The notes beneath the pieces were generated by a model. The model was given only the letters and a program-made list of their open reading frames with translations, ran no database searches and was not told the origin of the DNA. From a virus (lineage: Duplodnaviria; Caudoviricetes): a stretch of DNA of 64,000 nt. The DNA lies in IMG/VR virus record IMGVR_UViG_3300033073_001332, positions 155,554-219,553 of that record. The stretch is one strand, 5' to 3'. The position numbers and the translations under genes are program-made. The number at the start of each line of letters is the position of its first letter. The first letter of the stretch is position 1. Below are positions 1 through 64,000 of this stretch, piece by piece.

Positions 1-1899
1 TTTACTAATAACTCTTTGTATTACTATAACTCAACAGATAAAAGCCAAGCAATATCATTTAAAGCATTCAATTTTGACGTTAGAAACTTAGCATATTTTA
101 CAAATAACACGGGAACTATAGATAATAGTTCAGTAAACAATATATGCTTCCAATACAATCTAACGGCATCGACCGTAACTAGTCAAGGTAATATTGAAGG
201 TGGTACAATTATAACATCTAATGTTCCTCAATCAGGCACCTTTGACCCTGTACAAAATACTTCACTGGAGGTAAGAGCAATGTCACCGGCTTATCACTTA
301 CAACAATTTACTAATGTCACTATGACAAATAATAATAGATTAGTTTTTAGGTCCGATAGGTTACCAACATCAACTTCAGTTCAAGTAAGTGGTAATTCTT
401 CATATTCATTACATCTAAATGATAACTTTTCTATTTATTTGGTTGATGAAGAAGGTAATGGAGTTGTTGCACCATTTGTATCATTACAGGCAACTGACAC
501 TACTAACAACTTAGCGGATTTAACTGGTGATACTGCTAATGGCATTACTGATGCTGTTATACGTTCACTACAATGTGAAAATTTAACACTTCTTGAATGT
601 TATAGTGGTAGTGGTACAAGTTTCGGAGTAGATGAACCGTGTGATGCTAATTTGGATAACAAAAGAGTAATGGGTGGATGTTATTATTTTGTCGATAAAC
701 CTTTGATAGTTTCAATACCTAAAGACATAAAATACTTTATAGAATGGAAAGCAAGGTTTAGAATGATGTTTGCTGCATGTAGGGGCGTATTCTCACAAGT
801 TTTCCAAAATAATTGGGTTAATGGGACTTTATATATGTTCTCTTTTAAAAAGAAAACCATATTCAACGTTACAGGACAACCAAAAAAATATCAATTCTGT
901 GGTAGTTATGATAGTTCATTTAGACCAGGACAAGGACCTATTTTTTATACTGAAGGAACAACTAATTCATTATTTTATAGGTCAACACCATATAATGGAA
1001 CAAACTTTATCGGACAAATCCCACAAAGTAAAACTCCACTTACTAACCTTTCCCCTGTAAGTTTCAAAGGTATTAACACTAGAAACATATTTTTCCCAAC
1101 AACCATAATGGATTTGGGACCAAGAGACCAATTTACAAAAGAAATATGTACTAATCCACAATTTGAAGGTTACATGTTAGAAACAATGAAATCCACATCA
1201 TATAATGATACATCAGACTTACTTCAATTATTTATCATTTCAAGATTGATTAATACGAACTTTTTAGGTCAGATGTTAGGGGTTGGTGACGCATCAATTA
1301 ATCGAATGTTCTCAAGAAGTGAAGACAGAATTGATGGTGATATTGCACAATTATTTAGTATTAACTCAGAATATGGTGTTGAAGGTTTCAGTGATGATGT
1401 ATATGATGATGATACATTATATGTTGCCGGTTCAGGTGATGCGTTGGTTGGAGTATTCTTCACAGGTAATACCGAAAATAGAATAAAATTAACACCAGGT
1501 ATAACAACTTTCTCACCAACACTTAGCAACTATTATGGTTATCCTAAAACTCAAGAAGTTCCATTTTATTTATGGAAATTAGCGTCAACAAATACAATTT
1601 TTGGTGATGATAAAAACGATTGGTCAACAGGGTTACAAGGTTCAGGATTTTATAAACAAAAATACCAAACCATGAGTTTCTACCAAGCACCTTTCTCCAA
1701 CTACTTCAATAGTACGAATTATGGTAAGAAGGGTTACATTTATAATAGTAATAGTAATGGGTATAGTGCTTCATTCCCTCCGGGTCAAAATAATAGTTTC
1801 GTAGTTGGTGCCCCATATCATTTCTATTTTGGTTTAGGAAAAGGTAAGACAGCAATCAACAGATACATAACAAAATATATTTTGAATCAAGATGTCTAA
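1..1899 (+). CDS. Virion structural protein, 5'-truncated by window edge
   Basis: Frame open from base 1; S/T/N/G-rich; coupled to downstream structural genes. Confidence 0.6.
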   Translation, partial: FTNNSLYYYNSTDKSQAISFKAFNFDVRNLAYFTNNTGTIDNSSVNNICFQYNLTASTVTSQGNIEGGTIITSNVPQSGTFDPVQNTSLEVRAMSPAYHLQQFTNVTMTNNNRLVFRSDRLPTSTSVQVSGNSSYSLHLNDNFSIYLVDEEGNGVVAPFVSLQATDTTNNLADLTGDTANGITDAVIRSLQCENLTLLECYSGSGTSFGVDEPCDANLDNKRVMGGCYYFVDKPLIVSIPKDIKYFIEWKARFRMMFAACRGVFSQVFQNNWVNGTLYMFSFKKKTIFNVTGQPKKYQFCGSYDSSFRPGQGPIFYTEGTTNSLFYRSTPYNGTNFIGQIPQSKTPLTNLSPVSFKGINTRNIFFPTTIMDLGPRDQFTKEICTNPQFEGYMLETMKSTSYNDTSDLLQLFIISRLINTNFLGQMLGVGDASINRMFSRSEDRIDGDIAQLFSINSEYGVEGFSDDVYDDDTLYVAGSGDALVGVFFTGNTENRIKLTPGITTFSPTLSNYYGYPKTQEVPFYLWKLASTNTIFGDDKNDWSTGLQGSGFYKQKYQTMSFYQAPFSNYFNSTNYGKKGYIYNSNSNGYSASFPPGQNNSFVVGAPYHFYFGLGKGKTAINRYITKYILNQDV

Positions 1900-3643
1900 T
1901 GAAAATGAAATAAGAATTGTTTTGGGTTCTCAGCAATTTGCTGGTAACACGGATAAAGACATTTGGATACAACCACCATTAATTGGTGATAGAAGAACTA
2001 TGGTTGAAGGTGATAGGTCATTGACACTTAACCTTGCAGACCAATTTAATACAGAAAGACAAGAAAGTAATACTTTTAGAATTTCAGGTAAAATAACAAA
2101 CATATTTAATAATACGGTTTCAGGTAAAACAACATATACACCATATAGAAACATTCTTTATTATACAAATGCGATTGCAAATGCAACACTAAACACACCA
2201 CCAAACCCTAATGTGCCATGGGAAGGATACCCTCAGTTTGATGAGTTTACATTTGTTAGATATTCTGCAGTTACGGGACATAGAAATTATATATCAAAAA
2301 GTGCTAGTTCATACAATTGGATGTTATATTTAACTTATCCATTCAGTAGTGATACTACACAACCAATGTCTTACAAAAGTGAGGATTTTAATGTATCCAT
2401 CAATTTTACATCAGGTGACGGGATTCCTTTTGTTATTAAACCTGGTGAAATAAACGGTAAGAAGGTTGTATATTTTTATTGTGGTATAAATCATAATTTA
2501 TCCGTTGGACAATGGATTGAAATAAACATACCATCGTTACCAAATGGGTTCGGAGGTAAAAAACTATTTGAAGTTTTTAGTTTGGGGGATGGTAACTATA
2601 GGTCACAAGATACGGTATTTAGTATTTTTGATTTAAAATTCCCACAAAATGAAACAACGGTAGGTAAAGTAGGAACATTCAAAAGAATATCTAATATTGT
2701 TAATAGTGCTGAGACTAAATCAATATATTATATAAGATTACACAAAGTAGTTGCAACCCATTCTGATTTTAATATCACCCAAGCTGGTTTTGAAAACATA
2801 CCATTCAGTACTAAAAGTAAGGTTGAATATTCTGCACTTACACCTAATGGAGAACAAAGAGTTTCCGTTAAAGAAGGTTCAAAAACATTTAGTTTTGTTT
2901 TGAACAAAGACATTGTGATTGAAGAATATAAAGATAATAACGGAAAACCTATCACCGAGTTGTTTTTAACAACAATACAAAGAGGTTATATGGGTTGGTT
3001 TAATCCACCTGTGATGAATACATCGGGCAATCTGGTGGGTATTGATGTTGGTTGGGGGTTTAATTTTCTAAAAAACTCAGTAGACCCCTGGTGGAATCAC
3101 TCATCATTAAGTAACAAAGATAATATAGTGTTAGGTTCTTACGAACAACCACAAGGTAGTGGTCAGTACTTCTATTATAATGATTTTATACCAACAGGAA
3201 CCACATTAAAAGGTGATTTTTGTGAATACAATTTTGTTGAACAACAAGAATACGTACTTTCAAAAATGTATCATAAATACTCATTTAATAGTTCATATTT
3301 TTCAGACAATTCGGCTTTGAATTTACCAAGTGGATATGTTTATGAACCACACCACCCAATCACTATAAGAATTTTTAGTAATTATTTAGAGTACGGTACG
3401 AAGTCAAATACAGACAATATACCAACTTATGCGTGGTTTTCAGAATATGAACAGAATTTTGTTTGGAGAGATTTATATTCCTATGGATTTATTGATGCTG
3501 AAGGTTTAGGGGTTGATTACCCATTCACAAATGGAGCGCACTATCCATTTAAAAATGTTTTGTTTTTACAAAAACCAGTTCAAAGAACAAATCAAATTAC
3601 TACAACCATCATAAACCAACCAACAAACGACGATTGTGAATAA
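1892..3643 (+). CDS. Putative virion structural (baseplate region) protein
   Basis: 583-aa ORF overlapping neighbours in structural operon. Confidence 0.55.
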   Translation: MSNENEIRIVLGSQQFAGNTDKDIWIQPPLIGDRRTMVEGDRSLTLNLADQFNTERQESNTFRISGKITNIFNNTVSGKTTYTPYRNILYYTNAIANATLNTPPNPNVPWEGYPQFDEFTFVRYSAVTGHRNYISKSASSYNWMLYLTYPFSSDTTQPMSYKSEDFNVSINFTSGDGIPFVIKPGEINGKKVVYFYCGINHNLSVGQWIEINIPSLPNGFGGKKLFEVFSLGDGNYRSQDTVFSIFDLKFPQNETTVGKVGTFKRISNIVNSAETKSIYYIRLHKVVATHSDFNITQAGFENIPFSTKSKVEYSALTPNGEQRVSVKEGSKTFSFVLNKDIVIEEYKDNNGKPITELFLTTIQRGYMGWFNPPVMNTSGNLVGIDVGWGFNFLKNSVDPWWNHSSLSNKDNIVLGSYEQPQGSGQYFYYNDFIPTGTTLKGDFCEYNFVEQQEYVLSKMYHKYSFNSSYFSDNSALNLPSGYVYEPHHPITIRIFSNYLEYGTKSNTDNIPTYAWFSEYEQNFVWRDLYSYGFIDAEGLGVDYPFTNGAHYPFKNVLFLQKPVQRTNQITTTIINQPTNDDCE

Positions 3644-4481
3644 TAACTATTATAGGGTTACATTAAACCCAAACGATACTGAAATTAATATCCCTATTGA
3701 AATAAGTTTCGACATGGAAGGTAGGGAACAAGGAGTTGAACAATTTGAAACAAATGCGGTTCAAAGTTTAATTAATGGTATTGAAGATTTTGAAATAGGT
3801 AGATTTGCACATGCCGCTTGGGACAATGATGTTGATAAAACCGAAATAAATTACATCTTTAATTTTTTCAACCCTAATTTACCTACAACTTTTATTACTA
3901 ACCCACCATCAATTGGAAATTGGTTAGATGATTATGAATATGCAACATTCACTAACTCAGAGATTTATTACTTCTCAAATTCATTTAAAGGGTCATTCTT
4001 TAAGTTAGACTTTTACGATAGTAAAATACAAGAGAGTCAAAAAATTCTTTTTAGTGTGATATTACCAACCCAACAAGGATTAAAAGAACCGGGTACTATT
4101 GGACCAGCCTTGAACCCTACTACGGTCATGGTTAAAAAACCAAAATATGTTTTAGATTATACAGGTGCAGATAAAGAAGGGTTCTTCTTTTATTGGTTAA
4201 AAAACCAAACCTACATTAACCAAAGCGTTTTTTACATGTCTTGCAAGTTTTTCAATGCAAAGAAAGGACAATTTGTAAGAATGATTAATGAACCACAATC
4301 AGGTTTTGTCGGTCAAACTAAGTTTAATTTTGATAAAGAAAAATATTTCTATTACAAAGTTGTGATGGATAACAATAGTTATGAATATAAGGTCTATAGA
4401 GAATCTCCATCACAAGTTAGAGTCGGTGTAGGTCAAACAGCTAATACAGCTATAACTTGGTATGAATATGTTAACCCATAA
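3636..4481 (+). CDS. Putative virion structural protein
   Basis: 281-aa ORF, operon context. Confidence 0.5.
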   Translation: MNNNYYRVTLNPNDTEINIPIEISFDMEGREQGVEQFETNAVQSLINGIEDFEIGRFAHAAWDNDVDKTEINYIFNFFNPNLPTTFITNPPSIGNWLDDYEYATFTNSEIYYFSNSFKGSFFKLDFYDSKIQESQKILFSVILPTQQGLKEPGTIGPALNPTTVMVKKPKYVLDYTGADKEGFFFYWLKNQTYINQSVFYMSCKFFNAKKGQFVRMINEPQSGFVGQTKFNFDKEKYFYYKVVMDNNSYEYKVYRESPSQVRVGVGQTANTAITWYEYVNP

Positions 4482-5623
4482 TGGAGTCAGAAAAATTTAG
4501 TTTACGTATATCCCCCGAAGTATTGTCTACCGATATATTCGCGTTAGTTTATACCGCAAAAACATATTACGATTTACCATCAAACGGGGTACCAACTAAC
4601 AACACACCATTTACTGCAACTACACAAAATTTTTCACTTTATTCTGGTATGACAGAAATTTTAAGTGGAGGAACAAATGGTACATCACTTTTGACGGGTC
4701 TTACTATACCTGTAATGTTTACTCAAACATATAACGATATTGGTTACTATTCAGAATTTGATGGATTAATCGCTCAAAAAGATATTATAACCAACTTTTT
4801 GGTTTCAGGTGATAGTTTATTAAACTTATTTTCAGTCACATTATTTAATACGTCAGGTGATTATACCACAAGTTATTTGGATTTCACAACATTTAGTGTT
4901 GATTGGAATGATGGTTCGGCAATACAACCATTAACAGGAACACAACAAAATCACATATACCAAAACCCTGGCAATTATGTTATTACATTATCGGGTGCAA
5001 ATCCTTGGGGTGTTACGACGATTTCAAAACCAATAACTATTCCATTTATGAATGCCGGTGTTCCTAATCCAAATGGGACAATAACATTCACACCAAGTGG
5101 AGGTAGTTGGAATGGAGTTCAACTTACTCTAAATTATATCTTACCATTAGATGCTAACAATAATTTATCTTATCAGTCATCATCTAATTGGACTCAAACT
5201 CCTTTTATTGTTTCAGGATACACTAAATCTAAAATACAAGACTTAAGAAGATATGGTCCTAATCCATTTACGGTTGGATATGTTTTTACTAAAAACAACC
5301 AATTTTATGGTAAAATAGATTCAATTAATAATGGTATTACTGGTTATACAATTGAAAATATCAACTACTACGATTTACCTGATGGAAAAACATTCTATGT
5401 TGTAAGTAGTAATGGATTAACTCCAAATGATTTAGACCCAACAATAATTACTAAAAACGAACAACTATTAGATTTTGTAATGGCACCACAAATACAAACC
5501 GACATTTATGTTGAAAGAGGTAAATATAGTGCGTTCGAAGCTATTGAAAGATTAGGTGAAGTTGATAACATGGGAGACTTGGAAAGATACGGGTATGGTT
5601 TTTTCAAAATTAATATCACATAA
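4481..5623 (+). CDS. Structural protein with PKD-like Ig domain
   Basis: VDWNDGS...HIYQNPGNYVITL resembles PKD WDFGDG...HxYxxPGxYxVxL. Confidence 0.55.
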   Translation: MESEKFSLRISPEVLSTDIFALVYTAKTYYDLPSNGVPTNNTPFTATTQNFSLYSGMTEILSGGTNGTSLLTGLTIPVMFTQTYNDIGYYSEFDGLIAQKDIITNFLVSGDSLLNLFSVTLFNTSGDYTTSYLDFTTFSVDWNDGSAIQPLTGTQQNHIYQNPGNYVITLSGANPWGVTTISKPITIPFMNAGVPNPNGTITFTPSGGSWNGVQLTLNYILPLDANNNLSYQSSSNWTQTPFIVSGYTKSKIQDLRRYGPNPFTVGYVFTKNNQFYGKIDSINNGITGYTIENINYYDLPDGKTFYVVSSNGLTPNDLDPTIITKNEQLLDFVMAPQIQTDIYVERGKYSAFEAIERLGEVDNMGDLERYGYGFFKINIT

Positions 5624-5655
5624 AAAATACAGATAAACTATTTATTAAATAAAAA

Positions 5656-6564
5656 ATGGCATTAGGAACATATGGTATTGTAAGACCTTCGGATGTATCA
5701 CCAGCAGATGTTGATATCATATTACACTACACACCAAGTAGAGATGTTACGGATAATTTTCTTCTTAAAAAATTAAACTCACAAAGTGTTTTAACACCGT
5801 ATTATCATAATTCAGATACAGGTGGTAATGCAGGTGTTGAAGTTTTAGGTGGATTATACAACTTAAAATTACCTGCTAGTGAATTTAATAAAAAAGGAAT
5901 TTACACATTATACATTAAACCTGCCGAAATTAGAACAACAATTAACGATTGTGGGGTGTTATCGGCATTACCAAATGTTAAAGGTATTATTATCAACTTG
6001 AATGATGTACCATCACAATTTAGAAATAAATTCACAAATCAAGGTCTTGTTGGATTTAGAGTGGAATACTTAAATTCTGATGGTAGTAAAATACCTAATT
6101 TTTATAGAATAGTAACATCATCATTCTTTTGCGAACCAGTAACAACTGAACAAATTAATTCATCACAAAAGACAATAAGATATCGTTATGTTGATGGTGG
6201 AAGTGATTTAGTATTTTGTACGTTATCACCTTCATCCTCACCTACTAACAAACCAACCGCAACTCCATTCATTGGACAACCAAACCAAAAAATCATTGTA
6301 ACAAATACTTTTTTCAATCCAATCACTATTGATATCCAAATGGCTGACTACGATTTAGATACAATTGCAATCGCTCTTTATGGTAATCAAAGTAAGAGTA
6401 TGGAGGACGGAATTTACACTCTTTACGATAGTAATAACAATATCTATAAACAATATAACTTATTTGAGGTTAGAGATAACTTTAACGAGTTACTTTATGA
6501 AGTTAGACAAGACAGAGGTTCTAATATAGACTTCAGTAAAAACTTTACAAATATTATTACTTAA
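5656..6564 (+). CDS. Putative virion structural protein
   Basis: 302-aa ORF preceded by TATTTAT motif at 5639. Confidence 0.55.
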   Translation: MALGTYGIVRPSDVSPADVDIILHYTPSRDVTDNFLLKKLNSQSVLTPYYHNSDTGGNAGVEVLGGLYNLKLPASEFNKKGIYTLYIKPAEIRTTINDCGVLSALPNVKGIIINLNDVPSQFRNKFTNQGLVGFRVEYLNSDGSKIPNFYRIVTSSFFCEPVTTEQINSSQKTIRYRYVDGGSDLVFCTLSPSSSPTNKPTATPFIGQPNQKIIVTNTFFNPITIDIQMADYDLDTIAIALYGNQSKSMEDGIYTLYDSNNNIYKQYNLFEVRDNFNELLYEVRQDRGSNIDFSKNFTNIIT

Positions 6565-9500
6565 TGGCGAATAAGATTTTCTTTCCACCTATTGGTACTA
6601 ATACTTTCGCAGATAATCTTGTCGGAGTTCAGATTACTGATGCTGGTGGGTTAACACAAGGAAACTTCCAATTTACCACAGCAATATACGAAAAGTCAAA
6701 TCGTAACTTTGATACTGGTGTATTTTCAAGTCCATATACTTTAGAAAATATTAACGTAAATAGTATTGAAGAAGCAAGAAGAATTATTGAAAAAAACTTT
6801 AAAGTTTATCCTAATTATGATTTATCTGAGATAACAAGTTTTTCATTATATGGTTCGTTAGCTAAAAGACTTTCGGCATCTGCAATTAAAATAATTAACA
6901 ACTTCCCAGCGGCAATTGAAATAATTGCTTTACACCAATCAGGTCTCTTCACTGGAAGTACTGCATATAACATTACTTATAATTCAATAAACGATGAGAC
7001 CACTTTTGATATGGACTCAGCGTTATTTAGAAATCCATTTGGTGTTGATTTCTCGGTGAATGCTAAAAGAAATATTGAAGTACAACCATTTCCTGTTCAT
7101 CCAATAAGAGCGTTAACGACTGAGTTTGAAAACTATTCTATGTTCTTTGAAGATTTGGACAAAGAATTTCAACTAACATTTTTTGAACCAACACAAAGCT
7201 TAAGTGGTGGAACCGTAAGTGTTTCAGTAAGAGGGGACATGTTTAGTGGTACGACTGCAACAACAAGAAGTTTAATTTTAAAACCAACAAAGAGTAAAAC
7301 TTTAGAAATATTTGGAGATGCGTTTGATGAGGTTGAAAAGTTTTTACTTAATCAAAATAGTTTACCAAAATACACTTCAGTATTCTCTTATCCTGAATAC
7401 GATGGGACTACAGGTAAATACACATTATACAACAAGAGTATTACTTGGCCTATTAATAAGTTTTGGAATTTAGATATTACAAGTTCTGCGTTCAATCAAT
7501 ATTTGGATGATTTACAATTAGTTGCCGAAAGACTTGATGAATATAAAACAAACTTAATCAGTAGATTTTTAATTACAGGAGCATTCAAAGAATTTGATAC
7601 GGATGACCAAAAAATTGAAAAAGTATTACAAATCTATGGTAGAAGTTTTGATGAGGTTAAAAAATTCATAGACAGCTTAGCATACATGAATTCTGTTAAC
7701 TACCAAGTAGGTAACGACATACCATCACAATTATTATTCAATTTAGCACAAACTTTAGGTATTAACCCTAACATATCACCAATAACAAATGAAGGGTTCT
7801 TAGATTCAGTATTTAGTTCTAAATCACAACAAGTTTACGAGGGACAGGCAAATACTTTAACACCAACTGAACTTAATTATCAATACTATAGAAATTTGAT
7901 ATTAAATTCAGCTTACATGTACAAAACAAAAGGAACAAGACGTTCACTTGAGTACGTGATGAGGTTTATTGGGGCACCTGAAGCGTTAATGGAATTTAAC
8001 GAAATAATTTATGTTGCTGACACTAAAATAAACGTAGATAAATTTACTGAACAATATGCAACCATTTCAGGTGGTACCAAATATGTAACGGCACCTATTT
8101 TGGATTCTGCAAATATCTTTAGTATTCAAGGTAAAACGTACACAGGTTATACAAGTAGTGGTAGAATTAAATTAGTTAACACGACGTTAGATGATTACGG
8201 TATTGATAGTGATGGATACCCTAAAAGTCCGGCACAGACAGATTCTAATTTCTTTCAAAAAGGTGCAGGTTGGTTTGAACAAACACCGAAACATAGGTCA
8301 GCTCAAATTGCAGATAATGAAAACTCATCATTAAGTGGGTCAAATCCTTATCTTATAACAAAATTACAACCTTTTAATTTTGGTCAAGATTATATGAATA
8401 GTCTTAGACAATTCCCTGATATGAACGTCGGGTATACTCTAAGACGTGTTTCTGATAATCAAAAGTCTTGGGTTGTTAATGATGTTGGAACAAGAAAAAA
8501 TAACGATAATTTCAATGGAGTTGATTATTCAGTATCAAATGACAAGTTAGTTATTAACTCCAAGAATATGGAACTCTACATGAATATGGGTCAAGGTATT
8601 ACATATGATATATGGGATATGTCAGTAAAATACGATTACCCTATTCCTAATTCAGGTTTAACGGCACCTTATCCATATCCTGGAAATATTGATTGGACAC
8701 ACATCGACCCAAAACCAAAACAAAAAACTTTCTTTGAGTTTGCTCAAAGTTTCTATAACAACTTTATTAATGTAAGAAATAGACAAACAATAAGTGATGG
8801 TAAAACGGGAGGATACCCAACATTACAATCTGTTTTTTGGAATTACTTACAATCTGAACAGACGGTAGGGATTCCATCCAATAATTTCTCTTACCAAAAA
8901 ATGATTGACTACACCTTAGGTTTAGGTGATTATTGGCAACGTTTATTAGAGCAAGTAGTTCCTGGTACTTCATTGTGGTTAACAGGACAAAAAATGGAAA
9001 ACTCAATATTCCATAGACAAAAATATGTTTGGAGAAGACAAAGAGGTTGTCAGATTATTCCTGTGGCTTGTATTCCATGTAAGTATATGGGACAACCATT
9101 TGCGTACGATTGTATTGACCAAACATTACAATGTACTCTTGACGGAACACCTGCTCAAATTCTACAATCACTATTGGCTAATTTATTATCACAAAGTGGA
9201 TTAACTCAAAATATGTGTGATACAAATAGTATTGTATCTGAATGGTTTGTTGATTGTAGATTAGATAATCAAATACTTGTTCAAGAACAATTTTATACGG
9301 GTTATGGAATAAATGATTACCCATCCCAAACACAATTAATAAATGCAATAGATACATACTTAGTTGGGTTATATAATTACGGATTAAATTATTACTTTGC
9401 TGGTAATACCTTGATTGTAAGTAACTCGTCTTGTTATGATAATTTCTCAACAAGTACTTTATATTTAAACATAGGTTTGAATATTGATATTAATTGTACT

Positions 9501-9920
9501 CCACCATTAGTTACTCCAACTCCTACGCCGACCCCAACTCCTACACCAACACCAACTCCAATCTATACTGAGGTTAGTATGTATTTTGGTGCACCTGTAG
9601 CGTCACCATCTACGGTAACATTTGTATACAGAATTAATGGTGGTGCATGGATTAACATTAGTAATCAGGCGGTAGGAAACAAACCATCTACATTCCAAAA
9701 CTACCAACCTTATGGTACTTCTACGGTTGTTGGTGATGTAATTGAAATGGGAGTATTGAATTCTGGTGGATTTAATATAAGATTTGGTACGGGTAATAAT
9801 AGTGGTACATACACAGGATACTGTGGAATTAGTTCATACTATACTTATACTGTAGTAAGCGGTGTAAATAGTATTTACATAAACATCCAAGACACTGGTA
9901 GTGGATACGTAATATGTTAA
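6564..9920 (+). CDS. Baseplate wedge-like protein (P2 gpI-like motif) with C-terminal (TP)n linker
   Basis: YKTKGTRRSLEYVMRFIG resembles the KGT motif of P2 gpI-like baseplate proteins; TPTPTP repeat near C-terminus. Confidence 0.55.
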   Translation: MANKIFFPPIGTNTFADNLVGVQITDAGGLTQGNFQFTTAIYEKSNRNFDTGVFSSPYTLENINVNSIEEARRIIEKNFKVYPNYDLSEITSFSLYGSLAKRLSASAIKIINNFPAAIEIIALHQSGLFTGSTAYNITYNSINDETTFDMDSALFRNPFGVDFSVNAKRNIEVQPFPVHPIRALTTEFENYSMFFEDLDKEFQLTFFEPTQSLSGGTVSVSVRGDMFSGTTATTRSLILKPTKSKTLEIFGDAFDEVEKFLLNQNSLPKYTSVFSYPEYDGTTGKYTLYNKSITWPINKFWNLDITSSAFNQYLDDLQLVAERLDEYKTNLISRFLITGAFKEFDTDDQKIEKVLQIYGRSFDEVKKFIDSLAYMNSVNYQVGNDIPSQLLFNLAQTLGINPNISPITNEGFLDSVFSSKSQQVYEGQANTLTPTELNYQYYRNLILNSAYMYKTKGTRRSLEYVMRFIGAPEALMEFNEIIYVADTKINVDKFTEQYATISGGTKYVTAPILDSANIFSIQGKTYTGYTSSGRIKLVNTTLDDYGIDSDGYPKSPAQTDSNFFQKGAGWFEQTPKHRSAQIADNENSSLSGSNPYLITKLQPFNFGQDYMNSLRQFPDMNVGYTLRRVSDNQKSWVVNDVGTRKNNDNFNGVDYSVSNDKLVINSKNMELYMNMGQGITYDIWDMSVKYDYPIPNSGLTAPYPYPGNIDWTHIDPKPKQKTFFEFAQSFYNNFINVRNRQTISDGKTGGYPTLQSVFWNYLQSEQTVGIPSNNFSYQKMIDYTLGLGDYWQRLLEQVVPGTSLWLTGQKMENSIFHRQKYVWRRQRGCQIIPVACIPCKYMGQPFAYDCIDQTLQCTLDGTPAQILQSLLANLLSQSGLTQNMCDTNSIVSEWFVDCRLDNQILVQEQFYTGYGINDYPSQTQLINAIDTYLVGLYNYGLNYYFAGNTLIVSNSSCYDNFSTSTLYLNIGLNIDINCTPPLVTPTPTPTPTPTPTPTPIYTEVSMYFGAPVASPSTVTFVYRINGGAWINISNQAVGNKPSTFQNYQPYGTSTVVGDVIEMGVLNSGGFNIRFGTGNNSGTYTGYCGISSYYTYTVVSGVNSIYINIQDTGSGYVIC

Positions 9921-9928
9921 GATAAAAA

Positions 9929-12900
9929 ATGGCTTGTGTTTCAGGTTTAACAAATGGTGTTTATAGTTATATTGATTGTTGTGGTAATACTCAAACGGGT
10001 GTTTCCGTAGGTCAAAGTATTTGTTTAGATGAAACACTTACAGGGACATCTTTTGGTGTGTACATTGCAACAGGACAAACATGTACTGAGAATTGTAATC
10101 AAGGACCTTTAGATGTTAGTTTTTCAGTAACGGGAGTTTGTTCAGCAGCAACAGGTACCATTACATTTTACCCAACGGGTGGAATTTCACCTTATACTAT
10201 CGATAATACGTTTGACCCATCAATAAGTGCTCAAACGGGAACTACACAAATAACTTTCTCAGGTTTATCAGGAGGAACTTACGTCTTCAGATTGAATGAT
10301 AGTCAAGGTATTCAAAACAATGAACTTTTTATAAACGTCACAATAAGTGGATGTTTTGATGCTAAAATATATAATACAAGTGGAACTACTTGTGGGTTAG
10401 ATAATGGTTATTTTGAAGTAAGTGCAGCAACCTCAGGTTCACCATATACGATACTTCTTTACAAAGATGGTGTTTATGATTCTACGGTCGGGGCTGCAAC
10501 TCTACCACAACCTTTTAGTAATTTAGCGAGTGGTATATATTACGCTATTGTTGTTGATAATGCTTTAGCAACTGCATATACCGAAAACACCGTAATAAGT
10601 GCAACAACCGCAGTAGATTTTGGATTTTGGAAAGTTGATACTTCTAATTGTGATTTGAATTGGGGTAAGTTAGCAGTAACCGGCATGACAGGTACAGGAC
10701 CATACACTTACTTATGGGATAATGGACAAACAACTCAAATCATTACAGGTCTTACTCAAGGGACTTATAGTTGTACGGTAACAGATAGTTTAGGGTGTCA
10801 AACAACAAAAAGTGAAACTATTGGAGTAGCACAACCTTTAGGTTTAGCTTTTCAAACGGCAGTCCAACCAAGTTGTTTTCAAAATGATGGTTCATTAACT
10901 TTCACCGTAACAGGTGGAACACTACCGTTTTATTATTCAGCAACCACAGGTTTAGTTGGTTATACGTTAGATAACGAATTTACAATCTCAGGGTTAAGTG
11001 CTGGAAATTACGATGTATTAGTAAGGGATGCGAGTTATTGTCAAACAATAGTTAGTGGTAACTTATTAACACCAGGAAGTTTTGACCTTGTTGGTGTCTC
11101 TGTTACGAACCCGGTTTGTAATATAAATGGAGGGTCTATTCAAATTAATATTGGAGGAGCTAACCAATCTTACAATTATACTTTATCGGGTCAAACTTCA
11201 GGGAGTGTTCAATCAAACGTAAGTCAAAGTCAAACATATACTTTTAGTAATTTAGTTACTGACAACTATTTGATAACAATTTCAGGTAGCGGAAGTAGTT
11301 GTGTTTACCGACAAGAAGTAAGTGTCACCTCAACACCTAAATTTAGTATAAGTGCAACTACAACAGGTTCAACTTGTGGTCAATTAAATGGAACTGCGGT
11401 CATTCAAGTAAGTACGGGTTACACATCACCTTTAGATTATATCTTAAGTAATGGTGATACATTAATCGATTCACCATTATCTGCAATTACATATACAGAC
11501 TTAGCCGCGGGTTCTTACACAATAAGTGTTACTGATGCTGATGGTTGTGTAGTGACAACAGGATTTACAATATCGACTGGTGGTAGTTTAGTTACGGGAT
11601 TATCTACTACAAATTGTAATGGAACAAATAATGGAACGGCAACGGTAAACATTTATGATGGTTCACCACCATTCACATATAGTTGGTCAAATGGTCAAAC
11701 AGGGTCAACTGCAACAAACTTAAGTGGAGGGACATATGATGTAACAATAACAGACGCATCAGGATGTACCCAAACACAAAACTTTACAATAACATGTATT
11801 GGTAATTTGATTACATCTTATCAAACTTTCAATTTATGTACAAACACCTTTACGACAACATCAAGTAATCAAAGAGGTTTAATTGAAATGTTGAATGAAG
11901 GTTATTTAGATATTACGTCGGGTTATACGGGATGTTCATTTAATTCGGCTGAACTTACTTGTGAAGTTGAAATAAATGGAACAGCCTATACACAAACATT
12001 CTATACAGCAACAACTTTAAATGATGTTCCACAAGATACTTTATGGCAAACAACAATTGAGGATATCTTATCGGGAATACCACAGATTCAAAGTTATGAG
12101 GTTAATCTATTAAATAATACGCTAACAATATATTCAAATTGTGATGGGGATGAAGACCCATTATCAGATGCTGATTTTAGTTTAAGTTTGAGTATTGTTT
12201 ATGATGTTACATGTACAGGAACTTTATACCCTGCACCTCCAGCACCTCCTGTAACATACGAAGCATTATATACATCAACATCATTTGCTAATGTTAGTAG
12301 TAGTATTTGGCCGATATCTGGTGTAGAATCTGGAACTATATCATATTCAGGGGCACCTAATGAAATTCTCACAATGAGAGTGACATTACCAAATCTGATT
12401 AATTTTTCAGGAGGAACGTCAATAAACGGTATTAATTACAATGAGTATAGTGCTAGTACATTTACCGCATCAACAAATAGTTCAGGGGTCGGGACTTTAA
12501 CATTAATATCTAGTGCCACAACACACACCAATGTTTACGGACAAAAAATTCATTATTTAGAAATATTAAATTCAAGTTCAGGTTCCACTATTGGACCACC
12601 GGGAAATGGTTCTTCATGGTTAAGATGGAGATATACTAACCCAATTTCTGGTAGTCAAAATTTAATTGGAGGTAATACCATTTCTGCAACAACAAGTGGT
12701 GATGCGTGTAACAACATAACTTATGATACATCATATAGAATAATTAATACTGGTTTAACTATTAATACTGGCTCTACCGTATACTCAGGAACAACAGGCG
12801 CTATTTTAGTAAATGGAAACAATAAGTGGATTTCTGTTTATTATCCGGCTGCTCCAAGTGGTCTTGGGTATTATTCAGGATTCACGTATGGTACTAAATA

Positions 12901-12955
12901 CGTAATTCAAGTTGATGCTTCAGGGGTGATAACAAATGTACAAATCTGCCCATAA
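9929..12955 (+). CDS. SprB-repeat, Cys-rich virion/adhesin-like protein
   Basis: Repeated GxxPYTYxWxNG...GLxxGTYxxTVTDxxGC units typical of SprB repeats. Confidence 0.7.
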   Translation: MACVSGLTNGVYSYIDCCGNTQTGVSVGQSICLDETLTGTSFGVYIATGQTCTENCNQGPLDVSFSVTGVCSAATGTITFYPTGGISPYTIDNTFDPSISAQTGTTQITFSGLSGGTYVFRLNDSQGIQNNELFINVTISGCFDAKIYNTSGTTCGLDNGYFEVSAATSGSPYTILLYKDGVYDSTVGAATLPQPFSNLASGIYYAIVVDNALATAYTENTVISATTAVDFGFWKVDTSNCDLNWGKLAVTGMTGTGPYTYLWDNGQTTQIITGLTQGTYSCTVTDSLGCQTTKSETIGVAQPLGLAFQTAVQPSCFQNDGSLTFTVTGGTLPFYYSATTGLVGYTLDNEFTISGLSAGNYDVLVRDASYCQTIVSGNLLTPGSFDLVGVSVTNPVCNINGGSIQINIGGANQSYNYTLSGQTSGSVQSNVSQSQTYTFSNLVTDNYLITISGSGSSCVYRQEVSVTSTPKFSISATTTGSTCGQLNGTAVIQVSTGYTSPLDYILSNGDTLIDSPLSAITYTDLAAGSYTISVTDADGCVVTTGFTISTGGSLVTGLSTTNCNGTNNGTATVNIYDGSPPFTYSWSNGQTGSTATNLSGGTYDVTITDASGCTQTQNFTITCIGNLITSYQTFNLCTNTFTTTSSNQRGLIEMLNEGYLDITSGYTGCSFNSAELTCEVEINGTAYTQTFYTATTLNDVPQDTLWQTTIEDILSGIPQIQSYEVNLLNNTLTIYSNCDGDEDPLSDADFSLSLSIVYDVTCTGTLYPAPPAPPVTYEALYTSTSFANVSSSIWPISGVESGTISYSGAPNEILTMRVTLPNLINFSGGTSINGINYNEYSASTFTASTNSSGVGTLTLISSATTHTNVYGQKIHYLEILNSSSGSTIGPPGNGSSWLRWRYTNPISGSQNLIGGNTISATTSGDACNNITYDTSYRIINTGLTINTGSTVYSGTTGAILVNGNNKWISVYYPAAPSGLGYYSGFTYGTKYVIQVDASGVITNVQICP

Positions 12956-13242
12956 TGCCATCACAACTAATTATATCGGGGGAGACAGGAGGTACACCTC
13001 CTTATCAGTTCTATGTATGTGACCAATACATGAATAATTGTTTTTTGTTAGGTTCAACAGGTACAACATATACTCTTAATTCATTTTTTTCATCGGCACA
13101 AGTTTTACTAATCAAATTAGTTGATAGTACTGGGTGTTTAATTTTTAAATACGTTTATTGTCCTAACGACACGTTCTTTATATTAACTGAGACAGCACTC
13201 ATAATAACCACAGAAAGTGGGGATAGTTTAGTTTGGATATAA
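12955..13242 (+). CDS. Small Cys-containing virion protein (paralogue family)
   Basis: GTPPYQFYVCD...IKLVDSTGC module shared with 13243 and 19919 ORFs. Confidence 0.6.
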   Translation: MPSQLIISGETGGTPPYQFYVCDQYMNNCFLLGSTGTTYTLNSFFSSAQVLLIKLVDSTGCLIFKYVYCPNDTFFILTETALIITTESGDSLVWI

Positions 13243-13527
13243 ATGTTAATTGAAGTAACAGGAGTAACAAGTGGAACAAGTCCGTACAACATTTATGTGT
13301 GCGACTCAAACAACATCGCATGTTTTTTTATTACTGCGGTTACCTCATTTTCACCTTCAGTAGTAATAAATACAGATAATTTTTTTCCAAACGCACCTGC
13401 GGTTTATCTTAAAATTTTAGATGGCACTTTATGTGAGAAATTATATTTATTAGAATGTGGAGTTTATAGTTTCCAAGATGGGAATGTGTTTATTTTCATG
13501 GATGGTAACATTAATGTGTTCCAATAA
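13243..13527 (+). CDS. Small Cys-containing virion protein (paralogue family)
   Basis: GTSPYNIYVCD...LKILDGTLC module. Confidence 0.6.
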   Translation: MLIEVTGVTSGTSPYNIYVCDSNNIACFFITAVTSFSPSVVINTDNFFPNAPAVYLKILDGTLCEKLYLLECGVYSFQDGNVFIFMDGNINVFQ

Positions 13528-13554
13528 TTATTTCTACAATATTTATAAAGTGAT

Positions 13555-16500
13555 ATGCCAACTTATAATAGACTAACCGATAGGTCTTTAGCGACCGGAG
13601 TAACACTAAATGATTTAATTCATATAGTAATAACGGGTGATACGTCACAAAACGCCGCGGGTTCATCATATAAAGCAACAATTCGACAATTAGCAAATGC
13701 AATTACTGGGGCGACAGGAACTGCAGGTACTGCCGGTACATCTGGAACAAACGGAACTTCAGGTACTAGTGGTATTGGAACAAACGGAACTTCAGGTACT
13801 AGTGGTATTGGAACAAACGGAACTTCAGGTACTAGTGGTGTTGGTACTAACGGAACTTCAGGTACTAGTGGTGTTGGTACTAACGGAACGTCAGGGACTA
13901 ATGGGACAAACGGAACGTCAGGAACTAATGGTACTAGTGGTATTTCATTTATTTGGAGAGGTAATTGGGACAATTTAATTAATTATGATTTGAATGACGT
14001 TGTGTACTATAATGGTAGTTCATACATAAATGTAGACGTTTCTCACGATAATCAAGGTATGACTCCACCTTCATCCGGTATATGGGAATTAATGGTCGAA
14101 AGTGGTACATCAGGAACAAGTGGTGCTAGTGGAACTAGTGGGAGCTCAGGACTAAACGGAACATCGGGCACGAATGGTACAAGTGGAAGTAGCGGTTCAT
14201 CAGGTTTATCGGGAACAAACGGTACTAGTGGGACTGATGGGTCTTCAGGGATGTCTGGTATTGACGGAGCGTTAAGCGCTAGATGGTTATTTGGGTCAAC
14301 ATACACACCACCTACATCACCTGTAGTGGCGAATGGATATTTTTATACTGATAATGTAAATTTAAATACTATAACTGAATTTTATATTGCGGTCGTAGGT
14401 GAAAATACCGTTGATTATACAACCATGTTTATAAAATTAGCGGCTAGCGCTTCAATTATTGCAACAATTACTGATGTTACAAATAATTCAATTCTTGGTA
14501 GTTGGGATATTCAATCAATTACAAATCAAGGGTTATCATACTCTTTTGTAACTAATAATACATTAGCCTCTAATGGAACACTAACACCTGGTTCATCTTA
14601 TTCTATAAGTTTTTCTATTGTAGGTGGTAGTGGTTCTTCAGGTAGTTCTGGTTCAAGTGGAACAAGTGGTTCTTCAGGTAGTTCTGGAACTTCAGGTTCA
14701 AGTGGTTCAAGTGGAAGCTCAGGACTAAATGGAACATCAGGTTCTTCAGGTTTATCAGGGACAAATGGAAGTTCAGGTTCAAGTGGAACAAGTGGTTCTT
14801 CAGGTAGTTCTGGAACTTCAGGTTCAAGTGGTTCAAGTGGAACATCAGGTTCATCAGGAACAGGGTTTAATGCGGTCCAAACACCTGCTGTTACAAGAGT
14901 TTTAACATCTGATGGAACAACAACAGGTGCAATTGCACAATCAGGATTAACATATAACGGCAGTCAATTAACTGTTAGCGGTTTAACCTATACGAGCGGA
15001 ATTACATCTATTAGTGGAATCATATTCAAACAAGTAACAATTAATAGTTCTTATACTGCAACGACTCAAGACTACATGATTGATGTAACAGGAGGAACAT
15101 TCACCGTATCACTACCAACTGCGGTAGGACAACAAGGTAGGTTATATGTAATTAAAAACAATGGTGGGGGTGCAGTTACGGTAGACCCGTTTGGGAGCGA
15201 AACAATTGATGGGAAACCTTTTGTAATATTAGGTGAAACAAACTCAATTCAAATAGCAAGTAATGGTACAGAATGGGTGGCATTAGGGTATAACATATCA
15301 ACGGTAAACTCATCAACGGGTGTATTTGAATTTTCAGGTTTAACTATAGCGTCACCAACCACATTTACCGTTGCCCCCGTTAAGGGTTGGATTGTGGATG
15401 ATACAAGTAATCCATTATCACCACAACTTTATTATGTGTCATATAGTGGTGGAACACATACTGCGAGTTACGTAACAACAAATACGGGAACTTGGATTTA
15501 TTTAACAAGTGGAGGGACAATATCCCAACAACCTACCGCGTTAACAGATATTCAAAGAAGACAAAATATATTTTTAGGTAAATTAGGTCATGCAAATAAA
15601 ACAAGTATCATTAATGCGTTTAGCCAACCTGATTTTGTTTTATCACCTTTGGCACAACTTCGTGATGTGTTCGACCCAATTAGTTTAATTAATGAGGGGG
15701 TTCAGACATCAGCAAATGGCACAAATTTATCATTTAATACAAGTGCGGGATATCTTCACGGATTGGGTATTAATTTTGCAAATGATACATTAAACCCTAA
15801 TACATTATATATATCAGGGACATCACCATGTACTTTTCAATATAGAACACAAACAGGAGGAACATCATCAAACGTCACACTTATAGACCCTACAAAATAT
15901 GATGTTGGAGGTGTAATTACAAGTTTATCAGGAACTAAAGCAACCAATCAAAGAATTTATTTAGTACAAAATGGGGTGTTTAGGGTTCAATATGGACAGA
16001 CCCAATACTCAACATTAGCACAGGCAGTTGCAGGTATCGCAACTGAACAATATGTAGAATTTGTTAACTTTCAAACAAATGGTATTTTAATCGGTGTATT
16101 ATCAGTTTTAAGTTCGGCAACGGATTTATCAGACTCAAGTAAAGCGTTATTTTTTAACGTATCGAAATTTGGTGACGCAACAGGTGCTGCCGGAGGAACT
16201 CCAACAACAAATTTACAACAAGCATATAATAACTCATCAGAACCTGAAATAATCATTAATTCAACATTAGGTGCATTATCAATTAAAAATGGTAGTGGTA
16301 ATCCGGACATCACTACAAATATATTTGAAGGTGTCGACTCAACAAATAATGTAACATCTTATATAACTGCAAGGGGCGATGTAACCGGGTCTAGGTTTAC
16401 TACCACTGGTATAATTAGTGGAGGTTCGGTAACGTCACCAACCATATCAGCAACTACATTATCCGCAAATACAATTTCATCACCTACAATATCTGCAACT

Positions 16501-17016
16501 ACTTTATCTGCAAATACAATTTCATCACCAACAATAACATCACCAACAATATCGGCAACCACACTTTCAGCAACAACAATAGTTTTAAATGGGTCTAATA
16601 TAACATCATCTTGGACATCATACACACCTATTTGGTCATCAAATGGTACCCAACCTGTCTTAGGTAATGGTTCACTTACAGGAGCATACAAAGTTATTGG
16701 TAAAACATGTTTTGTACGTGCAAGATTAGCACTTGGAACAACATCAACAGGTGGTAGTGGACATTGGTTATTTAGTTTACCTTTTTCTGCTTCTACTTCA
16801 GATGGTATACAATTCCCATGCTCAATGCTTGATAACGGAAATGCGTGGTATGAGGGGACAGTTAATGGAACATATGCTGGACTTACTGATAAAACTGCAA
16901 TCATAGCTAAATCTAGTGGAACAACAAGCTCATCAGAAGCAGTAACTGCAACTATGCCATTCGTATGGGGAGCTGCGGATAGTCTACAATTTAATGGTTC
17001 ATACGAAATTGCTTAA
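13555..17016 (+). CDS. Tail fibre-like protein with Gly-X-X (GTS/GTN/GSS) repeats
   Basis: Three Gly-X-X repeat blocks; WRGNWDNLINYDLNDVVYYNGSSY module; VSLP...YVIKNNG...ETIDG fibre motif; TATTTATA at 13540. Confidence 0.75.
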   Translation: MPTYNRLTDRSLATGVTLNDLIHIVITGDTSQNAAGSSYKATIRQLANAITGATGTAGTAGTSGTNGTSGTSGIGTNGTSGTSGIGTNGTSGTSGVGTNGTSGTSGVGTNGTSGTNGTNGTSGTNGTSGISFIWRGNWDNLINYDLNDVVYYNGSSYINVDVSHDNQGMTPPSSGIWELMVESGTSGTSGASGTSGSSGLNGTSGTNGTSGSSGSSGLSGTNGTSGTDGSSGMSGIDGALSARWLFGSTYTPPTSPVVANGYFYTDNVNLNTITEFYIAVVGENTVDYTTMFIKLAASASIIATITDVTNNSILGSWDIQSITNQGLSYSFVTNNTLASNGTLTPGSSYSISFSIVGGSGSSGSSGSSGTSGSSGSSGTSGSSGSSGSSGLNGTSGSSGLSGTNGSSGSSGTSGSSGSSGTSGSSGSSGTSGSSGTGFNAVQTPAVTRVLTSDGTTTGAIAQSGLTYNGSQLTVSGLTYTSGITSISGIIFKQVTINSSYTATTQDYMIDVTGGTFTVSLPTAVGQQGRLYVIKNNGGGAVTVDPFGSETIDGKPFVILGETNSIQIASNGTEWVALGYNISTVNSSTGVFEFSGLTIASPTTFTVAPVKGWIVDDTSNPLSPQLYYVSYSGGTHTASYVTTNTGTWIYLTSGGTISQQPTALTDIQRRQNIFLGKLGHANKTSIINAFSQPDFVLSPLAQLRDVFDPISLINEGVQTSANGTNLSFNTSAGYLHGLGINFANDTLNPNTLYISGTSPCTFQYRTQTGGTSSNVTLIDPTKYDVGGVITSLSGTKATNQRIYLVQNGVFRVQYGQTQYSTLAQAVAGIATEQYVEFVNFQTNGILIGVLSVLSSATDLSDSSKALFFNVSKFGDATGAAGGTPTTNLQQAYNNSSEPEIIINSTLGALSIKNGSGNPDITTNIFEGVDSTNNVTSYITARGDVTGSRFTTTGIISGGSVTSPTISATTLSANTISSPTISATTLSANTISSPTITSPTISATTLSATTIVLNGSNITSSWTSYTPIWSSNGTQPVLGNGSLTGAYKVIGKTCFVRARLALGTTSTGGSGHWLFSLPFSASTSDGIQFPCSMLDNGNAWYEGTVNGTYAGLTDKTAIIAKSSGTTSSSEAVTATMPFVWGAADSLQFNGSYEIA
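13720..14862 (+). repeat. Coding Gly-X-X repeat blocks
   Basis: GGN-ACN/TCN triplet repeats, including near-exact 24-nt units. Confidence 0.85.
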
Positions 17017-17063
17017 TCATTTATTTACGTAACAAATTTCATATCTTCTAAAAAAAGAAGAGA

Positions 17064-18263
17064 ATGAAAATATTTGTTCAAATTGCATCTTATCGTGACC
17101 CCGAACTTTTACCAACCATCAGAGATTGTATCCATAAAGCAAAGTATCCTGAAAATTTAACATTTGGAATTTGTTGGCAACATGATGAAACCGAATCGAT
17201 GGAAGAATTTGCAAATGACGAAAGATTTAAAATCTTAGACTATCATTGGAGTTGGAGTAAAGGTCTTTGTTGGGCTCGTTCTGAAATTCAAAAACTATGG
17301 AATGGTGAAGAGTATACGATGCAATTAGATTCACATCACAGATTTTTACAAGATTGGGATGTTGAATTAATTGAAATGATGAAACTTACAGGTTCAGAAA
17401 AACCAATCATCACAACATATGCCGGAATGTACCGACCAAGTGATAATCAATTATTGAATATTGAACCATACAAAATGGTGGCATCTAATTTCACACCAGG
17501 AGGAACAATTCTTTTTAGACCACACGTTATTGAAAATTGGCAAACTTTAGATAAACCAATCCCTGCAAGATTTGTAAGCGGACACTTCTTTTTTACTATT
17601 GGAAAACATTGTGAGGAATACAAGTATGACCCCAATTTATATTTTGCCGGTGATGAAATCAGTTTATCCATTAGGTCATTTACTTTAGGTTATGATTTAT
17701 TTCACCCTTATAAGACGGTTATTTGGCATGAATACACAAGAGAAGGTAGGACAAAACATTGGACAGACTTCAACGATGAAAACAAAAACAAAGGTGTTGT
17801 TGAAAAGCCTTGGTGGATTATGGATAATGAATCCAAAAGAAGATTAAGGCACATGTTACAAGAGGAAGATAATAATATTGACCTTGAAGAATACGGATTA
17901 GGTAATGTAAGAACACATAGTGATTATGAACTTTATGCTGGTATTAATTTTAAAGAAAGAGTTTTACATGAAAACACTATAAAAGGAATAGACCCACCTG
18001 TTAATGATAATAGTGATTGGTATTTAAAAACTAAAAACACATATAATTTAGAACTTGATATTCCTTTTACTGAAAACTTTAAATTCATTTATATTGGTAT
18101 TGAAGACGATAATGGAAATGTGATACATCGACAAGATTTAACGTCATACACCCCCAAGATTAAAGTTAAAATTGAAAGTTTTTCTAAACCACATAAGTGG
18201 GTATATTGGGTTAACAACATAAACGATGAATGGGTAAATAGACAAGATATTTTATTTTTATAA
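17064..18263 (+). CDS. GT60-family (Skp1/Gnt1-like) polypeptide alpha-GlcNAc transferase
   Basis: IFVQIASYRDPEL, GLCWAR, MQLDSHHRF (DxH), YDPNLYFAGDEI, WHEY motifs match GT60/PF11397-type enzymes. Confidence 0.85.
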   Translation: MKIFVQIASYRDPELLPTIRDCIHKAKYPENLTFGICWQHDETESMEEFANDERFKILDYHWSWSKGLCWARSEIQKLWNGEEYTMQLDSHHRFLQDWDVELIEMMKLTGSEKPIITTYAGMYRPSDNQLLNIEPYKMVASNFTPGGTILFRPHVIENWQTLDKPIPARFVSGHFFFTIGKHCEEYKYDPNLYFAGDEISLSIRSFTLGYDLFHPYKTVIWHEYTREGRTKHWTDFNDENKNKGVVEKPWWIMDNESKRRLRHMLQEEDNNIDLEEYGLGNVRTHSDYELYAGINFKERVLHENTIKGIDPPVNDNSDWYLKTKNTYNLELDIPFTENFKFIYIGIEDDNGNVIHRQDLTSYTPKIKVKIESFSKPHKWVYWVNNINDEWVNRQDILFL

Positions 18264-18320
18264 ACCAAAGGGTAATAAAATAGATTTTTGATTATTTATA
18301 TAATAAAGTTTCACACTTAA

Positions 18321-19919
18321 ATGGCTAATGTAATTTTTAGTAGTTGTTGTTATAACCTCGTATATAGTGCCACGAGTTTTTTTGGTACAAGTACGGTAGG
18401 TACGGTTCACAGCGTTAGCGGTGATACAAACATGCCTGATGGTTGTTATACAATTATGTCATCAGGTACGGGTACCTTAATTACTTTTGATGGTTCTTCT
18501 ACGGTCGCTTCAGGGTGTACAAGTTTACAATGCATTGATTGTTGCTCAAGTACTTTATGTATTAGTGTACCAACTACATTATATAGTGGATATAGTGGAA
18601 ACTACACGGTTCAAGGAGGACATAACTCATACCCATATTGGACAGGAGGAACATCAAGTATAGGATACTTACATTATAACGGAACTTATTGGTGTTTAAG
18701 TAATTCTTTAAGTGGTTCTTGTATATTCTTTGGGTCAAACCCAACATTTTCAGTATGTCCTGATTTAGATGAAACGGTAATGACAACAGGTGCTTGTGTT
18801 CCAACACCAACACCATATGACCCGTGTTCTGTTTTGGATTTTGATGTTTTGTTGGAATGCAATATCCCAACTCCAACACCTACACCGACCCCAACTCCTA
18901 CACCTACACCAACCCCAACGCCAACTCCAACAGCAAATATTTGTAGTGCATTTACGGCTAATATAACATATCAAACCGCAACACCTACACCAACTCCAAC
19001 ACCGACACCCACACCAACCCCAACACCGACGGTTACACCTTCGGCAGATACGGTTACGTTTGTGGTTGATAATGGGAACTTTGTCTGTGCTACGGTTAAA
19101 GAATTGGTTGATTGTTATACGGGAACTAAATATTATGTTTCAGGACCATTGTTATTAACAGGTTCTACTGCAACAACTATCACAACAACAGGAACAACAA
19201 TCTATGGTGTGATAAATAATGATATAAGATGTGCAACATATACACAAAATGTTAATGGAAGTGCAAATGCATCAATTCAATATATAATTTCAGCATATAC
19301 TGGTTATTGTTCGGTTTCTTGTGTTACTCCAACACCTACTCCAACTCCTACTCCAACACCAACTCCAACTCCTACACCAACACCAACTCCGACTCCAACT
19401 TACGCAGCTGGAACCGTGTTTGTATTTACATCTTGTACTTCTAATAGTATGATAACACAAACATCATACCCGCCAACTAACCTTACTATTGGTAATGTAT
19501 TAAAAACTTTATCAGGTGATTGTTATAGTTATGTTGGAAACTATGTGGGATATGTTGCTCCGTCAGGATATGTGGTTGCAAATATAAATCAATTTACTGC
19601 AACTACAGCCACGACATACACTGATTGCGTTGATTGTTTAACCGTGACTGCAGCCACTACATCGTATAACACATGGAAAGGAAGTTTTGGATTTGCCTTG
19701 AATTGTCCTGTTTGTCAAATAACTGACTTTGGTAGAAAAAATACTTTCTACACATCTAATCTAATATCTGAAATTACTACAGGTGTCTACATCTTTAGTG
19801 ATTCAGGATTAACTAAACCGGTAACTGAAGATTACCTACAATACGGAAACTTTATTTATAGAGTCGATGTAAGTGGTAAATTAACACAATACTGTACCGT
19901 AAACGGAAATTGTAAATAA
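18321..19919 (+). CDS. Cys-rich virion protein with three (PT)n mucin-like tracts
   Basis: PTPTPT tracts separating Cys-rich modules; TATTTATA at 18293. Confidence 0.65.
18867..19400 (+). repeat. Three coding (Pro-Thr)n hexanucleotide tracts
   Basis: Degenerate CCN-ACN repeats. Confidence 0.85.
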
Positions 19920-20857
19920 TGGCTATAAATGTAACCGTAAGTTCAATAGTATCAGGGACATCACCATATAATGTATGGGTATGTGATAGTTGTGACATTG
20001 GTGCGACTTGCCAATACATAGACTCATTTTCAACAAGTGCATACACATTTACTCTACCAACAATTTATGAAAGTTACTCAACATATTATGTTAAAGTAAT
20101 TGATTCAAATGGTTGTAGTTATTGTATGTCTCCTGATTTAATTGGTTGTAATATTTTTGTTGGTTATTGGGATGGAAACAATTATTACAAATATAATGTA
20201 ATGAGTGATATTGAAGAAGGACCATTATCATTAGTAATTACACCAACCGTAGACAATAGTCCGATGGCGAATACCGACGATAAGATATGGTTCTTATCGT
20301 CAACAGGTGCCACTGAATTAGATATTACTATTGACCCATTTACTAACACATATAGTAGAGAAATAGCAATCAATTTAGATGTGAACAAAGAAATATTTGC
20401 TATTGATAATAATAACTTATTAGTACTGGCTACAAACACAGGGACATCAACAACTCATGTTTATAGTGCTAACATTACTGGTACAACGGCATCTACAACA
20501 AATCTTATTCAGATTGTAGGTTCCCTTTCAGGTGAACCCTTTATTAGGGATATGAAACTATCAACCGAAGATAAATTAATTGTTATTGGTACAAAAACGG
20601 GAACAACTTATTTACAACAATATGATTACGTTTCAGGAGGTACTTTAGAAGTTGAAATAAACTTATCAGGAATAACTAACGTAGGTTCATTGGTAGAAAC
20701 GAACGACCAATTTTATATTTTAAACAATTCAAATGAAGTTTATCAGATAAATTTAACGGCACCATATTTAATAACGTTTGTAAAAACATCAACAACACCA
20801 ATAGGTTTTGGAAGGTCTTCACAAAAATATGGATGTATAACACAAAAATTCACATAA
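19919..20857 (+). CDS. Virion protein: N-terminal paralogous Cys module plus beta-rich domain
   Basis: GTSPYNVWVCD...VKVIDSNGC N-terminus. Confidence 0.55.
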   Translation: MAINVTVSSIVSGTSPYNVWVCDSCDIGATCQYIDSFSTSAYTFTLPTIYESYSTYYVKVIDSNGCSYCMSPDLIGCNIFVGYWDGNNYYKYNVMSDIEEGPLSLVITPTVDNSPMANTDDKIWFLSSTGATELDITIDPFTNTYSREIAINLDVNKEIFAIDNNNLLVLATNTGTSTTHVYSANITGTTASTTNLIQIVGSLSGEPFIRDMKLSTEDKLIVIGTKTGTTYLQQYDYVSGGTLEVEINLSGITNVGSLVETNDQFYILNNSNEVYQINLTAPYLITFVKTSTTPIGFGRSSQKYGCITQKFT

Positions 20858-20858
20858 A

Positions 20859-22457
20859 ATGGGTCAATTAAGTGGTAATAGTTGTAATATAATAACCCTT
20901 TTTCCTTTGGGATTAGAATGTAATAGTGTTAATTCGTCAACACCACAAACAACAAATGGTTTGATTTCGTTATATATTACAGGTGGAACACCACCTTATA
21001 ATGTTACATGGAATAATGGTCAACAAGGAACATTATTAACAAATCTTGGACCTGGTGATTATACAGCAACCGTAGTTGATTTTTATGGTGATTTTACAGG
21101 AACAACAACATGTACGGTTGGGTATGATAGTTTCTATTTAGAAGAGTTTGAAGATTGTTCTAATTCTGGAAGTTACATATATTATTTAGCTGACTTATAT
21201 AACCCATTCAGTGCGTCTTCTGTTTACAGATTAACAACACAGACAGGTTGTTGGACAAGTAGTGGAACTACATTACACACAGGTCAAACATATTATGATT
21301 ATTTTGCTGTGAGTTCGGCAGGACCTTACACAGGTTGTACAGAGTGTTTACCACCGGTTACACCTACACCAATCATACCAAGTGGATTATGTTTAACACA
21401 AACCGTTAACTCAACACCTACATTAATTAATTTCTACTCAGCAGGGACACTTAATGGTATGATGAGTTGGACTAGTGTAACACCAAGTTATAAAATATAT
21501 TATAGTTCAGGAACAACAAAATGGATGTTGAGTGGATGGACAAATGGTTCAGTATTCAAACAATCACCAACATCACCACCAACAGGAAGTTGGACCGTAA
21601 CAGGACCAAGTGCGTTTACAACAACAATTACGGTATTATCTGGTAATTGTTCTTCAGCACCATTGAAAGTTAAAGTAAATTCTACAAACCCAATATGTGC
21701 AAATCAAACAAATGGGTCTATGATTTTAACAGGAAGTGGAGGAGTCCCTACCTACACCTACTCATTGAATGGCGTTAATTACCAATCATCAAACATCTTC
21801 TCAAGTTTAGGTGTCGGTACATATACGGTATATATTAAAGATTCGGTTGGTAACGTATATTCAACAACCCAAACTTTAGTACCACAACAAAGTGTACAAA
21901 ATTATGTGGTTAGTTTGAATCTTAACGAACAAACTCCACAATCATTTGGTAACGCAACAAGTAAAACAACAAACTGGTCAATATCGGTTTCACCGGCGTT
22001 ACCTACAGGAACAACGGTAAACATGACACTCACATTCAACGTTAATTATACCGCAAATACAAATACATCAACGATTGTTCCTACAATAACAAATTCAATA
22101 ACTTCCACAACTTCTCCAAATGCGGTTGTAACACAAACAAGTGTAAGTACAACGACAGGTACAAGTACGGCAAGACCAAGTTGTACTAATGGATTCACTA
22201 GAACAAGTGCATATACTGAAACATATAGTGTACAATTAACAAATAATGGTTCGGCGAATGGTACGATTGTTCAATATGTGAACACTCCTTGTGTTGCTAC
22301 AGGTTGTGTATTAAATGGATTTATAGTTGATAGTGTTTCTATACAAAACATTTCAATTACACCATCACTTTGTAGAAGTATTAATAAAAATGTTACACCA
22401 CAGAAAACACAACTTAATAAAACAGGTAATTTATGTCCTGCGGCGAGTGGAGCGTAA
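20859..22457 (+). CDS. SprB-repeat, Thr-rich virion protein
   Basis: GGTPPYNVTWNNG...LGPGDYTATVVD and GGVPTYTYSLNG...LGVGTYTVYIKD. Confidence 0.65.
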   Translation: MGQLSGNSCNIITLFPLGLECNSVNSSTPQTTNGLISLYITGGTPPYNVTWNNGQQGTLLTNLGPGDYTATVVDFYGDFTGTTTCTVGYDSFYLEEFEDCSNSGSYIYYLADLYNPFSASSVYRLTTQTGCWTSSGTTLHTGQTYYDYFAVSSAGPYTGCTECLPPVTPTPIIPSGLCLTQTVNSTPTLINFYSAGTLNGMMSWTSVTPSYKIYYSSGTTKWMLSGWTNGSVFKQSPTSPPTGSWTVTGPSAFTTTITVLSGNCSSAPLKVKVNSTNPICANQTNGSMILTGSGGVPTYTYSLNGVNYQSSNIFSSLGVGTYTVYIKDSVGNVYSTTQTLVPQQSVQNYVVSLNLNEQTPQSFGNATSKTTNWSISVSPALPTGTTVNMTLTFNVNYTANTNTSTIVPTITNSITSTTSPNAVVTQTSVSTTTGTSTARPSCTNGFTRTSAYTETYSVQLTNNGSANGTIVQYVNTPCVATGCVLNGFIVDSVSIQNISITPSLCRSINKNVTPQKTQLNKTGNLCPAASGA

Positions 22458-22487
22458 TAAAAAAATAAAAAAAGATATTTATAAAAT

Positions 22488-24695
22488 ATGTCATACATAA
22501 TTAAAGATACCGCAGCATTAATTAACACATTGGTAACCGATGCTGGAAGAAAAAAAATATCACAAGGTAAATTTGATATTTCATACTTCCAAGTTGGTGA
22601 TAGTGAAGTTTGCTACAATTGTGTAAACAATTTAGACCCGGTTAATTTAAATGTATTGATGCCACAATATAATACACAAAACTTAGCTCCCGCTCCACAA
22701 AAAAATAGAATGGAAATAAAGTATCCAATTTATTTGGATTCAACATCGGGAAGCACATATGGAGTACCATTTGATGCGTCATATATAGATAGTGTTTACA
22801 ATAGTGCAGCACCAAGAGGATTCTTTAACCCAAGTACTGGTACACCTTATAATTATAGTGCATATACTACATCAGCATATACAATCAATCCTAATTTTGT
22901 TGCTCAAAATAGTAGTATCACTTCAGGGACTACTTTAACAATATCAGGCACATCATTGGCTCCTTCAGTATCGGGAACCGTAACACCGGGAATGTTTATG
23001 ACATTATTTACTAATGGACAAATATCACCAGTACAAAATGCGGGACCACTATTCACCTATTTAGTTGTTGGTGTGACAGGAAACACGGCAACAGGAGGAA
23101 CCGTTACGATACAAGTAGATAGACAACTACCAAATTTAGGGGTGATGGGATTGACAGGAACATCACAAACTTTATTCTACCCAAGTGGTATGACCGTGTT
23201 ATATGATACGGTAACACCGGCACCTTACTGGGAAAATGATGTTATTAACTTTGAAACGAATTGTGACGTATCCGCAAGAAATGTTAATATATGGAATATG
23301 AATATTCCGTGGACGGAATCACCAGCAGGATTGTTCAGTAACACAAACCAAGATTTTAACTTATTTAAATCAACGGGATATACAGGGTCAAAAGAATATT
23401 TTGGATATGGTACAAACTCAGGTCAAATTGATACTGACTCGACTTACTATTACAACTCATTTGCTGAAAAAATTAATCTATCCCCGTCCGACCAAAAATC
23501 AATTGCGATTGTTCACTACACAAATCAGGCTATTGATAATTTTTATGGTGAAAAATTCGCACAAGAAGAATATGACCCTAACGACCCTGGAGGTACAGGT
23601 CAAGCAAGAAACTTTAGAATTACAATTCCATGGCTAATGTGGCATAAGAATTCAGGTGCAACGGTAGGACAAGAATTTTATACTGACCCATCAGGATTTA
23701 CAAGTCTTAATTTATTTGAACCACATTATATTGAGTCTAAAAAAGACCCTAATTTTAATGACCCTGGTTTAAGATATTATCACCTTTGGGATACTAACCC
23801 AAATACTAATGGATACCCTAACAGAGTAGGTAAAGTATTTCCTGATTATAAAATGATTATTTTTGACGACGATGAAATAGTTGCGGCGTTAAATTATAAA
23901 TCAAATAGGTCTTGGACATTACCGGCTCCAAAATTAGGTTTGATAACACCTAACACTTTTGGTGGAGTATTAGGAGGAACCACAGGTTTATTAACAGGTA
24001 ATTCAGAAACTTTATTCTTAACTTACATATTCACTAATACAGGTTTCACCAATTCACTACATTGTAACTATTATACAACAATAACAGGGAATGACCAAAG
24101 CTTATTACCAGGAGCATCAGATATAATCGTAAGATTTGGAAATGAATTCCCATTCTTAAGAAATACATATACATCACCAAGTGGGTTTACAGCTAATGGT
24201 ATCAAACTTATTGCACAAAAAGTATCAAGTGGAACTACAAGACCATCCGCAACGGCTTGGAAAGAAATTAATGTAATTTCACAACTATCAGCAACTACGG
24301 TCGGCGGTTATTTAACACAATCTGGAATGACAGGAACCACAATCCAATTAACTAAATCTATGTATGACACAGCACCCACATATAGATTAGATAACTACAT
24401 CAACTTACCATCTGTTGGTGATAGTGGATTAACCCTTAATTTCGGCGGTGAATACTTCTTCTTTGGTAATATTCAAACAGATATTCAAGCAACAATCTAT
24501 GTTATGAATTTCTTATGTAACTTAGGTCAAACACAATTCTTCGATTCATCTAACCCAACATGGACTGGTTCCAATCCATATGTAACTGAAGTTGGACTTT
24601 ACAATGCAGATAAAGAACTTATGGTTATATCGAAGATACAATCACCTGAGAAACGTCAGGGAATACAACAGTATCCGATTAAGTTAGATTTTTAA
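22488..24695 (+). CDS. Baseplate/tail-collar fibre-like protein
   Basis: N-terminal LVTDAGRKKI...FQVGDSE and C-terminal VTEVGLYNADKELMVISK resemble P2 gpH N-terminal/DUF3751 motifs. Confidence 0.55.
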   Translation: MSYIIKDTAALINTLVTDAGRKKISQGKFDISYFQVGDSEVCYNCVNNLDPVNLNVLMPQYNTQNLAPAPQKNRMEIKYPIYLDSTSGSTYGVPFDASYIDSVYNSAAPRGFFNPSTGTPYNYSAYTTSAYTINPNFVAQNSSITSGTTLTISGTSLAPSVSGTVTPGMFMTLFTNGQISPVQNAGPLFTYLVVGVTGNTATGGTVTIQVDRQLPNLGVMGLTGTSQTLFYPSGMTVLYDTVTPAPYWENDVINFETNCDVSARNVNIWNMNIPWTESPAGLFSNTNQDFNLFKSTGYTGSKEYFGYGTNSGQIDTDSTYYYNSFAEKINLSPSDQKSIAIVHYTNQAIDNFYGEKFAQEEYDPNDPGGTGQARNFRITIPWLMWHKNSGATVGQEFYTDPSGFTSLNLFEPHYIESKKDPNFNDPGLRYYHLWDTNPNTNGYPNRVGKVFPDYKMIIFDDDEIVAALNYKSNRSWTLPAPKLGLITPNTFGGVLGGTTGLLTGNSETLFLTYIFTNTGFTNSLHCNYYTTITGNDQSLLPGASDIIVRFGNEFPFLRNTYTSPSGFTANGIKLIAQKVSSGTTRPSATAWKEINVISQLSATTVGGYLTQSGMTGTTIQLTKSMYDTAPTYRLDNYINLPSVGDSGLTLNFGGEYFFFGNIQTDIQATIYVMNFLCNLGQTQFFDSSNPTWTGSNPYVTEVGLYNADKELMVISKIQSPEKRQGIQQYPIKLDF

Positions 24696-24701
24696 TCTTT
24701 T

Positions 24702-25307
24702 ATGAGCGAAAAACATGATTTAAAGAACTCACCGAAAGTTCTTGGATTAGACATTTCCACCAAAACTATTGGGTGGAGTTTGTTTGATATCCAAACACAA
24801 GAATTGTTAGAATTAACACACTTTTCACCTGTTATTAAACCTAAACCTGAAGATAAAATCGAAGAATTGATTTTAAAGGTAGTTGGGTTTGAAGAAAAAT
24901 TAAGAGGGTATCAAAATTTAGGGATTGCTAAAGTTGTTATCGAAGAACCATTATTGAACTCAAATAATGTTTGGACGGTTGGAACCCTATTGAGATACAA
25001 CTCAATGATTACAAAATCAATCTATGATATTTTAGGAATTGTGCCAAACTACATTTCAACATATAACTCAAGAAAATTTGCTTGGCCAGACTTGATTCAA
25101 AAAAATGACAAGGATAAATATGTTTTATTTGGAGGACTACCAAAAGATATCGATAAAAAAGAACTCATTTGGAAACGAGTATCTACAAAGGAACCACAAA
25201 TCACTTGGCACTACACCAAAAACAATACTTTGAAAAAAGAATGTTTTGATATGGCCGACTCTTATACTTGTGTTCTTGGTTATATGAAAGAACAAAAGAT
25301 TTGGTAA
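24702..25307 (+). CDS. ruvC: RuvC-like Holliday junction resolvase
   Basis: VLGLDIS, VVIEEP, FDMADS acidic RNase H-fold motifs. Confidence 0.75.
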   Translation: MSEKHDLKNSPKVLGLDISTKTIGWSLFDIQTQELLELTHFSPVIKPKPEDKIEELILKVVGFEEKLRGYQNLGIAKVVIEEPLLNSNNVWTVGTLLRYNSMITKSIYDILGIVPNYISTYNSRKFAWPDLIQKNDKDKYVLFGGLPKDIDKKELIWKRVSTKEPQITWHYTKNNTLKKECFDMADSYTCVLGYMKEQKIW

Positions 25308-25346
25308 CTTTTTAGTATATTAATGTATTTATAATAAAAAAATATT

Positions 25347-25802
25347 ATGAAGAAAGTAATAAGATTGACTGAAACCGAATTAACTAATATAGTTAAAAGA
25401 ATTGTCAATGAAAGCACAAATATGGCTGCGGAAGTTGCTATAGAAAATTGTGACGAAAACGACGATATGGCGATGGAAAGATGTGTTGACAATTTGTTTG
25501 CAGATATGACCGAAGAAGATGCTGAAAACTACATTATGGAATTATCAAGAAGAAAACCAAAATGGTTAAGAAAATTAGCTCGATGGTTTAGAAAAACAGG
25601 TAGAAAAATCAAAAGAGAAGTTAGAAGAATGGATAAGAAAGATAAAGTTTCGGCTGTAGGTGGTTTAGTTACATTTGCGGTATTAGGAACTTTATTTATG
25701 AAACATGTTAGAGAAATTACTGACAAGATACATGATACGATTGGAACACAAAATAGTTTCAATGAAACAGACATGAGACGCATACTTAAAAGAATTATTT
25801 AA
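25347..25802 (+). CDS. Hypothetical protein with N-terminal leader motif and a hydrophobic segment
   Basis: MKKVIRLTETELTNIVKRIVNE; TATTTATA at 25326. Confidence 0.6.
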   Translation: MKKVIRLTETELTNIVKRIVNESTNMAAEVAIENCDENDDMAMERCVDNLFADMTEEDAENYIMELSRRKPKWLRKLARWFRKTGRKIKREVRRMDKKDKVSAVGGLVTFAVLGTLFMKHVREITDKIHDTIGTQNSFNETDMRRILKRII

Positions 25803-25807
25803 TAATC

Positions 25808-25835
25808 AAAACCCACCATCAAAGGTGGGTTTTTT
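25808..25835 (+). terminator. Rho-independent terminator
   Basis: aaaaCCCACC-atcaaa-GGTGGGtttttt. Confidence 0.8.
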
Positions 25836-25874
25836 GTTAATTGACATTCCCCTTATTATTCTTATCTTTTAGGG

Positions 25875-26792
25875 GTGGAAGCGGAAGAACTAATCATAGA
25901 CCTTATTACTAATATTTTTGGGGAACCAAAAATGGTAAATGAAATCAGAGGACAAATATCTGTTGATTGTCCCGTCTGCTCATATGAAATAAAAGGTAGA
26001 GATAAACCTGATGGTAAAGGTAACCTTGAAATTAATTACCAACAACACGTTTATAAGTGTTGGGCATGTGCTGAAACACACGGAACTCACGGACATTTAG
26101 GTAAATTAATAGATAAGTATGGTGGGAAAAAAGATAAGAAAATCTACAAGTTAATTAGACCTGATGAGTTTGAAAAGAAAGAAAAAGTTTATAAAAAACT
26201 AGAACTTCCAAAAGAATATAAAAAGTTTGATGAGATACATCCTCTACATATACCAAGAAAAGAAGCGTTAAACTATCTTAAAAAAAGAGGTATAACGGAT
26301 GAGATAATTGAAAAATACCAAATTGGTATTTGTTTGGAAGGCGAATATGCTGGAAGAATTATTGTCCCATCATTTAACAAGAAAGGAGAACTAAACTTTT
26401 TTGTATCAAGGTCTTGGAACCCACGAAGTAAATTGAAATACAAAAATCCCGAAGCATCAAAAGACTTTCTAATCTTCAACGAGAGTTTGATTGATTGGAA
26501 AAAAGACATATACCTTGTTGAAGGTGTATTTGATAGTTTCTTTTTAGATAACTCAATATGTTTGTTAGGTAAATTTTTAACAGACAACCTGTGGGAAAAA
26601 TTATACTCAAAGGCAAAAAAGAATATTATAGTTTGTTTGGATGGTGATGCTTACACGGATGCCAAAAACTTGTATGATAAATTAAATGGTGGTACACTTT
26701 ATAATAGAGTAAAGTTGGTAAAACTACCAAAAGATAAAGATGTATGTGACCTTAAAGGTGACATCGAAAAATATTACGTAGAATTCAAATGA
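25875..26792 (+). CDS. dnaG: DNA primase (Zn-binding + TOPRIM)
   Basis: CPVC...CWAC zinc domain; YLKKRGI, GRIIVP, LVEGVFD, CLDGD; GTG start. Confidence 0.85.
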   Translation: MEAEELIIDLITNIFGEPKMVNEIRGQISVDCPVCSYEIKGRDKPDGKGNLEINYQQHVYKCWACAETHGTHGHLGKLIDKYGGKKDKKIYKLIRPDEFEKKEKVYKKLELPKEYKKFDEIHPLHIPRKEALNYLKKRGITDEIIEKYQIGICLEGEYAGRIIVPSFNKKGELNFFVSRSWNPRSKLKYKNPEASKDFLIFNESLIDWKKDIYLVEGVFDSFFLDNSICLLGKFLTDNLWEKLYSKAKKNIIVCLDGDAYTDAKNLYDKLNGGTLYNRVKLVKLPKDKDVCDLKGDIEKYYVEFK

Positions 26793-27658
26793 TAGATTTA
26801 ATAGAAGTTGCAAAGGAAATAAGAGAAATCATAACACAAAAACAAGAAGAATTTCAATTAACGTTTGAAGAGGATAAGCATAGGTATACTATGTTAGACG
26901 TCAATGGTGAAGTAAGAGACGATTTCCCATCTGTATCAAAAGTAATGAAGTTGTTTTATGATGAGTTTCCGACAGAAGAAGCCGCAAGAAAGAAAGCAAA
27001 AGGTGACCCATATTTGATGCACACTTATTTAGAAGAGTGGAAACAAAGTGGACTGATATCAACAAATATGGGAAGTAGAGTTCACTATGAACTTGAATTA
27101 GAGACCATAAACAAATTTAAGTTAGATAAAGAAGTTCGACAACCACTTTTTGAATGTGATTTGGGACTTATAATGAAAGGTGATAGAATGATTAAAGGTG
27201 GTAAGAAGTTTTTATCACTTATGGAAGAAAGAGGTGCGGTGTTACTTGATACTGAGATTGTCTTAGGTCATCCTGAACTTGGATACACAGGACAACCCGA
27301 TAAGGTATGGTTAATGTTTAATAAATTGAAAACCGGATTTGGGATTGTTATTACCGATTGGAAAACAAACAAAGAAAAAAACATGGAGGTTAATGACTAC
27401 ACAAAACCAATGAAAAAACCATTTGAAAACCTTCCTAACAACGCTCTCGGTCACTATAATACCCAATTACCTTTTTATGGTAAACTACTCTTAAAAATGT
27501 TGGAAGGTACTAAATACGAAAACGTACCTTTACTTGGAGGGGTAATTGTTCACTTAACAGAAGACACAGAGTTCAAAGAGTACCGTATACCAAGAGATGT
27601 GGTTGATACGATATTAAAAATGGATATGAGTCAGTATTTGACTAAATTGAATAAATAA
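26789..27658 (+). CDS. PD-(D/E)XK exonuclease
   Basis: GSRVH, TE, GQPD, ITDWKT, QLPFY motifs. Confidence 0.75.
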   Translation: MIDLIEVAKEIREIITQKQEEFQLTFEEDKHRYTMLDVNGEVRDDFPSVSKVMKLFYDEFPTEEAARKKAKGDPYLMHTYLEEWKQSGLISTNMGSRVHYELELETINKFKLDKEVRQPLFECDLGLIMKGDRMIKGGKKFLSLMEERGAVLLDTEIVLGHPELGYTGQPDKVWLMFNKLKTGFGIVITDWKTNKEKNMEVNDYTKPMKKPFENLPNNALGHYNTQLPFYGKLLLKMLEGTKYENVPLLGGVIVHLTEDTEFKEYRIPRDVVDTILKMDMSQYLTKLNK

Positions 27659-27671
27659 ATTATATTATAAC

Positions 27672-27764
27672 ATGGAAACTACAATCACACCTACTTGGTA
27701 CACAACTACAAGTTGGGACCAAGAATTACCATTCAAAATAAAAATAAATTATATCATAAAATGA
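27672..27764 (+). CDS. 30-aa peptide METTITPTWYTTTSWDQELPFKIKINYIIK
   Basis: Starts just after TTGAC-N18-TATATT; ATGA overlap with next gene; not in ORF track. Confidence 0.45.
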   Translation: METTITPTWYTTTSWDQELPFKIKINYIIK

Positions 27765-27979
27765 GCGACGAAATTATACAACCAAGAATTAACTTGAAAG
27801 AACAACCAACCATTGTATGTGGTGATTGCGGAGGATTGTTCTTCAAAGAAGTTACTATGTTAAAAAAAGTATCTAAAATTTTAACAGGTGGGTCTGAAGA
27901 CACAATCGTACCATTTCCGACGTACATGTGTAATAAATGCGGTCACGTTAATGAAGAATTTCAATTATTTGATAACTAA
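27761..27979 (+). CDS. Small zinc-ribbon protein
   Basis: CGDC...CNKC; likely start ATG 27761. Confidence 0.65.
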   Translation: MSDEIIQPRINLKEQPTIVCGDCGGLFFKEVTMLKKVSKILTGGSEDTIVPFPTYMCNKCGHVNEEFQLFDN

Positions 27980-28125
27980 TGGAATTAGGTAAAATGACTA
28001 TAAGCGAAGCGTACCCATACTTAAAGAGTATTGCATTGGCCTATGGTCTAAAATTAAACAGAGCAAAAGATTTCAAGTTTGCTAGAATAGTTTTAGCAAA
28101 CCTTTATTGTAGAGAATTAGTATGA
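27979..28125 (+). CDS. 48-aa hypothetical protein
   Basis: Fills gap with TAATG and ATGA overlaps at the two ends. Confidence 0.6.
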   Translation: MELGKMTISEAYPYLKSIALAYGLKLNRAKDFKFARIVLANLYCRELV

Positions 28126-28901
28126 TTAAAAAACTTATACACTTTTCAGATTTACACATCCGTCTATTCAAAGACCACGACTTGTATAAATCTATTTTAG
28201 AAGAAGCCATTAACCAATGGAGAGAAATAAACCCGGATAGAATTATTTTTACCGGTGACCTTGTTCATTCAAAAAATCAAATGACACCCGAACTTATTGA
28301 GATTGTTGCTTGGATTTTAACCGAATGTTCATTTATTGCTAAAACCATTATTATACCTGGTAACCACGACTTTTTGGTAAACAATACCGAAAGATTAGAT
28401 GCACTTACTCCTATTATTAATTCTTTGAGGAATGAGGATATTGTGTACTACCGAGATAGAGGTGTGTATGAGGATGAGAACATCAGTTGGTGCGTTTACT
28501 CACAATATCAAGGAAACATTCCACCTGACATTACTGAATCAAAAGGAAAAAGAATTGGATTGTTTCACGGACCAATTCAAGGAATGAAAACAGATTTAGG
28601 TTTTGACTTTGGTGAGGAGGCGTATGATGTTGAAAAGTTTGATGGTCTTGAAGCTGTTTTATGTGGAGATATTCACAAACGTCAGGAGTTCAAATTCAAA
28701 ACAGGTAAAGGATATATGATTGGTAGTCCAATCCAACAAAATATAGGTGAGAGTATCCAAAGACATGGATATGGAATCTATGATGTTGAAACAAAACAAT
28801 ATGACTATGTTGATTTGTTTAACCCAAAACCTTTTTTGAAGTTTTCCATAAAGTCTTTTGAAGATATTGAAAATGGAACAGAAAAACTCCAAAACTTTTA
28901 A
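28122..28901 (+). CDS. sbcD: SbcD/Mre11-like metallophosphoesterase
   Basis: DLH, GD, GNHD, FHG, GDIH motifs. Confidence 0.85.
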   Translation: MIKKLIHFSDLHIRLFKDHDLYKSILEEAINQWREINPDRIIFTGDLVHSKNQMTPELIEIVAWILTECSFIAKTIIIPGNHDFLVNNTERLDALTPIINSLRNEDIVYYRDRGVYEDENISWCVYSQYQGNIPPDITESKGKRIGLFHGPIQGMKTDLGFDFGEEAYDVEKFDGLEAVLCGDIHKRQEFKFKTGKGYMIGSPIQQNIGESIQRHGYGIYDVETKQYDYVDLFNPKPFLKFSIKSFEDIENGTEKLQNF

Positions 28902-29556
28902 TGATAAAATAATGCAGACGGTGTCTGCATATTGTTCGGCAAATAATATTGATAATGTTGATGATTTTATCTACAAATGTTTCAGACAAGGTTTTGATAT
29001 TGAAAAGTATGGTTTTTTAGGAAAAACACTTAATGAAGGTGAAAAAGAAGTAATAAAGGAGGTAATTGTGGAAAAACGGGTAGAAGTTCCCGTTGAAGTA
29101 ATTAAGGAAATAGAAAAAATAGTTGAGGTTCCTGTTGAAGTAGTCAAAGAAATACCGGTAGAAAAAATTGTGATTCAAGAGGTAATTAAAGAAGTTCCTG
29201 TTGAAAGGGTTATTGAAAAAGAAATCTATATGACCGACGACACTCAAGTAAATGAGTTGTTGTTAAAAATACAACAGATGGAACAAGAAATTTATAATAA
29301 AACTACCGAAATCGATACAATTAGACAAGAATTTTCCACTAAAACACAAGAAATGGAAAATAATTTCCAAAATACGGACAACAACAAACTTCAAATGTTA
29401 CAACAGACTATCACAAATTTAAATGTTGAGATAAGAGAGTTGAAAACAAAAAACAAAGAATTAGAAAATAAATTGTTAGAACAACCAAAGGAAAGTGATT
29501 TCACACGAGCACGTTTTCATGGAAGTTCTAACCTAAACGATGGATTATATAAATAA
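28873..29556 (+). CDS. Coiled-coil protein with VEVPVE repeats
   Basis: VEVPVEVIKEIEKIVEVPVEVVKEIPVEK repeats. Confidence 0.65.
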   Translation: MEQKNSKTFNDKIMQTVSAYCSANNIDNVDDFIYKCFRQGFDIEKYGFLGKTLNEGEKEVIKEVIVEKRVEVPVEVIKEIEKIVEVPVEVVKEIPVEKIVIQEVIKEVPVERVIEKEIYMTDDTQVNELLLKIQQMEQEIYNKTTEIDTIRQEFSTKTQEMENNFQNTDNNKLQMLQQTITNLNVEIRELKTKNKELENKLLEQPKESDFTRARFHGSSNLNDGLYK

Positions 29557-29558
29557 CT

Positions 29559-29906
29559 ATGAATCTTTTAATGTGGGCTTTCGTCGCCTATGGAATGACG
29601 ACAATTTTAGTGTATGGTTCGATATTTAACGGACTAAGAACTGGTATTCATAAATGGGGTAATAACAAATACGCACCTTTCAACTTTTTAGGTAAGTTTT
29701 TATCGGGTCTTATTTCTTGTATGTTATGTACAGGAACATGGGTAGGGTTCTTCTTATCTTTAGCTTACTTCTCACCAAATGTAGAATATGTTGGACTAAA
29801 TAAAATTTTATCCGTATTCTTTGATGGTATGTTAAGTGCTGGTTTTGTATGGGCAATTAACGGAATCGTTGAATGGTTTGAAGAAAATAGACCAAATAAT
29901 AAATAA
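29559..29906 (+). CDS. Membrane protein with CxxC
   Basis: Three hydrophobic segments; CMLCTGTWVG. Confidence 0.65.
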   Translation: MNLLMWAFVAYGMTTILVYGSIFNGLRTGIHKWGNNKYAPFNFLGKFLSGLISCMLCTGTWVGFFLSLAYFSPNVEYVGLNKILSVFFDGMLSAGFVWAINGIVEWFEENRPNNK

Positions 29907-29923
29907 CAATTAATAATATAACA

Positions 29924-30169
29924 ATGGGTAAAGCAGCAAAAGCACACAGAGAAAAAGTTTTGAAAAGAAACCGTAGAATGCAACATGAGAAAAACAAAAT
30001 CTCAAAAGAATGGAATGAAGCCATGAAAGAACAAATGGATAAATTGAAAGAGGAGTTTGCAAAAATGTCAGCAGAAACTGAAAACAACATAACAACAGAA
30101 ACAACAGATGAAGTTGAAGAAACTACCGTGGAAGAACAACAATCAACTGAACCTGTTTCAGCCAACTAA
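29924..30169 (+). CDS. Small protein, basic N-terminus and acidic C-terminus
   Basis: 81-aa ORF. Confidence 0.6.
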   Translation: MGKAAKAHREKVLKRNRRMQHEKNKISKEWNEAMKEQMDKLKEEFAKMSAETENNITTETTDEVEETTVEEQQSTEPVSAN

Positions 30170-32519
30170 AACATACAATTACGATATAATGAATAAAGAC
30201 CTTGATTTTTCAAAGTTTAATAACCCTTCTATTCAAGTAGTTTGGGAAGACTTACCTGAAAACTTTACACAAGACAAAATAAAGTCGGTTAAACATTACT
30301 TTTCCAAAAAGTACAATACGACCAATGTAAACGTTTTAACGAAGGCAAAAGTCACCAACACAGAAGAGAACCAAAGTATCGATGTGTCGATGAATATCAC
30401 CGATACAAACTACCAGTTGGGGTTAATTAAACAATATTTGGAAACAAAAGGTTATAATGACCACTTGGAGTCAGTCTTATCTATTAACCGTATGGTTGAA
30501 AATAAGATTGCAGAAAAACAAGAAGAAACAGCTCAGTTCAAAAAGTGGTACATTAAAAACATCGAGTTCTCAAATTTCCTTTCTTATGGTGAAAACCAAA
30601 GATTGGATTTTGAGAAACTTAATGGTATTGTGGTTGTAGAATCAGACCCACCAAACTTTGGAGGTAAAACCGTATTATCAGTTGACTTATTAATGTTCTT
30701 GTTCTTTAACGAAACAACAAAGACAACAAAAGCTGAAGAGATATTCAATCGTTTTAGCGATAAGAATAAAGTTCATGTCAAAGGTGAAGTGCAAATCGAT
30801 GGTGAAGATTATATCATAGTAAGAACTATCGAAAGAAAGTTATCTAAAAAAGGTGAGTGGAATGTAAAAACTGAATTGGACTTCTTCAAAAAGTTGTCTG
30901 ATGGTAGTCTACAAAACTTTACTGGTGAACAAAGAAGAGAAACAGAAGCGTTCATCAAGTCATCAATCGGAACAAAAGAAGACTTCTTAATGACCATTCT
31001 TACAACGGCATCAAACCTTGAAGAGTTGTTGGAAGCAAAACCAACTGCTAGAGGTCAGGTTCTTTCAAGATTTATGGGATTGGAGTTTTTGAAAACAAAA
31101 GAGGAGATTGCAAAAGAAATCTATTCTGAATTTTCAAAATCCAAGATGTCAAACATCTACTCTTCACAACAATTAAAAGATGATATTGAAACTCACGAAA
31201 ATTCAATCAAAACTAATTTAGAACAGATTGAAGAAAGTAAGAAGGAGTTATTGAATGTAGAAGAATCAATTCAAAAAGGTAAAACTTATCGTGATGATAT
31301 GTTAAAGAAAAAACATACAAACATTGACCACGAGATTAGTTTATTAAATCCAACAAAGACACAAGAAGAAATCAACACAATTGATTTTGAAAAGAAAGGT
31401 TTGATTTCTAAAATCAACGAATTAAAAGTTGTTGAGCCAAGTGAATTTTATAATGAAGAAACTCATGATAAAATTAAAGAAGAAATCAATGAACTTTACA
31501 AAGAGATAGTTAAGATTGATACTGAAATATCATCAATCAACAAATTGAAGTCATCTGTTGAAGGTGGAATCAAATGTGAACATTGTGGTATTGAGTTAAT
31601 GAACGCAGCAATTACGAATGCTAAGATTGCTGAACTTGATGGATATATCCGTCACAAACAGACAAATGAAGCAGCAATGACGGTTTTATCCCGCACAGAA
31701 GAAGGTTTTGTTCAGTTGAAAAAAGAGTTTGATGAGTATGAAAAAAACAAACTAATCAAAGAAAAGTATGAAGTTAGTATTGAAAGTTGTGATTTGAAAA
31801 TTACTTCTTTGAAAGATAAAATCAAAAGGTGGGAGGAAATCCAAGACAAAATCAAAGAAAACCAAAGTATTGATTCAATGTTAATCAAAGCTGATTTGAG
31901 ATTGGATGAACTTGATAATCAAAAAAATAGAATCAATACCCTTATTTCTAATAATGAGTTTACCATTAAGTCTTTAGAGGAAAAGATTGAAAACAACAAA
32001 AAAACTATCATCAAAATCCAAGAAGAGGAAGAGAAAGAAAAAATTTATAAGATATACTTAGAACTTTTCGGTAAGAACGGTATTTCTAAAATCATAATGA
32101 AAACTATGATGCCTCTTATCAATTCAGAACTCCAACGATTGATGGAAGATAGTTCATACTTTAAATTGGAAATAAGAATTTCGGACAAAAACGAAGTTGA
32201 GTTTGTCATGATTGATAATGGAACTGGTGTTGAAAAACTGATGGTTTCTGGTTCGGGTTATGAGCGTAGTATTGCGGCACTTGCATTACGTTCAGTATTA
32301 AGTAAGATATGTAGTTTACCAAAACCAAACGTGATTGTATTCGATGAGATATTTGGCAAAATTAGTAATGACAACTTGGAAATGGTTTCCGAATTCTTTA
32401 TCAAAATCAAAGAATATTTTGACAAGATTTTCGTTATAACTCACTCACCACTTGTTTCTCAATGGGCTGATTGTGTTGTGAAAATAAAAAAAGAAAATAA
32501 TGTGTCAAAAGTTTTGTAA
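30108..32519 (+). CDS. sbcC: SbcC/Rad50-like ABC ATPase (start uncertain, possibly 30189)
   Basis: NFLSYG, Walker A NFGGKT, coiled coil with CEHC zinc hook, SGSGYE signature, IVFDE Walker B, ITH. Confidence 0.9.
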   Translation: MKLKKLPWKNNNQLNLFQPTKTYNYDIMNKDLDFSKFNNPSIQVVWEDLPENFTQDKIKSVKHYFSKKYNTTNVNVLTKAKVTNTEENQSIDVSMNITDTNYQLGLIKQYLETKGYNDHLESVLSINRMVENKIAEKQEETAQFKKWYIKNIEFSNFLSYGENQRLDFEKLNGIVVVESDPPNFGGKTVLSVDLLMFLFFNETTKTTKAEEIFNRFSDKNKVHVKGEVQIDGEDYIIVRTIERKLSKKGEWNVKTELDFFKKLSDGSLQNFTGEQRRETEAFIKSSIGTKEDFLMTILTTASNLEELLEAKPTARGQVLSRFMGLEFLKTKEEIAKEIYSEFSKSKMSNIYSSQQLKDDIETHENSIKTNLEQIEESKKELLNVEESIQKGKTYRDDMLKKKHTNIDHEISLLNPTKTQEEINTIDFEKKGLISKINELKVVEPSEFYNEETHDKIKEEINELYKEIVKIDTEISSINKLKSSVEGGIKCEHCGIELMNAAITNAKIAELDGYIRHKQTNEAAMTVLSRTEEGFVQLKKEFDEYEKNKLIKEKYEVSIESCDLKITSLKDKIKRWEEIQDKIKENQSIDSMLIKADLRLDELDNQKNRINTLISNNEFTIKSLEEKIENNKKTIIKIQEEEEKEKIYKIYLELFGKNGISKIIMKTMMPLINSELQRLMEDSSYFKLEIRISDKNEVEFVMIDNGTGVEKLMVSGSGYERSIAALALRSVLSKICSLPKPNVIVFDEIFGKISNDNLEMVSEFFIKIKEYFDKIFVITHSPLVSQWADCVVKIKKENNVSKVL

Positions 32520-32558
32520 AAACAATTAATTTTTGTATATTAGCAGTAAATTGTTAAT

Positions 32559-33083
32559 ATGAACCTAAATTATTCAAAAAAGGGTGTAACATTTGCACCC
32601 TTTTCTACGTATACCATGTCAGATGGTACGATGGTTGCGGCATATCAAGGAAGTCGTGGAGACAACCCCGACCTTGATTTTATCGTCAAGTATAAAGAAC
32701 AATCAAAACGCTTACGAACACCAAGTCACACTCACTGGATTACAGACCTATTGGTTAAATGTGAATATAATAAAGAACTTGTTGGTACGTTTGTAAAAAA
32801 AGTATTATCTTTGTACGACAGAACAAATCCATTTAGTAGTGTTGAAGAAAGAAACAATTACAAACTAAAGTTCTACCAAGAAGAACTATCTGAGTTTGAA
32901 TTGTTAAATAATCACGGATACTATAAAATGGACGTATTGGTTGCATTTATCGAACTATTTACCATCTGCGAAAAACAAACAAAAGATGCCTATATGTTCA
33001 AAACACTACTTGGTTTAGTGTTAGAATATTGTGAAGGAAAAAAGGATTTTTACCAAATCGTGTCATATTCAAAACGTGTTTAA
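32559..33083 (+). CDS. Hypothetical protein
   Basis: 174-aa ORF. Confidence 0.6.
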   Translation: MNLNYSKKGVTFAPFSTYTMSDGTMVAAYQGSRGDNPDLDFIVKYKEQSKRLRTPSHTHWITDLLVKCEYNKELVGTFVKKVLSLYDRTNPFSSVEERNNYKLKFYQEELSEFELLNNHGYYKMDVLVAFIELFTICEKQTKDAYMFKTLLGLVLEYCEGKKDFYQIVSYSKRV

Positions 33084-33092
33084 AAGATATTT

Positions 33093-33695
33093 ATGAGAAA
33101 GAAAAAAGAAAAAATGGAGTCACTAGATAAGAGATATATGTTGTTTATTTTTGGTGATTTCACAGAGATGGAAAATTTTATTGATGAGATTTCATACCAA
33201 CTTATTACGGTAGTATCAAGTCAATTTTTGAAATTCAATTATGGTGAGTTTGGAATGGTTTTACATTTTAGAACCAAAGAGACATTTACTGAATTGAAGG
33301 ACTATATTGACATGTGTTTAGATGGACAAGTGGAGCAATACTTTTTGATGGAAGCAACAGAAAACGTGGACATTAAAATGGACCGAAAATTGAAGAAAGA
33401 TTTTTTGAATATTGATGGAGTAAAAAAAGAAAACAAGAACAAAAAAGTAGATGTAGAAAAATTGAGTGAAGAAAAAGAGAAAAGAATAGGTAATATCATG
33501 GAATTTATTTTACCTTTGTCGGAAGAAAACTTTCAGTTTCCGATGACGTTTAAAAGACCTGAGTCACCTAAACCAACAGTGGACCAAATTTTAGATAAAA
33601 TATCAGAGAAAGGAATAGAGTCATTAACAAAAGAAGAGAAACAAATATTAGACAATTATGGCAAGAGAGAAAATGGAGGAAACCAAATCAACTAA
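33093..33695 (+). CDS. Protein with C-terminal DUF6576-like domain
   Basis: VDQILDKISEKGIESLTKEEKQIL. Confidence 0.6.
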   Translation: MRKKKEKMESLDKRYMLFIFGDFTEMENFIDEISYQLITVVSSQFLKFNYGEFGMVLHFRTKETFTELKDYIDMCLDGQVEQYFLMEATENVDIKMDRKLKKDFLNIDGVKKENKNKKVDVEKLSEEKEKRIGNIMEFILPLSEENFQFPMTFKRPESPKPTVDQILDKISEKGIESLTKEEKQILDNYGKRENGGNQIN

Positions 33696-34473
33696 TCCCC
33701 TTAATCAGGATGAAATTCAAATTTACCTTAAAGACATTCGTAAACTAAAAGTGATGACTCCTGAAAGGGAGAAACTTTTGGCAGAACGAATCTCCTCAAC
33801 GGATTGTACCGACAGAGAAAAAGAAGCAATTCAAAAAGAAATGCTTGAAGGTAATTTACGTTTTGTTATTACGGTGGCAAAACAATATCAAAATCAAGGA
33901 ATTGATTTATCAGACTTAATTGCTGAAGGAAACTACGGTTTAATGAAAGCAATCAAAAACTTTGATTGGAGTAAAAACAATCGATTTATATCATATGCGG
34001 TATGGTGGATTAAACAATCTATTCTACAAACTCTTAACGACAATTCTCGTACAATTCGTCTCCCAGTTAATGTCGTACAAGAGATGCAAAAAGAAAAACG
34101 GGAGAATGAAAAAACAAACAAGGAATTATCTGGTAAATTCGCATCACTACCTCGAATGATTGACCTTGATATGCACATCAACGAAGATGGTGACACTTTA
34201 ATTGACATCATCAAAAATGAGAACGTTGATGCACCTGATGAAATATTTGACACCAAAGATGTGTTGAAACAAAAGATGTTGGAAATCATGTCAGTATTGG
34301 ATGAACGTGAAAAAGTAATTATTGAAGATTACTACGGTATCACAGGTACTCCTCGTACATTAGAAGACATTGGTTCTGATTTTTCTTTAACAAAAGAACG
34401 TGTTCGTCAGATTAAAGAAAAGGCACTTCGTAAACTTCGTAACGAATGTTCAGATTTATTTGAATATTTATGA
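33658..34473 (+). CDS. Sigma-70 family factor, Bacteroidota primary-sigma-like, no region 1.1
   Basis: YLKDI (1.2), NLRFVITVAKQYQNQG, SYAVWWIKQSI (2), TLEDIG...TKERVRQIKEKALRKL (4). Confidence 0.92.
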   Translation: MAREKMEETKSTNPLNQDEIQIYLKDIRKLKVMTPEREKLLAERISSTDCTDREKEAIQKEMLEGNLRFVITVAKQYQNQGIDLSDLIAEGNYGLMKAIKNFDWSKNNRFISYAVWWIKQSILQTLNDNSRTIRLPVNVVQEMQKEKRENEKTNKELSGKFASLPRMIDLDMHINEDGDTLIDIIKNENVDAPDEIFDTKDVLKQKMLEIMSVLDEREKVIIEDYYGITGTPRTLEDIGSDFSLTKERVRQIKEKALRKLRNECSDLFEYL

Positions 34474-34480
34474 TAAAATA

Positions 34481-34512
34481 TTTGGCAGATGTCAGATTTC
34501 GTATTATCTTTG
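34481..34512 (+). promoter_or_regulatory. Bacteroidota-type promoter TTTG-N20-TATCTTTG
   Basis: TTTG 34481-84, TATCTTTG 34505-12. Confidence 0.75.
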
Positions 34513-34519
34513 TATAACA

Positions 34520-34685
34520 AACGATGAGGGTTAAATAATCACTGATGATATCTAAGTGATTGGTTAAGTAGAAGTGATTCAGGGCTGAAGAATCCTGAGT
34601 TGGTAGAAAGATGGAACACCATTAAGATACTAAGGTTCTACCCTACTTAATCAACCCAAATTGTTGGTTGAGGTCTACCCTCACT
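34520..34685 (+). ncRNA. Putative structured small RNA (~160 nt)
   Basis: Nested helices 34525-31/34677-83, 34560-71/34643-54, 34577-83/34594-600, 34602-08/34636-42; no real ORF; consensus promoter upstream. Confidence 0.55.
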
Positions 34686-35024
34686 ATCTTTTCTTATTAC
34701 CGTTTTTGTCATCAGGGTAAAATTATACGGGTCCTCCTCAATTAGTTTTAAAGGTATAAATAGATTATCGTTTTTATATCTTACTATAAAAACATCATTA
34801 TCTGTCAATTCACCCGTAACAATTTTAGTTGTTATTTCATCAATCGCCTTACCAATAAGTAAAGTAATATCTCCCTTTGAAACGTTTCTTTGTTTTTGTC
34901 TTTTTCCTGTGTGGTCATAATCATCTGACCTTAAATCGAAATTTATGAATATTTGAGACTTCATCTGAGTGATGCGTCTTTCAAGTAATAAATGTTTCCT
35001 AATAGATTCTCTTAATAATGACAT
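34647..35024 (-). CDS. Possible BECR/DUF4258-like RNase-fold protein with N-terminal leader
   Basis: DHTGKRQKQRNVSKGDI resembles HxxxRxxxRxI; minus-strand TATTTATA 4 nt before ATG. Confidence 0.55.
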   Translation of the reverse strand: MSLLRESIRKHLLLERRITQMKSQIFINFDLRSDDYDHTGKRQKQRNVSKGDITLLIGKAIDEITTKIVTGELTDNDVFIVRYKNDNLFIPLKLIEEDPYNFTLMTKTVIRKDSEGRPQPTIWVD

Positions 35025-35072
35025 ATTGTATAAATATTGATTAAAACTATTTATTAGTTATAGTTTTATATT

Positions 35073-36257
35073 ATGAAAGATAAATTATTACCCTGGTTTC
35101 TATTATTTTGCGCACTCGGTCTGTCAGGAACCGCAGCCTACTATAGTGTTGTAGGTCTATCTGTTGTGTTTGTTGGAGTGGCATTACCGGTAATTGTCAT
35201 GGGTTCCTTTTTAGAAATATCCAAACTTGCAATTGCGACATACTTACATGATAAGTGGAAAGAAACTTATGGGGTCTTAAAAATATATATGACAATTGCT
35301 TTGGTGACCTTGTCTTTAATAACCTCACTTGGTATCTATGGGTTATTGAGTACAGGGTTTTCTTCTAATATTGCAAAACTTGAAATCGGACAGAAGGAAG
35401 TAAAAAATATTGAAGTAAAAAAACAAAGGTTTGAAGAAATCAAAGGAGAATACCAAAAAGAAAAACAAACATTAGATAAAGACATCTCAAAGTTAAGAGA
35501 TGCGTTATCAAGTAATACCACAACTCAAAGTGTTGATAGACAAACAGGTCAGTTAGTTACAAGAGCAAATAATGCAAACAGAAAGTCATTTGAAACTCAA
35601 TTGACGATGGCAATTGAAAATCGTGATAAGATGTCTTTGAAAATAGATGCGTTGAATGATAGTATCACAAACTTGGACATTGAAATATTAGATAAAGAAT
35701 CTGCTGAAATTTCAGGTAATGAACTTGGAACCATTAAATACATAAGTGAACTTACTGGTTGGGGTGTTAAAAAAACGGCAAACATATTCATTCTTATTTT
35801 GATATTTGTTTTTGACCCTCTTGCAATCACTTTGGTAATTGCAACAAACCAAGCATTCAAAGCGAATAAAAAAGAAGAGGAGACCCCCCAAGTTACCCCA
35901 CAAGTCACCCCCCAAGTTACCCCCCAAGTCGAAGAAATAGTTGATATACCACAGGAAGATGAACCAAAAAATGAAGAAGTTGTTGTTCCTGAAAATTTAT
36001 TGACTTTTGGAGAAAATTTTGAATGGGATTTAAACGGTATTACGGAAGAAGAAGAACCCATAGTTGAAGAGATAATTGAAGAAGAAGAACCTATAGTAGA
36101 AGAAATCGTTGAAGAAGAACCTATTGAAGAGATAATTGAAGAACAACCAATTAAAGAGGAAGAACCCGTTATAGATGAAGAACCTAAACAATTAAGAAGA
36201 TTATCTTATTCAAATCGAAGTGCAAATGGAAATAATGTACGAATTAACAGATTTTAA
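35073..36257 (+). CDS. Multi-pass membrane protein with coiled coil and acidic repeat tail
   Basis: 3 N-terminal TMs, coiled coil, FVFDPLAI TM, TPQV and EEPIVEE repeats. Confidence 0.7.
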   Translation: MKDKLLPWFLLFCALGLSGTAAYYSVVGLSVVFVGVALPVIVMGSFLEISKLAIATYLHDKWKETYGVLKIYMTIALVTLSLITSLGIYGLLSTGFSSNIAKLEIGQKEVKNIEVKKQRFEEIKGEYQKEKQTLDKDISKLRDALSSNTTTQSVDRQTGQLVTRANNANRKSFETQLTMAIENRDKMSLKIDALNDSITNLDIEILDKESAEISGNELGTIKYISELTGWGVKKTANIFILILIFVFDPLAITLVIATNQAFKANKKEEETPQVTPQVTPQVTPQVEEIVDIPQEDEPKNEEVVVPENLLTFGENFEWDLNGITEEEEPIVEEIIEEEEPIVEEIVEEEPIEEIIEEQPIKEEEPVIDEEPKQLRRLSYSNRSANGNNVRINRF

Positions 36258-36825
36258 CCCTATTGGTGTTAGTCAAAAGAAAACACAAATAGTTCTTACC
36301 GACACAAAACGTGACGTTAAAAATTATATTCAGTCATTACGTTATAGATACAATAAAAAAAACCCATATCTTCCACATTACGTCATATCCAAAAAAGGCG
36401 ACATTTATAAGATAATGGAACCAAATATGTATTCAAATTATTTGGAAAACGAAACTTACGATAAAAAATCAATAATCATTTCTTTAGAAAACTTTGGGTG
36501 TTTGAAAAAAAATACCTTAGAAGATTCTTATGTAAGTTGGATTGGTGATATTTATAAAAAGAAGGCTTTTGAAAGGAAGTGGAGAGATTGTTTTTTTTGG
36601 GATAGATATGAAAAAAAACAACTTGACGTAATGGGTGAACTGATTATAAACTTATGTGATGAATTTAATATACCAAAAATCGCCATAGGTCATAATGTAA
36701 GACAGGATGGTGTTGAAAATTTTAAAGGAATTGCAACTAGAAGTAATTACGATATAAGTTTCAAAGATGTGAATCCAGCCTTTGATTTTAAATTATTAGA
36801 AAAAATATTGAAAGATGGTAAATGA
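36226..36825 (+). CDS. Amidase_2/PGRP-like protein, probably catalytically degenerate
   Basis: PHYVISKKGDIY, SIIISLEN, Q-L..LCDEFNIP, KDVNPAF pattern. Confidence 0.65.
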   Translation: MEIMYELTDFNPIGVSQKKTQIVLTDTKRDVKNYIQSLRYRYNKKNPYLPHYVISKKGDIYKIMEPNMYSNYLENETYDKKSIIISLENFGCLKKNTLEDSYVSWIGDIYKKKAFERKWRDCFFWDRYEKKQLDVMGELIINLCDEFNIPKIAIGHNVRQDGVENFKGIATRSNYDISFKDVNPAFDFKLLEKILKDGK

Positions 36826-37366
36826 ATATGATGAAATAAAAGCCTTGATTAAAAGGTCAAGAATGTTGATGGAACAACCTGAAGCTACTAATCTTGCAAA
36901 AAGTATTGAAACTGAAATTGATGCCGATGTTGAAATCGACAACGAAGATATTGATGTTGAAAAAGTAAAAAAAGATAAAAGTAAGACTTATCGTATTTCA
37001 GGTGGTTTGTTTACAATGCATGGTAAAGACAAAAAAGATTTGGAACTTACAACTGACGAAAAGACCGCGTTTCAAGAGACTATGGATGAGTTTGTTGATG
37101 AGGTGTCCGATTTATCTGATTTTGGTGTATTAAACCTATACCCTAATGAAGTTCAATGGAGTGGAAAGGTAATCGATATGGATATTGAGTTTTTCTATTC
37201 AATCGGTGAAAATAACGGGGTTTATATTAATGGAGACATGATAAAGTTAGATGAAAAACTAACAGAGTTAATTACAAAACTTACTAGCTTCTACGATAAA
37301 TTCAAATCAAAATGGGCGAAAGTCATTTCTCAAAGAAAGAAAACACAAATCAAAACTGAAGGATAA
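36815..37366 (+). CDS. Hypothetical protein
   Basis: 183-aa ORF, coupled to neighbours. Confidence 0.6.
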   Translation: MVNEYDEIKALIKRSRMLMEQPEATNLAKSIETEIDADVEIDNEDIDVEKVKKDKSKTYRISGGLFTMHGKDKKDLELTTDEKTAFQETMDEFVDEVSDLSDFGVLNLYPNEVQWSGKVIDMDIEFFYSIGENNGVYINGDMIKLDEKLTELITKLTSFYDKFKSKWAKVISQRKKTQIKTEG

Positions 37367-37716
37367 TGGAAGTTATAAAAAAATATTGGAAATATGTATT
37401 AATGGTCCTACTTGGTGTGGGACTATTGTATTTAGTGGTGTACTTAGCAACACCAAAACCACAAATGTCAGAATTAGACAAATATAAGTTGGAACAAATA
37501 GATAAACATATTGAACAACTTAAAAAACTACAAGAAAATTTGAATGATTCTTTAAGTGTGTATGAGAAAAAAATTAGTGAAATAGACGTTAAGATTTCTC
37601 ATATAAAAGTTGAACGTAAAGAAGTGAACAATTATTACACACAGAAAAAAGAAGAAATAAAAAATGCTGATAAACGACAAATCGATAGTTTGTTAAGAAG
37701 TAGATATAATTTTTAA
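37366..37716 (+). CDS. N-terminal TM + coiled-coil protein (i-spanin-like)
   Basis: Single TM then heptad coiled coil. Confidence 0.5.
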   Translation: MEVIKKYWKYVLMVLLGVGLLYLVVYLATPKPQMSELDKYKLEQIDKHIEQLKKLQENLNDSLSVYEKKISEIDVKISHIKVERKEVNNYYTQKKEEIKNADKRQIDSLLRSRYNF

Positions 37717-37717
37717 T

Positions 37718-38134
37718 ATGAAAAAGTTTATAACCATCCTATTATTTCTTTTGATATCCAATTTATCCTTTTCACAAAAGAAACCAAATATTGACACATC
37801 AGAAATGTGTATTCCTTATGGTGTAGCACAAAAGATGTTGTTGGACTTAAATGATTATGATAGACTAAAAGAGTTATCAAAATTAGATAAAGAAGAAATT
37901 AAACAACTTAATAATAAGATACTTTATCTTGAGAAGTCAATTACTACTTGGGAACAAAAAGATTCTTTGAGTAAAGAAATCGTTACAAAAACTGAGGAGA
38001 AATTCAAAATAATTTCAGACCAAAACGATGAGTTAAGAAAAGAAGTTAAAAAGTTAAAAGTTAAAAATACCTTTATTAGTATTGTAAGCGGAGCAGTCCT
38101 TTCAACATTAACCGTATTCAGTATTTTGAAATAA
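37718..38134 (+). CDS. Signal peptide + coiled coil + C-terminal TM (spanin-like)
   Basis: MKKFITILLFLLISNLSFS-Q; hydrophobic C-terminus. Confidence 0.5.
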   Translation: MKKFITILLFLLISNLSFSQKKPNIDTSEMCIPYGVAQKMLLDLNDYDRLKELSKLDKEEIKQLNNKILYLEKSITTWEQKDSLSKEIVTKTEEKFKIISDQNDELRKEVKKLKVKNTFISIVSGAVLSTLTVFSILK

Positions 38135-38382
38135 TGGCACTTACCAGTACAGAAAAAAAAGAAATTGAAACGATGATAAGAAAAGAAATAAAATCTTTTC
38201 TTAAAGCAGATAATATTAAACAATATGAAGACCATATTGCTGACGTCATTTCAAGGGAATTAAAAAGAGGTAAATTAAGAGGTAACATAAACGATATAGT
38301 TGTCGATTTAACCACAGAGTTCTACTACCAATTGTGGTCTAAGAAAAATCAATGGCAATCCGCGTTAAAAAATAAGAAATGA
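38134..38382 (+). CDS. Hypothetical protein
   Basis: 82-aa coupled ORF. Confidence 0.6.
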   Translation: MALTSTEKKEIETMIRKEIKSFLKADNIKQYEDHIADVISRELKRGKLRGNINDIVVDLTTEFYYQLWSKKNQWQSALKNKK

Positions 38383-38960
38383 GAATAGATAGAAATTATT
38401 TGGACCAACTTATTCTTGAGGCTTTGAAGAAAAAGAAAAAAGAAGAAGAGACTAAAGAAGCCACTGCGACTGGTGGGGGTTATGGTTATGTACCAGCATT
38501 AAGTTTATTTGCTAAAGATGATGTAGCAAGAAGTGAGTACAAAAAACCAAAAGCAAAAGAAGTCACAGAAAAAGAGGAATATTGTGATGCTTGTGATAGA
38601 GTTAAATCTAAATGCATATGTGCTAAAAAAGTGGAAGCTAATGAAATGACAGACTCATCTTCCGTTGGGGCGTACGACGCAAATAGTTTCCAAGATATAA
38701 ACATGAAAGGTAATACCGCAAAAGGACAAGGTCGTTCATGGAAAAAAACACAAATACCAGGAGGAGGATTTGTTAATATTAATAAGAAATGTAAAACATT
38801 CCCGTATTGTAGCCAAGGTAATAGTAAAGACAAACCTGTTAAAGTTTCTAAAACATCATCAGCTATGTTTGAAGCAATCAAAAACGTATCTTTAAAAACA
38901 GGACTTAGTGAAGAACAAATAAAAAATATACTTATCAACCACTTAGGTGATAATTTGTAA
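38379..38960 (+). CDS. Hypothetical Cys-motif protein
   Basis: CDAC..CIC and CKTFPYC. Confidence 0.6.
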   Translation: MRIDRNYLDQLILEALKKKKKEEETKEATATGGGYGYVPALSLFAKDDVARSEYKKPKAKEVTEKEEYCDACDRVKSKCICAKKVEANEMTDSSSVGAYDANSFQDINMKGNTAKGQGRSWKKTQIPGGGFVNINKKCKTFPYCSQGNSKDKPVKVSKTSSAMFEAIKNVSLKTGLSEEQIKNILINHLGDNL

Positions 38961-38981
38961 ATCTAATGATATTTATAAAGT

Positions 38982-40169
38982 ATGGAAAAAGAAATTAAAA
39001 AAATCGTGGATAGAATTTTATCTGAAGAAATCAAAAAAACTTCAAATAGAATCAAAAATAGAATCAATGAAAACTCAGGTATGTGCTCTGAATGTGGTGG
39101 AGCAATGTATGAAGGTGAGTGTATGGAATGTGGTTCTATGTATGAAGGAGACATCCAAGAATTAGGTGGTATGGACGACGGACACCCGAGATTTGGTAAA
39201 AAAAGATTCAAAAGTCCAATGTCTATAGAAGATATCGAAAGATTGCTTAGAGGTGATGATGAGGATATGGATACTGAAAAATTTGAACCTTTAGATGATG
39301 TTGATATGGATTTAGAAAAATTCAAACCAAGAAGAGATAGAGATATGGAAATCGATTTTGAAGAGATTGATGAGGAAGAAGAAGTTGAGGAAGGTAATGA
39401 ATTTTCTGGTGAATTGGCAAAGGCTAGAGAAGAAGGAAGAAAAACATTTACCGTTGACGGAAAAACATATCCTGTTAAAGAAACATATTATACGGTAGAA
39501 GGACAAGGTAATACTTTATTCACTGAAAATGAAATGATAGATATCATCGAAAAAATCATTAATGAGGAAAAACTTAAAGACGCTAAAGTTGCAACTTCTA
39601 ATGTGTTAAAATCTTCTTTAAACAAATCAGGTAAAGAAGAAACTGACTATATTGATATGGTCACAAAAAAAATGAAAGAATATTTGAAAGATGGTTCAAA
39701 AGGAAAATATGAAATGAATCCAAAACATTTTCCAAAAGGAAACGGTGAATTAGAAGAAATGGAAAAAATGGCATATATACCATCAGATGCTGTTAAAGAC
39801 TACACTAAAAACTTAACCGCAGCGGCTTTAGAAAACTTAGACTACGATGGAATTAATCCCGATGAAGAATGGGTAACTGATAATATTGAAGGTGCATCAA
39901 GAACAGGTAATAATCCGGAATGGGCAAATGCTGTTGAAACTGATGTTAATAAAGACAGAAATAAAATCAGAAAAGATAACATCTTAGCTAAAGTTAAAAA
40001 ACAAGCTTATAACAAAGCCCCTCAACCAATTGTAACTGATAAAAGTGGTAATAAAGTTGATAAGGCAGACCAATTGTTGATGAAATTGGAATCTACTGAA
40101 GATAAAAAAGTTCTTTCAGAAATTACAAAGATGAAAAATCTTATAGGTTACAATCAAAAAACACAATAA
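38982..40169 (+). CDS. Acidic, possibly head-associated protein
   Basis: Leader motif, CxEC repeats, TATTTATA 4 nt before ATG. Confidence 0.6.
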   Translation: MEKEIKKIVDRILSEEIKKTSNRIKNRINENSGMCSECGGAMYEGECMECGSMYEGDIQELGGMDDGHPRFGKKRFKSPMSIEDIERLLRGDDEDMDTEKFEPLDDVDMDLEKFKPRRDRDMEIDFEEIDEEEEVEEGNEFSGELAKAREEGRKTFTVDGKTYPVKETYYTVEGQGNTLFTENEMIDIIEKIINEEKLKDAKVATSNVLKSSLNKSGKEETDYIDMVTKKMKEYLKDGSKGKYEMNPKHFPKGNGELEEMEKMAYIPSDAVKDYTKNLTAAALENLDYDGINPDEEWVTDNIEGASRTGNNPEWANAVETDVNKDRNKIRKDNILAKVKKQAYNKAPQPIVTDKSGNKVDKADQLLMKLESTEDKKVLSEITKMKNLIGYNQKTQ

Positions 40170-40210
40170 TTTAATCTACAATTTATTTCGACCCATATTA
40201 TTATTGACCT

Positions 40211-40720
40211 ATGGATTACAATAATAATATGGGTCGTTTTTTTGATTGGTTAGCTAAACCAATGGATGAAGAAGACATCAATGCTTGGTATTTAGCAAAT
40301 AATATCACAATAGAACATACCGAGTTATTTAGAGACTTTTGTCTATCTTTCTACTATTTGATACTGGATACATACTTAGGTGATGATATTGACGTATCTA
40401 ATGAAACAAGAGTTGGTATGACAACACAACAAAAAAAAGACCACTTTACTTGGTGTTGGAAAAAAACAATCGATAATTTTAATAAAGAATCCATACACTT
40501 CGTATTCAACGAAGAGGACATGAAATTCTTTGAATCTTTCTTCTTTGAAATTTTTTATTTACAGAAAGACCAAAAAATAAAAGATAATGTCCAAGTCTTT
40601 TTAGAACAAATATTCAGTAGAAAATCAAAAAAATCAAAATCTGATATTGAAATTTTTACAGATTTATATAAACTATTAGAAAGGTCACTTAAAATCAAAC
40701 CTGAAAACTTTACATACTAA
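40211..40720 (+). CDS. Hypothetical protein
   Basis: 169-aa ORF. Confidence 0.6.
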   Translation: MDYNNNMGRFFDWLAKPMDEEDINAWYLANNITIEHTELFRDFCLSFYYLILDTYLGDDIDVSNETRVGMTTQQKKDHFTWCWKKTIDNFNKESIHFVFNEEDMKFFESFFFEIFYLQKDQKIKDNVQVFLEQIFSRKSKKSKSDIEIFTDLYKLLERSLKIKPENFTY

Positions 40721-40770
40721 GATAGGTGTGTATTTTTTAATAAAATAAATTTTTAGAATAATAACTTAAA

Positions 40771-40953
40771 ATGGAAACTTTAGAACAAATTAAAACACTC
40801 GTTGAAACTTTATCAGTAGATACTACTAAATTTTATGCGGGTAACAAATCTGCTGGTATTAGAGCGAGAAAAGTATCACAAGAACTTAAAGCAGCGGTTC
40901 AACAATTAAGAACAGAAATTTTAAATCACACAAAAGAAACAAAAAATGCATAA
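40771..40953 (+). CDS. Histone H1-like Hc1 family protein
   Basis: KFYAGNKSAGIRARKVSQELK matches Hc1 GNKxAxxRAR. Confidence 0.75.
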   Translation: METLEQIKTLVETLSVDTTKFYAGNKSAGIRARKVSQELKAAVQQLRTEILNHTKETKNA

Positions 40954-41143
40954 TTTTTTGAACTTTATTTTTGTTTTTATTTTTGTTTTCTCAATTCTTG
41001 GGTCTGTGAAAATGTTATTTAACTTTATAAGTTCGGTAATGTCCACACCACCAAAACCATTTGAAATGACAAACTACCAAACATTTATGAATGGTTGTTT
41101 CATTTCATACATAATAACTTATATCCTATACCTTTTAGCATGA
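40946..41143 (+). CDS. Small two-TM membrane protein
   Basis: Two hydrophobic segments. Confidence 0.55.
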   Translation: MHNFLNFIFVFIFVFSILGSVKMLFNFISSVMSTPPKPFEMTNYQTFMNGCFISYIITYILYLLA

Positions 41144-41577
41144 TTTATAGTCAATTTATTACCTCAACATCAAAATATCTTAAATCTGTTAGAATATTGA
41201 AAGACTATGTGACTTTTGATATGATGTTCCCAACAACATGGATGGTCCCTAAGACAGCACCTGAAAATATTGAGATTTTACAAAATCAAGATAAAGACGG
41301 CTCAATGGTGACTTCATTTGTATGTTTGAACAATGTGACTTTTATTGATTTGATTGAGGATATTATAGGTAAGGTTATAAAGACTAATATTGAAAGAGAA
41401 GAGAAAGAAAGATTGTTTAAAAACAAAGTGAGTGAATTAAAACAAATCTTCGAAAAAGAAAATTTAGAAAACCTTAAAGGTTTAAAATTTGATTTGGAAG
41501 AATTCGCAAGTTTAATTAATAATAGTGATGAACAGAATGACACCTCAGATAGAGAAAGAGTTGAAACAACTAAATGA
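41140..41577 (+). CDS. Hypothetical protein
   Basis: ATGA-coupled start at 41140. Confidence 0.6.
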   Translation: MIYSQFITSTSKYLKSVRILKDYVTFDMMFPTTWMVPKTAPENIEILQNQDKDGSMVTSFVCLNNVTFIDLIEDIIGKVIKTNIEREEKERLFKNKVSELKQIFEKENLENLKGLKFDLEEFASLINNSDEQNDTSDRERVETTK

Positions 41578-41734
41578 GGAACGAAAAAGACTGATGATAG
41601 AGGCTGAAGAGTATAAAAAAAATTTATACTCTCAGCTGAAATCAATAGATAAAAACGAAGTTTCAAACACAATTCAAAAAGAAGAAAAATATTCTTTATG
41701 GAAAAGAATACTGATGGCCTTGGGGTCGAAATAG
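41528..41734 (+). CDS. Hypothetical protein
   Basis: Small coiled-coil ORF. Confidence 0.5.
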   Translation: MNRMTPQIEKELKQLNEERKRLMIEAEEYKKNLYSQLKSIDKNEVSNTIQKEEKYSLWKRILMALGSK

Positions 41735-41919
41735 CGAAGTTAGCTGAAGTTGTTGAAATATTAGACAATAGTTTTTTCGCATCCAATGAAACTGAAATCA
41801 TTATAACCATAGACCAAAAAAAATTCAGTGAAATACTGAAATATCTCAATTACGAGACACAAGACGAAAAATGTATCATATCAATAGGTAATATGAATTT
41901 TACCTTTTTGAAAAAGTAG
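41698..41919 (+). CDS. Hypothetical protein
   Basis: 73-aa ORF. Confidence 0.55.
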   Translation: MEKNTDGLGVEIAKLAEVVEILDNSFFASNETEIIITIDQKKFSEILKYLNYETQDEKCIISIGNMNFTFLKK

Positions 41920-42541
41920 TCTTCAACCTGTATAATCTTTTTTTATCAAACCCCTTTTTTTCCAATACATCATACAACCACTTTCTTTGGGGTGTAGATA
42001 TGTCTTTAACAAAGATACCATCCTTTCTATTATTTTCATAAAAGTAAGTTTGACATATATCTAAAAACCTCTCAGCTTCATCTTGGTCCTTTAATGAGAA
42101 AAGATTTACGTCTTCATCTATTTGAACACATATTTTATTATTCAAGGTGAATATATTTTTTAACTCTTTTGATTTGCAGTAATTTTTTAAGAATTGATTA
42201 AAACTTATCTTTTCTTGTTTTTGCCAATCAAAAAGTAATTCCTCCACTTTGTATTTTTTTATATTCAAAAACACATACTCAGGATTTTCTAAATTTACCG
42301 GATTATTTCTACCGTACTCATCGGTTATAAATAAACTTGGTTGAAAGGATTGATTTTTAGTTAATAAACCTAGTTCATATTCACAAGGTTCTGCGTTTTC
42401 AATCTTCTTTTCAAAAATAATGTCGTTTTCTTCAATTAATCGTTTAAAACATGATAAAGCTTGTTTTTCTGTTGCATAACGTTTGATAATTTTTTTTCTT
42501 TGTCTATTCTTAAAAAGAACAATAATGTAGTTATCTTTCAT
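41900..42541 (-). CDS. Hypothetical protein
   Basis: 213-aa ORF; start codon overlaps the dnaJ start. Confidence 0.65.
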   Translation of the reverse strand: MKDNYIIVLFKNRQRKKIIKRYATEKQALSCFKRLIEENDIIFEKKIENAEPCEYELGLLTKNQSFQPSLFITDEYGRNNPVNLENPEYVFLNIKKYKVEELLFDWQKQEKISFNQFLKNYCKSKELKNIFTLNNKICVQIDEDVNLFSLKDQDEAERFLDICQTYFYENNRKDGIFVKDISTPQRKWLYDVLEKKGFDKKRLYRLKTTFSKR

Positions 42542-43535
42542 GAAAAATTATTATGACATTTTAGGTGTTTCTGAGACCGCAACACAAGACGAAATCAAAA
42601 AAGCATATAGACAATTATCTAAACAATATCACCCAGATGTAAACCCTGAAGGTGAAGAAAAGTTCAAAGAGGTGTCTGAGGCTTATGAAAATATCGGGGA
42701 CGAAAACAAAAGACAAGATTATAACAATAGAAGAAATAACCCATTTGCTAATATGGGTGGTGGAGGATTTGACTTCTCGAGTGCCTTTGAAGAGATGATG
42801 GGTGGATACCGACAACAAAGACCAAGAAAGGCTCCCGATAAACTAATCAATATAGAAATATCGCCAACTGAATCTTATTTGGGTGTGAAAAAAGAAATCA
42901 AGTTTGATTATTTAGAGATGTGTAAACCTTGTAATGGTGAAGGTGGTGAAACATCCATTTGCAATACATGTAGAGGTGTCGGAATGATAACACAAAAAAT
43001 AGGTAATGGTATGTTTACTCAGTTACTCCAAAGTCAGTGCCCTTCATGTTTAGGTAAAGGTAAAATAATCACAAATGCTTGTAATCAATGTTATGGTCAG
43101 GGCTCCCTATTAAGAAATGAAACGTTAATGGTCACAATTCCTAAAAATGTCGACAACGGTAACTTTATGAGAATCCCATCCAAAGGAGACTTCAATCAAG
43201 GAATGAAATTGAGGGGTGATTTAATATTACAAGTAAAAGTTGGTGTTAAAGACAATTTTGAAAAAAATGGAGATGATTTAGTTTATTATTTGAAACTAAA
43301 CATTATTGACGTATTAGTTAAAAAACAAATAAAAATACCTCATCCTGAAGGTGAGTTATTAATTAATTTACCAAAATATATAAATTCTGATAAACCACTC
43401 AGATTAGTTAAAAAAGGATTTAGGGGTGATATGAATAGCGGAGATTTCTATGTAAAAATGACAATTACAAATGAGACCGAACTACCTGAAGAAACTCTTA
43501 ATAAGATAAAAGAATTAGTTGAACAAACTAACTAA
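42540..43535 (+). CDS. dnaJ: DnaJ co-chaperone (type I-like)
   Basis: J domain with HPD, four CxxCxGxG repeats, GDL C-terminal domains. Confidence 0.92.
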   Translation: MKNYYDILGVSETATQDEIKKAYRQLSKQYHPDVNPEGEEKFKEVSEAYENIGDENKRQDYNNRRNNPFANMGGGGFDFSSAFEEMMGGYRQQRPRKAPDKLINIEISPTESYLGVKKEIKFDYLEMCKPCNGEGGETSICNTCRGVGMITQKIGNGMFTQLLQSQCPSCLGKGKIITNACNQCYGQGSLLRNETLMVTIPKNVDNGNFMRIPSKGDFNQGMKLRGDLILQVKVGVKDNFEKNGDDLVYYLKLNIIDVLVKKQIKIPHPEGELLINLPKYINSDKPLRLVKKGFRGDMNSGDFYVKMTITNETELPEETLNKIKELVEQTN

Positions 43536-43673
43536 GTATCTAAAGATTTCAACGGTACCAATAAGACTTGATAATAGGATATATATACCCAAAACTATCA
43601 TTGCGTTTTGACCATTATTCAATCCCTTTTTACAAGTTTGACATCCTACTTCTGTTGCTTTTTCTTTTTCCAT
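43515..43673 (-). CDS. 52-aa CxxC + TM peptide (MEKEKATEVGCQTCKK...)
   Basis: Manual translation; minus-strand TATTTAT at 43704-43710. Confidence 0.55.
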   Translation of the reverse strand: MEKEKATEVGCQTCKKGLNNGQNAMIVLGIYILLSSLIGTVEIFRYLVSLFN

Positions 43674-43732
43674 GTTTATATTTTAATTAGTAATTTGTTG
43701 AAAATAAATATCAAAAAAACTATATTTGTACT

Positions 43733-44572
43733 ATGTTAAGTTATATTGGAGGAAAAAGTAAGATTGGAAAGTGGATTGTCCCTTTCTATGATAAAAATAT
43801 GGAGGTTTATTTAGAGACCTTTGGTGGTATGTTCTGGTGTTTTTACAACATGGACCTGAAACTATACCCCAACTTAAAGAAAGTCGTTTACAATGACTTT
43901 AATCCACTCAATTACAATTTGTTTCAGTGTGTTCAAAACCCAACCGAATTGTTAAGAGCAATTAACTCTATTGATTGTCAAAAACAAGGTATGGATATTA
44001 CCCCTGAGATATATAAAGAACAATTTGTAAGGTTTCAGGCTGATATTTTTAGTAAAGATTTCAGCGTACAGGCTTACGATTATGAAACCGCAGCTAAGTA
44101 TGTTTATGTTCTAACACAAGTATTCAGTGGGTCAAAACCTGAGACTTCAAATTTTATTGACCTTAAAGGGAAATATAAATCAAAATTTCTTACCTTTAGA
44201 GATAAGTTATCAAAACCTGATTGGGTTGACCATTTTCTTAAAATTACAGATGTTGAGAATATGGATTTTGCAGATGTAATTCAAAAGTATGACTCACCAT
44301 CTACATACATCTACTTGGACCCACCATATTGGAAAACTGAGAACTATTATAATAATCATGATTTTGATAGAGATGACCATGAACGTTTGGCAAAAACACT
44401 ACACAATATTCATGGTAAATTCTCGTTGTCTTACTATGATTTTGATTTACTTCACGAATGGTTTCCTGAAGACCGATACACTTGGGTGAAAAAAGAGTTT
44501 GCTAAAGCGGCATCTGCAAAGAAAGGAGAAAAACAAAATATGGGAGAAGAATTACTAATTATGAATTATTAA
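43733..44572 (+). CDS. D12-class (Dam-like) DNA adenine methyltransferase
   Basis: YIGGKS, ETFGG, VYNDFN, YLDPPY. Confidence 0.88.
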   Translation: MLSYIGGKSKIGKWIVPFYDKNMEVYLETFGGMFWCFYNMDLKLYPNLKKVVYNDFNPLNYNLFQCVQNPTELLRAINSIDCQKQGMDITPEIYKEQFVRFQADIFSKDFSVQAYDYETAAKYVYVLTQVFSGSKPETSNFIDLKGKYKSKFLTFRDKLSKPDWVDHFLKITDVENMDFADVIQKYDSPSTYIYLDPPYWKTENYYNNHDFDRDDHERLAKTLHNIHGKFSLSYYDFDLLHEWFPEDRYTWVKKEFAKAASAKKGEKQNMGEELLIMNY

Positions 44573-44621
44573 TCTTCGTTTTTGTAAATTTGTAATATTT
44601 ATATAAATAAAAAATATCAAA

Positions 44622-45974
44622 ATGGCTATTAGTTTCACTAACATCTTAAAAGACTTAATCGTTGAGAACTCAAGATTCCAAGTTCTTTTTGACAAATTCG
44701 TAAAACCAAAAGAAAAAGGTAAAAAAGGTATAATGCCTTTTGAGACTTTGTTTGCAATTATTGCTGCAGACCCTACATCTAAAATACCGGAAGGAATCGA
44801 TATAGATACCGCTAAACCTCAAGATATGGATAAGGTAAAGATTGGAAAATACACCCAATGGTTACTTAAAAACTTTGTGAGTCCAACTACTTTAGATGTG
44901 ACACCTGAATCTCCAAGATATGAGGGAGCATACAAACAATACCAAGAACTATTCTTGGAAGACCTTTATAAAGTTACAGGTGACCTTCAAAAGTTTGAAA
45001 GATTCAAAAATAGATTACCTCAAGAACTTAGAGATATCAATAAGTTAACACCTGAAGCACTTTACGATAATGTTAAAGATTTTAGCTTAGAAAAAACTAA
45101 AGCAACTGCAGCTGAAAAAAAAGAAGCGTCTAAAACATATCAACACCCTGGTGCTGATATTGTTTATCGTGGTCAAGATTGGACTATTGCTAGAATTTCT
45201 GATACAGGACAACTTGGTAAAGATGCCGCTTGTTTTTACGGAGGTTCTTATCAAGAACCACGTAAAGGTGAAACAAGATGGTGTACATCTTCACCTGGAC
45301 TTACTTGGTTTGATAGATACATCAAAGATGGACCTTTGTATGTTGTAATGCCAAACACAGGTAAAAAATTCCAAACAGATAAAGAATATGGTGAAGTTTC
45401 AGGACTTCCTGCTTATCGTTACCAATTCCACTTCCCATCTAACCAATTCATGGACCCAGATGATAGACAAATTGACTTAATTGACTTTTTGAATACAAAT
45501 GAAGAAGGAATGAAAGAATTTTTCAAATTTGAATTCATGAAAGGTTTGTCTAGTGGTGGTGGAACAAAAGTTTCTGTTAATTATCCAGGTGATTCAGCAT
45601 CTAAGTTCATTGCTCTTTACGGGTTTGATGAGTTCTTTGAAACTCTACCAAAAAACATCAACAGATTGGAATTCATTGCAAAATCACAAAACAACTTGAA
45701 TTTGAATATTCCGGCAACTATTGGTAACTTCCAAGACTTAACAGCACTACACCTTGTAGGATGTGTTGCAAGTTTACCTGATACTATTTGTAACTTGAAA
45801 AAACTTCAGTTCTTATCTTTACCTGATAATCCGAATATTCAAATGTTACCAAATTGTATCGCTGAAATGCCAAGACTATCTGTTGTTAACATGAAAGGAA
45901 GTAACAAAAATGCAATTCCTGATAGTTTGAAACAAAGGTTGGAAACTGATGACAATTTACACCTTTTTGAATAG
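44622..45974 (+). CDS. Protein with C-terminal leucine-rich repeats
   Basis: IPATIGNFQDLTALHL, LPDTICNLKKLQFLSL, LPNCIAEMPRLSVVNM; central TRWCTS..F..Y motif. Confidence 0.75.
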   Translation: MAISFTNILKDLIVENSRFQVLFDKFVKPKEKGKKGIMPFETLFAIIAADPTSKIPEGIDIDTAKPQDMDKVKIGKYTQWLLKNFVSPTTLDVTPESPRYEGAYKQYQELFLEDLYKVTGDLQKFERFKNRLPQELRDINKLTPEALYDNVKDFSLEKTKATAAEKKEASKTYQHPGADIVYRGQDWTIARISDTGQLGKDAACFYGGSYQEPRKGETRWCTSSPGLTWFDRYIKDGPLYVVMPNTGKKFQTDKEYGEVSGLPAYRYQFHFPSNQFMDPDDRQIDLIDFLNTNEEGMKEFFKFEFMKGLSSGGGTKVSVNYPGDSASKFIALYGFDEFFETLPKNINRLEFIAKSQNNLNLNIPATIGNFQDLTALHLVGCVASLPDTICNLKKLQFLSLPDNPNIQMLPNCIAEMPRLSVVNMKGSNKNAIPDSLKQRLETDDNLHLFE

Positions 45975-46005
45975 TATTTAATTTAATTTTCATTATCTTT
46001 GTCCT

Positions 46006-46293
46006 ATGGGAAATGTAGAGATAGAAATTTATATGACAAACTTCATGGGTTTTTTTAAGAAAAATCCTGACCAGTTACAAATTTTGATTGGTGATTTAGA
46101 TAGTGAAATATTCTATGATGAGATTAGAAATCTAGCTAAACAAAACCTTGAGTCAGAAAAGGAAGTTGCACCAACAAGACAACAAATGATTGACTTACTT
46201 GTATCTTTGAACTCAGAACGAAAAAAAGAAGAAATCAAAAAAGTAGTCACTCCATTCATGAACCATCACATGGGTCAAATCTCAATGAATTAG
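46006..46293 (+). CDS. Hypothetical protein
   Basis: 95 aa; TATCTTTG 4 nt before ATG. Confidence 0.6.
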   Translation: MGNVEIEIYMTNFMGFFKKNPDQLQILIGDLDSEIFYDEIRNLAKQNLESEKEVAPTRQQMIDLLVSLNSERKKEEIKKVVTPFMNHHMGQISMN

Positions 46294-46308
46294 TAAAAAA
46301 AACAATAG

Positions 46309-46336
46309 ACCCCCGGTTGATTAACTGGGGGTTTTT
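46309..46336 (+). terminator. Rho-independent terminator
   Basis: aCCCCCGGTT-gatt-AACTGGGGGttttt. Confidence 0.75.
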
Positions 46337-46350
46337 ATTATCTTTATTCT

Positions 46351-48096
46351 ATGTTACAAGTAGAAGGAAAAACATTTAAGAAACTTGTTGAAAAACGAGA
46401 ATATCACACACAAACTTACATGGATACTTGCCCCGTTAAAGAACAACGTGGGATTACTACCGCATGGTTAACAAAAAAAGGTGAAAAGTTTTATCCTGAA
46501 GATATTTCTTTGGATGAAGAAAGTTTTGTTAAACATTATGGTAATCCTTTAGCGTCAGTTAACTTTACAAGACGAAGAGTTTTTATTGAGGAAGGAGATG
46601 ATAAAATATCAATTAAATACCAACATTATCATTCATCAAGGAGAGTTGGAAGTAAGTTTTTTGTGATAAGAAAACTCACAAAATTCTTTACGTTTAGTTT
46701 CAAAACTAAAATGTTCTATTATGGAACATACACTGGTAAAAAGAAACAAAAAATGGGGTCATCTATGAAAGTTAACCCTAATTGGTATTCTGTAGTAAGT
46801 ATAATGGATGCTTTAAGAATCGATAAACAAATCGCCCCTGAAACTTATGTTTTTAGTTTTTTAGAAAGTATTTGGGATAGATTAGGTATTGTTGATTCAC
46901 AAAATTTTGAAACAAATTTACCTGAGTCTTTTTATAGTTTAACCTTATATCTTATAAATGGAGTTAAACTTCCCGATAGTTGGTTACAATTTACAGGTAC
47001 TTTCATTTCAAAAAAAGAATTGAGAAAGGCTAATTTCAATTTGGTGGATGCCTTTATGAATATGTACAACCTTAAAGGTTCAAAAATAAAAAAATTATTG
47101 AACCAACCTGAATGGGTTAATTTTGAAAGGGTAGTTTTGTTATATCATATGTTGGGCGTTGATAGAATAAATAGATTAGATGATTGCATTTTCAAGGAAA
47201 ACTATCATAGTTATGAACGATATGATAATTTAACCACTAAATACCACGAAGGAGAGAGAAGGGGAGGTCAATTTTGGCATGAACTACATCTTGAAACAAA
47301 AAAGCGTTATATTAATTTATTCAAAATACTATCAAATAAAGAAAAAGATAGGATTACAAATCTTAATTTTGATATAGACTTTGAAAGTCTCTCTACAATT
47401 ATTGACCATATAGAATTTAAACATAAATTAAAAAAGTATGGTGAGAATGTAAAAATGAAGTTTAACGACTTAATAGAACTAAGAACTGAACATGAAGAAT
47501 GGAGTAGACTAATTGATTCTTACAGAAAAGGTGAGATTGAAAGATACTACGGAGACGTTGATAGTTTAGAAACACCTATCGAACATGAAGGAGAAACTTA
47601 TTATCCGGTTCTTTTAAGAAAAACACATGATTACGAGAAAGAATCGCAACACCAAAGAAATTGTGTAAGAACTTACTCTGAAAGACCTGATTGTTTAATC
47701 TTTTCAATTCGCAAAGGTTCAGTTGACGGACAGGAAAGAATTACCGTTGAATACCAATATAGAAAAAATGAAATACTAAACGTCCAAGAAAGAGCAAGGT
47801 TTAATGAGAGACCAAGTCTAACATTTTCTGAAGTTGCAAACATTCAATTAGCAAATATTAACCTTTTATATAAACTTGGCACGTTAAAATTACCAAAGAT
47901 GATTAAAAAGTTTCGTAATGGTAAAGTAATTGAACAAAATGCTACATTTGAAATGGAAACGAACGTTGTAGGGACCAAAGTAATCCCTATGACTCCAAGA
48001 TGGGATACTTATACAGACGAATTTAATCATTATGATTATGAACAAGTACCAGTAAATCATTTAGAGTACGATAATTTATTAGATGAATTACCATAA
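46351..48096 (+). CDS. PcfJ-like domain protein
   Basis: ESQHQRNCVRTY...LIFSIR...TVE...Q..RFN. Confidence 0.7.
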   Translation: MLQVEGKTFKKLVEKREYHTQTYMDTCPVKEQRGITTAWLTKKGEKFYPEDISLDEESFVKHYGNPLASVNFTRRRVFIEEGDDKISIKYQHYHSSRRVGSKFFVIRKLTKFFTFSFKTKMFYYGTYTGKKKQKMGSSMKVNPNWYSVVSIMDALRIDKQIAPETYVFSFLESIWDRLGIVDSQNFETNLPESFYSLTLYLINGVKLPDSWLQFTGTFISKKELRKANFNLVDAFMNMYNLKGSKIKKLLNQPEWVNFERVVLLYHMLGVDRINRLDDCIFKENYHSYERYDNLTTKYHEGERRGGQFWHELHLETKKRYINLFKILSNKEKDRITNLNFDIDFESLSTIIDHIEFKHKLKKYGENVKMKFNDLIELRTEHEEWSRLIDSYRKGEIERYYGDVDSLETPIEHEGETYYPVLLRKTHDYEKESQHQRNCVRTYSERPDCLIFSIRKGSVDGQERITVEYQYRKNEILNVQERARFNERPSLTFSEVANIQLANINLLYKLGTLKLPKMIKKFRNGKVIEQNATFEMETNVVGTKVIPMTPRWDTYTDEFNHYDYEQVPVNHLEYDNLLDELP

Positions 48097-48105
48097 TTAT
48101 ATATA

Positions 48106-48447
48106 ATGGAAAAAGAACAAGAAATACCACAACATATTTTAGACTATTATAAATCCACAAATAATAGTGTGTTAAACCCAACTACCACAAGAACAAGAAA
48201 TGTTACAAAATTAGGTGTTGATACGTTAATTGAAAAAAATGGATTGGTGTGGTCATCATCCATTTTTGACGATGCTTATTATTATATGGAAGGACTTATA
48301 CGTTGGGGTAAAAATCCGGTATGGCTTTATTTTAATAAAATTGATAATGACTCTACTTATAAATTGTATATACTTACAGACAAAGACCAAAATTTAATGA
48401 TGTTAATAAATGGTCTAAATAAATATTTTACAATAGATAGATTATGA
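48106..48447 (+). CDS. Hypothetical protein
   Basis: 113-aa ORF. Confidence 0.55.
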   Translation: MEKEQEIPQHILDYYKSTNNSVLNPTTTRTRNVTKLGVDTLIEKNGLVWSSSIFDDAYYYMEGLIRWGKNPVWLYFNKIDNDSTYKLYILTDKDQNLMMLINGLNKYFTIDRL

Positions 48448-48731
48448 AAGTAGCGGTTGTCTACACGATGGAAGGGTGTCCATTCTGTCAACAAATTAAA
48501 GAAGAACTTAAAAAAAATAAATTACCTTTTGTTGAAAGAGATATTCACGAACACCAAGACGAATATGATGAGTTTGTTAGGGTAACTGAAAATGAATATG
48601 TTCCAGCAATGATGTTGTTAACATTAGATGAAGAAGAAAATGCATCAAATATAAAACTATTAGCCCCCGATAGAGATTATGAAGATATCTTCGAGGGCGT
48701 TGAAATGGTTAAAAAGTATTTCTTAAATTAG
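48444..48731 (+). CDS. Glutaredoxin-like protein
   Basis: VYTMEGCPFC, YVPAM cis-Pro motif. Confidence 0.85.
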   Translation: MKVAVVYTMEGCPFCQQIKEELKKNKLPFVERDIHEHQDEYDEFVRVTENEYVPAMMLLTLDEEENASNIKLLAPDRDYEDIFEGVEMVKKYFLN

Positions 48732-49601
48732 TAAAAAATCCCTGATATATTTAATCTCTTCTAATTGCTCACACTTACCTGTGATTATATAGTCCTGCAA
48801 ATCAACAAGATTCCCAAATACTGATTCAACTTCTTTATATTCAAAAGGGAATACATCCAATATTAAAGACTCCAACCATTTGGTCGGAACAATAAAATTG
48901 TCTCCATTAAGTGTTAAAAACATATCTTCGTTTTCAACATCTTGAGGTAATTTTATTGAATTCAAGTTGCAATTAAATTTTTTACCTAATGATGACTTAA
49001 AAATGTGATTTTTAATATTAATCATCAATAAGTCATATAATCTTAGATTAGGTGATAACCCGTAGATTCTATCTGATATAAAACATTCATTAGTCATGTC
49101 TACTTTTAGTAAAACAGAACCTTGAAATTTGTTTTCTAAAAGTGTTATTACTTGTGATATATTATCATTATCGCAGTCGTAATAAATAATACCCTCATCC
49201 TCAACGTATTTGAAATTGAATAATATATTTTTAGAAACAGAATCGTTTACAAAACTTTGTAATTCTTTTTGTTTAATATCATATAATTTGTTTGATGAAA
49301 TATTGGTATTAATAGGTTCAAAATCCATTGATTTATTATATGTGATTAAATCGAATACCCTCACATTATTTGATTTAGATGGGTAATGTTTTGAATAAAA
49401 GTTCATCAATAACTCAGATAAATCTATAGTTTTATCATAAGTTGTGGAACCTTTAACAATAAAAAAGTTCCTAACGTTATTAACTATTATTTCAGTTTTT
49501 GCGTCAGGAACTTCTGAGTGAATTTTGTTTACTATAAGATTTGCAAAAATATTACATACATTTTTACCATCAAGGTAGTTGTAAATTTCGTAGTAACTCA
49601 T
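48723..49601 (-). CDS. Degenerate S-adenosylmethionine synthetase (MetK)-like protein
   Basis: N-terminal pattern aligns by eye to MetK N-domain but lacks GHPDK; LILDVFPF resembles MetK C-terminus. Confidence 0.5.
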   Translation of the reverse strand: MSYYEIYNYLDGKNVCNIFANLIVNKIHSEVPDAKTEIIVNNVRNFFIVKGSTTYDKTIDLSELLMNFYSKHYPSKSNNVRVFDLITYNKSMDFEPINTNISSNKLYDIKQKELQSFVNDSVSKNILFNFKYVEDEGIIYYDCDNDNISQVITLLENKFQGSVLLKVDMTNECFISDRIYGLSPNLRLYDLLMINIKNHIFKSSLGKKFNCNLNSIKLPQDVENEDMFLTLNGDNFIVPTKWLESLILDVFPFEYKEVESVFGNLVDLQDYIITGKCEQLEEIKYIRDFLLI

Positions 49602-49672
49602 TTTATTATTTTAAGTGTTTATTTGACTAATTTTACTTAAAAAAAAACTTAGTCTAAACACTTAAATTAAAA

Positions 49673-49798
49673 TTACTTTTTGTTGTAATATTTCTGTACG
49701 ATTTTAGTAACCGCTTTTTTTACAGACTCATTAGTTTGTTGTTGTTGAGTTTGTACTGTTTGTTGTGTTGCTTGATTTTTTTTACATCCGCATCCCAT
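49673..49798 (-). CDS. 41-aa MGCGCKKNQ peptide
   Basis: Manual translation; not in ORF track. Confidence 0.6.
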   Translation of the reverse strand: MGCGCKKNQATQQTVQTQQQQTNESVKKAVTKIVQKYYNKK

Positions 49799-49810
49799 AA
49801 TTTCTATAAA

Positions 49811-49897
49811 TTATTTTTTATCTGACTCATTTTGTGGTTGTTGAGTTTCTGCTGCTGGTTGTTCTGATTGTTGATTTTTTTTACATCCGCATCCCAT
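49811..49897 (-). CDS. 28-aa MGCGCKKNQ peptide (paralogue)
   Basis: Manual translation; minus-strand TATTTATA at 49928-49935. Confidence 0.6.
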   Translation of the reverse strand: MGCGCKKNQQSEQPAAETQQPQNESDKK

Positions 49898-50001
49898 GAC
49901 TTTAAAGTTTTTAAGGTTTATTATATCTATAAATATTTTGTATTATATAATTTATATAGGTCAAAAGATAAATCAATTCTATTTTTAGATATTTATAACA
50001 T

Positions 50002-51183
50002 ATGTCAATAGAAAAAACCATAAAGAAGGTATTAAAAGAAGAATTGGAACAAATTGTTCGTATTGATGCTAGTGACTTCAAAGATTTACTTAATTATGTA
50101 AATGGTGATGTTGCAGCAATGATGAAATTACCTGATTACAGAAACAAACAAGTTGTTATAGTTGGAAACCTTGATTTGTCAGGTAATCAAAATATTAAAA
50201 ACTTGAATTTAATTTCCAAAATTGAAGGTAAACTAAATATTGCAAATTCAAGTGTTGATGTATTTGATGATGAAAAGGCTGATAGTGTTTATGATTATAA
50301 TAGTTTGAGATACCGAATTAAAAAACAAAGAGAGTTAGACAAAAAATACCAAGAGTTAAATGTTTTAAGGGCAAACAATGAATGGGATGTTCAAAATGGA
50401 GATGAAATTTCATACGAAACCGAAGCATTATTTGAATATATTGAAGACACCGAAGATTTGGTATCAGAAGATGAAGATAAATATTTCATCTACCCTATGA
50501 AATATTCACACTATGGAGGTAAAATGTACCAATGGTTAGGTGAAGATGGTTTTGAACAAGAATACGTGGTTTACGATAAAGATAATATTTACGATTCTTG
50601 TGTTGAGGCTATTGAATCAAGAATTGATGAATTAGGATATGATGCATTTAATAAATGGGTTTGGGAGGATAACTTAGACCGTGATGAGGTTTTACAATTT
50701 TTAAGGGAATATATCTATGATGTTGTTTATGATGCCCCTGAAGATTGGGGGATATCTAAAGTTTTAACCAACCAACAATATAAGTACATTGAAATTTACG
50801 AATCTAAAATTCAAAAATTAAATGAAAAACTAAAAACTGACACCAGTCTTACTGATGAACAGAAACAACAAATAGGAAGTGAAATTGTTGATGCTCAAGA
50901 CCTAATTGACGATATAAGAGAAAACCCGGAAGGTGACTACGACGAAGACCAAATAGAAGAAGCGATTGATAATTGGGCTGATGATAATGAAGATAACTTC
51001 ATCCAATTATATAAAGATATGGGAGGAGACCCAAAAAATATAGTTCATTATACGGACACTAAAGGTATAATTGATACTGTAATGAGTCAAGATGGTTATG
51101 GTACTATACTTGGTAGTTATGATGGTGAATACGAGGAAATTGATGTTGAAAACGAAACCTATATTGTATTTAGATACAACTAG
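50002..51183 (+). CDS. Acidic protein with leader motif and short LRR-like segment
   Basis: GNLDLSGNQNIKNLNLISKIEGKLNI; TATTTATA 4 nt before ATG. Confidence 0.6.
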   Translation: MSIEKTIKKVLKEELEQIVRIDASDFKDLLNYVNGDVAAMMKLPDYRNKQVVIVGNLDLSGNQNIKNLNLISKIEGKLNIANSSVDVFDDEKADSVYDYNSLRYRIKKQRELDKKYQELNVLRANNEWDVQNGDEISYETEALFEYIEDTEDLVSEDEDKYFIYPMKYSHYGGKMYQWLGEDGFEQEYVVYDKDNIYDSCVEAIESRIDELGYDAFNKWVWEDNLDRDEVLQFLREYIYDVVYDAPEDWGISKVLTNQQYKYIEIYESKIQKLNEKLKTDTSLTDEQKQQIGSEIVDAQDLIDDIRENPEGDYDEDQIEEAIDNWADDNEDNFIQLYKDMGGDPKNIVHYTDTKGIIDTVMSQDGYGTILGSYDGEYEEIDVENETYIVFRYN

Positions 51184-51224
51184 TTTATTTACAATTCCAA
51201 TATATTTGAATACATTTATTATTA

Positions 51225-51977
51225 ATGGAAACAAACTGGGTATTTCAAGAACCTATTGATTTTGAACACAAACAATACGTTATTTTAGATTATCTACAAA
51301 AAGTAGATAAACAACTAAATTCGTTGAAATTATACCCAAATTTTCAACAGATTTCTTTTCATTTAGCAAATATCAATTTGATTATCGAAAAGGGTCAATT
51401 TTTGACTTTGAATCGTAATTTAAAGGACCCTGATGACGAGATATTAATTTCTGATTTGGTGGCTAACAACGTCCCACTCTTTACAAAAGAAGAGATTGGA
51501 GAAATATATAGTAGTTGTATTTTTTCATCTGAAAAACTAAAAGATTACTTCAACCAAGCCAAGGCGATATGGGAAGTTGCTAGTGACACCATATCAATCG
51601 AAGCAATACAAAATCAAAAAAACATTGAATCAAAACAAGGTTTATTTTTCATCAAAGATGGTGATTTAACCAACCTTTATGAGTTTGTTATCAAACCAAT
51701 TAAAAGAGGCGCTACCGAAACTAAATGTACAATTAAAAAAGTTTGTACTTGTGAAAACGAAAACTTTGAAGAGGGTATCAAAAATGTTAAAACACCACTT
51801 ATTAAAAATCTAAAAGACCCCGAAGTTTATAAAAATTTGATATTGTTCAGGGTATACCATACAAATCAATTTCCCTTCAAAGAAACAATTCTACCTATAA
51901 CTAAAAGAAAAGTGATGAATTATATGATTCAATCTAAATTTATTTCAAAAAAGAATTTGACAAAGAAAACAACATAA
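51225..51977 (+). CDS. Hypothetical protein
   Basis: 250-aa ORF. Confidence 0.6.
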   Translation: METNWVFQEPIDFEHKQYVILDYLQKVDKQLNSLKLYPNFQQISFHLANINLIIEKGQFLTLNRNLKDPDDEILISDLVANNVPLFTKEEIGEIYSSCIFSSEKLKDYFNQAKAIWEVASDTISIEAIQNQKNIESKQGLFFIKDGDLTNLYEFVIKPIKRGATETKCTIKKVCTCENENFEEGIKNVKTPLIKNLKDPEVYKNLILFRVYHTNQFPFKETILPITKRKVMNYMIQSKFISKKNLTKKTT

Positions 51978-51991
51978 TTTATATTTTAAAC

Positions 51992-52243
51992 ATGGAAGTA
52001 GGATTATACCAAGTAATAGCAGAATTATCAAAACAATACCCAAATGATATGGAGTTTGGGTCAAAAACAAGACAAATACTTAAAGAAGTAAGTGGTGAAA
52101 TGGAACATAACTTATTGAGTAAAGTAATTGGAAAAATCGAATCTGAATTAGAAAATGAAAAACTAAAACCAGAAGAAGATGATTTAGAAAAATTAGAAAG
52201 TTTTTTAAATAATATCAAAACAAATCAAAATGGGGTTCAATAA
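51992..52243 (+). CDS. Hypothetical protein
   Basis: 83 aa; TTGAC-N18-TATATT upstream. Confidence 0.55.
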   Translation: MEVGLYQVIAELSKQYPNDMEFGSKTRQILKEVSGEMEHNLLSKVIGKIESELENEKLKPEEDDLEKLESFLNNIKTNQNGVQ

Positions 52244-52412
52244 GAGAGTTATCAGTAAAGAACACATTTTAAGAAATCTACATCACATAATGGACTATCT
52301 CGACGCCGACGCGGTATTTACAACCGACGAGTTTTCTCGTGCGGTGTATCGTCTTTTTAATAGTGGTGAATCAAAAGAAACAATAATCAATTATATAAAT
52401 CAAAACAAATGA
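52230..52412 (+). CDS. Hypothetical protein
   Basis: 60-aa coupled ORF. Confidence 0.55.
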   Translation: MGFNKRVISKEHILRNLHHIMDYLDADAVFTTDEFSRAVYRLFNSGESKETIINYINQNK

Positions 52413-53677
52413 AAGTTAAATTAGAGTATGTTTGGTTAGATGGGTACAAACCAGAACCAAATTTGAGAAGCAAAGTTAAAATTGTTGACTACGATTCAAT
52501 TAAAGGTAATAGAGCTGAGTTGAATTTTCCTATGTGGAACTTCGATGGTTCGTCAACTAATCAAGCGGACACCGGTAACTCGGACAGAATATTGAAACCT
52601 GTAAGACATTATATGACAGATTTTCAAAATACTATCTATGTTTTGTGTGAAGTATTGAATCCTGATGGTAAACCACACGAAACAAACCAACGAGCGAAAT
52701 TAGGTGAAGAACAACAAGATTTATGGTTTGGATTCGAACAAGAATACTTCATACGTGAAGAGATTAACGGAAACATTTTGGGACATAAAAGAAACATACT
52801 AAAAGGTCAAGGTGAGTACTATTGTGGTGTGGGTCATAATGTTGTTGGTCGTGAATTTGTTGAAGAACATTTAGATATGTGTTTAAAACATCGAATTGAT
52901 ATTACTGGTACAAATGCTGAAGTTGCTTTAGGACAATGGGAATATCAAGTATTTTCAAAAGGAAAACTTAAAGGTGGTGATGACCTTTGGATGAGTAGAT
53001 ACTTCTTATATAAGATTTCTGAGAAGTATGGATATCATATTGATTTACACCCGAAACCTTTAACTCACGGAGAGTGGAATGGTTCAGGTTTACATACAAA
53101 TTTCTCAAATGATAAAATGAGAAATAAAGGCGGGTACGATTACTTTATTGCAATCTTTAACTCTTTTGGTTCAAGACATGAAGACCACATCAAAGCTTAT
53201 GGGTCAAACAACAACCTTCGTTTGACTGGTGAATATGAAACACAATCAATAGATAAATTTAGTTGGGGTGTGTCAGATAGAGGAGCATCTATTAGAGTTC
53301 CTAAAGACACGGCAGAAAGTTGGAAAGGATACGTTGAAGACCGCAGACCTGGCTCAAATGCAGACCCATATAAAATTATAAAGGAAGTGTCTAAATCTTT
53401 GGAAACTGCTGAACAGATTAATGAAATGAGAGGTATGATGAACAAAGAGGTCAATATAAAAGGCCTGAGTGAAAAATACGGAACCATAACTAACGAAGAG
53501 TTATTGTCAGAATATATGGATGATAATAATGAATACGATAAGGACACGATGACATCAAATATGAATGTTGAACCTGAAGTGATAAAATTTGATACTGAGT
53601 CATTAATAAAATCTTCTTCATTGCCTGAAGCACTTAAAAAGGCAATGTTAAACGCAGATAAAATTGAAACAAAATGA
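52409..53677 (+). CDS. glnII: Glutamine synthetase type II
   Basis: EYVWLDG, WNFDGSST, FGFEQEY, NAEVALGQWEYQ, WNGSGLHTNFS, RGASIRVP, EDRRP. Confidence 0.92.
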   Translation: MKVKLEYVWLDGYKPEPNLRSKVKIVDYDSIKGNRAELNFPMWNFDGSSTNQADTGNSDRILKPVRHYMTDFQNTIYVLCEVLNPDGKPHETNQRAKLGEEQQDLWFGFEQEYFIREEINGNILGHKRNILKGQGEYYCGVGHNVVGREFVEEHLDMCLKHRIDITGTNAEVALGQWEYQVFSKGKLKGGDDLWMSRYFLYKISEKYGYHIDLHPKPLTHGEWNGSGLHTNFSNDKMRNKGGYDYFIAIFNSFGSRHEDHIKAYGSNNNLRLTGEYETQSIDKFSWGVSDRGASIRVPKDTAESWKGYVEDRRPGSNADPYKIIKEVSKSLETAEQINEMRGMMNKEVNIKGLSEKYGTITNEELLSEYMDDNNEYDKDTMTSNMNVEPEVIKFDTESLIKSSSLPEALKKAMLNADKIETK

Positions 53678-53706
53678 GTGAACAAGTAAACCACCCCCAA
53701 CATTAA
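53674..53706 (+). pseudogene. Orphaned 5' fragment of DUF3310 gene (MSEQVNHPQH-stop)
   Basis: ATGA-coupled to GS; matches the VxHPxH start of 54467 ORF. Confidence 0.65.
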
Positions 53707-53766
53707 AAAGTTTTGTAGTATGTTGTAAAATTTGTAGTGTAGAGATATTTATAGATAAAGAACATT

Positions 53767-54462
53767 ATGAAAAAACTTGAATTAGAAATCGGTAAAAAAT
53801 ACAATTATTGGACAATATTATCATTATCTGATTTTGTAAGTAAAAAGGGTGAGAGATATTATAAATGCCAATGTAAATGTGGAACAATCAGAGATGTAAA
53901 GGCTTATCATTTAAATAGCGGGGCGTCTAAATCTTGTGGTTGTTTTGTTAAAGAAACAATGGCAAAAATAAAAAGGATTGACATTGAAGGTATAAAATTT
54001 GGTAAATTAACACCAATAAAACGAGTTTATCACAATAATAGTAAACATTTAAATCATTGGTTGTGTAAATGTGATTGTGGTAACGAAGTGGTTGCTTCTA
54101 CCGGTGCTTTAAGAAGAAATAAACATTTGTCTTGTGGGTGTATAAGGAAAGGTGAAGAAAACCACAATTGGAAAGGGGGGAAAATTACAACACCATCAGG
54201 GTATGTAAAAAAATACGCACCCGAACACCCAAACAACATAATTGGTTATGTTTTGGAACATAGATTAGTTATGGAAGAGATTATTGGTAGATATTTAGAA
54301 CCAAATGAGGAAGTTCACCATAAAAATGGTGTTAGGTATGATAATTCTAAAGAAAACCTCGAATTATGGGTTAAATCACAACCACCCGGACAAAGGGTTG
54401 ACGATATGGTTGATTTTTGTTATAATTTTTTAAAAAAATATAAACCTGAAATATTAAAATAG
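53767..54462 (+). mobile_element. Free-standing HNH homing endonuclease gene
   Basis: Two CxCxCG...SCGC repeats, GEENHNWKGG, EHRLVME...VHHKNGVRYDN..ENL. Confidence 0.85.
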
Positions 54463-54466
54463 TAAA

Positions 54467-54706
54467 ATGTCTGAAGAAAAAGAAATGGTTCATCATCCCG
54501 ACCACTACCAATTTGGTAAAAATAATGAATATGAAGCAATCAAAGTTATTGACGCTTGGGAATTATGTTTTAGTTTAGGAAATACGGTAAAATATATATC
54601 ACGTGCAGGAAAAAAAGGAAAAGATAAAGAACTTGAAGACCTCAGAAAAGCCCTCTGGTATCTCCAACACCACATCGAAACAATCGAAAAAGACGGGACT
54701 AGATAA
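54467..54706 (+). CDS. DUF3310 family protein
   Basis: VHHPDHY, FSLGNTVKYISRAGKK, EDLRKALWYL. Confidence 0.85.
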   Translation: MSEEKEMVHHPDHYQFGKNNEYEAIKVIDAWELCFSLGNTVKYISRAGKKGKDKELEDLRKALWYLQHHIETIEKDGTR

Positions 54707-54995
54707 AGAAATTAGTGTCTTAGATGCTATTACAACACCAAACGAATTAATCCGTGAAACCCTCATTAACTTTATGTGGGGGTTTCTTGGAAATTCAATA
54801 GTTGTTTTTGCATCAAAAGAACTGGACTTTTTAGTTTTAATTAACTATATTGTTTATTACATGCTAATTTCTTATATTGTAAACAGGAAGAAATATGAAA
54901 CTATGTTAGGTAAGTTTATAGTACTTCCTGGTTCAGCGGCAATTGGAGCATTTACAGGATATAAATTAGCACAAATAATCGCACAAATAATTTGA
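54603..54995 (+). CDS. Membrane protein (start uncertain; overlaps DUF3310 gene)
   Basis: Three hydrophobic segments in C-terminal part. Confidence 0.55.
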   Translation: MQEKKEKIKNLKTSEKPSGISNTTSKQSKKTGLDKEISVLDAITTPNELIRETLINFMWGFLGNSIVVFASKELDFLVLINYIVYYMLISYIVNRKKYETMLGKFIVLPGSAAIGAFTGYKLAQIIAQII

Positions 54996-54997
54996 TT

Positions 54998-55150
54998 ATG
55001 GAAGAAGAATGGAACTCAAATGATTTTCAAGGAAGGTCAAAAGACCACGTCCAAAGAAATTATAGAATTTTTGCCTTATTATTAGGTTTGACATGGTTCA
55101 TAGGGACATTCATTTTATTTTACATAATAATAAAAAGCATATTTGAATAA
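54998..55150 (+). CDS. 50-aa single-TM peptide
   Basis: Manual translation MEEEWNSNDFQGRS...; fills gap. Confidence 0.55.
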   Translation: MEEEWNSNDFQGRSKDHVQRNYRIFALLLGLTWFIGTFILFYIIIKSIFE

Positions 55151-55152
55151 AA

Positions 55153-55359
55153 ATGGAATTAACTAAAACACAAACAAAAGAAATTGATGAAATCCTATCT
55201 TTAATTGAAGAAGGTTTATCGTTTGAAGAAAAACATGAAGAGGTCATGGATGTCTGTTTAGACAACGGAGTATTCGATTTAGAAGATGATGAAGATGGAG
55301 ATTTATATGAACAATATTCTAATTTAGTTTGGGATTATTTAGAAGACAAGGAGAAATAA
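55153..55359 (+). CDS. Small acidic protein
   Basis: 68-aa ORF. Confidence 0.55.
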   Translation: MELTKTQTKEIDEILSLIEEGLSFEEKHEEVMDVCLDNGVFDLEDDEDGDLYEQYSNLVWDYLEDKEK

Positions 55360-56207
55360 TGATAGAAACAGGAAAAATAATAAATGGAGATTGTGTTGAG
55401 GTAATGAAAGATTTACCAGAATCAACAGTAGACTTGATTGTAACATCACCTCCATACGGAGTGGGTATCGATTATGATGTACATGAAGATGATGTAGAAT
55501 TTGAGGATTACAAAGTATTTGCTAGAAATTGGTTATCAGAAGCATACCGATTACTAAAAGACGATGGTAGAATTGCTTTGAATATACCTTATGAAATCAA
55601 TCGTCAAAAGAAAGGTGGACGTATCTTTTTTGTGTCTGAAATGTGGCAGATTATGAAAGAGATTGGTTATGGGTTCTTCGGGATTGTTGACCTTGAGGAA
55701 CAATCACCACATAGAAGTAAAACCACAGCTTGGGGTTCTTGGATGAGCCCGTCATCACCATACATATATAACCCCAAAGAATGTGTGATTTTGGCTTACA
55801 AAAAACACCACATCAAAAAAGTTAAAGGAGAACCACAATGGACTGGAACCATGACAGACATTGAACAGGAAGATGGTTCTATAAAAAAGAAAAATGTTTA
55901 TGAGGAGAAAGATAAAAAAGAGTTTATGGAACTTGTGTTTGGTCAGTGGAATTACTTTGCAGATACTAAATCACTCACCAAGGCTACGTTCTCGATGGAC
56001 ATACCGACCAAAGCAATCAAAATTTTATCCTACAAGAATGATATAGTTTTAGACCCATTTGCTGGTAGTGGTACAAGTTTAGTGGCTGCTGAAGTTTTGA
56101 ACCGAAGATGGTTAGGAATTGAACTTAGTGAAAACTATGCAAAGATTGCACAAACGAGGGTTGATTATTTTAAAACACTCGACACTATAAATGAAATCCC
56201 ACAATAG
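55359..56207 (+). CDS. N4-cytosine/N6-adenine DNA methyltransferase (beta class)
   Basis: VTSPPY, later VLDPFAGSGTS and GIEL; start ATG 55359. Confidence 0.9.
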   Translation: MIETGKIINGDCVEVMKDLPESTVDLIVTSPPYGVGIDYDVHEDDVEFEDYKVFARNWLSEAYRLLKDDGRIALNIPYEINRQKKGGRIFFVSEMWQIMKEIGYGFFGIVDLEEQSPHRSKTTAWGSWMSPSSPYIYNPKECVILAYKKHHIKKVKGEPQWTGTMTDIEQEDGSIKKKNVYEEKDKKEFMELVFGQWNYFADTKSLTKATFSMDIPTKAIKILSYKNDIVLDPFAGSGTSLVAAEVLNRRWLGIELSENYAKIAQTRVDYFKTLDTINEIPQ

Positions 56208-56218
56208 TGGGATTTTTT
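56194..56218 (+). terminator. Rho-independent terminator
   Basis: AAATCCCAC-aata-GTGGGATTTttt. Confidence 0.75.
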
Positions 56219-56240
56219 ATTTTACAAGGTATTTATAATT

Positions 56241-57740
56241 ATGAAAATTATTATAACTGAGAGCCAATATAAAATGCTGATTAATGAATCAGGTATTAGA
56301 GATATTAAAAATCTTGCTAAAAGATACGACAAGGCTAAAATTTATTTTCACCAAGACTTAGATGGTGTTACTACTGCAATTGCTATGAAGGAGTACTTAG
56401 AACAAAACGGAATCAAAGTAGTTGATTGTGAAGTTATTCAATATGGTACTAAAGAATTTGCAATTAAAAAACCAGAAGGTGAAGGTAATATTATGCCGGT
56501 ATTAGTGGATTTTGCTCACGGTAAACCAATGTTTGTTATCCATACAGACCACCACGATAGTCAAGCTGGTGTTGAAGATGATACTGCAACTAACTTCAGA
56601 CCATCAAGGTCAAATGTAGAAACAATCTCTCAGATAATTTCACCAAAAGAAATATTCCCATCCGACGACATCATGTTAATATCAACGGTTGACTCAGCAA
56701 ACTTTGCTGTTAATAAGATAACACCAGAAATGGTGATGAACTTCTTATATAAGTTTGATAAAGATAGTTCCTTGAAACAAAACAAAATGTTAATGGGACT
56801 TGTTGTAAACAAGTTATTATTAGCTTACAAAAACAACGCAAACTTCTTGGAGGATTTGGTTATGAAATCAAAACCATCTTTGTTGAGTATATTAAACAAC
56901 ATCAAAAAATTAGCTAAAGAACAAGGTTTTGCTAGTACAGAAACAATGATTCAAAACCAAGAAAAATTCTTACAGGCAAGACAAAAAGAAGGTGTGTTAG
57001 AAAAAACGGGTAATGTCATTTCTCAGTTTGGACTTGGTAGTATGAAAAAAGGGTCATACGATAGATATGTACCATTTAGATTACATCCTGATGCTGATTT
57101 CTTAGTAACAGGTCTTGGAGGACAAGTTGGTATGGTACAAGCATCATGCAACCCTTTCAAAGAAGAAAGAGCACTTAAAGGTATTAATTTAGGTGAAATC
57201 AAAGACGAAATTTTAGAGTTGTTCAAACCTGAATTAGAAAAACAAATTTTAAGTTTCAGAATAATTAAAAAGATTGCAGAAAGAGAAGCAACACCAGAAT
57301 CAGTTGGATTTACTTCAAAAGATATGATGGCTCTTTATGGAAAAATGCCGTCATTCGATTCAGAAAAACAATCAATTAATGGTTATGACTTCTTGAAAGC
57401 AAATTCAGGAGGACACAAATGTATCACAAACATATCAGGTATCAACTTCTTATATAGTGGATACGATAAACCATACACTAAAGATTTACCGGCCGAAGTA
57501 TTACCAATAGCATTTTATGAGGGTAATAACAACTTTGTTAAAGATATTAGACAAAAACTTTTAAGATTTAGAAAATTGTCTGAGAAACAAATTGAAGTAG
57601 CTCTTAATCAAATGAGAAAAGAAGGTATTGATGTAAGTGTAGTTCCTAATAAAGAGAACCAAAGAACTTATTCTGATTTAGTTAGAGATATGAAAGATGC
57701 TTTTGTTGATATTTTGAACAAAAGAATTGAAAACGCTTAA
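56241..57740 (+). CDS. DHH-family phosphoesterase-like protein with N-terminal leader
   Basis: HQDLDG, LVDF, TDHH, later GGH. Confidence 0.7.
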   Translation: MKIIITESQYKMLINESGIRDIKNLAKRYDKAKIYFHQDLDGVTTAIAMKEYLEQNGIKVVDCEVIQYGTKEFAIKKPEGEGNIMPVLVDFAHGKPMFVIHTDHHDSQAGVEDDTATNFRPSRSNVETISQIISPKEIFPSDDIMLISTVDSANFAVNKITPEMVMNFLYKFDKDSSLKQNKMLMGLVVNKLLLAYKNNANFLEDLVMKSKPSLLSILNNIKKLAKEQGFASTETMIQNQEKFLQARQKEGVLEKTGNVISQFGLGSMKKGSYDRYVPFRLHPDADFLVTGLGGQVGMVQASCNPFKEERALKGINLGEIKDEILELFKPELEKQILSFRIIKKIAEREATPESVGFTSKDMMALYGKMPSFDSEKQSINGYDFLKANSGGHKCITNISGINFLYSGYDKPYTKDLPAEVLPIAFYEGNNNFVKDIRQKLLRFRKLSEKQIEVALNQMRKEGIDVSVVPNKENQRTYSDLVRDMKDAFVDILNKRIENA

Positions 57741-58090
57741 GAACTAAAAATTACCTCGTCACCTTCTTGGATATTTAAGTCTCTACAGGTTTCACCTGCG
57801 ACTTCTAATACCATATCACCAAATCCCGAGTATTGCTCACAACCACTTTCATTATAACAAGGAAGACAATTATGATGTATTTTAGTTATAATACCATTAT
57901 CTATCATAATAATATCCAAAGGGACAATACAATTATACATCCAAAAAGATTGTTCAGTTCGATTTGGCATCATAAATAACATACCATTATACGTATAGTT
58001 GAAATTTTTATTCATCATTCCATTTTGAATTGCTTGTGAAGTAACCGCAACTTTACATTGAAATACGTTATTTTTGATTTTTACTTTCAT
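57737..58090 (-). CDS. DUF192 family protein
   Basis: GMLF, FWMYNCIVPLDIIMID, VLEVAG, GD. Confidence 0.8.
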   Translation of the reverse strand: MKVKIKNNVFQCKVAVTSQAIQNGMMNKNFNYTYNGMLFMMPNRTEQSFWMYNCIVPLDIIMIDNGIITKIHHNCLPCYNESGCEQYSGFGDMVLEVAGETCRDLNIQEGDEVIFSS

Positions 58091-58285
58091 ATTTTATAAA
58101 TATCTTAAAAAAAAATATTAACTAAACGAACTTTTGTTAATTGATGGTATATTTATATTTACTACAAAAAATCAAATATATTTTTATTGGAACCTTGACA
58201 AATCAGAACAATAATATTAGATTTGTGAAACAATTAGGAAACGTCCTAATGATGAATTGAAATATTAACCTTAAAAAACACTTTT

Positions 58286-58432
58286 ATGAGTGAAAACACT
58301 GAAACGTCAGTTGTAGAAATTTTTTATTACTACAATGACAAAGGACAGAAGTTGTATACTTCTAATGAGATTTTTGCAATGGCAAGAGCTCAACAATATG
58401 GAACCGATAAAGTTTTTGTAGAAAAAGTTTAA
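58286..58432 (+). CDS. 48-aa hypothetical protein
   Basis: Manual translation MSENTETSVVEIFYYYNDKG... Confidence 0.5.
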   Translation: MSENTETSVVEIFYYYNDKGQKLYTSNEIFAMARAQQYGTDKVFVEKV

Positions 58433-58438
58433 TAAAGG

Positions 58439-58470
58439 TTTGATAGTCTCAAATTAAATTACTAAATTTG
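58439..58470 (+). promoter_or_regulatory. Bacteroidota-type promoter for the large ncRNA
   Basis: TTTG-N20-TAAATTTG. Confidence 0.65.
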
Positions 58471-58619
58471 TAAAAGATTTGAAACTTATAGGTGATGAAA
58501 GATACTCGGTATTCAAATCACAAACGTTCTTTGAAAAGATTGAAATTAGAACAAAATGTTCAGTTTGAACTTAAAAAAAAGATTAACCCCCTTTTCTTTG
58601 AAGTTTAAATACATAGAGT

Positions 58620-59455
58620 TCTTTGGGCCGTGTATAGTCCATTAAAATAAACTACGAAAGTAGGATAAAGTGAACCCTTAAGTGTGTTGGGTTTGCGTCT
58701 TGTTAATCTTCGGATTAATGAGGTCGAGTACACAAGCGGGATACCATTTTGGCTTTAGTATTGAGGGCAACGCTGTAAAGAAAGAGGCAAAATGAAAGGG
58801 CGGTGTGGGTCGTCCGATTGAGGTGGGAACACCAATAGGAATAACCCGTAGGATTATTGCAAGAACTGAGGTCATCCAACTTCAATATTGCGTGTTCCAA
58901 TATGATAGGTTACTTAAAACCAAGTGGAAGTACCACAAGGTAAGAAGGAGAACGAGTGGTGTCGCTACCTTCCCTTACGGTGGTTTACCAAAACCCTGTA
59001 ATGAAGTAGTCTAAAAATATGGAAATGGGGACATTTCAAGGAGTAGTTGAGTATTCCGTTGTTCAAAAGATAACGGAGCCCGTGACGGACCACTACTTCT
59101 AAAATCCACGACACAAAAACTTTATTTTACATTTCAGAAGTAAAATTCATGATATACTATAAAGCAAAAGTGTCCGTCAGGTAATAGTGAAAGGTGACTA
59201 CATAGTAATGAGCCGTTCATTGCATCGATTAGACCGCAAGTTTAACGATATTCTTACCAAACACCTCTAGTCCCGCAAGGACTAACTGGGAAGGCATTCT
59301 CGGAGAGAGTCAAGTAATAAGAGAGTAACTATTATCTCAAGGAGTGGTACACCTAAAAGACCGTCACTGAGGAATACTTCTCAAAAGGAAGTGGATACGA
59401 AGGGAAACAATAATCCTTCAAAAGATACCTCACTAAAAACTGTAATCTCAGGTTT
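58620..59455 (+). ncRNA. Large structured ncRNA, GOLLD-like (~830 nt)
   Basis: No credible ORF, higher GC, many GNRA/UUCG/GCAA hairpins, upstream promoter, downstream terminator, near tRNAs; family assignment unverified. Confidence 0.65.
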
Positions 59456-59490
59456 TTATTTTTTATGGAGCGACCGGCAAAAAAATATTG

Positions 59491-59522
59491 ATGGATAAGA
59501 TTTTTTTCTTATCCATTTTTTT
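59491..59522 (+). terminator. Terminator after the ncRNA
   Basis: ATGGATAAGA-loop-TCTTATCCAT followed by T-run. Confidence 0.65.
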
Positions 59523-59553
59523 GTGCTTTAAATTTTTTTCATATCTTTGTGGT

Positions 59554-59991
59554 ATGGGAAACGCAAACAAACAAGGATACGTAATAAAGGATAAAGAAAT
59601 AAAATCTATCAAGAAGTTGGTGAAAGATATGACTATCATCACTAATGGTAGACCAGATGGTTGGAGAGACCACCGCGGAATGCTTTTGGGCGCTAAAATT
59701 AAAATTACATCTGTTAGAAAATACCAAAACAGATGGTCTTGGAATGGTTACAACGAATTTTGTTATGAGGTAGACATCGAAGTTGATATTACTGAGTCAG
59801 ATTACATGGGGTATTCTGGTTCAAAATATAGTGTAAGATACGATTTAGGTAGAGGTATTAGAAATACAAATAACTACTACCGTTCTTCTTATGAAAAATA
59901 TGTAACAGATGAATTAAAATATTTTGGAATCGATACTCGTTTTTACAGCGCACTTGTGACTATTTCAAAAATTAAATACAAATACCAATAA
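59554..59991 (+). CDS. Hypothetical protein
   Basis: ATG 59554 lies 4 nt after TATCTTTG. Confidence 0.6.
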   Translation: MGNANKQGYVIKDKEIKSIKKLVKDMTIITNGRPDGWRDHRGMLLGAKIKITSVRKYQNRWSWNGYNEFCYEVDIEVDITESDYMGYSGSKYSVRYDLGRGIRNTNNYYRSSYEKYVTDELKYFGIDTRFYSALVTISKIKYKYQ

Positions 59992-60044
59992 TTTATTTGT
60001 TTTATTCAAAATAGTTTTTTATCTTTGTAGAAATAATAAACGAC

Positions 60045-60311
60045 ATGGCAACAGTAAAAAGTATATTAGTAGTTCACCCAACACACGGTCAGTTAATTTC
60101 TGAAACTTTCTTGGATGAACTACAACACCAAATGTTCTTAAAAATGTTGCACACGGCAGTTGCAATGGGTATTGATTTTACCACATACAACGGCAAAGAC
60201 TTTTTCATTCACATCCCAAGTGGAATGTTAAAGGAGTGTTTGATTGTAGGTCAAGCACAAGAAGTTTCGATGGGTGACGTAGTGGTTGCCAAGTCCAAAC
60301 TTGAAATGTAG
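60045..60311 (+). CDS. Hypothetical protein
   Basis: 88 aa; TTTG-N20-TATCTTTG upstream. Confidence 0.6.
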   Translation: MATVKSILVVHPTHGQLISETFLDELQHQMFLKMLHTAVAMGIDFTTYNGKDFFIHIPSGMLKECLIVGQAQEVSMGDVVVAKSKLEM

Positions 60312-60373
60312 TTTCCTTGTTCTTAAAACAAGGTGGTGGAGAAGTTGACATTATTCAATGTCGGCCCAAAATT

Positions 60374-60400
60374 AAGGTGAAGGAGACTTCACCTTTTTTT
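60374..60400 (+). terminator. Rho-independent terminator
   Basis: AAGGTGAAG-gaga-CTTCACCTT plus T-run. Confidence 0.8.
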
Positions 60401-60421
60401 ATTTGTATGATATTTATTGAT

Positions 60422-60793
60422 ATGAATATAGAATCAATAATTAGAAGAGTATTAGTTGAGGAATTCTTAAATCAAAACGAATTCTTATATGAAGATATAT
60501 ACGGTTCGGTAGAAGAAGTAAATTTACTTCAAGAGGCTGAATACCAGGGAAGAAAAGTTCAACTTGGTAAAATCATGCAAGGAGACATCAAGAAGTTTAA
60601 AGTTTATGTTAAAAACGACAAAGGAAAAGTTGTTAAAGTAAACTTTGGTTTTGGTGGAAAATCAGCAAAAGGTAAAAGAATGGTTATTAAAAAGAATAAC
60701 CCTGAAAGAAGACGTTCATTTAGAGCAAGACACAATTGCGATAATCCTGGCCCAAGATGGAAACCAAGATATTGGGCATGTAGAACATGGTAA
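60422..60793 (+). CDS. Basic protein (DUF5754-like) with acidic N-terminal leader
   Basis: KKFKVYV...VNFG...RRRSFRARH; start after TATTTAT 60411. Confidence 0.6.
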   Translation: MNIESIIRRVLVEEFLNQNEFLYEDIYGSVEEVNLLQEAEYQGRKVQLGKIMQGDIKKFKVYVKNDKGKVVKVNFGFGGKSAKGKRMVIKKNNPERRRSFRARHNCDNPGPRWKPRYWACRTW

Positions 60794-60797
60794 GATT

Positions 60798-61097
60798 ATG
60801 AGCAAAATTATTATAACAGAAAAACAACTTGAAGAAGTTGTGAAAATGATGAAAGAGAACAAAGAAGAGGGTTCTTACATGGCAAAACAACAACTTTTTA
60901 CCATCGCAACTTTAGCATATAAAATGTGGGAGTTAATGGAAGAAGGTGAACAACTTGAAGATTGGATGGAATCAAAAATCGCACAAGCAGACCAAATGGT
61001 TACTGCTGTTGTGAAATCATATATGTATGATGAAGTGGAAAACAAAATCAAAGGGAGTCATGAATTTGACCCAAATGATTTAATCATAGGGATGTAA
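60798..61097 (+). CDS. Hypothetical protein with leader motif
   Basis: MSKIIITEKQLEEVVK; likely start 60798. Confidence 0.6.
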   Translation: MSKIIITEKQLEEVVKMMKENKEEGSYMAKQQLFTIATLAYKMWELMEEGEQLEDWMESKIAQADQMVTAVVKSYMYDEVENKIKGSHEFDPNDLIIGM

Positions 61098-61189
61098 TAT
61101 ATTATCTTTTTTTTGAAACCCTCCTTTTTTTAATTGGGGGGTTTGTTTTTTAATATAAGTTTCATATATTTGTAAAAAGAAACAAGACA

Positions 61190-61366
61190 ATGTACGTTAT
61201 CATCAAACATGTTAAAACACAAGACGAAAGAACATTACCTGTGATTATGTTAGATACACAAGGTGAGGTTTGGGAATTCGACAACAAAGATAAGGCACAA
61301 GAAATGGCTAACATCTTCAACACTAATACCGATTCAGGTCACAAATACGAAGTAAAACAGGTTTAA
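61190..61366 (+). CDS. 58-aa hypothetical protein
   Basis: Manual translation; TTTG-N19-TATATTTG upstream. Confidence 0.55.
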   Translation: MYVIIKHVKTQDERTLPVIMLDTQGEVWEFDNKDKAQEMANIFNTNTDSGHKYEVKQV

Positions 61367-61373
61367 TTAATAT

Positions 61374-61447
61374 GCGCCCGTAGCTCAGCTGGATAGAGCA
61401 ACTGCCTTCTAAGCAGTAGGTCTCAGGTTCGAATCCTGACGGGCGTA
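61374..61447 (+). tRNA. tRNA-Arg(UCU)
   Basis: Full cloverleaf; anticodon loop CT-TCT-AA; TTCGAAT T-loop. Confidence 0.93.
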
Positions 61448-61465
61448 CTAACTAACAAAAAAATC

Positions 61466-61591
61466 ATGGAAGACATTTTTGAACAACAACACTACGAGTA
61501 TATTAACTCAGAAGATTTTTTTCAGTTTATGAAAGAAATGTTTGAATATGAAGAAAAAGAAGCTTTATCTTCTGAAGAAAATGAATTATAA
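61466..61591 (+). CDS. 41-aa acidic peptide
   Basis: Manual translation MEDIFEQQHYEY... Confidence 0.4.
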   Translation: MEDIFEQQHYEYINSEDFFQFMKEMFEYEEKEALSSEENEL

Positions 61592-61649
61592 TTGAAATAG
61601 GTTAGGTTAATTGATGATGTTTTTTGGGTAACCTAAAAACGAAAGATTA

Positions 61650-61719
61650 AGTCGTATAGCTCAGTTGGTAGAGCAATCCATTTATGGACGTGTCACAGGT
61701 TTGAATCCCGTTACGGCTT
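61650..61719 (+). pseudogene. Degenerate tRNA-like element
   Basis: Acceptor AGTCGTA/TACGGCT and canonical D-arm, but shortened anticodon arm (TCCA-TTTA-TGGA) and TTTGAAT T-loop. Confidence 0.65.
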
Positions 61720-61728
61720 AACAAAATT

Positions 61729-61761
61729 AAAAAAGGTGTTGGTAACAACACCTTTTTTTTT
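61729..61761. terminator. Bidirectional terminator
   Basis: A6-GGTGTTG-gtaa-CAACACC-T9. Confidence 0.8.
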
Positions 61762-61807
61762 ATTGATATATTTATTATAAAATAATAAAAACAAAAAACA
61801 CAAAATT

Positions 61808-62374
61808 ATGAAGTTTTTAATTTCGGAAGACGAGAAAAGTAGAATTTTGGAAATGCACCAAAATGCTACATCAAAACAATATTTAACAGAGAACGCTGAC
61901 GGCGGATGGATGGGTACCGCACTTAAGGCTATAGAAGCAATGTTTGGAGGTCAAGCAATTGATTCTAAATTTGGTGCAAATGCAACTTACACCACACAGA
62001 ATACATATGCGGCTTACGACTCAAGAGTGAACGGAAAACAATATGTTTGGATTATACCAAAAGGAACTACATGGTCGGTTTCACCTAGTTTAACTTTATT
62101 GACTGCACCTGTTAAAAGAATTAATTATTCGTCTTTAGCTTCTTTCGGGAATGATGAGGCGATTGCTAAAAAATTAAATGATGGAACATTTTTGGCGACT
62201 TTAGCGGCAGGAACCGCAAAAGATTCTACAGGAAAGGTTATTCCTGTTGCTGATGATAAATTAGCAGTAACTAAAGAAACTACTAATCAAGTGGCTAATA
62301 CAAGTGGATTGGTTTCAAGTATTTTATACCCATCTTATTGGAATCAAATGACAGATAAATTTAGAACTTTATAA
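61808..62374 (+). CDS. Hypothetical protein with leader motif
   Basis: MKFLISEDEKSRILEMH...YLTE; TATTTAT 61769. Confidence 0.6.
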   Translation: MKFLISEDEKSRILEMHQNATSKQYLTENADGGWMGTALKAIEAMFGGQAIDSKFGANATYTTQNTYAAYDSRVNGKQYVWIIPKGTTWSVSPSLTLLTAPVKRINYSSLASFGNDEAIAKKLNDGTFLATLAAGTAKDSTGKVIPVADDKLAVTKETTNQVANTSGLVSSILYPSYWNQMTDKFRTL

Positions 62375-62397
62375 TATTATAATCATACTAAAAGATT

Positions 62398-62429
62398 AAA
62401 GGTGTTAAATTTACTTAACACCTTTTTTT
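62398..62429 (+). terminator. Rho-independent terminator
   Basis: AAAGGTGTTAA-atttac-TTAACACCTTT plus T-run. Confidence 0.7.
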
Positions 62430-62458
62430 GTATTCAAAATTTTTTGTATCTTTGTATT

Positions 62459-62962
62459 ATGAAAAACGAAATCAAATACTGTTCACGACAAGAGGGTATC
62501 ATTGGATACGGAGATTCAAAATTAGCAAAAGACGAAACAAACGATTGTGTTGTTGCAACCATCGCATCTTGTTTTGATATTACATATGATAGAGCACATG
62601 CGTTCTGTAAAGATTACTTCAACCGATATAATAGACAAGGAACTTTATCGGTACCATTTAAAATGAATTCATTTTATATTCTTGGAAAAACTCTTAATTA
62701 CAAAAAAGTTAAACCGATGGGTAAGAAAATTGTATTCGGTTTAACAAGTCATTATACTTTGGATTACGAGGTAAAGGTTAAGGGTGTGAAAAAAACAAGA
62801 AAGATGACCGTTGGTACTTTCATCAAAAAAAACCCAAAGGGAACATTCTTTATTTTAGTGAGTGGTCACGCATTCACAATTAAAGATGGTGTTGTTATTG
62901 GTAACTATAATGATGCGACACAAAAGAAAAAACATTTAAAATACGCTTGGCAAGTAAAATAA
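62459..62962 (+). CDS. Papain-like (C39-like) Cys-His domain protein
   Basis: NDCVVATIA...YD and GHAFTIKDG; ATG 4 nt after TATCTTTG. Confidence 0.55.
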   Translation: MKNEIKYCSRQEGIIGYGDSKLAKDETNDCVVATIASCFDITYDRAHAFCKDYFNRYNRQGTLSVPFKMNSFYILGKTLNYKKVKPMGKKIVFGLTSHYTLDYEVKVKGVKKTRKMTVGTFIKKNPKGTFFILVSGHAFTIKDGVVIGNYNDATQKKKHLKYAWQVK

Positions 62963-63049
62963 CATCCATAAACATTTTTAATGAATAAAATCTTATCTAT
63001 ATATTTCTTTTAATTAATTTATTAATAATTATTATGGAAATAATAAGAT

Positions 63050-63277
63050 ATGGACAAAACAAAAAAATGGCAAGATTGGGTCTCAGTAACCCTACTTATG
63101 ATTGGAGCAGTTTTATTGGCTCTAAACATTGAAGAAACAAAATGGGCTTTTCCCATATTATGTATTGGTAGGGCGTGGTTGAGTCTACTAATGTATAAAA
63201 GAAAAGATTGGCCACTATTTCTCAGTAATTTTTCTTTCTTTTTGATTGATATAGTGGGAATAATCAGATGGTTTTAA
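63050..63277 (+). CDS. Small three-TM membrane protein
   Basis: Three hydrophobic segments. Confidence 0.6.
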   Translation: MDKTKKWQDWVSVTLLMIGAVLLALNIEETKWAFPILCIGRAWLSLLMYKRKDWPLFLSNFSFFLIDIVGIIRWF

Positions 63278-63281
63278 GATT

Positions 63282-63551
63282 ATGTTAGAGATTGATTTAT
63301 TGAAAGGAGAATTTAATCCTGATGATTTGAAAGAAGTTTTGATGGAACTTTTAGTAAGCAAAATAAATTTCCATAATAAAAAAAGTTTATCATCAAAAAT
63401 AATTAAAGGGGATGAAGACTATTATTGTAATGAAAGAGTTCAAGAACTAAGATTAGATATTGAAAAAGTTAAAGAATTAGTATCTTCAACTATTGAACAA
63501 AACAAAAAATTAAAAGTTACAGGTAAAATAAAAATAGAAATAATTGAATAA
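63282..63551 (+). CDS. Hypothetical protein
   Basis: 89-aa ORF. Confidence 0.6.
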   Translation: MLEIDLLKGEFNPDDLKEVLMELLVSKINFHNKKSLSSKIIKGDEDYYCNERVQELRLDIEKVKELVSSTIEQNKKLKVTGKIKIEIIE

Positions 63552-63631
63552 AACACTTGTTAATTAGAAAAAAGTACTTATATTTGTAAAAGAATTGAAT
63601 TTTTAACAACAACGATATATTTATAACAAAA

Positions 63632-63742
63632 ATGAAAACAACTCAAAAACATATGGTCATTTGTAAACCGAGCACACAGTGGTCGTTTAATAGCTATAGA
63701 ACGCTACGTTCAGGTAATAGGGCATTTTCATTTATGAGTTAA
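63632..63742 (+). CDS. 36-aa putative leader peptide upstream of tRNA cluster
   Basis: MKTTQKHMVICKPSTQWSFNSYRTLRSGNRAFSFMS; two promoter motifs upstream, terminator downstream. Confidence 0.45.
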   Translation: MKTTQKHMVICKPSTQWSFNSYRTLRSGNRAFSFMS

Positions 63743-63774
63743 GAAAGATTAACAAAACTAGAAAGGAATGTAAG

Positions 63775-63803
63775 ACCCGAGACCAAAAATCTCGGGTTTT
63801 TTT
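63775..63803 (+). terminator. Terminator/attenuator before tRNA cluster
   Basis: ACCCGAGA-ccaaaaa-TCTCGGGT plus T-run. Confidence 0.8.
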
Positions 63804-63818
63804 ATTCCCAAAAAATTC

Positions 63819-63890
63819 GGTTCCTTAGTATAGTTGGTAATATCCCGGCTTTGTAACCCGGAGTCGTCAGTTCGAACCTGACAGGAACCT
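63819..63890 (+). tRNA. tRNA-Thr(UGU)
   Basis: GGTTCCT/AGGAACC acceptor; TT-TGT-AA loop; GTCAG-TTCGAAC-CTGAC; C:C mismatch at base of anticodon loop. Confidence 0.85.
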
Positions 63891-63928
63891 CAAAAGAAAA
63901 TGTTCTTTGACATATTGGCTTCATAAAT

Positions 63929-63999
63929 TGTCTCGTAGCCTAAAGGCAGGGCACCGGATTTTGGCTCCGGGTGTGTTGGTTCGAGTCCAGCCGAGACAA
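63929..63999 (+). tRNA. tRNA-Gln(UUG)
   Basis: TGTCTCG/CGAGACA acceptor; CCGGA-TTTTGGC-TCCGG; GTTGG-TTCGAGT-CCAGC. Confidence 0.9.
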
Positions 64000-64000
64000 C

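Follow-up and report, generated by a model that had tools for sequence, protein, structure and literature searches.

A GT60-family glycosyltransferase gene adjoins Pro-Thr tract proteins in many phages and is a candidate for O-glycosylation of phage linkers

What is a glycosyltransferase gene doing among the fiber-like genes of a phage, directly upstream of a protein with three long runs of alternating proline and threonine? The question was raised by a 64,000-nucleotide stretch of a Caudoviricetes genome (positions 155,554 to 219,553 of IMG/VR record IMGVR_UViG_3300033073_001332), which we call the window; coordinates below are window positions, and all features named lie on the plus strand. 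A first-pass annotation of this DNA had assigned the enzyme to family GT60 and proposed that the phage O-glycosylates its own tail linkers. None of 50,697 GenBank phages matched the region at the nucleotide level, and a protein search with the enzyme returned only four jumbo Xanthomonas/Stenotrophomonas phages, at 35 to 38% identity. Among the papers searched that mention GT60, we found none in which a bacterial or phage member is given a function.

The enzyme, P0001 (17064 to 18263; 399 amino acids), is a true member of PF11397/GT60 by its HMM score, its DxH motif, and a fold nearest to that of GT27. Against the Pfam HMM for PF11397, "Glycosyltransferase (GlcNAc)," it scored 228.1 bits (E value, 2.7e-67; cutoff, 21), and it scored 189 bits in a scan of the whole genome; phrog_24687 matched along its full length. 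The motifs on which the family assignment had originally been based are all in place, with ASYRD at residues 8 to 12, DSH at residues 89 to 91, and YDPNLYFAGDEIS also present. The DSH triplet (17328 to 17336) is the form that the DxD site for metal and nucleotide sugar takes in GT27 and GT60; DxH in place of the GT-A DxD is specific to these two families, which have it in common along with O-glycosylation of polypeptide Ser/Thr (PMC7185993). In an alignment of 45 homologues with identities down to 35%, H91 does not vary, and conservation is at least 90% for both D89 and S90. His222 (17727 to 17729) fills another invariant column, and its presumed correspondence to the GT-A "C-His" position makes it a candidate C-terminal metal ligand.

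The AF2 model of P0001 (pLDDT 95.1) has a GT-A catalytic domain at approximately residues 1 to 321, followed by a C-terminal beta-sandwich modeled as six strands between residues 325 and 397; no ricin match was found in a whole-protein Pfam scan. Sequence searches of the PDB, with P0001 alone and with the 45-sequence profile, gave nothing meaningful, and only fold comparison worked. Every one of the top 50 Foldseek matches in the PDB was a ppGalNAc-T (best E value, 5e-12), and VIA-align placed mGalNAc-T1 first (Z 22.0; rmsd 3.2 over 273 residues) and Toxoplasma gondii GalNAc-T3 second (Z 19.9), with generic GT-A folds at 17.7 or below. Neither a membrane segment nor a signal peptide was found in P0001, whose maximum 19-residue hydropathy is 0.69. 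We take it to be a probable metal-dependent, retaining enzyme of the GT60 polypeptide HexNAc-transferase lineage, soluble and likely cytoplasmic.

The gene for P0001 is flanked by fiber-like genes on the same strand. Directly upstream lies a collagen-like Gly-Thr/Ser-X tail-fiber gene (13555 to 17016; 1,153 amino acids), the Ser/Thr-rich Gly-X-X product of which matches PF01391 (E value, 7e-20) and several tail-fiber PHROGs; directly downstream lies the three-tract PT protein, so that the arrangement described in the first-pass annotation was confirmed, as was a (TP)8 tract at 9513 to 9560, inside an ORF of unknown family (6564 to 9920; 1,118 amino acids) which is a candidate second acceptor within the module. 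An SprB-repeat protein (20859 to 22457; 532 amino acids; PF13573, E value 6.5e-10; virion-structural phrog_26672) would lend the module a structural and adhesin character. Between 16 and 24695, P0001 is the sole ORF with an enzyme match, and the others matched PKD, SprB-repeat, collagen, or virion-structural families or nothing in Pfam and PHROG, which gave no matches for most ORFs neighboring P0001. The claim that it is the only recognizable enzyme in a 24-kb structural module thus held as regards the enzyme, but "structural" is our reading of the region, because only a few matches plus gene order support it; the claim also applies to the module alone, as the same genome carries a glycan locus of approximately 23 kb, with many glycosyltransferases and sugar-nucleotide pathways, approximately 55 kb before the window. 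The octamer TATTTATA at 18293 to 18300, 20 nt upstream of the ATG start codon of the PT-protein gene, is a candidate phage promoter; further copies are found just upstream of the fiber gene (13540 to 13547) and ahead of other genes, and no exact copy precedes the GT60 gene. It is the positions of these copies that suggest a promoter, since their number (20 versus 12 expected) is not significant by itself.

The PT protein, P0002 (18321 to 19919; 532 amino acids, with 28 Cys and 106 Thr), is a Cys-rich and Thr-rich protein in which, judging from its translation and AF2 model, beta-rich domains are joined by three linkers: (PT)11 at 18867 to 18932, (TP)8T at 18981 to 19031, and (TP)12T at 19326 to 19400, together containing 33 Thr. 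The overall pLDDT of the model is 69, with the domains at approximately 70 to 89 and the tracts below 50. No Pfam or PHROG match to P0002 was found, and comparison of its model with solved folds gave nothing at Z 5 or above; in BFVD it matched only uncharacterized phage proteins, and homologues were found only in uncultured phages (BFVD and a protein atlas look-up, where they fall in unnamed viral clusters). Pairwise identity among homologues is 87.7% in the PT tracts versus 53.5% in the remaining protein, and 59% of identical residues are encoded by different codons, i.e., synonymous sites have diverged; register and length of the tracts are nearly invariant across homologues of approximately 50% identity. 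These alignments indicate that no part of P0002 is better conserved than the tracts, which are under strong constraint. As the domains matched no known fold, it is gene order by which we presume P0002 to be a virion protein; it is also a candidate acceptor. Rod length alone could account for conserved PT linkers.

We examined the linkage between GT60 genes and PT tracts in three ways. In the forward test, ORFs up to three genes from GT60 were compared with those farther away in 34 GT60 loci outside the synteny group of the window; 13 of 183 near ORFs carried a PT tract, versus 1 of 465 farther ones (35-fold; p = 6e-7), and the PT proteins in these loci are not homologous to P0002. Counted by independent phage context, a Thr/Pro-rich ORF was present in 9/16, versus 4/238 control loci. 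In the reverse test, 120 viral loci were picked solely for a (PT)8 tract and then scored for GT60, which was present in 9, in 7 of them with only 27 to 37% identity to P0001; the control loci yielded 1 of 356 in total (0/120 for (PA)8, 0/118 for collagen-like repeats, and 1/118 for poly-Thr), although the sets differ somewhat in GC content (0.41 to 0.48 versus 0.44). Lastly, in bacterial genomes and prophages all 11 TP-rich ORFs lay within 3 kb of GT60 (11/501 versus 0/702; p = 6e-5), and several of them are phage-type proteins. A GT60 tree with 121 rows requires at least 15 to 21 changes in the trait of having a TP-rich neighbor. Taken as sequence evidence, these results strongly indicate that the GT60-PT gene linkage recurs in many unrelated phages and prophages.

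The same counts bear on whether P0001 modifies phage structural proteins at some other site, such as Thr/Ser of the collagen-like Gly-Thr-Ser fiber or a short surface motif, with PT tracts as mere linkers common in fiber modules. The fiber encoded directly ahead of P0001 is a candidate alternative acceptor, and in some members of the syntenic family a collagen-like tract likewise precedes GT60. In many others the gene has no such tract beside it, however, yet the PT protein is present in all 40 syntenic relatives; collagen tracts were not seen in non-syntenic GT60 contexts, the loci selected for collagen-like repeats contained no GT60, and this view would leave unexplained why the PT tracts are so unusually conserved. 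We therefore consider modification at another site rather unlikely.

The linkage has exceptions. The first-pass annotation had named a lack of correlation between GT60 and PT tracts in relatives as grounds for rejecting its proposal; the proposal was not refuted in this respect, as the correlation was strong in all three tests and spans many lineages, though it is not universal. No Thr/Pro-rich protein was found within 10 kb of GT60 in 7/16 independent phage contexts, and in 4 of 5 GT60-positive records that were checked throughout, the available portion contained no (PT)5. On the GT60 tree, TP-rich neighbors were present in only 1 of the 31 rows of a large Acidobacteriaceae clade. In three syntenic relatives (L455, L456, and L464), on contigs only approximately 10% complete, PT tracts of 12 to 36 residues are retained without GT60 at that position. 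The distribution of GT60 inside the phage family was considered as a further test and proved uninformative, with complete relatives that lack GT60 in the fiber module carrying it elsewhere. The homologue in jumbo phage XacN1 lies among replication genes, near those for DNA polymerase and RNase H, and adjoins a carbamoyltransferase and a GT9 gene.

The XacN1 setting, together with how frequent such activity is among phage glycosyltransferases, would suit an enzyme that places sugar on hydroxymethylated DNA bases for restriction evasion. We regard this as extremely improbable for P0001: no thymidylate-synthase/dCMP-hydroxymethylase family gene (PF00303) was found in 219.5 kb, approximately 75% of the phage genome, the fold and motif are those of the polypeptide-transferase lineage, and the gene is located in the structural module and goes together with PT proteins.

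In relatives, GT60 is the first gene of variable cassettes which also encode further glycosyltransferases, Glf (UDP-galactopyranose mutase), and an FkbM methyltransferase; in many GT60 contexts, such multi-glycosyltransferase cassettes stand with no PT protein nearby. A 265-amino-acid cassette partner found in relatives, for which an atlas look-up gave a weak "putative glycosyltransferase" lead, is absent from the genome of this phage, so the product would be either a single HexNAc or one extended by the distant glycan locus; because the phage has two or more further candidate glycosylation systems, the glycan may be something other than a single GlcNAc. Those stand-alone cassettes, the 23-kb glycan locus, and the carbamoyltransferase and GT9 neighbors in XacN1 could all be read as signs of a nonprotein acceptor, for example, the host envelope or a glycan or lipid intermediate in the synthesis of a phage-directed polysaccharide, with PT adjacency arising from insertion of accessory genes in variable fiber regions. 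Against this, both structural aligners put polypeptide transferases closest to P0001, clearly above polysaccharide GT-A enzymes; GT60 consistently heads its cassettes; P0001 is soluble, and an unsystematic look at its surroundings turned up neither flippase nor polymerase genes; and the PT enrichment holds for near versus far ORFs in the same loci as well as versus collagen-fiber loci. A nonprotein acceptor is quite improbable in our view.

The reading we prefer, with a rough probability of 0.58, is that P0001 is a soluble cytoplasmic GT60 enzyme that primes a sugar on Thr of (PT)n tracts in phage proteins, giving them a mucin-like sleeve. GT60 adjoins long Pro-Thr tract proteins in many unrelated phages and prophages, and it therefore probably sugar-coats those linkers. 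Late in infection, P0001 would take a host UDP-sugar, most likely UDP-GlcNAc, and transfer it with retention (alpha), a donor and stereochemistry which we infer from family membership, to Thr hydroxyls of exposed (PT)n linkers in newly made phage proteins. Its first target would be P0002, encoded directly downstream, and the second probably the (TP)8 tract of the ORF at 6564 to 9920. The mucin-like sleeve might keep the linkers extended and resistant to protease. In related phages, the cassette transferases and mutase (for UDP-galactofuranose) would lengthen the first sugar, while this phage may attach a single HexNAc or draw on its distant glycan locus.

Half of the tract residues are proline, and one characterized GT60 branch, soluble and cytoplasmic, acts on hydroxyproline of Skp1 (PMC8724618), so that GlcNAc might be placed on Pro rather than Thr of the tracts; however, a search of the 219.5 kb, approximately 75% of the genome, for a 2OG-Fe(II) prolyl hydroxylase (PF13640) gave no match, and we judge modification of hydroxyproline to be very unlikely.

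Should P0001 glycosylate (PT)n, phage-encoded virion O-glycosylation would extend beyond mycobacteriophages to abundant aquatic phages by a different enzyme lineage, and the PT linkers of phage fibers would be modification sites and no longer passive spacers. The GlcNAc-Galf chemistry of trypanosome mucins would then gain a possible viral or bacterial counterpart, and a one-enzyme, one-tag cytoplasmic O-glycosylation system would become available for bacteria. More tentatively, and at somewhat less than even odds, prokaryotic and phage GT60s may together form a widespread cytoplasmic system of mucin-type O-glycosylation, with a (PT)n or Thr/Pro-rich "sequon," one soluble HexNAc-priming enzyme, and swappable extension cassettes (glycosyltransferases, Glf, and methyltransferase). 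If so, many "simple PT linkers" in phage fibers would be glycosylation sites, and the eukaryotic GT27/GT60 mucin machinery would have a counterpart in prokaryotes, from which it might even derive.

Among known systems, the closest solved folds are those of the animal GT27 enzymes GalNAc-T1, -T2, and -T4, which have the DxH motif in common with P0001 and initiate O-glycans on Ser/Thr of Pro-rich mucin repeats. Both are two-domain proteins with a noncatalytic C-terminal domain, but sequence identity is only 12 to 15%, the ricin-type lectin domain of GT27 was not detected in P0001 by Pfam, and the GT27 donor is UDP-GalNAc, whereas that of P0001 is presumably UDP-GlcNAc. The characterized protist GT60s (TcOGNT1/2 of Trypanosoma cruzi and the Golgi pp-alphaGlcNAcT of Dictyostelium) have both PF11397 and DxH in common with P0001 and attach GlcNAc-alpha1-O to Thr of Thr/Pro-rich mucin-like domains; the product of TcOGNT1 is GlcNAc-alpha1-O-Thr on mucins, onto which T. 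cruzi adds Galf (PMC9472816), and the pairing of GT60 with UDP-galactopyranose mutase in related phage cassettes resembles this extension with galactofuranose. These protist enzymes sit in the Golgi membrane and modify secreted mucins, whereas P0001 is soluble, has an additional C-terminal beta-sandwich of approximately 75 residues, and would modify phage proteins inside the bacterial cytoplasm. Phage-encoded cytoplasmic glycosyltransferases acting on the phage's own proteins, as we propose for P0001, have a precedent in mycobacteriophages Che8, Corndog, and Myrna, whose enzymes glycosylate capsid and tail-tube proteins (Freeman et al. 2023, as cited in PMC12363180 and PMC12582341); as related in those citing papers, the systems differ in host phylum and targets, and neither a PT-repeat acceptor nor a GT60 is described. 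Giant viruses (chloroviruses and mimivirus, with its collagen glycosylation) likewise use their own cytoplasmic machinery for structural proteins, but these are eukaryotic viruses with other enzymes and linkages; for PkV RF01, a GT60 domain is listed with no function assigned. A further relative is Gnt1 of Dictyostelium and Toxoplasma, a soluble, cytoplasmic GT60 whose glycan is then extended by further soluble glycosyltransferases; Gnt1 requires a prolyl 4-hydroxylase and a single proline of Skp1, whereas the candidate acceptors of P0001 are long repeats.

The window forms the final 64 kb of a 219.5-kb IMG/VR virus record with an estimated completeness of ~75%; its G+C content is ~32%. From 16 to 24695 the large ORFs all lie on the + strand and are closely packed. 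The recognizable ones encode two proteins with SprB repeats (PF13573; 9929-12955 and 20859-22457, both +), a collagen-like fibre (13555-17016, +) that matches PF01391 and several tail-fibre PHROGs, and a protein with a weak PKD-domain match; a virion-structural PHROG was matched once. From 24702 on, genes for a RuvC-like resolvase, primase, exonuclease, and SbcCD follow. Given these few matches and the gene order, it is reasonable to regard the first 24 kb as a structural or adhesin module. The SprB repeat is the one known from the gliding adhesin of Flavobacterium, which suggests that the host belongs to Bacteroidota or that the adhesin modules were taken from a host. The motif TATTTATA lies 8 to 28 nt 5' of many start codons (13540-13547, 18293-18300, 22476-22483, 25326-25333, 38970-38977, 49990-49997, and 56230-56237, among others) and is a candidate phage promoter, the count alone (20 in total versus 12 expected) not being significant. 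Elsewhere in the record, a 3196-aa ORF (G000:C1:28662-38252) carries a collagen-like Gly-X-X tract of ~2,800 residues.

The first-pass annotation had recognized a GT60-type glycosyltransferase in this module; all the motifs it quoted are present in the 399-aa translation of ORF 17064-18263 (P0001), and the HMM search it proposed returned a PF11397 match (E = 2.7e-67). P0001 also matches phrog_24687 end to end and is a GT60 member by HMM score, motif, and fold. Its relatives number ~6,400 clusters when grouped at 90% identity and 4,374 representatives when grouped at 50%, so the family is large and common in metagenomes; the best-scoring distant relatives in the representative library (P0124-P0136) are 900 to 2,460 aa long and carry GT60 domains in tandem, two to four per protein. 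Among 45 aligned homologues with identities down to 35%, H91 (of D89-S90-H91), E198, and H222 do not vary, and D89 and S90 hardly do; a survey of GT-A enzymes found the replacement of DxD by DxH to be peculiar to GT27 and GT60, which have polypeptide Ser/Thr O-glycosylation in common (PMC7185993). No related solved structure was detectable by sequence search. The AlphaFold model (pLDDT 95.1) consists of a GT-A domain (~residues 1-321) and a small beta-sandwich (325-397), and all of the top 50 Foldseek hits were mucin-type polypeptide GalNAc-transferases (best E = 5e-12). An independent all-against-representatives aligner gave mouse GalNAc-T1 a Z score of 22.0 (rmsd 3.2 Å over 273 residues) and Toxoplasma gondii GalNAc-T3 19.9, with generic GT-A enzymes all at or below 17.7. 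Judged from family, motif, and fold, P0001 is very probably a polypeptide-type GT60 transferase. Its hydropathy peaks at 0.69 over 19 residues, which leaves it without a hydrophobic segment, so a cytoplasmic site of action is expected.

The Pro-Thr tracts noted earlier are likewise present as described: the 532-aa Cys-rich protein P0002 (18321-19919, +) carries uninterrupted (PT)11, (TP)8T, and (TP)12T tracts, and ORF 6564-9920 carries a (TP)8 tract at 9513-9560. Only 3 of the 209 ORFs in the 219 kb scanned contain such tracts. Across 25 homologues of P0002 (~50 to 89% identity), the tracts keep their position, register, and almost their length, and tract columns are on average 87.7% identical between pairs of homologues versus 53.5% for the remaining columns. 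Flexible linkers of the ordinary kind tend to change more quickly than the domains on either side. Different codons are used at 59% of identical tract residues, compared with 42 to 55% elsewhere, so recent repeat homogenization does not account for the tract identity. By this comparison the tracts are old and kept by selection on the protein sequence, since they combine high identity with codons that differ as much as elsewhere or more. The P0002 model places low-confidence PT segments between beta-rich domains, where they would be exposed.

It had been proposed that the GT60 enzyme O-glycosylates these tracts, a proposal to be abandoned if GT60 and PT tracts were uncorrelated in relatives; tested in four ways, the two proved to be linked, albeit statistically. 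Among viruses, 74 loci with relatives of P0001 fell into 17 gene-context clusters. The largest has the synteny of the window, with a PT protein adjoining GT60 in 40/40 loci, which we counted as one observation because of their shared ancestry. Across the other 16 clusters, 13/183 ORFs within three genes of GT60 contained a PT/PS tract versus 1/465 farther away in the same loci (odds ratio, 35; p = 6e-7); by a broader measure of Thr/Pro-rich windows, 9 of the 16 clusters were positive versus 4/238 control loci. The PT proteins of these non-syntenic contexts have no similarity to those of the window and contain unrelated domains (VWA, InlB B-repeat, and a glycine-rich domain).

In the reverse direction, viral loci were chosen solely by tract-encoding DNA and then scored for GT60, which was found in 9/120 (PT)8-selected loci (1.14 Mb), 1/118 poly-Thr(10) loci, 0/120 (PA)8 loci, and 0/118 loci encoding collagen-like (GXX)11 or longer [(PT)8 versus the (PA)8 and collagen-like sets pooled, p = 4e-5]. 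Seven of the nine enzymes are 27 to 37% identical to P0001 and mostly no more than 38% identical to one another, and the PT protein lies one to nine genes away on the same strand. The collagen-like set argues against GT60 merely adjoining any fibre gene. A collagen-like or other virion protein might be the acceptor instead, but neither the collagen control nor the synteny data favor this.

Full-length cellular homologues occur in Verrucomicrobiota (52 to 56% identity), Acidobacteriaceae, Alphaproteobacteria, and other groups. In 80 cellular loci, all 11 Thr/Pro-rich ORFs lie within 3 kb of GT60 (11/501 near versus 0/702 far ORFs; p = 6e-5). Several are of phage type (tail sheath, crAss-like muzzle C-domain, BNR/fn3, and ConA-like), so many of these loci are probably prophages. 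On an Azospirillum lipoferum Sp59b contig, a tail-sheath protein with a Thr/Pro-rich tract (L682:13070-15175) lies 1.8 kb from GT60, probably in a prophage or contractile injection system. Mapped onto a tree built from 121 GT60 sequences, the presence of a Thr/Pro-rich neighbor requires at least 21 changes, 15 of them forced by well-supported branches; the link thus recurs across the family and is no single inherited accident.

The link is not universal, as 7 of the 16 contexts lack a Thr/Pro-rich neighbor, as do most Acidobacteriaceae loci on the tree. Four of five GT60-positive records scanned whole, themselves 7 to 63% complete, lack (PT)5. In three syntenic loci (L455, L456, and L464), the PT protein keeps tracts of 12 to 36 residues and a reverse-strand ORF of 195 to 200 aa occupies the GT60 slot; since these contigs are short, GT60 may lie elsewhere in the genome. 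Complete relatives with a relocated GT60 give a mixed picture: one has 9 of 11 (PT)4 tracts within ~5 kb of GT60, and another has Thr/Pro-rich proteins beside it and strict PT tracts far off. In XacN1, the homologue is placed with replication genes around it and adjoins a carbamoyltransferase.

In many relatives, the stop codon of GT60 overlaps (ATGA) the start of a gene for a 265- to 279-aa protein (L005:11194-11991, L019:11191-12003, L025:7982-8785, and L031:11176-12015). This partner has no family assignment, is 60 to 78% identical across unrelated genome contexts, and contains acidic motifs of the GT-A kind (YEDGSD and HYEDD); it is probably a second glycosyltransferase, though the lead to such a function is weak. 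It is absent from the window's genome, and neither the window phage nor its closest relative has a cassette partner at the GT60 site. In other contexts, GT60 precedes glycosyltransferase-PHROG proteins, GT2, UDP-galactopyranose mutase (Glf), and FkbM methyltransferase (L019:12000-13103, L067:6564-7661, and neighbors). GT60 consistently comes first, which is where a priming enzyme would be expected. A non-protein acceptor is possible but fits poorly with this position and with the fold ranking. Trypanosoma cruzi extends GlcNAc-alpha-O-Thr with galactofuranose (PMC9472816), a notable parallel to Glf; the cassettes suggest that these phages make galactofuranose-containing O-glycans like those on T. 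cruzi mucins. The window's own genome has a ~23-kb minus-strand glycan-synthesis locus ~55 to 77 kb before the window (G000:C1:78,000-101,000), encoding three GT2, a GT1-like protein, GDP-mannose 4,6-dehydratase, DegT aminotransferase, an epimerase, NeuB, an SDR, a class IV aminotransferase, a STELLO-like GT, NodU/CmcH carbamoyltransferase, GT11, GT10, and a GT2+GT4 fusion. GT60 is thus one of several candidate protein-glycosylating systems in the genome, and its product may be extended.

Taken together, we give a probability of roughly 0.58 to the PT tracts being the acceptor of P0001. Modification of hydroxyproline within the tracts is very unlikely, as no prolyl hydroxylase of PF13640 was found in the 219 kb (~75% of the genome), and DNA glycosylation by P0001 is slightly less likely still, since the same 219 kb yielded no hydroxymethylase gene of the PF00303 family and such a role is at odds with the fold and gene location. 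With the tracts as acceptor, P0001 would work like the protist pp-alphaGlcNAc-transferases of the same family, which initiate mucin-type glycans (PMC8724618), but as a soluble enzyme of the bacterial cytoplasm with phage proteins as its substrate. Our literature search found viral GT60 in gene lists only and no description of the GT27/GT60 lineage or of (PT)n acceptors in virion glycosylation. Virion glycosylation by phage-encoded enzymes is itself already known from mycobacteriophages (as cited in PMC12363180 and PMC12582341); what would be new here is an enzyme of the GT27/GT60 lineage together with (PT)n acceptors.

Follow-up and report, generated by a model that had tools for sequence, protein, structure and literature searches.

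Several described systems share features with the locus analyzed here. In toxin-antitoxin (TA) modules of type III, namely ToxIN, CptIN, TenpIN and AvcID, found on mobile elements and in phages, a protein effector, usually an endoribonuclease, is accompanied by a structured RNA with repeated units that neutralizes it by binding. That RNA is a tandem-repeat array, lies upstream of the toxin gene on the same strand, and is processed by the toxin. Another arrangement is seen in type I systems with overlapping 3′ ends, such as TxpA/RatA and BsrG/SR4 of Bacillus prophages, and in OOP of phage lambda, where a convergent small RNA, under a promoter of its own, has a 3′ end that meets the 3′ end of a gene in a phage or prophage; the type I toxins are small membrane peptides, and the overlaps extend from tens to more than 100 nt, without a conserved trans-acting loop motif. 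In the sponge RNAs CsrB and RsmZ, several hairpins display the same short single-stranded motif, GGA, on stems that are free to vary. On the protein side, T4 RegB is a small phage RNase with a RelE/YoeB-like core, an extra N-terminal helix, and two catalytic histidines at positions 48 and 68 (PMC3014915); regB has an early host-type promoter, and a possible anti-RegB partner has been a matter of speculation in a review of T4 (PMC3014915). DUF4258, which like RelE and ParE belongs to the BECR fold (10.64898/2026.08.28.747851; PMC11980606), has cellular members whose partners are protein antitoxins, MqsA-like proteins among them, and not RNAs (PMC11980606).

The locus described here lies in a window of 64,000 nucleotides, the whole stretch of DNA that was analyzed, which makes up the final 64 kb of an IMG/VR virus record of 219.5 kb with an estimated completeness of 75%. 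We know of no RNA partner of RegB and of no BECR/RelE-fold RNase under RNA control, and to our knowledge almost nothing has been established about regulatory RNAs in Bacteroidota phages. The window is AT-rich and contains a GOLLD RNA and tRNA genes. Within the locus, a sigma-70-family gene and a candidate RNA on the plus strand are followed by a 125-aa ORF on the minus strand, a membrane-protein gene on the plus strand, and an amidase gene (Table 1). The sigma gene is kept at this position inside the jumbo-phage clade but not elsewhere, as judged from a synteny table, and no relative of the locus or of the ORF was present in the phage GenBank collection.

Table 1. Features of the sRNA locus, in window coordinates
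Feature	Coordinates	Strand	Observations
Phage sigma-70-family factor gene	33658–34473	+	Pfam Sigma70_r2, r4, r1_2; immediately upstream of the sRNA; context only
Bacteroidota-type sRNA promoter	34481–34512	+	−33 TTTG at 34481–34484, 20-nt spacer, −7 TATCTTTG at 34505–34512
Structured sRNA, type A	34516–34672	+	Span of the covariance-model match, 167 bits
5′ hairpin H1 (AAUCACU/AGUGAUU)	34537–34561	+	Changes on both sides in 3 of 6 pairs; variable, absent in some relatives (L017)
Long helix P1	34560–34654 (34560–34571 with 34643–34654)	+	Encloses P2 and P3; 3′ strand covers the ORF stop codon, 34647–34649
Hairpin P2	34576–34601	+	Loop of (G)AARMA type; changes on both sides in 4 of 8 pairs
Hairpin P3	34602–34642	+	Signature loop GAUGGAAsACsAUUNAGAUAC; changes on both sides in 4 of 7 stem pairs, loop invariant
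Terminator-like hairpin and T-rich run, possible sRNA 3′ end	34669–34693 (hairpin 34669–34683)	+	Inside the ORF coding sequence; not conserved in relatives
Putative BECR/RelE-like endoribonuclease, 125 aa	34647–35024	−	Family alignment, AF2 model, fold matches
TATTTATA motif	35029–35036	−	4 nt upstream of the ORF's ATG; phage-type element close to gene starts
Membrane-protein gene	35073–36257	+	Beyond the 125-aa ORF; followed by the amidase gene

A preliminary description of this DNA had proposed a consensus host-type promoter, TTTG-N20-TATCTTTG, that drives no ORF, and both parts of the proposal hold. The promoter is present and is kept in related phages, appearing as TTTGG..ATATCTTTG in the alignment of L002–L009 and L017, and nearly all loci selected through the ORF carry a TAnnTTTG box about 125 nt from the ORF stop. 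The only reading frame behind it is a four-codon mini-ORF (ATG AGG GTT AAA TAA, 34525–34539), which is not conserved and contains a deletion in L005. Across the whole window the promoter pattern is not enriched, with 8 copies found and 5 expected; some of the further copies are situated close to the GOLLD and tRNA genes. The 5′ end of the sRNA is probably at about 34518–34520, and its 3′ end may fall at about 34690.

Downstream of this promoter is a genuine structured non-coding RNA of about 140–170 nt on the plus strand, in agreement with the multi-helix RNA of about 160 nt that had been proposed, as evidenced by covariation, fold energy, and the conserved promoter. In the RNAfold calculation, a 183-nt stretch reaches −50.8 kcal/mol (z = −2.9), and 1 of 200 shuffled sequences folds as well. 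Comparison of 16 related viral loci fetched through the ORF gave DNA identities for promoter and RNA of 81–86% where the ORF proteins are 65–70% identical, and of 76–78% where these are only about 30% identical. The consensus fold comprises five helices, namely H1, P1 enclosing P2 and P3, and a short inner helix, and compensatory changes occur in 11 of its 34 predicted pairs. When the alignment was built with the model, 96.7% of cells were paired and 12 pairs had changed on both sides, values reached by none of 500 shuffles, and slid-partner controls paired in only 28–47%. Frequent conserved G-U pairs, which the opposite strand would turn into C-A, establish the plus strand in combination with the promoter. 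In relatives, canonical plus-strand terminators are found, their U-run abutting the ORF stop.

The individual helices differ in the kind of evidence that they display. The long 12-bp helix of the preliminary description is present as P1, with 11 Watson-Crick pairs and one G-U pair; it is nearly invariant and therefore conserved in sequence with little covariation, so that covariation does not prove it. Of the three inner hairpins that had been described, two (P2 and P3) do reside inside the long helix, but the third is H1, located on the 5′ side of the helix and absent from some relatives, such as L017. P2 is the counterpart of the middle hairpin, H2, in a common three-hairpin form of the RNA, where this hairpin also covaries, and the P3 loop contains the motif AUUAAGAUAC at 34621–34630. 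A closing helix (GGGUU/AACCC) that had also been suggested shows no variation, and the conserved C-terminal IWV of the ORF is encoded by its 3′ strand, hence this helix is unsupported. The sequence AATCACT (34537–34543) can indeed pair with either of two copies of AGTGATT (34555–34561 and 34573–34579), as had been noted in favor of alternative folds, but the alternative pairing is lost in several relatives.

The position of the RNA relative to the ORF raises the question of whether its conservation might reflect something other than an RNA function, such as the minus-strand 3′ UTR or terminator of the ORF, or a small peptide gene. Two observations are in line with such a reading, namely the overlap between the 3′ portion of the element and the end of the ORF, and the coding of IWV by the AACCCAAAU stretch, which accounts for the conservation of that stretch. 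However, many of the conserved G-U pairs turn into C-A on the opposite strand, the promoter and the U-run terminators sit on the plus strand, and the deletion in L005 argues against a peptide, so that a non-functional RNA appears highly improbable. The antisense overlap itself had been put at about 37 nt, and a length of about 37–45 nt results only if the RNA runs to the non-conserved hairpin near its possible 3′ end; the conserved core overlaps the ORF by 8 nt.

Comparison with catalogued RNAs was made at several levels. At gathering scores, Rfam 15 (4227 families) identified only the GOLLD RNA and tRNAs, elsewhere in the window, and the cmscan run that had been called for, with the RNA region at E ≤ 10, returned only chance snoRNA rows. 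Six relatives covering both RNA types (the second, type B, is described below) gave no match to Rfam 15 at E ≤ 1, and L011 gave none that is credible. The RNA is thus a real, previously uncatalogued small RNA of freshwater Bacteroidota phages, and its family is new to Rfam 15. Three more specific interpretations were set aside. A hammerhead is contradicted by the CUGAUGA of the H1 loop, which is not conserved; on inspection, mimicry of a tRNA anticodon loop or T-loop by UUNAGAU is disfavored by the lack of a flanking stem and a misfit at key positions; and pairing of the loop motif with the conserved 5′ coding region of the ORF amounts to only about 5 nt and is not conserved, likewise on inspection.

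Pattern scans followed by covariance-model searches of viral and metagenome contigs recovered many further copies of the RNA, mostly from freshwater. The core common to the family consists of P2 and P3, within which the loop of P3, GAUGGAAGACGAUUNAGAUAC, is what remains invariant. The commonest form is an RNA of about 115 nt with three hairpins, H1, H2 and H3, whose loops are GGGAAACGAUUNAGAUACAA, ACGAAAAC and AGAAACGAUUNAGAUACUAA, respectively, and of which the last doubles as a terminator; in the stems of H2 and H3 combined, 14 of 17 pairs have changed on both sides. Two-hairpin forms with two copies of the motif also exist. Overall, the invariant loop motif, (A)ACGAUUNAGAUAC, occurs in one to three copies per RNA, with one in the window RNA and two or three in most relatives, and the window RNA is a derived form that combines a single motif copy with the extra P1 helix.

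A loop-pattern scan of 185,579 prokaryote genomes produced 73 matches and no sign of a cellular copy, a result that is not proof since the exact 17-base pattern was needed; a single weak model match among the 73 (L156, 26.5 bits) comes from a Flavobacteriaceae MAG. Most of the 60 viral matches to the pattern TTAAGTAGAAGT..ATGGAA are due to chance, for example L057 and L070. Enrichment of ATTNAGATAC elsewhere in the phage was too weak to use: 6 copies are present in the window with 1.1 expected, and 9 in the whole 219-kb record with 4.1 ± 2.0 expected.

Converging on the RNA is the 125-aa ORF, in which the preliminary description had noticed an HxxxRxxxR motif. This motif is present as H38-x3-R42-x3-R46 and is conserved in the family, where the conserved residues are E15, H38, R42, R46, T108 and R111; the family also displays a strikingly invariant N-terminal helix (LLRESIRKHLLLE / LLRESIRKHLLLEK). 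Its members are hydrophilic proteins of 125–151 aa with a predicted alpha/beta RNase-type fold. The window protein matched no Pfam family at E ≤ 1, and PHROGs returned nothing useful. A profile search of 1.84 billion representatives yielded 137 relatives, nearly all of 120–150 aa; in the Atlas, every one of the clusters with the highest similarity is viral, and the neighbors include a DUF4258 cluster, likewise viral.

A structural model was obtained with AF2 from an alignment of 88 sequences (pLDDT 86.4; a first model from 13 sequences had reached 63). Helices are predicted at residues 2–12, 39–46 and 50–69, with a strand at 28–33, followed by a four-stranded sheet. The comparison with BECR/RelE folds that had been recommended thus returns a compact alpha/beta architecture, with helices on a four-stranded antiparallel sheet, and a moderate match with Z below 8. 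In Foldseek the best rows are toxins of the RelE superfamily, at E values of 0.04–0.5 that lie below Foldseek significance. VIA-align, run against 48,161 chains, gave Z scores of 4–6, all below 8, to more than 20 chains over 68–92 aligned residues, and the chains matched include RelE, ParE, HigB, YoeB, BrnT, colicin E5/D, CdiA-CT and T4 RegB; for RelE, ParE, HigB, BrnT, colicin E5, CdiA-CT and RegB, Z reaches 5–6. In addition, Pfam DUF4258 (PF14076) is matched by 4 of the 88 relatives, with a best E of 1.8e-4. Because these three lines agree, though each is weak, the ORF product likely has a BECR/RelE-type RNase fold. It shares with DUF4258/Ntox49 and RelE/ParE both this predicted fold and the His-x3-Arg motif, but falls below every Pfam threshold; the family is therefore a distant relative of DUF4258 and not a member by Pfam's rule.

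Among the matched proteins, T4 RegB invites particular comparison, as it is a small phage RNase whose additional first helix and RelE/YoeB-like core have counterparts in the predicted fold. RegB was the top Foldseek match of the first, 13-sequence model (E 0.12), and VIA-align scored it at Z 5.1 over 92 residues, but no sequence similarity to RegB was detected by tblastn against 50,697 phage records or by phmmer against PDB sequences. The two differ in that RegB has a pair of catalytic histidines, whereas the present family has one invariant histidine (H38).

They also differ in promoter, the ORF being preceded not by an early host-type promoter like that of regB but by the phage-type TATTTATA box, which is present on the minus strand as had been reported. 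This element may serve as a promoter or mark a leaderless start. Of the 135 copies of TATTTAT in the record as a whole, 46 are placed 4–15 nt upstream of the first ATG in ORFs of 60 aa or more, against 1–11% of the copies for ten control heptamers, and the TATTTAT motif also precedes ORF homologues in unrelated phages. With host-type −33/−7 elements for the RNA and TATTTATA for the ORF, the two genes appear to be read by different promoter classes. Nothing supports the earlier suggestion that the putative RNase is late or packaged; the ORF carries the start-proximal TATTTAT motif of the phage.

The association between RNA and ORF was assessed at loci found through the protein alone, with a search based on a 15-row alignment, among 46 distinct ORF proteins that had enough flanking DNA. 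A convergent, promoter-driven sRNA gene is located at the stop codon of 43 of these 46 homologues. In 37 it is of the type A-motif kind, with (A)ACGAUUNAGAUAC loops, and in six it is the type B RNA, a different conserved structure marked by a 5′ domain resembling a pseudoknot, by repeats of RUGAAA and by a strong terminator; three have no sRNA. ORFs without an sRNA occur at L393, L396–398 and L316, and L315 has yet another RNA. Conversely, when loci were selected through the RNA, the ORF was convergent in about 42 of 58, including clades that lack the sigma and membrane-gene synteny. The linkage is likewise kept in clades without other common synteny and in distant representatives from metagenome assemblies. 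The prediction that RNA and ORF would co-occur in relatives is therefore borne out across very divergent phages, in roughly nine cases of ten, but co-occurrence is not obligatory. RNA and ORF are genetically coupled, and the coupling is tight but not absolute.

What this coupling serves can be approached by analogy with type III modules, whose mode of action, neutralization of a protein by a bound RNA, is the one proposed here. We tentatively suggest, as the explanation that we prefer, that the RNA and the putative RNase could be functionally paired, with the RNA restraining the RNase mainly as a loop decoy. Host RNA polymerase would make the RNA abundantly from the start of infection, and its loops would bind the RNase by posing as substrates or serving as decoys, much as a type III antitoxin or a sponge of the CsrB kind does. 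Head-on transcription and the short 3′ overlap would add repression of the RNase gene in cis. The RNase, expressed from the phage-specific TATTTATA element, would become active only once it outruns the RNA, or once host-type transcription is shut off. Invariant loops on covarying stems, in one to three copies, do look like a binding surface of the design used by protein-sequestering RNAs; as in CsrB and RsmZ, several hairpins present the same single-stranded motif on variable stems, but here the motif spans 13–15 nt instead of GGA, the RNA is encoded by a phage, and the copies number only one to three. ORFs whose products have the same invariant N-terminal helix are also found paired with the unrelated type B RNA, and so one specific RNA-protein interface cannot explain all loci.

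The geometry of the locus offers another, somewhat unlikely explanation, in which the RNA acts solely in cis through antisense pairing or transcription interference. The strong host-type promoter would fire head-on into the ORF, the RNA would pair with read-through ORF transcripts, and the ORF would stay silent until host-type transcription is off; it would then be the position of the RNA that matters, not its sequence. In every linked locus with an ORF, the RNA gene is convergent with the ORF and downstream of it, and this convergent position at the stop codon is the one feature common to the type A, type B and L315 RNAs. Most loci are without a terminator on the ORF strand, from which it follows that the ORF transcript must run antisense through the sRNA gene. 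A minimal, two-hairpin form of the RNA (P2 and P3) is again convergent on a phage gene, at no fewer than eight loci: a capsid-like gene of 621 aa, beside a secreted nuclease-like gene. However, the conserved RNA core ranges from an overlap of 19–22 nt with the ORF coding sequence to a gap of 14 nt, so that its overlap with the coding sequence is minimal; cis interference needs neither an invariant loop motif nor covarying stems; and the RNA is retained in L230 and L238 although it is co-directional with its neighbors there. The convergent layout with a separate promoter is otherwise that of the 3′-overlapping type I modules and lambda OOP, from which the locus is distinguished by its hydrophilic product with a predicted alpha/beta RNase-type fold, by the shorter overlap of its conserved core, and by the conserved loop motif.

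The preliminary description had named occurrence of the RNA without the ORF as evidence against a pairing of the two, and such occurrences are confined to a minority of loci. They comprise L230 and L238, where the sigma gene, the RNA and the membrane gene are kept while the ORF is absent, and the minimal form beside the capsid-like gene; in L236 the RNA is found in another context. The RNA-only records are fragments; no ORF was found in the larger records behind the RNA-only loci L082, L083, L085 and L091, which are only 16–37% complete. The RNA-only cases favor, to a degree, an sRNA that acts independently and in trans, its loops being directed at a conserved factor of the host (an RNA-binding protein, or else an mRNA or tRNA reached by base pairing), with adjacency to the ORF reflecting inherited gene order and a shared terminator. 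A motif kept unchanged across ORFs that have drifted to about 30% identity is explained at least equally well by a conserved host partner. The form of the RNA also tracks the ORF clade in a quick tree, as simple co-inheritance predicts, but co-inheritance and co-evolution would both predict this pattern. On the other hand, the adjacency survives in backgrounds without other common synteny, and it survives replacement of one RNA type by another at the same spot, which would be difficult to account for if the pair were not under selection. An sRNA acting independently of the ORF is regarded as unlikely.

Conceivably, the RNA could instead be a dedicated substrate or cofactor of the RNase, its loop being cut (for example at NAG) to mature the sRNA, or RNA and protein forming a ribonucleoprotein that acts on host RNA. 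We consider this quite improbable: type B RNAs are without the motif, and no BECR enzyme is known to us to use an RNA cofactor. The identical loops that recur in the RNA, the BECR type of the putative RNase and the close linkage would nonetheless suit such an arrangement, as would the recognition of triplets by RelE, YoeB and RegB, which make their cut between nucleotides two and three (PMC3014915).

Returning to the decoy model, the module would work most like a type III system but fails the defining gene layout of that family. Its RNA is convergent and separately promoted, with one to three hairpin loops and no tandem array, and its protein is predicted to be BECR/RelE-like; the fold searches list RelE, ParE, BrnT, colicin E5 and RegB and no ToxN, an absence from the list that does not amount to exclusion. 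It could be, as a more speculative and rather doubtful extension, that the locus represents a new class of RNA-protein toxin/antitoxin-like module in lytic Bacteroidota phages, in which repeated (A)ACGAUUNAGAUAC loops of a host-promoter-driven sRNA, posing as substrates, bind and neutralize an endoribonuclease of RegB/RelE fold, and in which the RNA acts as a timer, with the RNase set free when host-type transcription ends.

The module is compact and abundant, being carried by dozens of distinct freshwater phage lineages with an RNA that has no match in Rfam 15, and its clearly mutable parts, namely a consensus promoter, a 13-nt loop motif and a single invariant histidine, make the question of its function directly testable. 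Whichever function applies, the type A family and its type B counterpart merit covariance models in public libraries. If the RNA targets a host factor, it would constitute a new phage sRNA family, one whose seed is defined. If it neutralizes the RNase, a BECR toxin would for the first time have an RNA as its inhibitor, and the long-standing question about an "anti-RegB" partner would be answered by an RNA; the logic of RNA antitoxins would then extend to the largest toxin superfamily, and these phages would gain a timing mechanism for an mRNA-degrading enzyme.

The slot behind homologues of the ORF, the 125-aa BECR/RelE-like putative endoribonuclease gene, is occupied in other loci by a second, uncatalogued family of structured sRNA, here called type B, which is convergent with the ORF exactly as the type A RNA is in the window. 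This RNA proceeds from GGGUUGAACCGAG..CUCGG through GGUGAAAnUCCUC, a covarying hairpin and GAUGAAAC to a strong terminator; compensatory changes are present in 10 of its 30 pairs, and it has no match in Rfam. Behind a distant ORF homologue, P0074, the same slot holds a third sRNA candidate with a promoter and a terminator (L315:540-640, minus strand), unrelated to the other two. Only one ORF clade (L393, L396-L398) is devoid of an sRNA; in its place, the gene convergent with the ORF encodes a small acidic protein. L100 has a similar protein of 77 aa at another place (6331-6564).

Coordinates of features in the window and in related viral and metagenome loci (L numbers)
Feature	Location	Strand	Remark
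Type B RNA	L011:6448-6585	-	behind ORF homologue
Type B RNA	L012-L014		behind ORF homologues
Type B RNA	L311:630-762	-	behind ORF homologue
Type B RNA	L312:1912-2050	-	behind ORF homologue
Type B RNA	L336:1445-1578	-	behind ORF homologue
Small acidic protein gene	L393, L396-L398, about 10-20 nt past ORF stop	opposite to ORF	protein ends ..EAVSKALRVLGAN
Minimal P2+P3 RNA	L080:3459-3532	+	
Minimal P2+P3 RNA	L082:579-655	-	
Minimal P2+P3 RNA	L083, L086, L106, L111, L205, L245		
Further ATTNAGATAC copies	window 5810(+), 6353(+), 9234(-), 24989(+), 51168(+)		mostly within + strand coding regions
200-aa ORF	window 33093-33695	+	just upstream of sigma gene, overlaps its start
TATTTAT(A)	window 35029-36	-	example copy
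TATTTAT(A)	window 13540, 18293, 19853		example copies

The type A RNA itself varies in extent. A minimal form, reduced to the inner hairpins P2 and P3, has no ORF homologue nearby; relative to it, a capsid-like 621-aa gene is convergent, and the gene of a 191-aa secreted protein bearing a nuclease-like motif (DKGHLAPAADF..NRGxW) is divergent. In some relatives, among them L343 (the L028 contig) and L334, the promoter immediately ahead of the type A RNA is missing, and the RNA is preceded by a conserved, GC-richer segment of ~90 nt with a TAAATTTG box in front of it. This arrangement points to a longer RNA that has an additional 5′ domain. An RNA at L200:2394-2534 (minus strand) carries the AUGGAACACGAUUUAGAUACAACGAUU loop element in two neighboring copies, and the ORF homologue there is 1.8 kb away rather than abutting. 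The loop motif ATTNAGATAC also recurs elsewhere in the window (6 copies in all versus 1.1 expected), whereas the whole genome has only 9 versus 4.1 expected. Four of the five further window copies extend to GATACAA; all five could be target sites or chance occurrences.

The 200-aa ORF preceding the phage sigma-70-family gene matches DUF6576 in its C-terminal part (E 3.4e-11).

In the window phage, the motif TATTTAT(A) is genuinely start-proximal: of its 135 copies in the whole record, 46 precede the first ATG of a long ORF by 4-15 nt, compared with 1-11% for control heptamers, and the distance to the ATG has one peak at 4-5 nt and another at 12-14 nt. The motif is probably a phage-specific promoter yielding leaderless or very short-leader mRNAs, possibly recognized by the phage sigma factor. 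As for host-type promoters (TTTG-N18-22-TAnnTTTG), five of the eight matches in the window are grouped at 58439-61973, around the GOLLD RNA and tRNA genes, and this phage seems largely to keep such promoters for RNA genes.

What the first reader, a model, noticed from the sequence alone, without database searches (positions are those of the whole stretch)
58439..59522. ~830-nt ornate non-coding RNA with its own promoter and terminator (GOLLD-like or new class)
Seen: ~1 kb without a credible ORF in a gene-dense genome, GC-enriched. Helices include CTAC-GAAA-GTAG (58652), TTAATC-TTCG-GATTAA (58703), GGTG-GGAA-CACC, GAAATG-GGGA-CATTTC (59022), TTCCGTTGTT/GATAACGGAG, TAGTCC-CGCAA-GGACTA and the long-range GAAGTAGT/ACTACTTC. 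Promoter at 58439-70, terminator at 59491. Known: GOLLD RNAs are ~800 nt, phage-associated, often near tRNAs, function unknown. Family identity is my inference.
Basis: partly seen in the sequence, partly recalled or inferred. Interest (0 to 1): 0.75.

Follow-up and report, generated by a model that had tools for sequence, protein, structure and literature searches.

The report
GOLLD cage RNA with rRNA-style leader
The gene-free kilobase is a full-length copy of GOLLD, a known giant phage RNA that self-assembles into hollow cages; the new point is that its leader carries the anti-termination box bacteria use for ribosomal RNA.

Summary
Window 58439-59522 (+) is an ORF-poor, GC-enriched unit for a large structured RNA. 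It is not a new class: Rfam GOLLD (RF02032) matches 59039-59454 over the whole model at 323 bits (cut-off 150). The 5' half (58623-59038), which Rfam does not model, is conserved in 62 other viral contigs, with 105 pairs of which 74 show compensatory changes. The core is 832 nt. The promoter and terminator are backed by comparison. The promoter is Bacteroidota-type (TTTG-N20-TAAATTTG), as in 46 of 50 related loci. The terminator stem covaries. Contigs from four metatranscriptome studies, some identical to the window, lie on the RNA. New here: 49 of 50 related loci carry GTTCTTTGA in the leader (window 58526-58534) after a covarying hairpin. The same 9-mer lies upstream of 16S in 11 of 16 Bacteroidota rRNA loci and in all 16 spacers, the classical boxA positions. 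A second copy sits in the phage's tRNA array. I read it as Nus-factor anti-termination for an untranslated RNA (about 60%). This scan has noted GOLLD loci on other DNA before, including in a Bacteroidota giant phage. Verdict: known family, new member, one possibly new feature.

The parts
58439..58470 (+). Promoter of Bacteroidota type: -33 TTTG (58439-58442), 20-nt spacer, -7 TAAATTTG (58463-58470). The start site near 58475 is inferred.
   Evidence: Pattern match. Conserved in 11 close relatives. TT[TG]-N17-23-TAnnTTTG is present upstream of 46 of 50 homologous GOLLD loci, against 12 of 50 for the reverse-complement control. TAnnTTTG appears as a promoter term in Bacteroides and Flavobacterium papers (titles listed, texts not read); the consensus itself is from my own knowledge.
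58492..58521 (+). Leader hairpin in the boxB-like position: GTGAT...ATCAC around GATAC-TCG-GTATT.
   Evidence: Read from the sequence. The equivalent hairpin in other loci changes in a compensatory way (TCGG/CCGA, TCAGG/CCTGA, CTTGG/CCAAG; GATAC/GTATT against GAC.C/G.GTC).
58526..58534 (+). boxA-like element GTTCTTTGA. A second TTCTTTGA lies at 58594-58601.
   Evidence: TTCTTTGA lies upstream of 49 of 50 GOLLD loci (reverse complement 0 of 50), 27-29 nt after the -7 box in about 34 loci and 54-55 nt in the window's subgroup. The same 9-mer lies 77-209 nt before 16S in 11 of 16 Bacteroidota rRNA loci and in 16 of 16 spacers.
58549..58561 (+). Small leader hairpin GAAC-AAAAT-GTTC.
   Evidence: Compensatory variants in relatives: GATC/GGTC, TGAC/GTCA, GAAT/GTTC.
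58623..59038 (+). GOLLD 5' domain (416 nt), not covered by the Rfam model.
   Evidence: Homology to 62 unique viral-contig homologues begins at 58622-58626. 105 consensus pairs, 74 with changes on both sides, 97.7% of cells paired against 36-41% when partners are slid.
59039..59454 (+). GOLLD 3' domain. It includes the variable AU-rich linker (about 59101-59165) and the pseudoknot (about 59176-59185 with 59328-59337).
   Evidence: Rfam RF02032 at 323 bits, model positions 1-416, not truncated. 90 pairs, 49 compensatory, 99.0% paired. No tRNA is embedded in the linker.
59455..59477 (+). U-rich tail and conserved GGAGCGACCGG box (59467-59477); role unknown.
   Evidence: Conserved in several subgroups of relatives.
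59490..59522 (+). Intrinsic terminator: ATGGATAAG / CTTATCCAT stem followed by a T run.
   Evidence: Terminator scan. Its position is kept while the stem changes in relatives (ATGGATGATAA/TTATTATCCAT; AGGGACGAT/ATCGATCCCT), always followed by TTTTTTTGTG. A hairpin plus T-run lies within 120 nt downstream in 29 of 49 loci.
63902..63910 (+). Second intergenic boxA-like element, inside the tRNA array between tRNA-Thr and tRNA-Gln.
   Evidence: The 17 nt GTTCTTTGACATATTGG equal the spacer box of Bacteroidota loci L195, L205 and L209.

Best explanation
The locus is a self-contained transcription unit for a GOLLD RNA in a phage of about 220 kb or more. The host is probably in Bacteroidota. A host-type promoter (58439-58470) would start transcription near 58475. 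The roughly 150-nt leader carries a hairpin and then GTTCTTTGA, the same box found in the leaders and spacers of Bacteroidota rRNA operons. I infer that this box recruits NusB/S10 and the other Nus factors. That would make RNA polymerase resistant to Rho while it copies an 830-nt RNA that no ribosome protects, and it might also help the RNA fold, as is proposed for rRNA. The polymerase then makes the 832-nt GOLLD core (5' domain 58623-59038, 3' domain 59039-59454) and stops at the intrinsic terminator (59490-59522). By analogy with the solved env-38 GOLLD, which has the same length and a two-domain layout, the RNA should assemble by itself into a closed homo-oligomeric cage, probably a 14-mer, with the variable linker pointing inward. 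Shown here: family membership, the conserved structure of both domains, a conserved promoter, leader box and terminator, and presence in RNA libraries. Inferred: the start site, Nus binding and anti-termination (about 60%), cage formation (about 75%; 14-mer specifically about 50%), a Bacteroidota host (about 70%), and any link to the tRNAs that lie 1.9 kb or more downstream. What the cage does remains unknown in the literature I read. The option I favour is a container or scaffold acting on translation components during lytic growth, at about 30%.
For: GOLLD membership: Rfam 323 bits against 150, full model; single copy in the 219,553-bp virus contig. 5' domain: homologous in 62 unique viral contigs; 198 consensus pairs, 123 with compensatory changes; per-domain counts with slid controls. 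Promoter. Leader box. The same box in Bacteroidota rRNA leaders (11 of 16) and spacers (16 of 16), with consensus GTTCTTTGA in all three sets. Second copy in the tRNA array. BoxA lies upstream of 16S and 23S, is sufficient to nucleate the anti-termination complex that blocks Rho, is also used ahead of suhB and CRISPR operons, and the NusB:S10:NusG contacts are reported as broadly conserved across four phyla that include Bacteroidota (PMC13753749). The cis elements are named as boxB, boxA and boxC (PMC10250234 abstract). Terminator. RNA libraries: contigs from four metatranscriptome studies lie on 58645-59480, several identical to the window (for example 58668-59055 and 58905-59043). Cage: env-38 GOLLD is 833 nt, has a 5' region 1-420 and a 3' region 421-833, forms a D7 14-mer and has a disordered internal linker (PMC12286853). 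Both hairpins of the three-way junction in the Rfam model (59268-59305) are present here. tRNAs: all three ARAGORN tRNAs of the contig lie 1.9-4.5 kb downstream. Host hints: no Shine-Dalgarno enrichment at gene starts (7 of 174 against 12.4 at random) and 32% GC.
Against: No experiment or raw-read data fixes the 5' end, so the leader could instead be a processing signal or a DNA operator. The box is invariant, so covariation cannot show what it does. From memory, the 9-mer is also the boxA of Bacillota, so by itself it does not name the host. TAnnTTTG is not enriched upstream of gene starts across the whole contig (16 of 174 against 10.9 +/- 3.3). Bacteroidota rRNA leaders do not share the fixed promoter-to-box spacing. 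The leader has no unusual folding energy (z = -0.7). Oligomer number varies among GOLLD RNAs: the 3' domain of the S. agalactiae GOLLD forms mostly decamers, with octamers and dodecamers as minor classes (PMC12990946), so a 14-mer is only the likeliest guess. I did not align this RNA to env-38, and assigning the two junction hairpins to P21a/P21b is my own reading.
Confidence: 0.85

Rival explanations
1. The RNA is GOLLD, but the GTTCTTTGA element is not a Nus-factor boxA. It could be a nuclease processing site that frees the mature 5' end, a DNA operator for a phage or host regulator (TTC-N3-GAA is a near palindrome), or an RNA segment that pairs with the A-rich UCAAAAG loops of the 3' domain.
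For: Its distance to the promoter is fixed but its distance to the core varies, which would also suit an operator. The near-palindromic form is read from the sequence. The repeated UCAAAAG loops are visible in the Rfam alignment.
Against: The reverse complement is never seen (0 of 50), so strand matters, which argues against a symmetric operator. The same 9-mer sits at both classical boxA places of Bacteroidota rRNA operons and again in this phage's tRNA array. A covarying hairpin precedes it, in the order in which the rRNA elements boxB and boxA are named (PMC10250234 abstract).
Confidence: 0.3
2. The stretch encodes a new class of ornate RNA that only resembles GOLLD.
For: The 5' half has no Rfam model.
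Against: The 3' half matches the full GOLLD model at more than twice the gathering score. GOLLD is described as a conserved 3' region joined to a less conserved 5' region (PMC12286853), and this RNA has the same length as env-38.
Confidence: 0.01
3. GOLLD here is not an independent gene but part of a longer transcript shared with neighbouring protein genes or the tRNA array.
For: Co-transcription of GOLLD or ROOL with tRNAs has been suggested (PMC5737381). A boxA-modified polymerase may read through weak terminators (PMC13753749). One RNA contig reaches 59480.
Against: A conserved promoter lies 150 nt upstream and a covarying terminator 35 nt downstream. The next gene has its own -33/-7 match at 59520-59549. 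Three protein-coding ORFs lie between GOLLD and the first tRNA.
Confidence: 0.1
4. The region codes for small proteins and the helices are incidental.
For: ORFs of 37-69 aa exist in it.
Against: 123 base pairs keep pairing through changes on both sides, the covariance model matches, and none of the ORFs is long.
Confidence: 0.01

Closest known systems
GOLLD RNA (Rfam RF02032; env-38 structure in Kretsch et al. 2025, PMC12286853)
   Same: Full-length match to the family model. Two-domain layout with a variable linker. 832 nt against 833 nt for env-38. Phage location. tRNA genes nearby. Freshwater ('lake') origin of the samples that hold it.
   Different: Nothing that defines the family differs. 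Specific to this subgroup: a 15-nt insertion (58922-58938) replaces the usual CC-GAAA-GG hairpin, the TTAATC-TTCG-GATTAA arm is longer, and no tRNA is embedded in the linker. The conserved promoter-plus-box leader does not appear in the GOLLD texts I searched (term-matched passages only).
rRNA-operon anti-termination leader (boxB-boxA-boxC, Nus factor complex)
   Same: A hairpin followed by the host-type boxA 9-mer in the transcribed leader of a long, untranslated, highly structured RNA. A second box lies within a tRNA array, much as boxA follows the spacer tRNAs in rRNA operons (PMC13753749; PMC10250234).
   Different: It sits in a phage, ahead of a non-ribosomal RNA. No boxC was identified. 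The fixed promoter-to-box spacing is not seen in Bacteroidota rRNA leaders. Binding and function are untested.
boxA outside rRNA: lambda nut sites, suhB and CRISPR operons
   Same: boxA placed ahead of non-rRNA transcription units, including untranslated CRISPR operons (PMC13753749). BoxA regulation beyond rRNA is reported, and non-coding RNAs were explicitly left out of that survey (PMC5725501).
   Different: Those cases are in Pseudomonadota. No N-like phage protein is implied here.
ROOL RNA
   Same: A large ornate phage-associated RNA near tRNAs that also forms a cage (PMC12286853; PMC5737381).
   Different: No Rfam ROOL match here. ROOL has a different sequence and fold and forms an 8-mer.

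Membership tests
GOLLD RNA (RF02032) | Covariance-model score at or above Rfam's gathering score, over the whole conserved 3' domain | tested here: met
   323 bits against 150, E 1e-91, model 1-416 of 416, not truncated.
GOLLD RNA (RF02032) | A large, less conserved, multi-stem 5' domain joined to the 3' domain, about 800 nt in total | tested here: met
   416-nt 5' domain with about 20 helices, 74 of 105 pairs compensatory; total 832 nt.
GOLLD RNA (RF02032) | Pseudoknot and helices of the 3' domain maintained by covariation | tested here: met
   90 pairs, 49 compensatory, 99.0% paired. The pseudoknot arms (A1 columns 698-708 and 850-860) covary.
GOLLD RNA (RF02032) | Phage or prophage location, often near tRNA genes | tested here: met
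   219.5-kb IMG/VR virus contig with tail-fibre and SbcC-like genes. tRNA-Arg lies 1.9 kb downstream, with three more tRNA hits before the contig end.
GOLLD RNA (RF02032) | Self-assembly into a homo-oligomeric cage | not testable with these tools
   Inferred from equal length and domain layout with env-38 (PMC12286853). Oligomer number varies among GOLLD RNAs (PMC12990946).
GOLLD RNA (RF02032) | The RNA is made | tested here: inconclusive
   Contigs from four metatranscriptome studies lie on the RNA, some identical to the window. Contigs cannot show ends or strand, and DNA carry-over is not excluded.
rRNA-type boxA anti-termination leader | Box sequence equal to the boxA of the host clade's rRNA operons | tested here: met
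   GTTCTTTGA in 11 of 16 leaders and 16 of 16 spacers of Bacteroidota rRNA loci; same core in 49 of 50 GOLLD leaders. The host clade itself is inferred.
rRNA-type boxA anti-termination leader | Lies in the transcribed leader, downstream of the promoter, on the sense strand | tested here: met
   55 nt after the -7 box here and 27-29 nt in most loci; reverse complement 0 of 50. The start site is inferred, not mapped.
rRNA-type boxA anti-termination leader | Accompanying boxB-like hairpin and boxC | tested here: inconclusive
   A covarying hairpin precedes the box. No boxC was identified.
rRNA-type boxA anti-termination leader | NusB:S10 binding and Rho resistance | not testable with these tools
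   Needs biochemistry or genetics.
ROOL, group I/II introns, RNase P | Rfam covariance-model match | tested here: not met
   No match at gathering thresholds in the window, nor at E <= 1 in 58100-59100.

The most novel reading that the evidence does not exclude
GOLLD cage RNAs of this freshwater phage clade are made the way cells make ribosomal RNA. A host-type promoter is followed by a boxB-like hairpin and the host's own rRNA boxA, which recruits the Nus anti-termination complex to protect, and perhaps chaperone, an 830-nt untranslated RNA. The same phage also puts a boxA in its tRNA array. If so, phages borrow the rRNA transcription machinery for their giant structured RNAs, and boxA becomes a genetic handle for switching GOLLD off and finding out what it does.
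Probability: 0.55. Interest if true: 0.6.

Novelty: new member of a known kind. Interest (0 to 1): 0.4.

Why it matters
The RNA is an ordinary member of a family described in 2009 and solved by cryo-EM in 2025, so the finding as written adds a member, not a kind. Three things are useful. First, the 5' half, which the public model omits, is well defined here by 63 sequences with strong covariation. Second, this freshwater GOLLD clade can be tied, tentatively, to phages of Bacteroidota through its promoter type. Third, nearly every locus carries the rRNA-type boxA in its leader. GOLLD's function is an open question. A cis element needed for its synthesis would offer a way to remove the RNA without touching the cage sequence. 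It would also suggest that long phage non-coding RNAs must evade Rho as rRNA and CRISPR transcripts do.

Tried and rejected
1. DNA search of GenBank phages: one weak 156-nt hit in a 634-kb uncultured phage, no annotation.

2. The same motif scan over 185,579 species genomes gave 79 hits. None is homologous to either half by blastn, and about 190 chance hits were expected for 18 fixed bases.

3. Host by protein likeness: the SbcC-like protein finds only matches of 24% identity or less in Microcystis, Bacillus and Staphylococcus phages. Most large proteins have no PHROG family.

4. Relatives cannot be drawn for a virus record.

5. GOLLD was not found in 151 sampled Bacilli genomes or 151 sampled Bacteroidota genomes. 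Only 8 candidates per genome were scored and the controls were silent, so this says nothing about host range.

6. TAnnTTTG enrichment ahead of all gene starts in the contig is not significant (16 against 10.9 +/- 3.3).

7. Leader folding energy is not unusual (z = -0.7).

8. Rfam at relaxed thresholds found nothing in the leader or downstream apart from tRNAs and sub-threshold noise.

9. RNA-library contigs give no cover on 57400-58607 and almost none on 59546-60000.

10. The promoter-to-box spacing is not shared by rRNA leaders.

11. A literature string search for the box together with 'boxA' gave one irrelevant paper.

13. I considered mapping the kissing loops named in the cryo-EM paper (L21a, L21b, L11a) onto this sequence but had no env-38 sequence to align, so those assignments stay informal.

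Full report
**What is there.** The window is the last 64 kb of a 219,553-bp IMG/VR virus contig that CheckV rates 75% complete. Between the 48-aa ORF ending at 58432 and the ATG at 59554 no ORF exceeds 69 aa. GC content rises to 0.38-0.43, against 0.22-0.32 in the flanks. A scan of the whole window against Rfam gave one non-tRNA hit: GOLLD (RF02032) at 59039-59454 on the + strand. It scored 323 bits against a gathering score of 150, E 1e-91, covering model positions 1-416 of 416 without truncation. It is the only copy in the contig.

**The 5' half.** The Rfam model holds only the conserved 3' domain. To study the rest I scanned IMG/VR for a conserved GOLLD motif and got 111 stretches. blastn showed that the window's 5' half is conserved in nearly all of them. 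Homology starts at window 58622-58626, except in the closest relatives, which align further upstream. An alignment of the window with 62 unique full-length homologues (A1) gave a consensus fold of 198 pairs, 123 of which keep pairing through changes on both sides.

Split by domain:
- 5' domain: 105 pairs, 74 compensatory, 97.7% of cells paired, against 36-41% paired and 20-28 compensatory when partners are slid by 1-3 columns.
- 3' domain: 90 pairs, 49 compensatory, 99.0% paired.

The core is therefore 58623-59454, or 832 nt. The single sequence folds 3.4 sd better than shuffles.

Six of the seven are in the consensus with covariation. The long-range pair is mis-assigned. ACTACTTC (59093-59100) pairs with the adjacent GGAGTAGT (59040-59047), as in the Rfam model. 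GAAGTAGT (59003-59010) closes a 5'-domain helix with 58906-58915.

**Promoter and terminator.** The generic sigma-70 scan is at chance level (12 sites against 11.4 expected). From my own knowledge this fits the Bacteroidota consensus of -33 TTG and -7 TAnnTTTG; one search lists Bacteroides and Flavobacterium papers that use the term, which I did not read. The site is conserved in eleven relatives. The same pattern also lies ahead of four or five neighbouring genes in the right orientation. Among 50 homologous loci with enough flank, 46 have TT[TG]-N17-23-TAnnTTTG 46-157 nt before the core, against 12 for the reverse-complement control.

Downstream, the hairpin at 59490-59517 keeps its place while its stem sequence changes in relatives, and it is always followed by a T run. 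A crude search finds a hairpin plus T-run within 120 nt in 29 of 49 loci.

**Expression.** The stretch is held by freshwater, groundwater and drinking-water metagenomes from at least 15 studies and by six metatranscriptomes. I laid four RNA runs from four studies on 57000-61000. Their contigs lie on 58645-59480, and several are identical to the window (58668-59055, 58673-58778, 58905-59043, 59195-59281, 59313-59402). These are assembled contigs, so they show presence in RNA libraries but not ends, strand or level.

**A conserved leader.** Between promoter and core lie about 150 nt that are conserved in blocks. TTCTTTGA occurs upstream of 49 of 50 loci, and its reverse complement of none. It sits 27-29 nt after the -7 box in about 34 loci and 54-55 nt in the window's subgroup, where the preceding hairpin is larger. 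Its distance to the core varies from 18 to 111 nt. The hairpin before it covaries (TCGG/CCGA, TCAGG/CCTGA, CTTGG/CCAAG).

This recalled the boxB-boxA leader of rRNA operons, so I tested it. I fetched 16S loci with flanks from 41 Bacteroidota genomes. GTTCTTTGA lies 77-209 nt before 16S in 11 of 16 loci with enough flank, usually just after a GC-rich hairpin, and it is in the 16S-23S spacer of all 16. Chance expectation is about 0.01 per 700 nt. The three consensus strings share GTTCTTTGA.

In the phage contig the 9-mer occurs 11 times, against 2.8 expected. Three copies are intergenic. One is the GOLLD leader copy (58526). Another lies between tRNA-Thr and tRNA-Gln (63902), where 17 nt equal the spacer box of three Bacteroidota genomes.

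BoxA lies upstream of 16S and 23S, binds NusB:S10, and is sufficient to nucleate the complex that blocks Rho. It is also used ahead of suhB and CRISPR operons, and the protein contacts are reported as broadly conserved across four phyla that include Bacteroidota (PMC13753749). The survey of boxA targets outside rRNA left out non-coding RNAs (PMC5725501). None of the eight top-ranked papers in a search that combined GOLLD with boxA, antitermination or NusB held the word GOLLD.

**How it most likely works.** A host RNA polymerase starts near 58475. The nascent hairpin and boxA load the Nus factors. The modified polymerase copies the 832-nt core without Rho-dependent termination and stops at the terminator. 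The RNA then assembles into a cage like env-38 GOLLD, which is 833 nt long, has a 5' region 1-420 forming caps and a 3' region 421-833 forming rings, is a D7 14-mer, and has a disordered linker inside (PMC12286853). The window's linker (about 59101-59165) is AU-rich, poorly conserved and holds no tRNA. Oligomer number varies between GOLLD variants (PMC12990946), so the 14-mer is a best guess. The function is still unknown in the texts I read; suggestions there include encapsulation of tRNAs, ribosomes or other cargo.

**Host.** Three things point to Bacteroidota: the promoter type, the boxA identity, and the lack of Shine-Dalgarno motifs (7 of 174 starts against 12.4 at random). None is proof. 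From memory the 9-mer alone is also the boxA of Bacillota, and protein searches found no close cultured phage.

**Verdict.** The possibly new element is the rRNA-type leader. Earlier notes of this scan already record GOLLD loci in other phages, one of them in a Bacteroidota giant phage. I took them only as leads. The tRNA-like mimics and ribozymes they describe beside GOLLD were not found here.

Noticed in passing
window 63902-63918: A boxA-like GTTCTTTGACATATTGG sits between tRNA-Thr and tRNA-Gln. It is identical over 17 nt to the 16S-23S spacer box of three Bacteroidota genomes, so the phage tRNA array looks like an rRNA spacer.
   Followed up: partly
window 61650-61719: Rfam calls a tRNA here (45 bits against a cut-off of 29) that ARAGORN does not report. 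Its anticodon and integrity were not examined.
   Followed up: no
whole contig G000:C1: GTTCTTTGA occurs 11 times against 2.8 expected. Six of the eight copies inside genes lie antisense to the gene. A third intergenic copy is at contig position 52921 (-).
   Followed up: partly
whole contig G000:C1: Gene starts lack Shine-Dalgarno-like 4-mers (7 of 174 against 12.4 in random windows), consistent with a Bacteroidota-like host.
   Followed up: partly
window 59520-59556: A -33/-7 promoter match ends at 59549, only 4 nt before the ATG at 59554, so the downstream gene's mRNA may be leaderless or nearly so.
   Followed up: no
window 58922-58938: About 10 of the 63 aligned GOLLD RNAs, the window's included, carry a 15-nt insertion. 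It turns the usual short CC-GAAA-GG hairpin of the 5' domain into a longer GTGG-AAGTA-CCAC arm.
   Followed up: no
window 59467-59477: A conserved GGAGCGACCGG box of unknown role lies between the last GOLLD hairpin and the terminator in several subgroups.
   Followed up: no
L052:11500-11923 and L143:3310-3733: A viral contig and a Shewanella genome each hold two copies of the search motif 393 nt apart. L143 was checked by blastn and is not a GOLLD homologue; L052 gave no GOLLD 3'-domain hit. This is probably an unrelated repeated gene.
   Followed up: no
window 1-57740: Most large proteins of this phage have no PHROG family (for example 6564-9920, 9929-12955, 22488-24695). Recognisable ones are a tail fibre (13555-17016), an SbcC-like nuclease (30108-32519) and a DNA methyltransferase (55329-56207).
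   Followed up: partly
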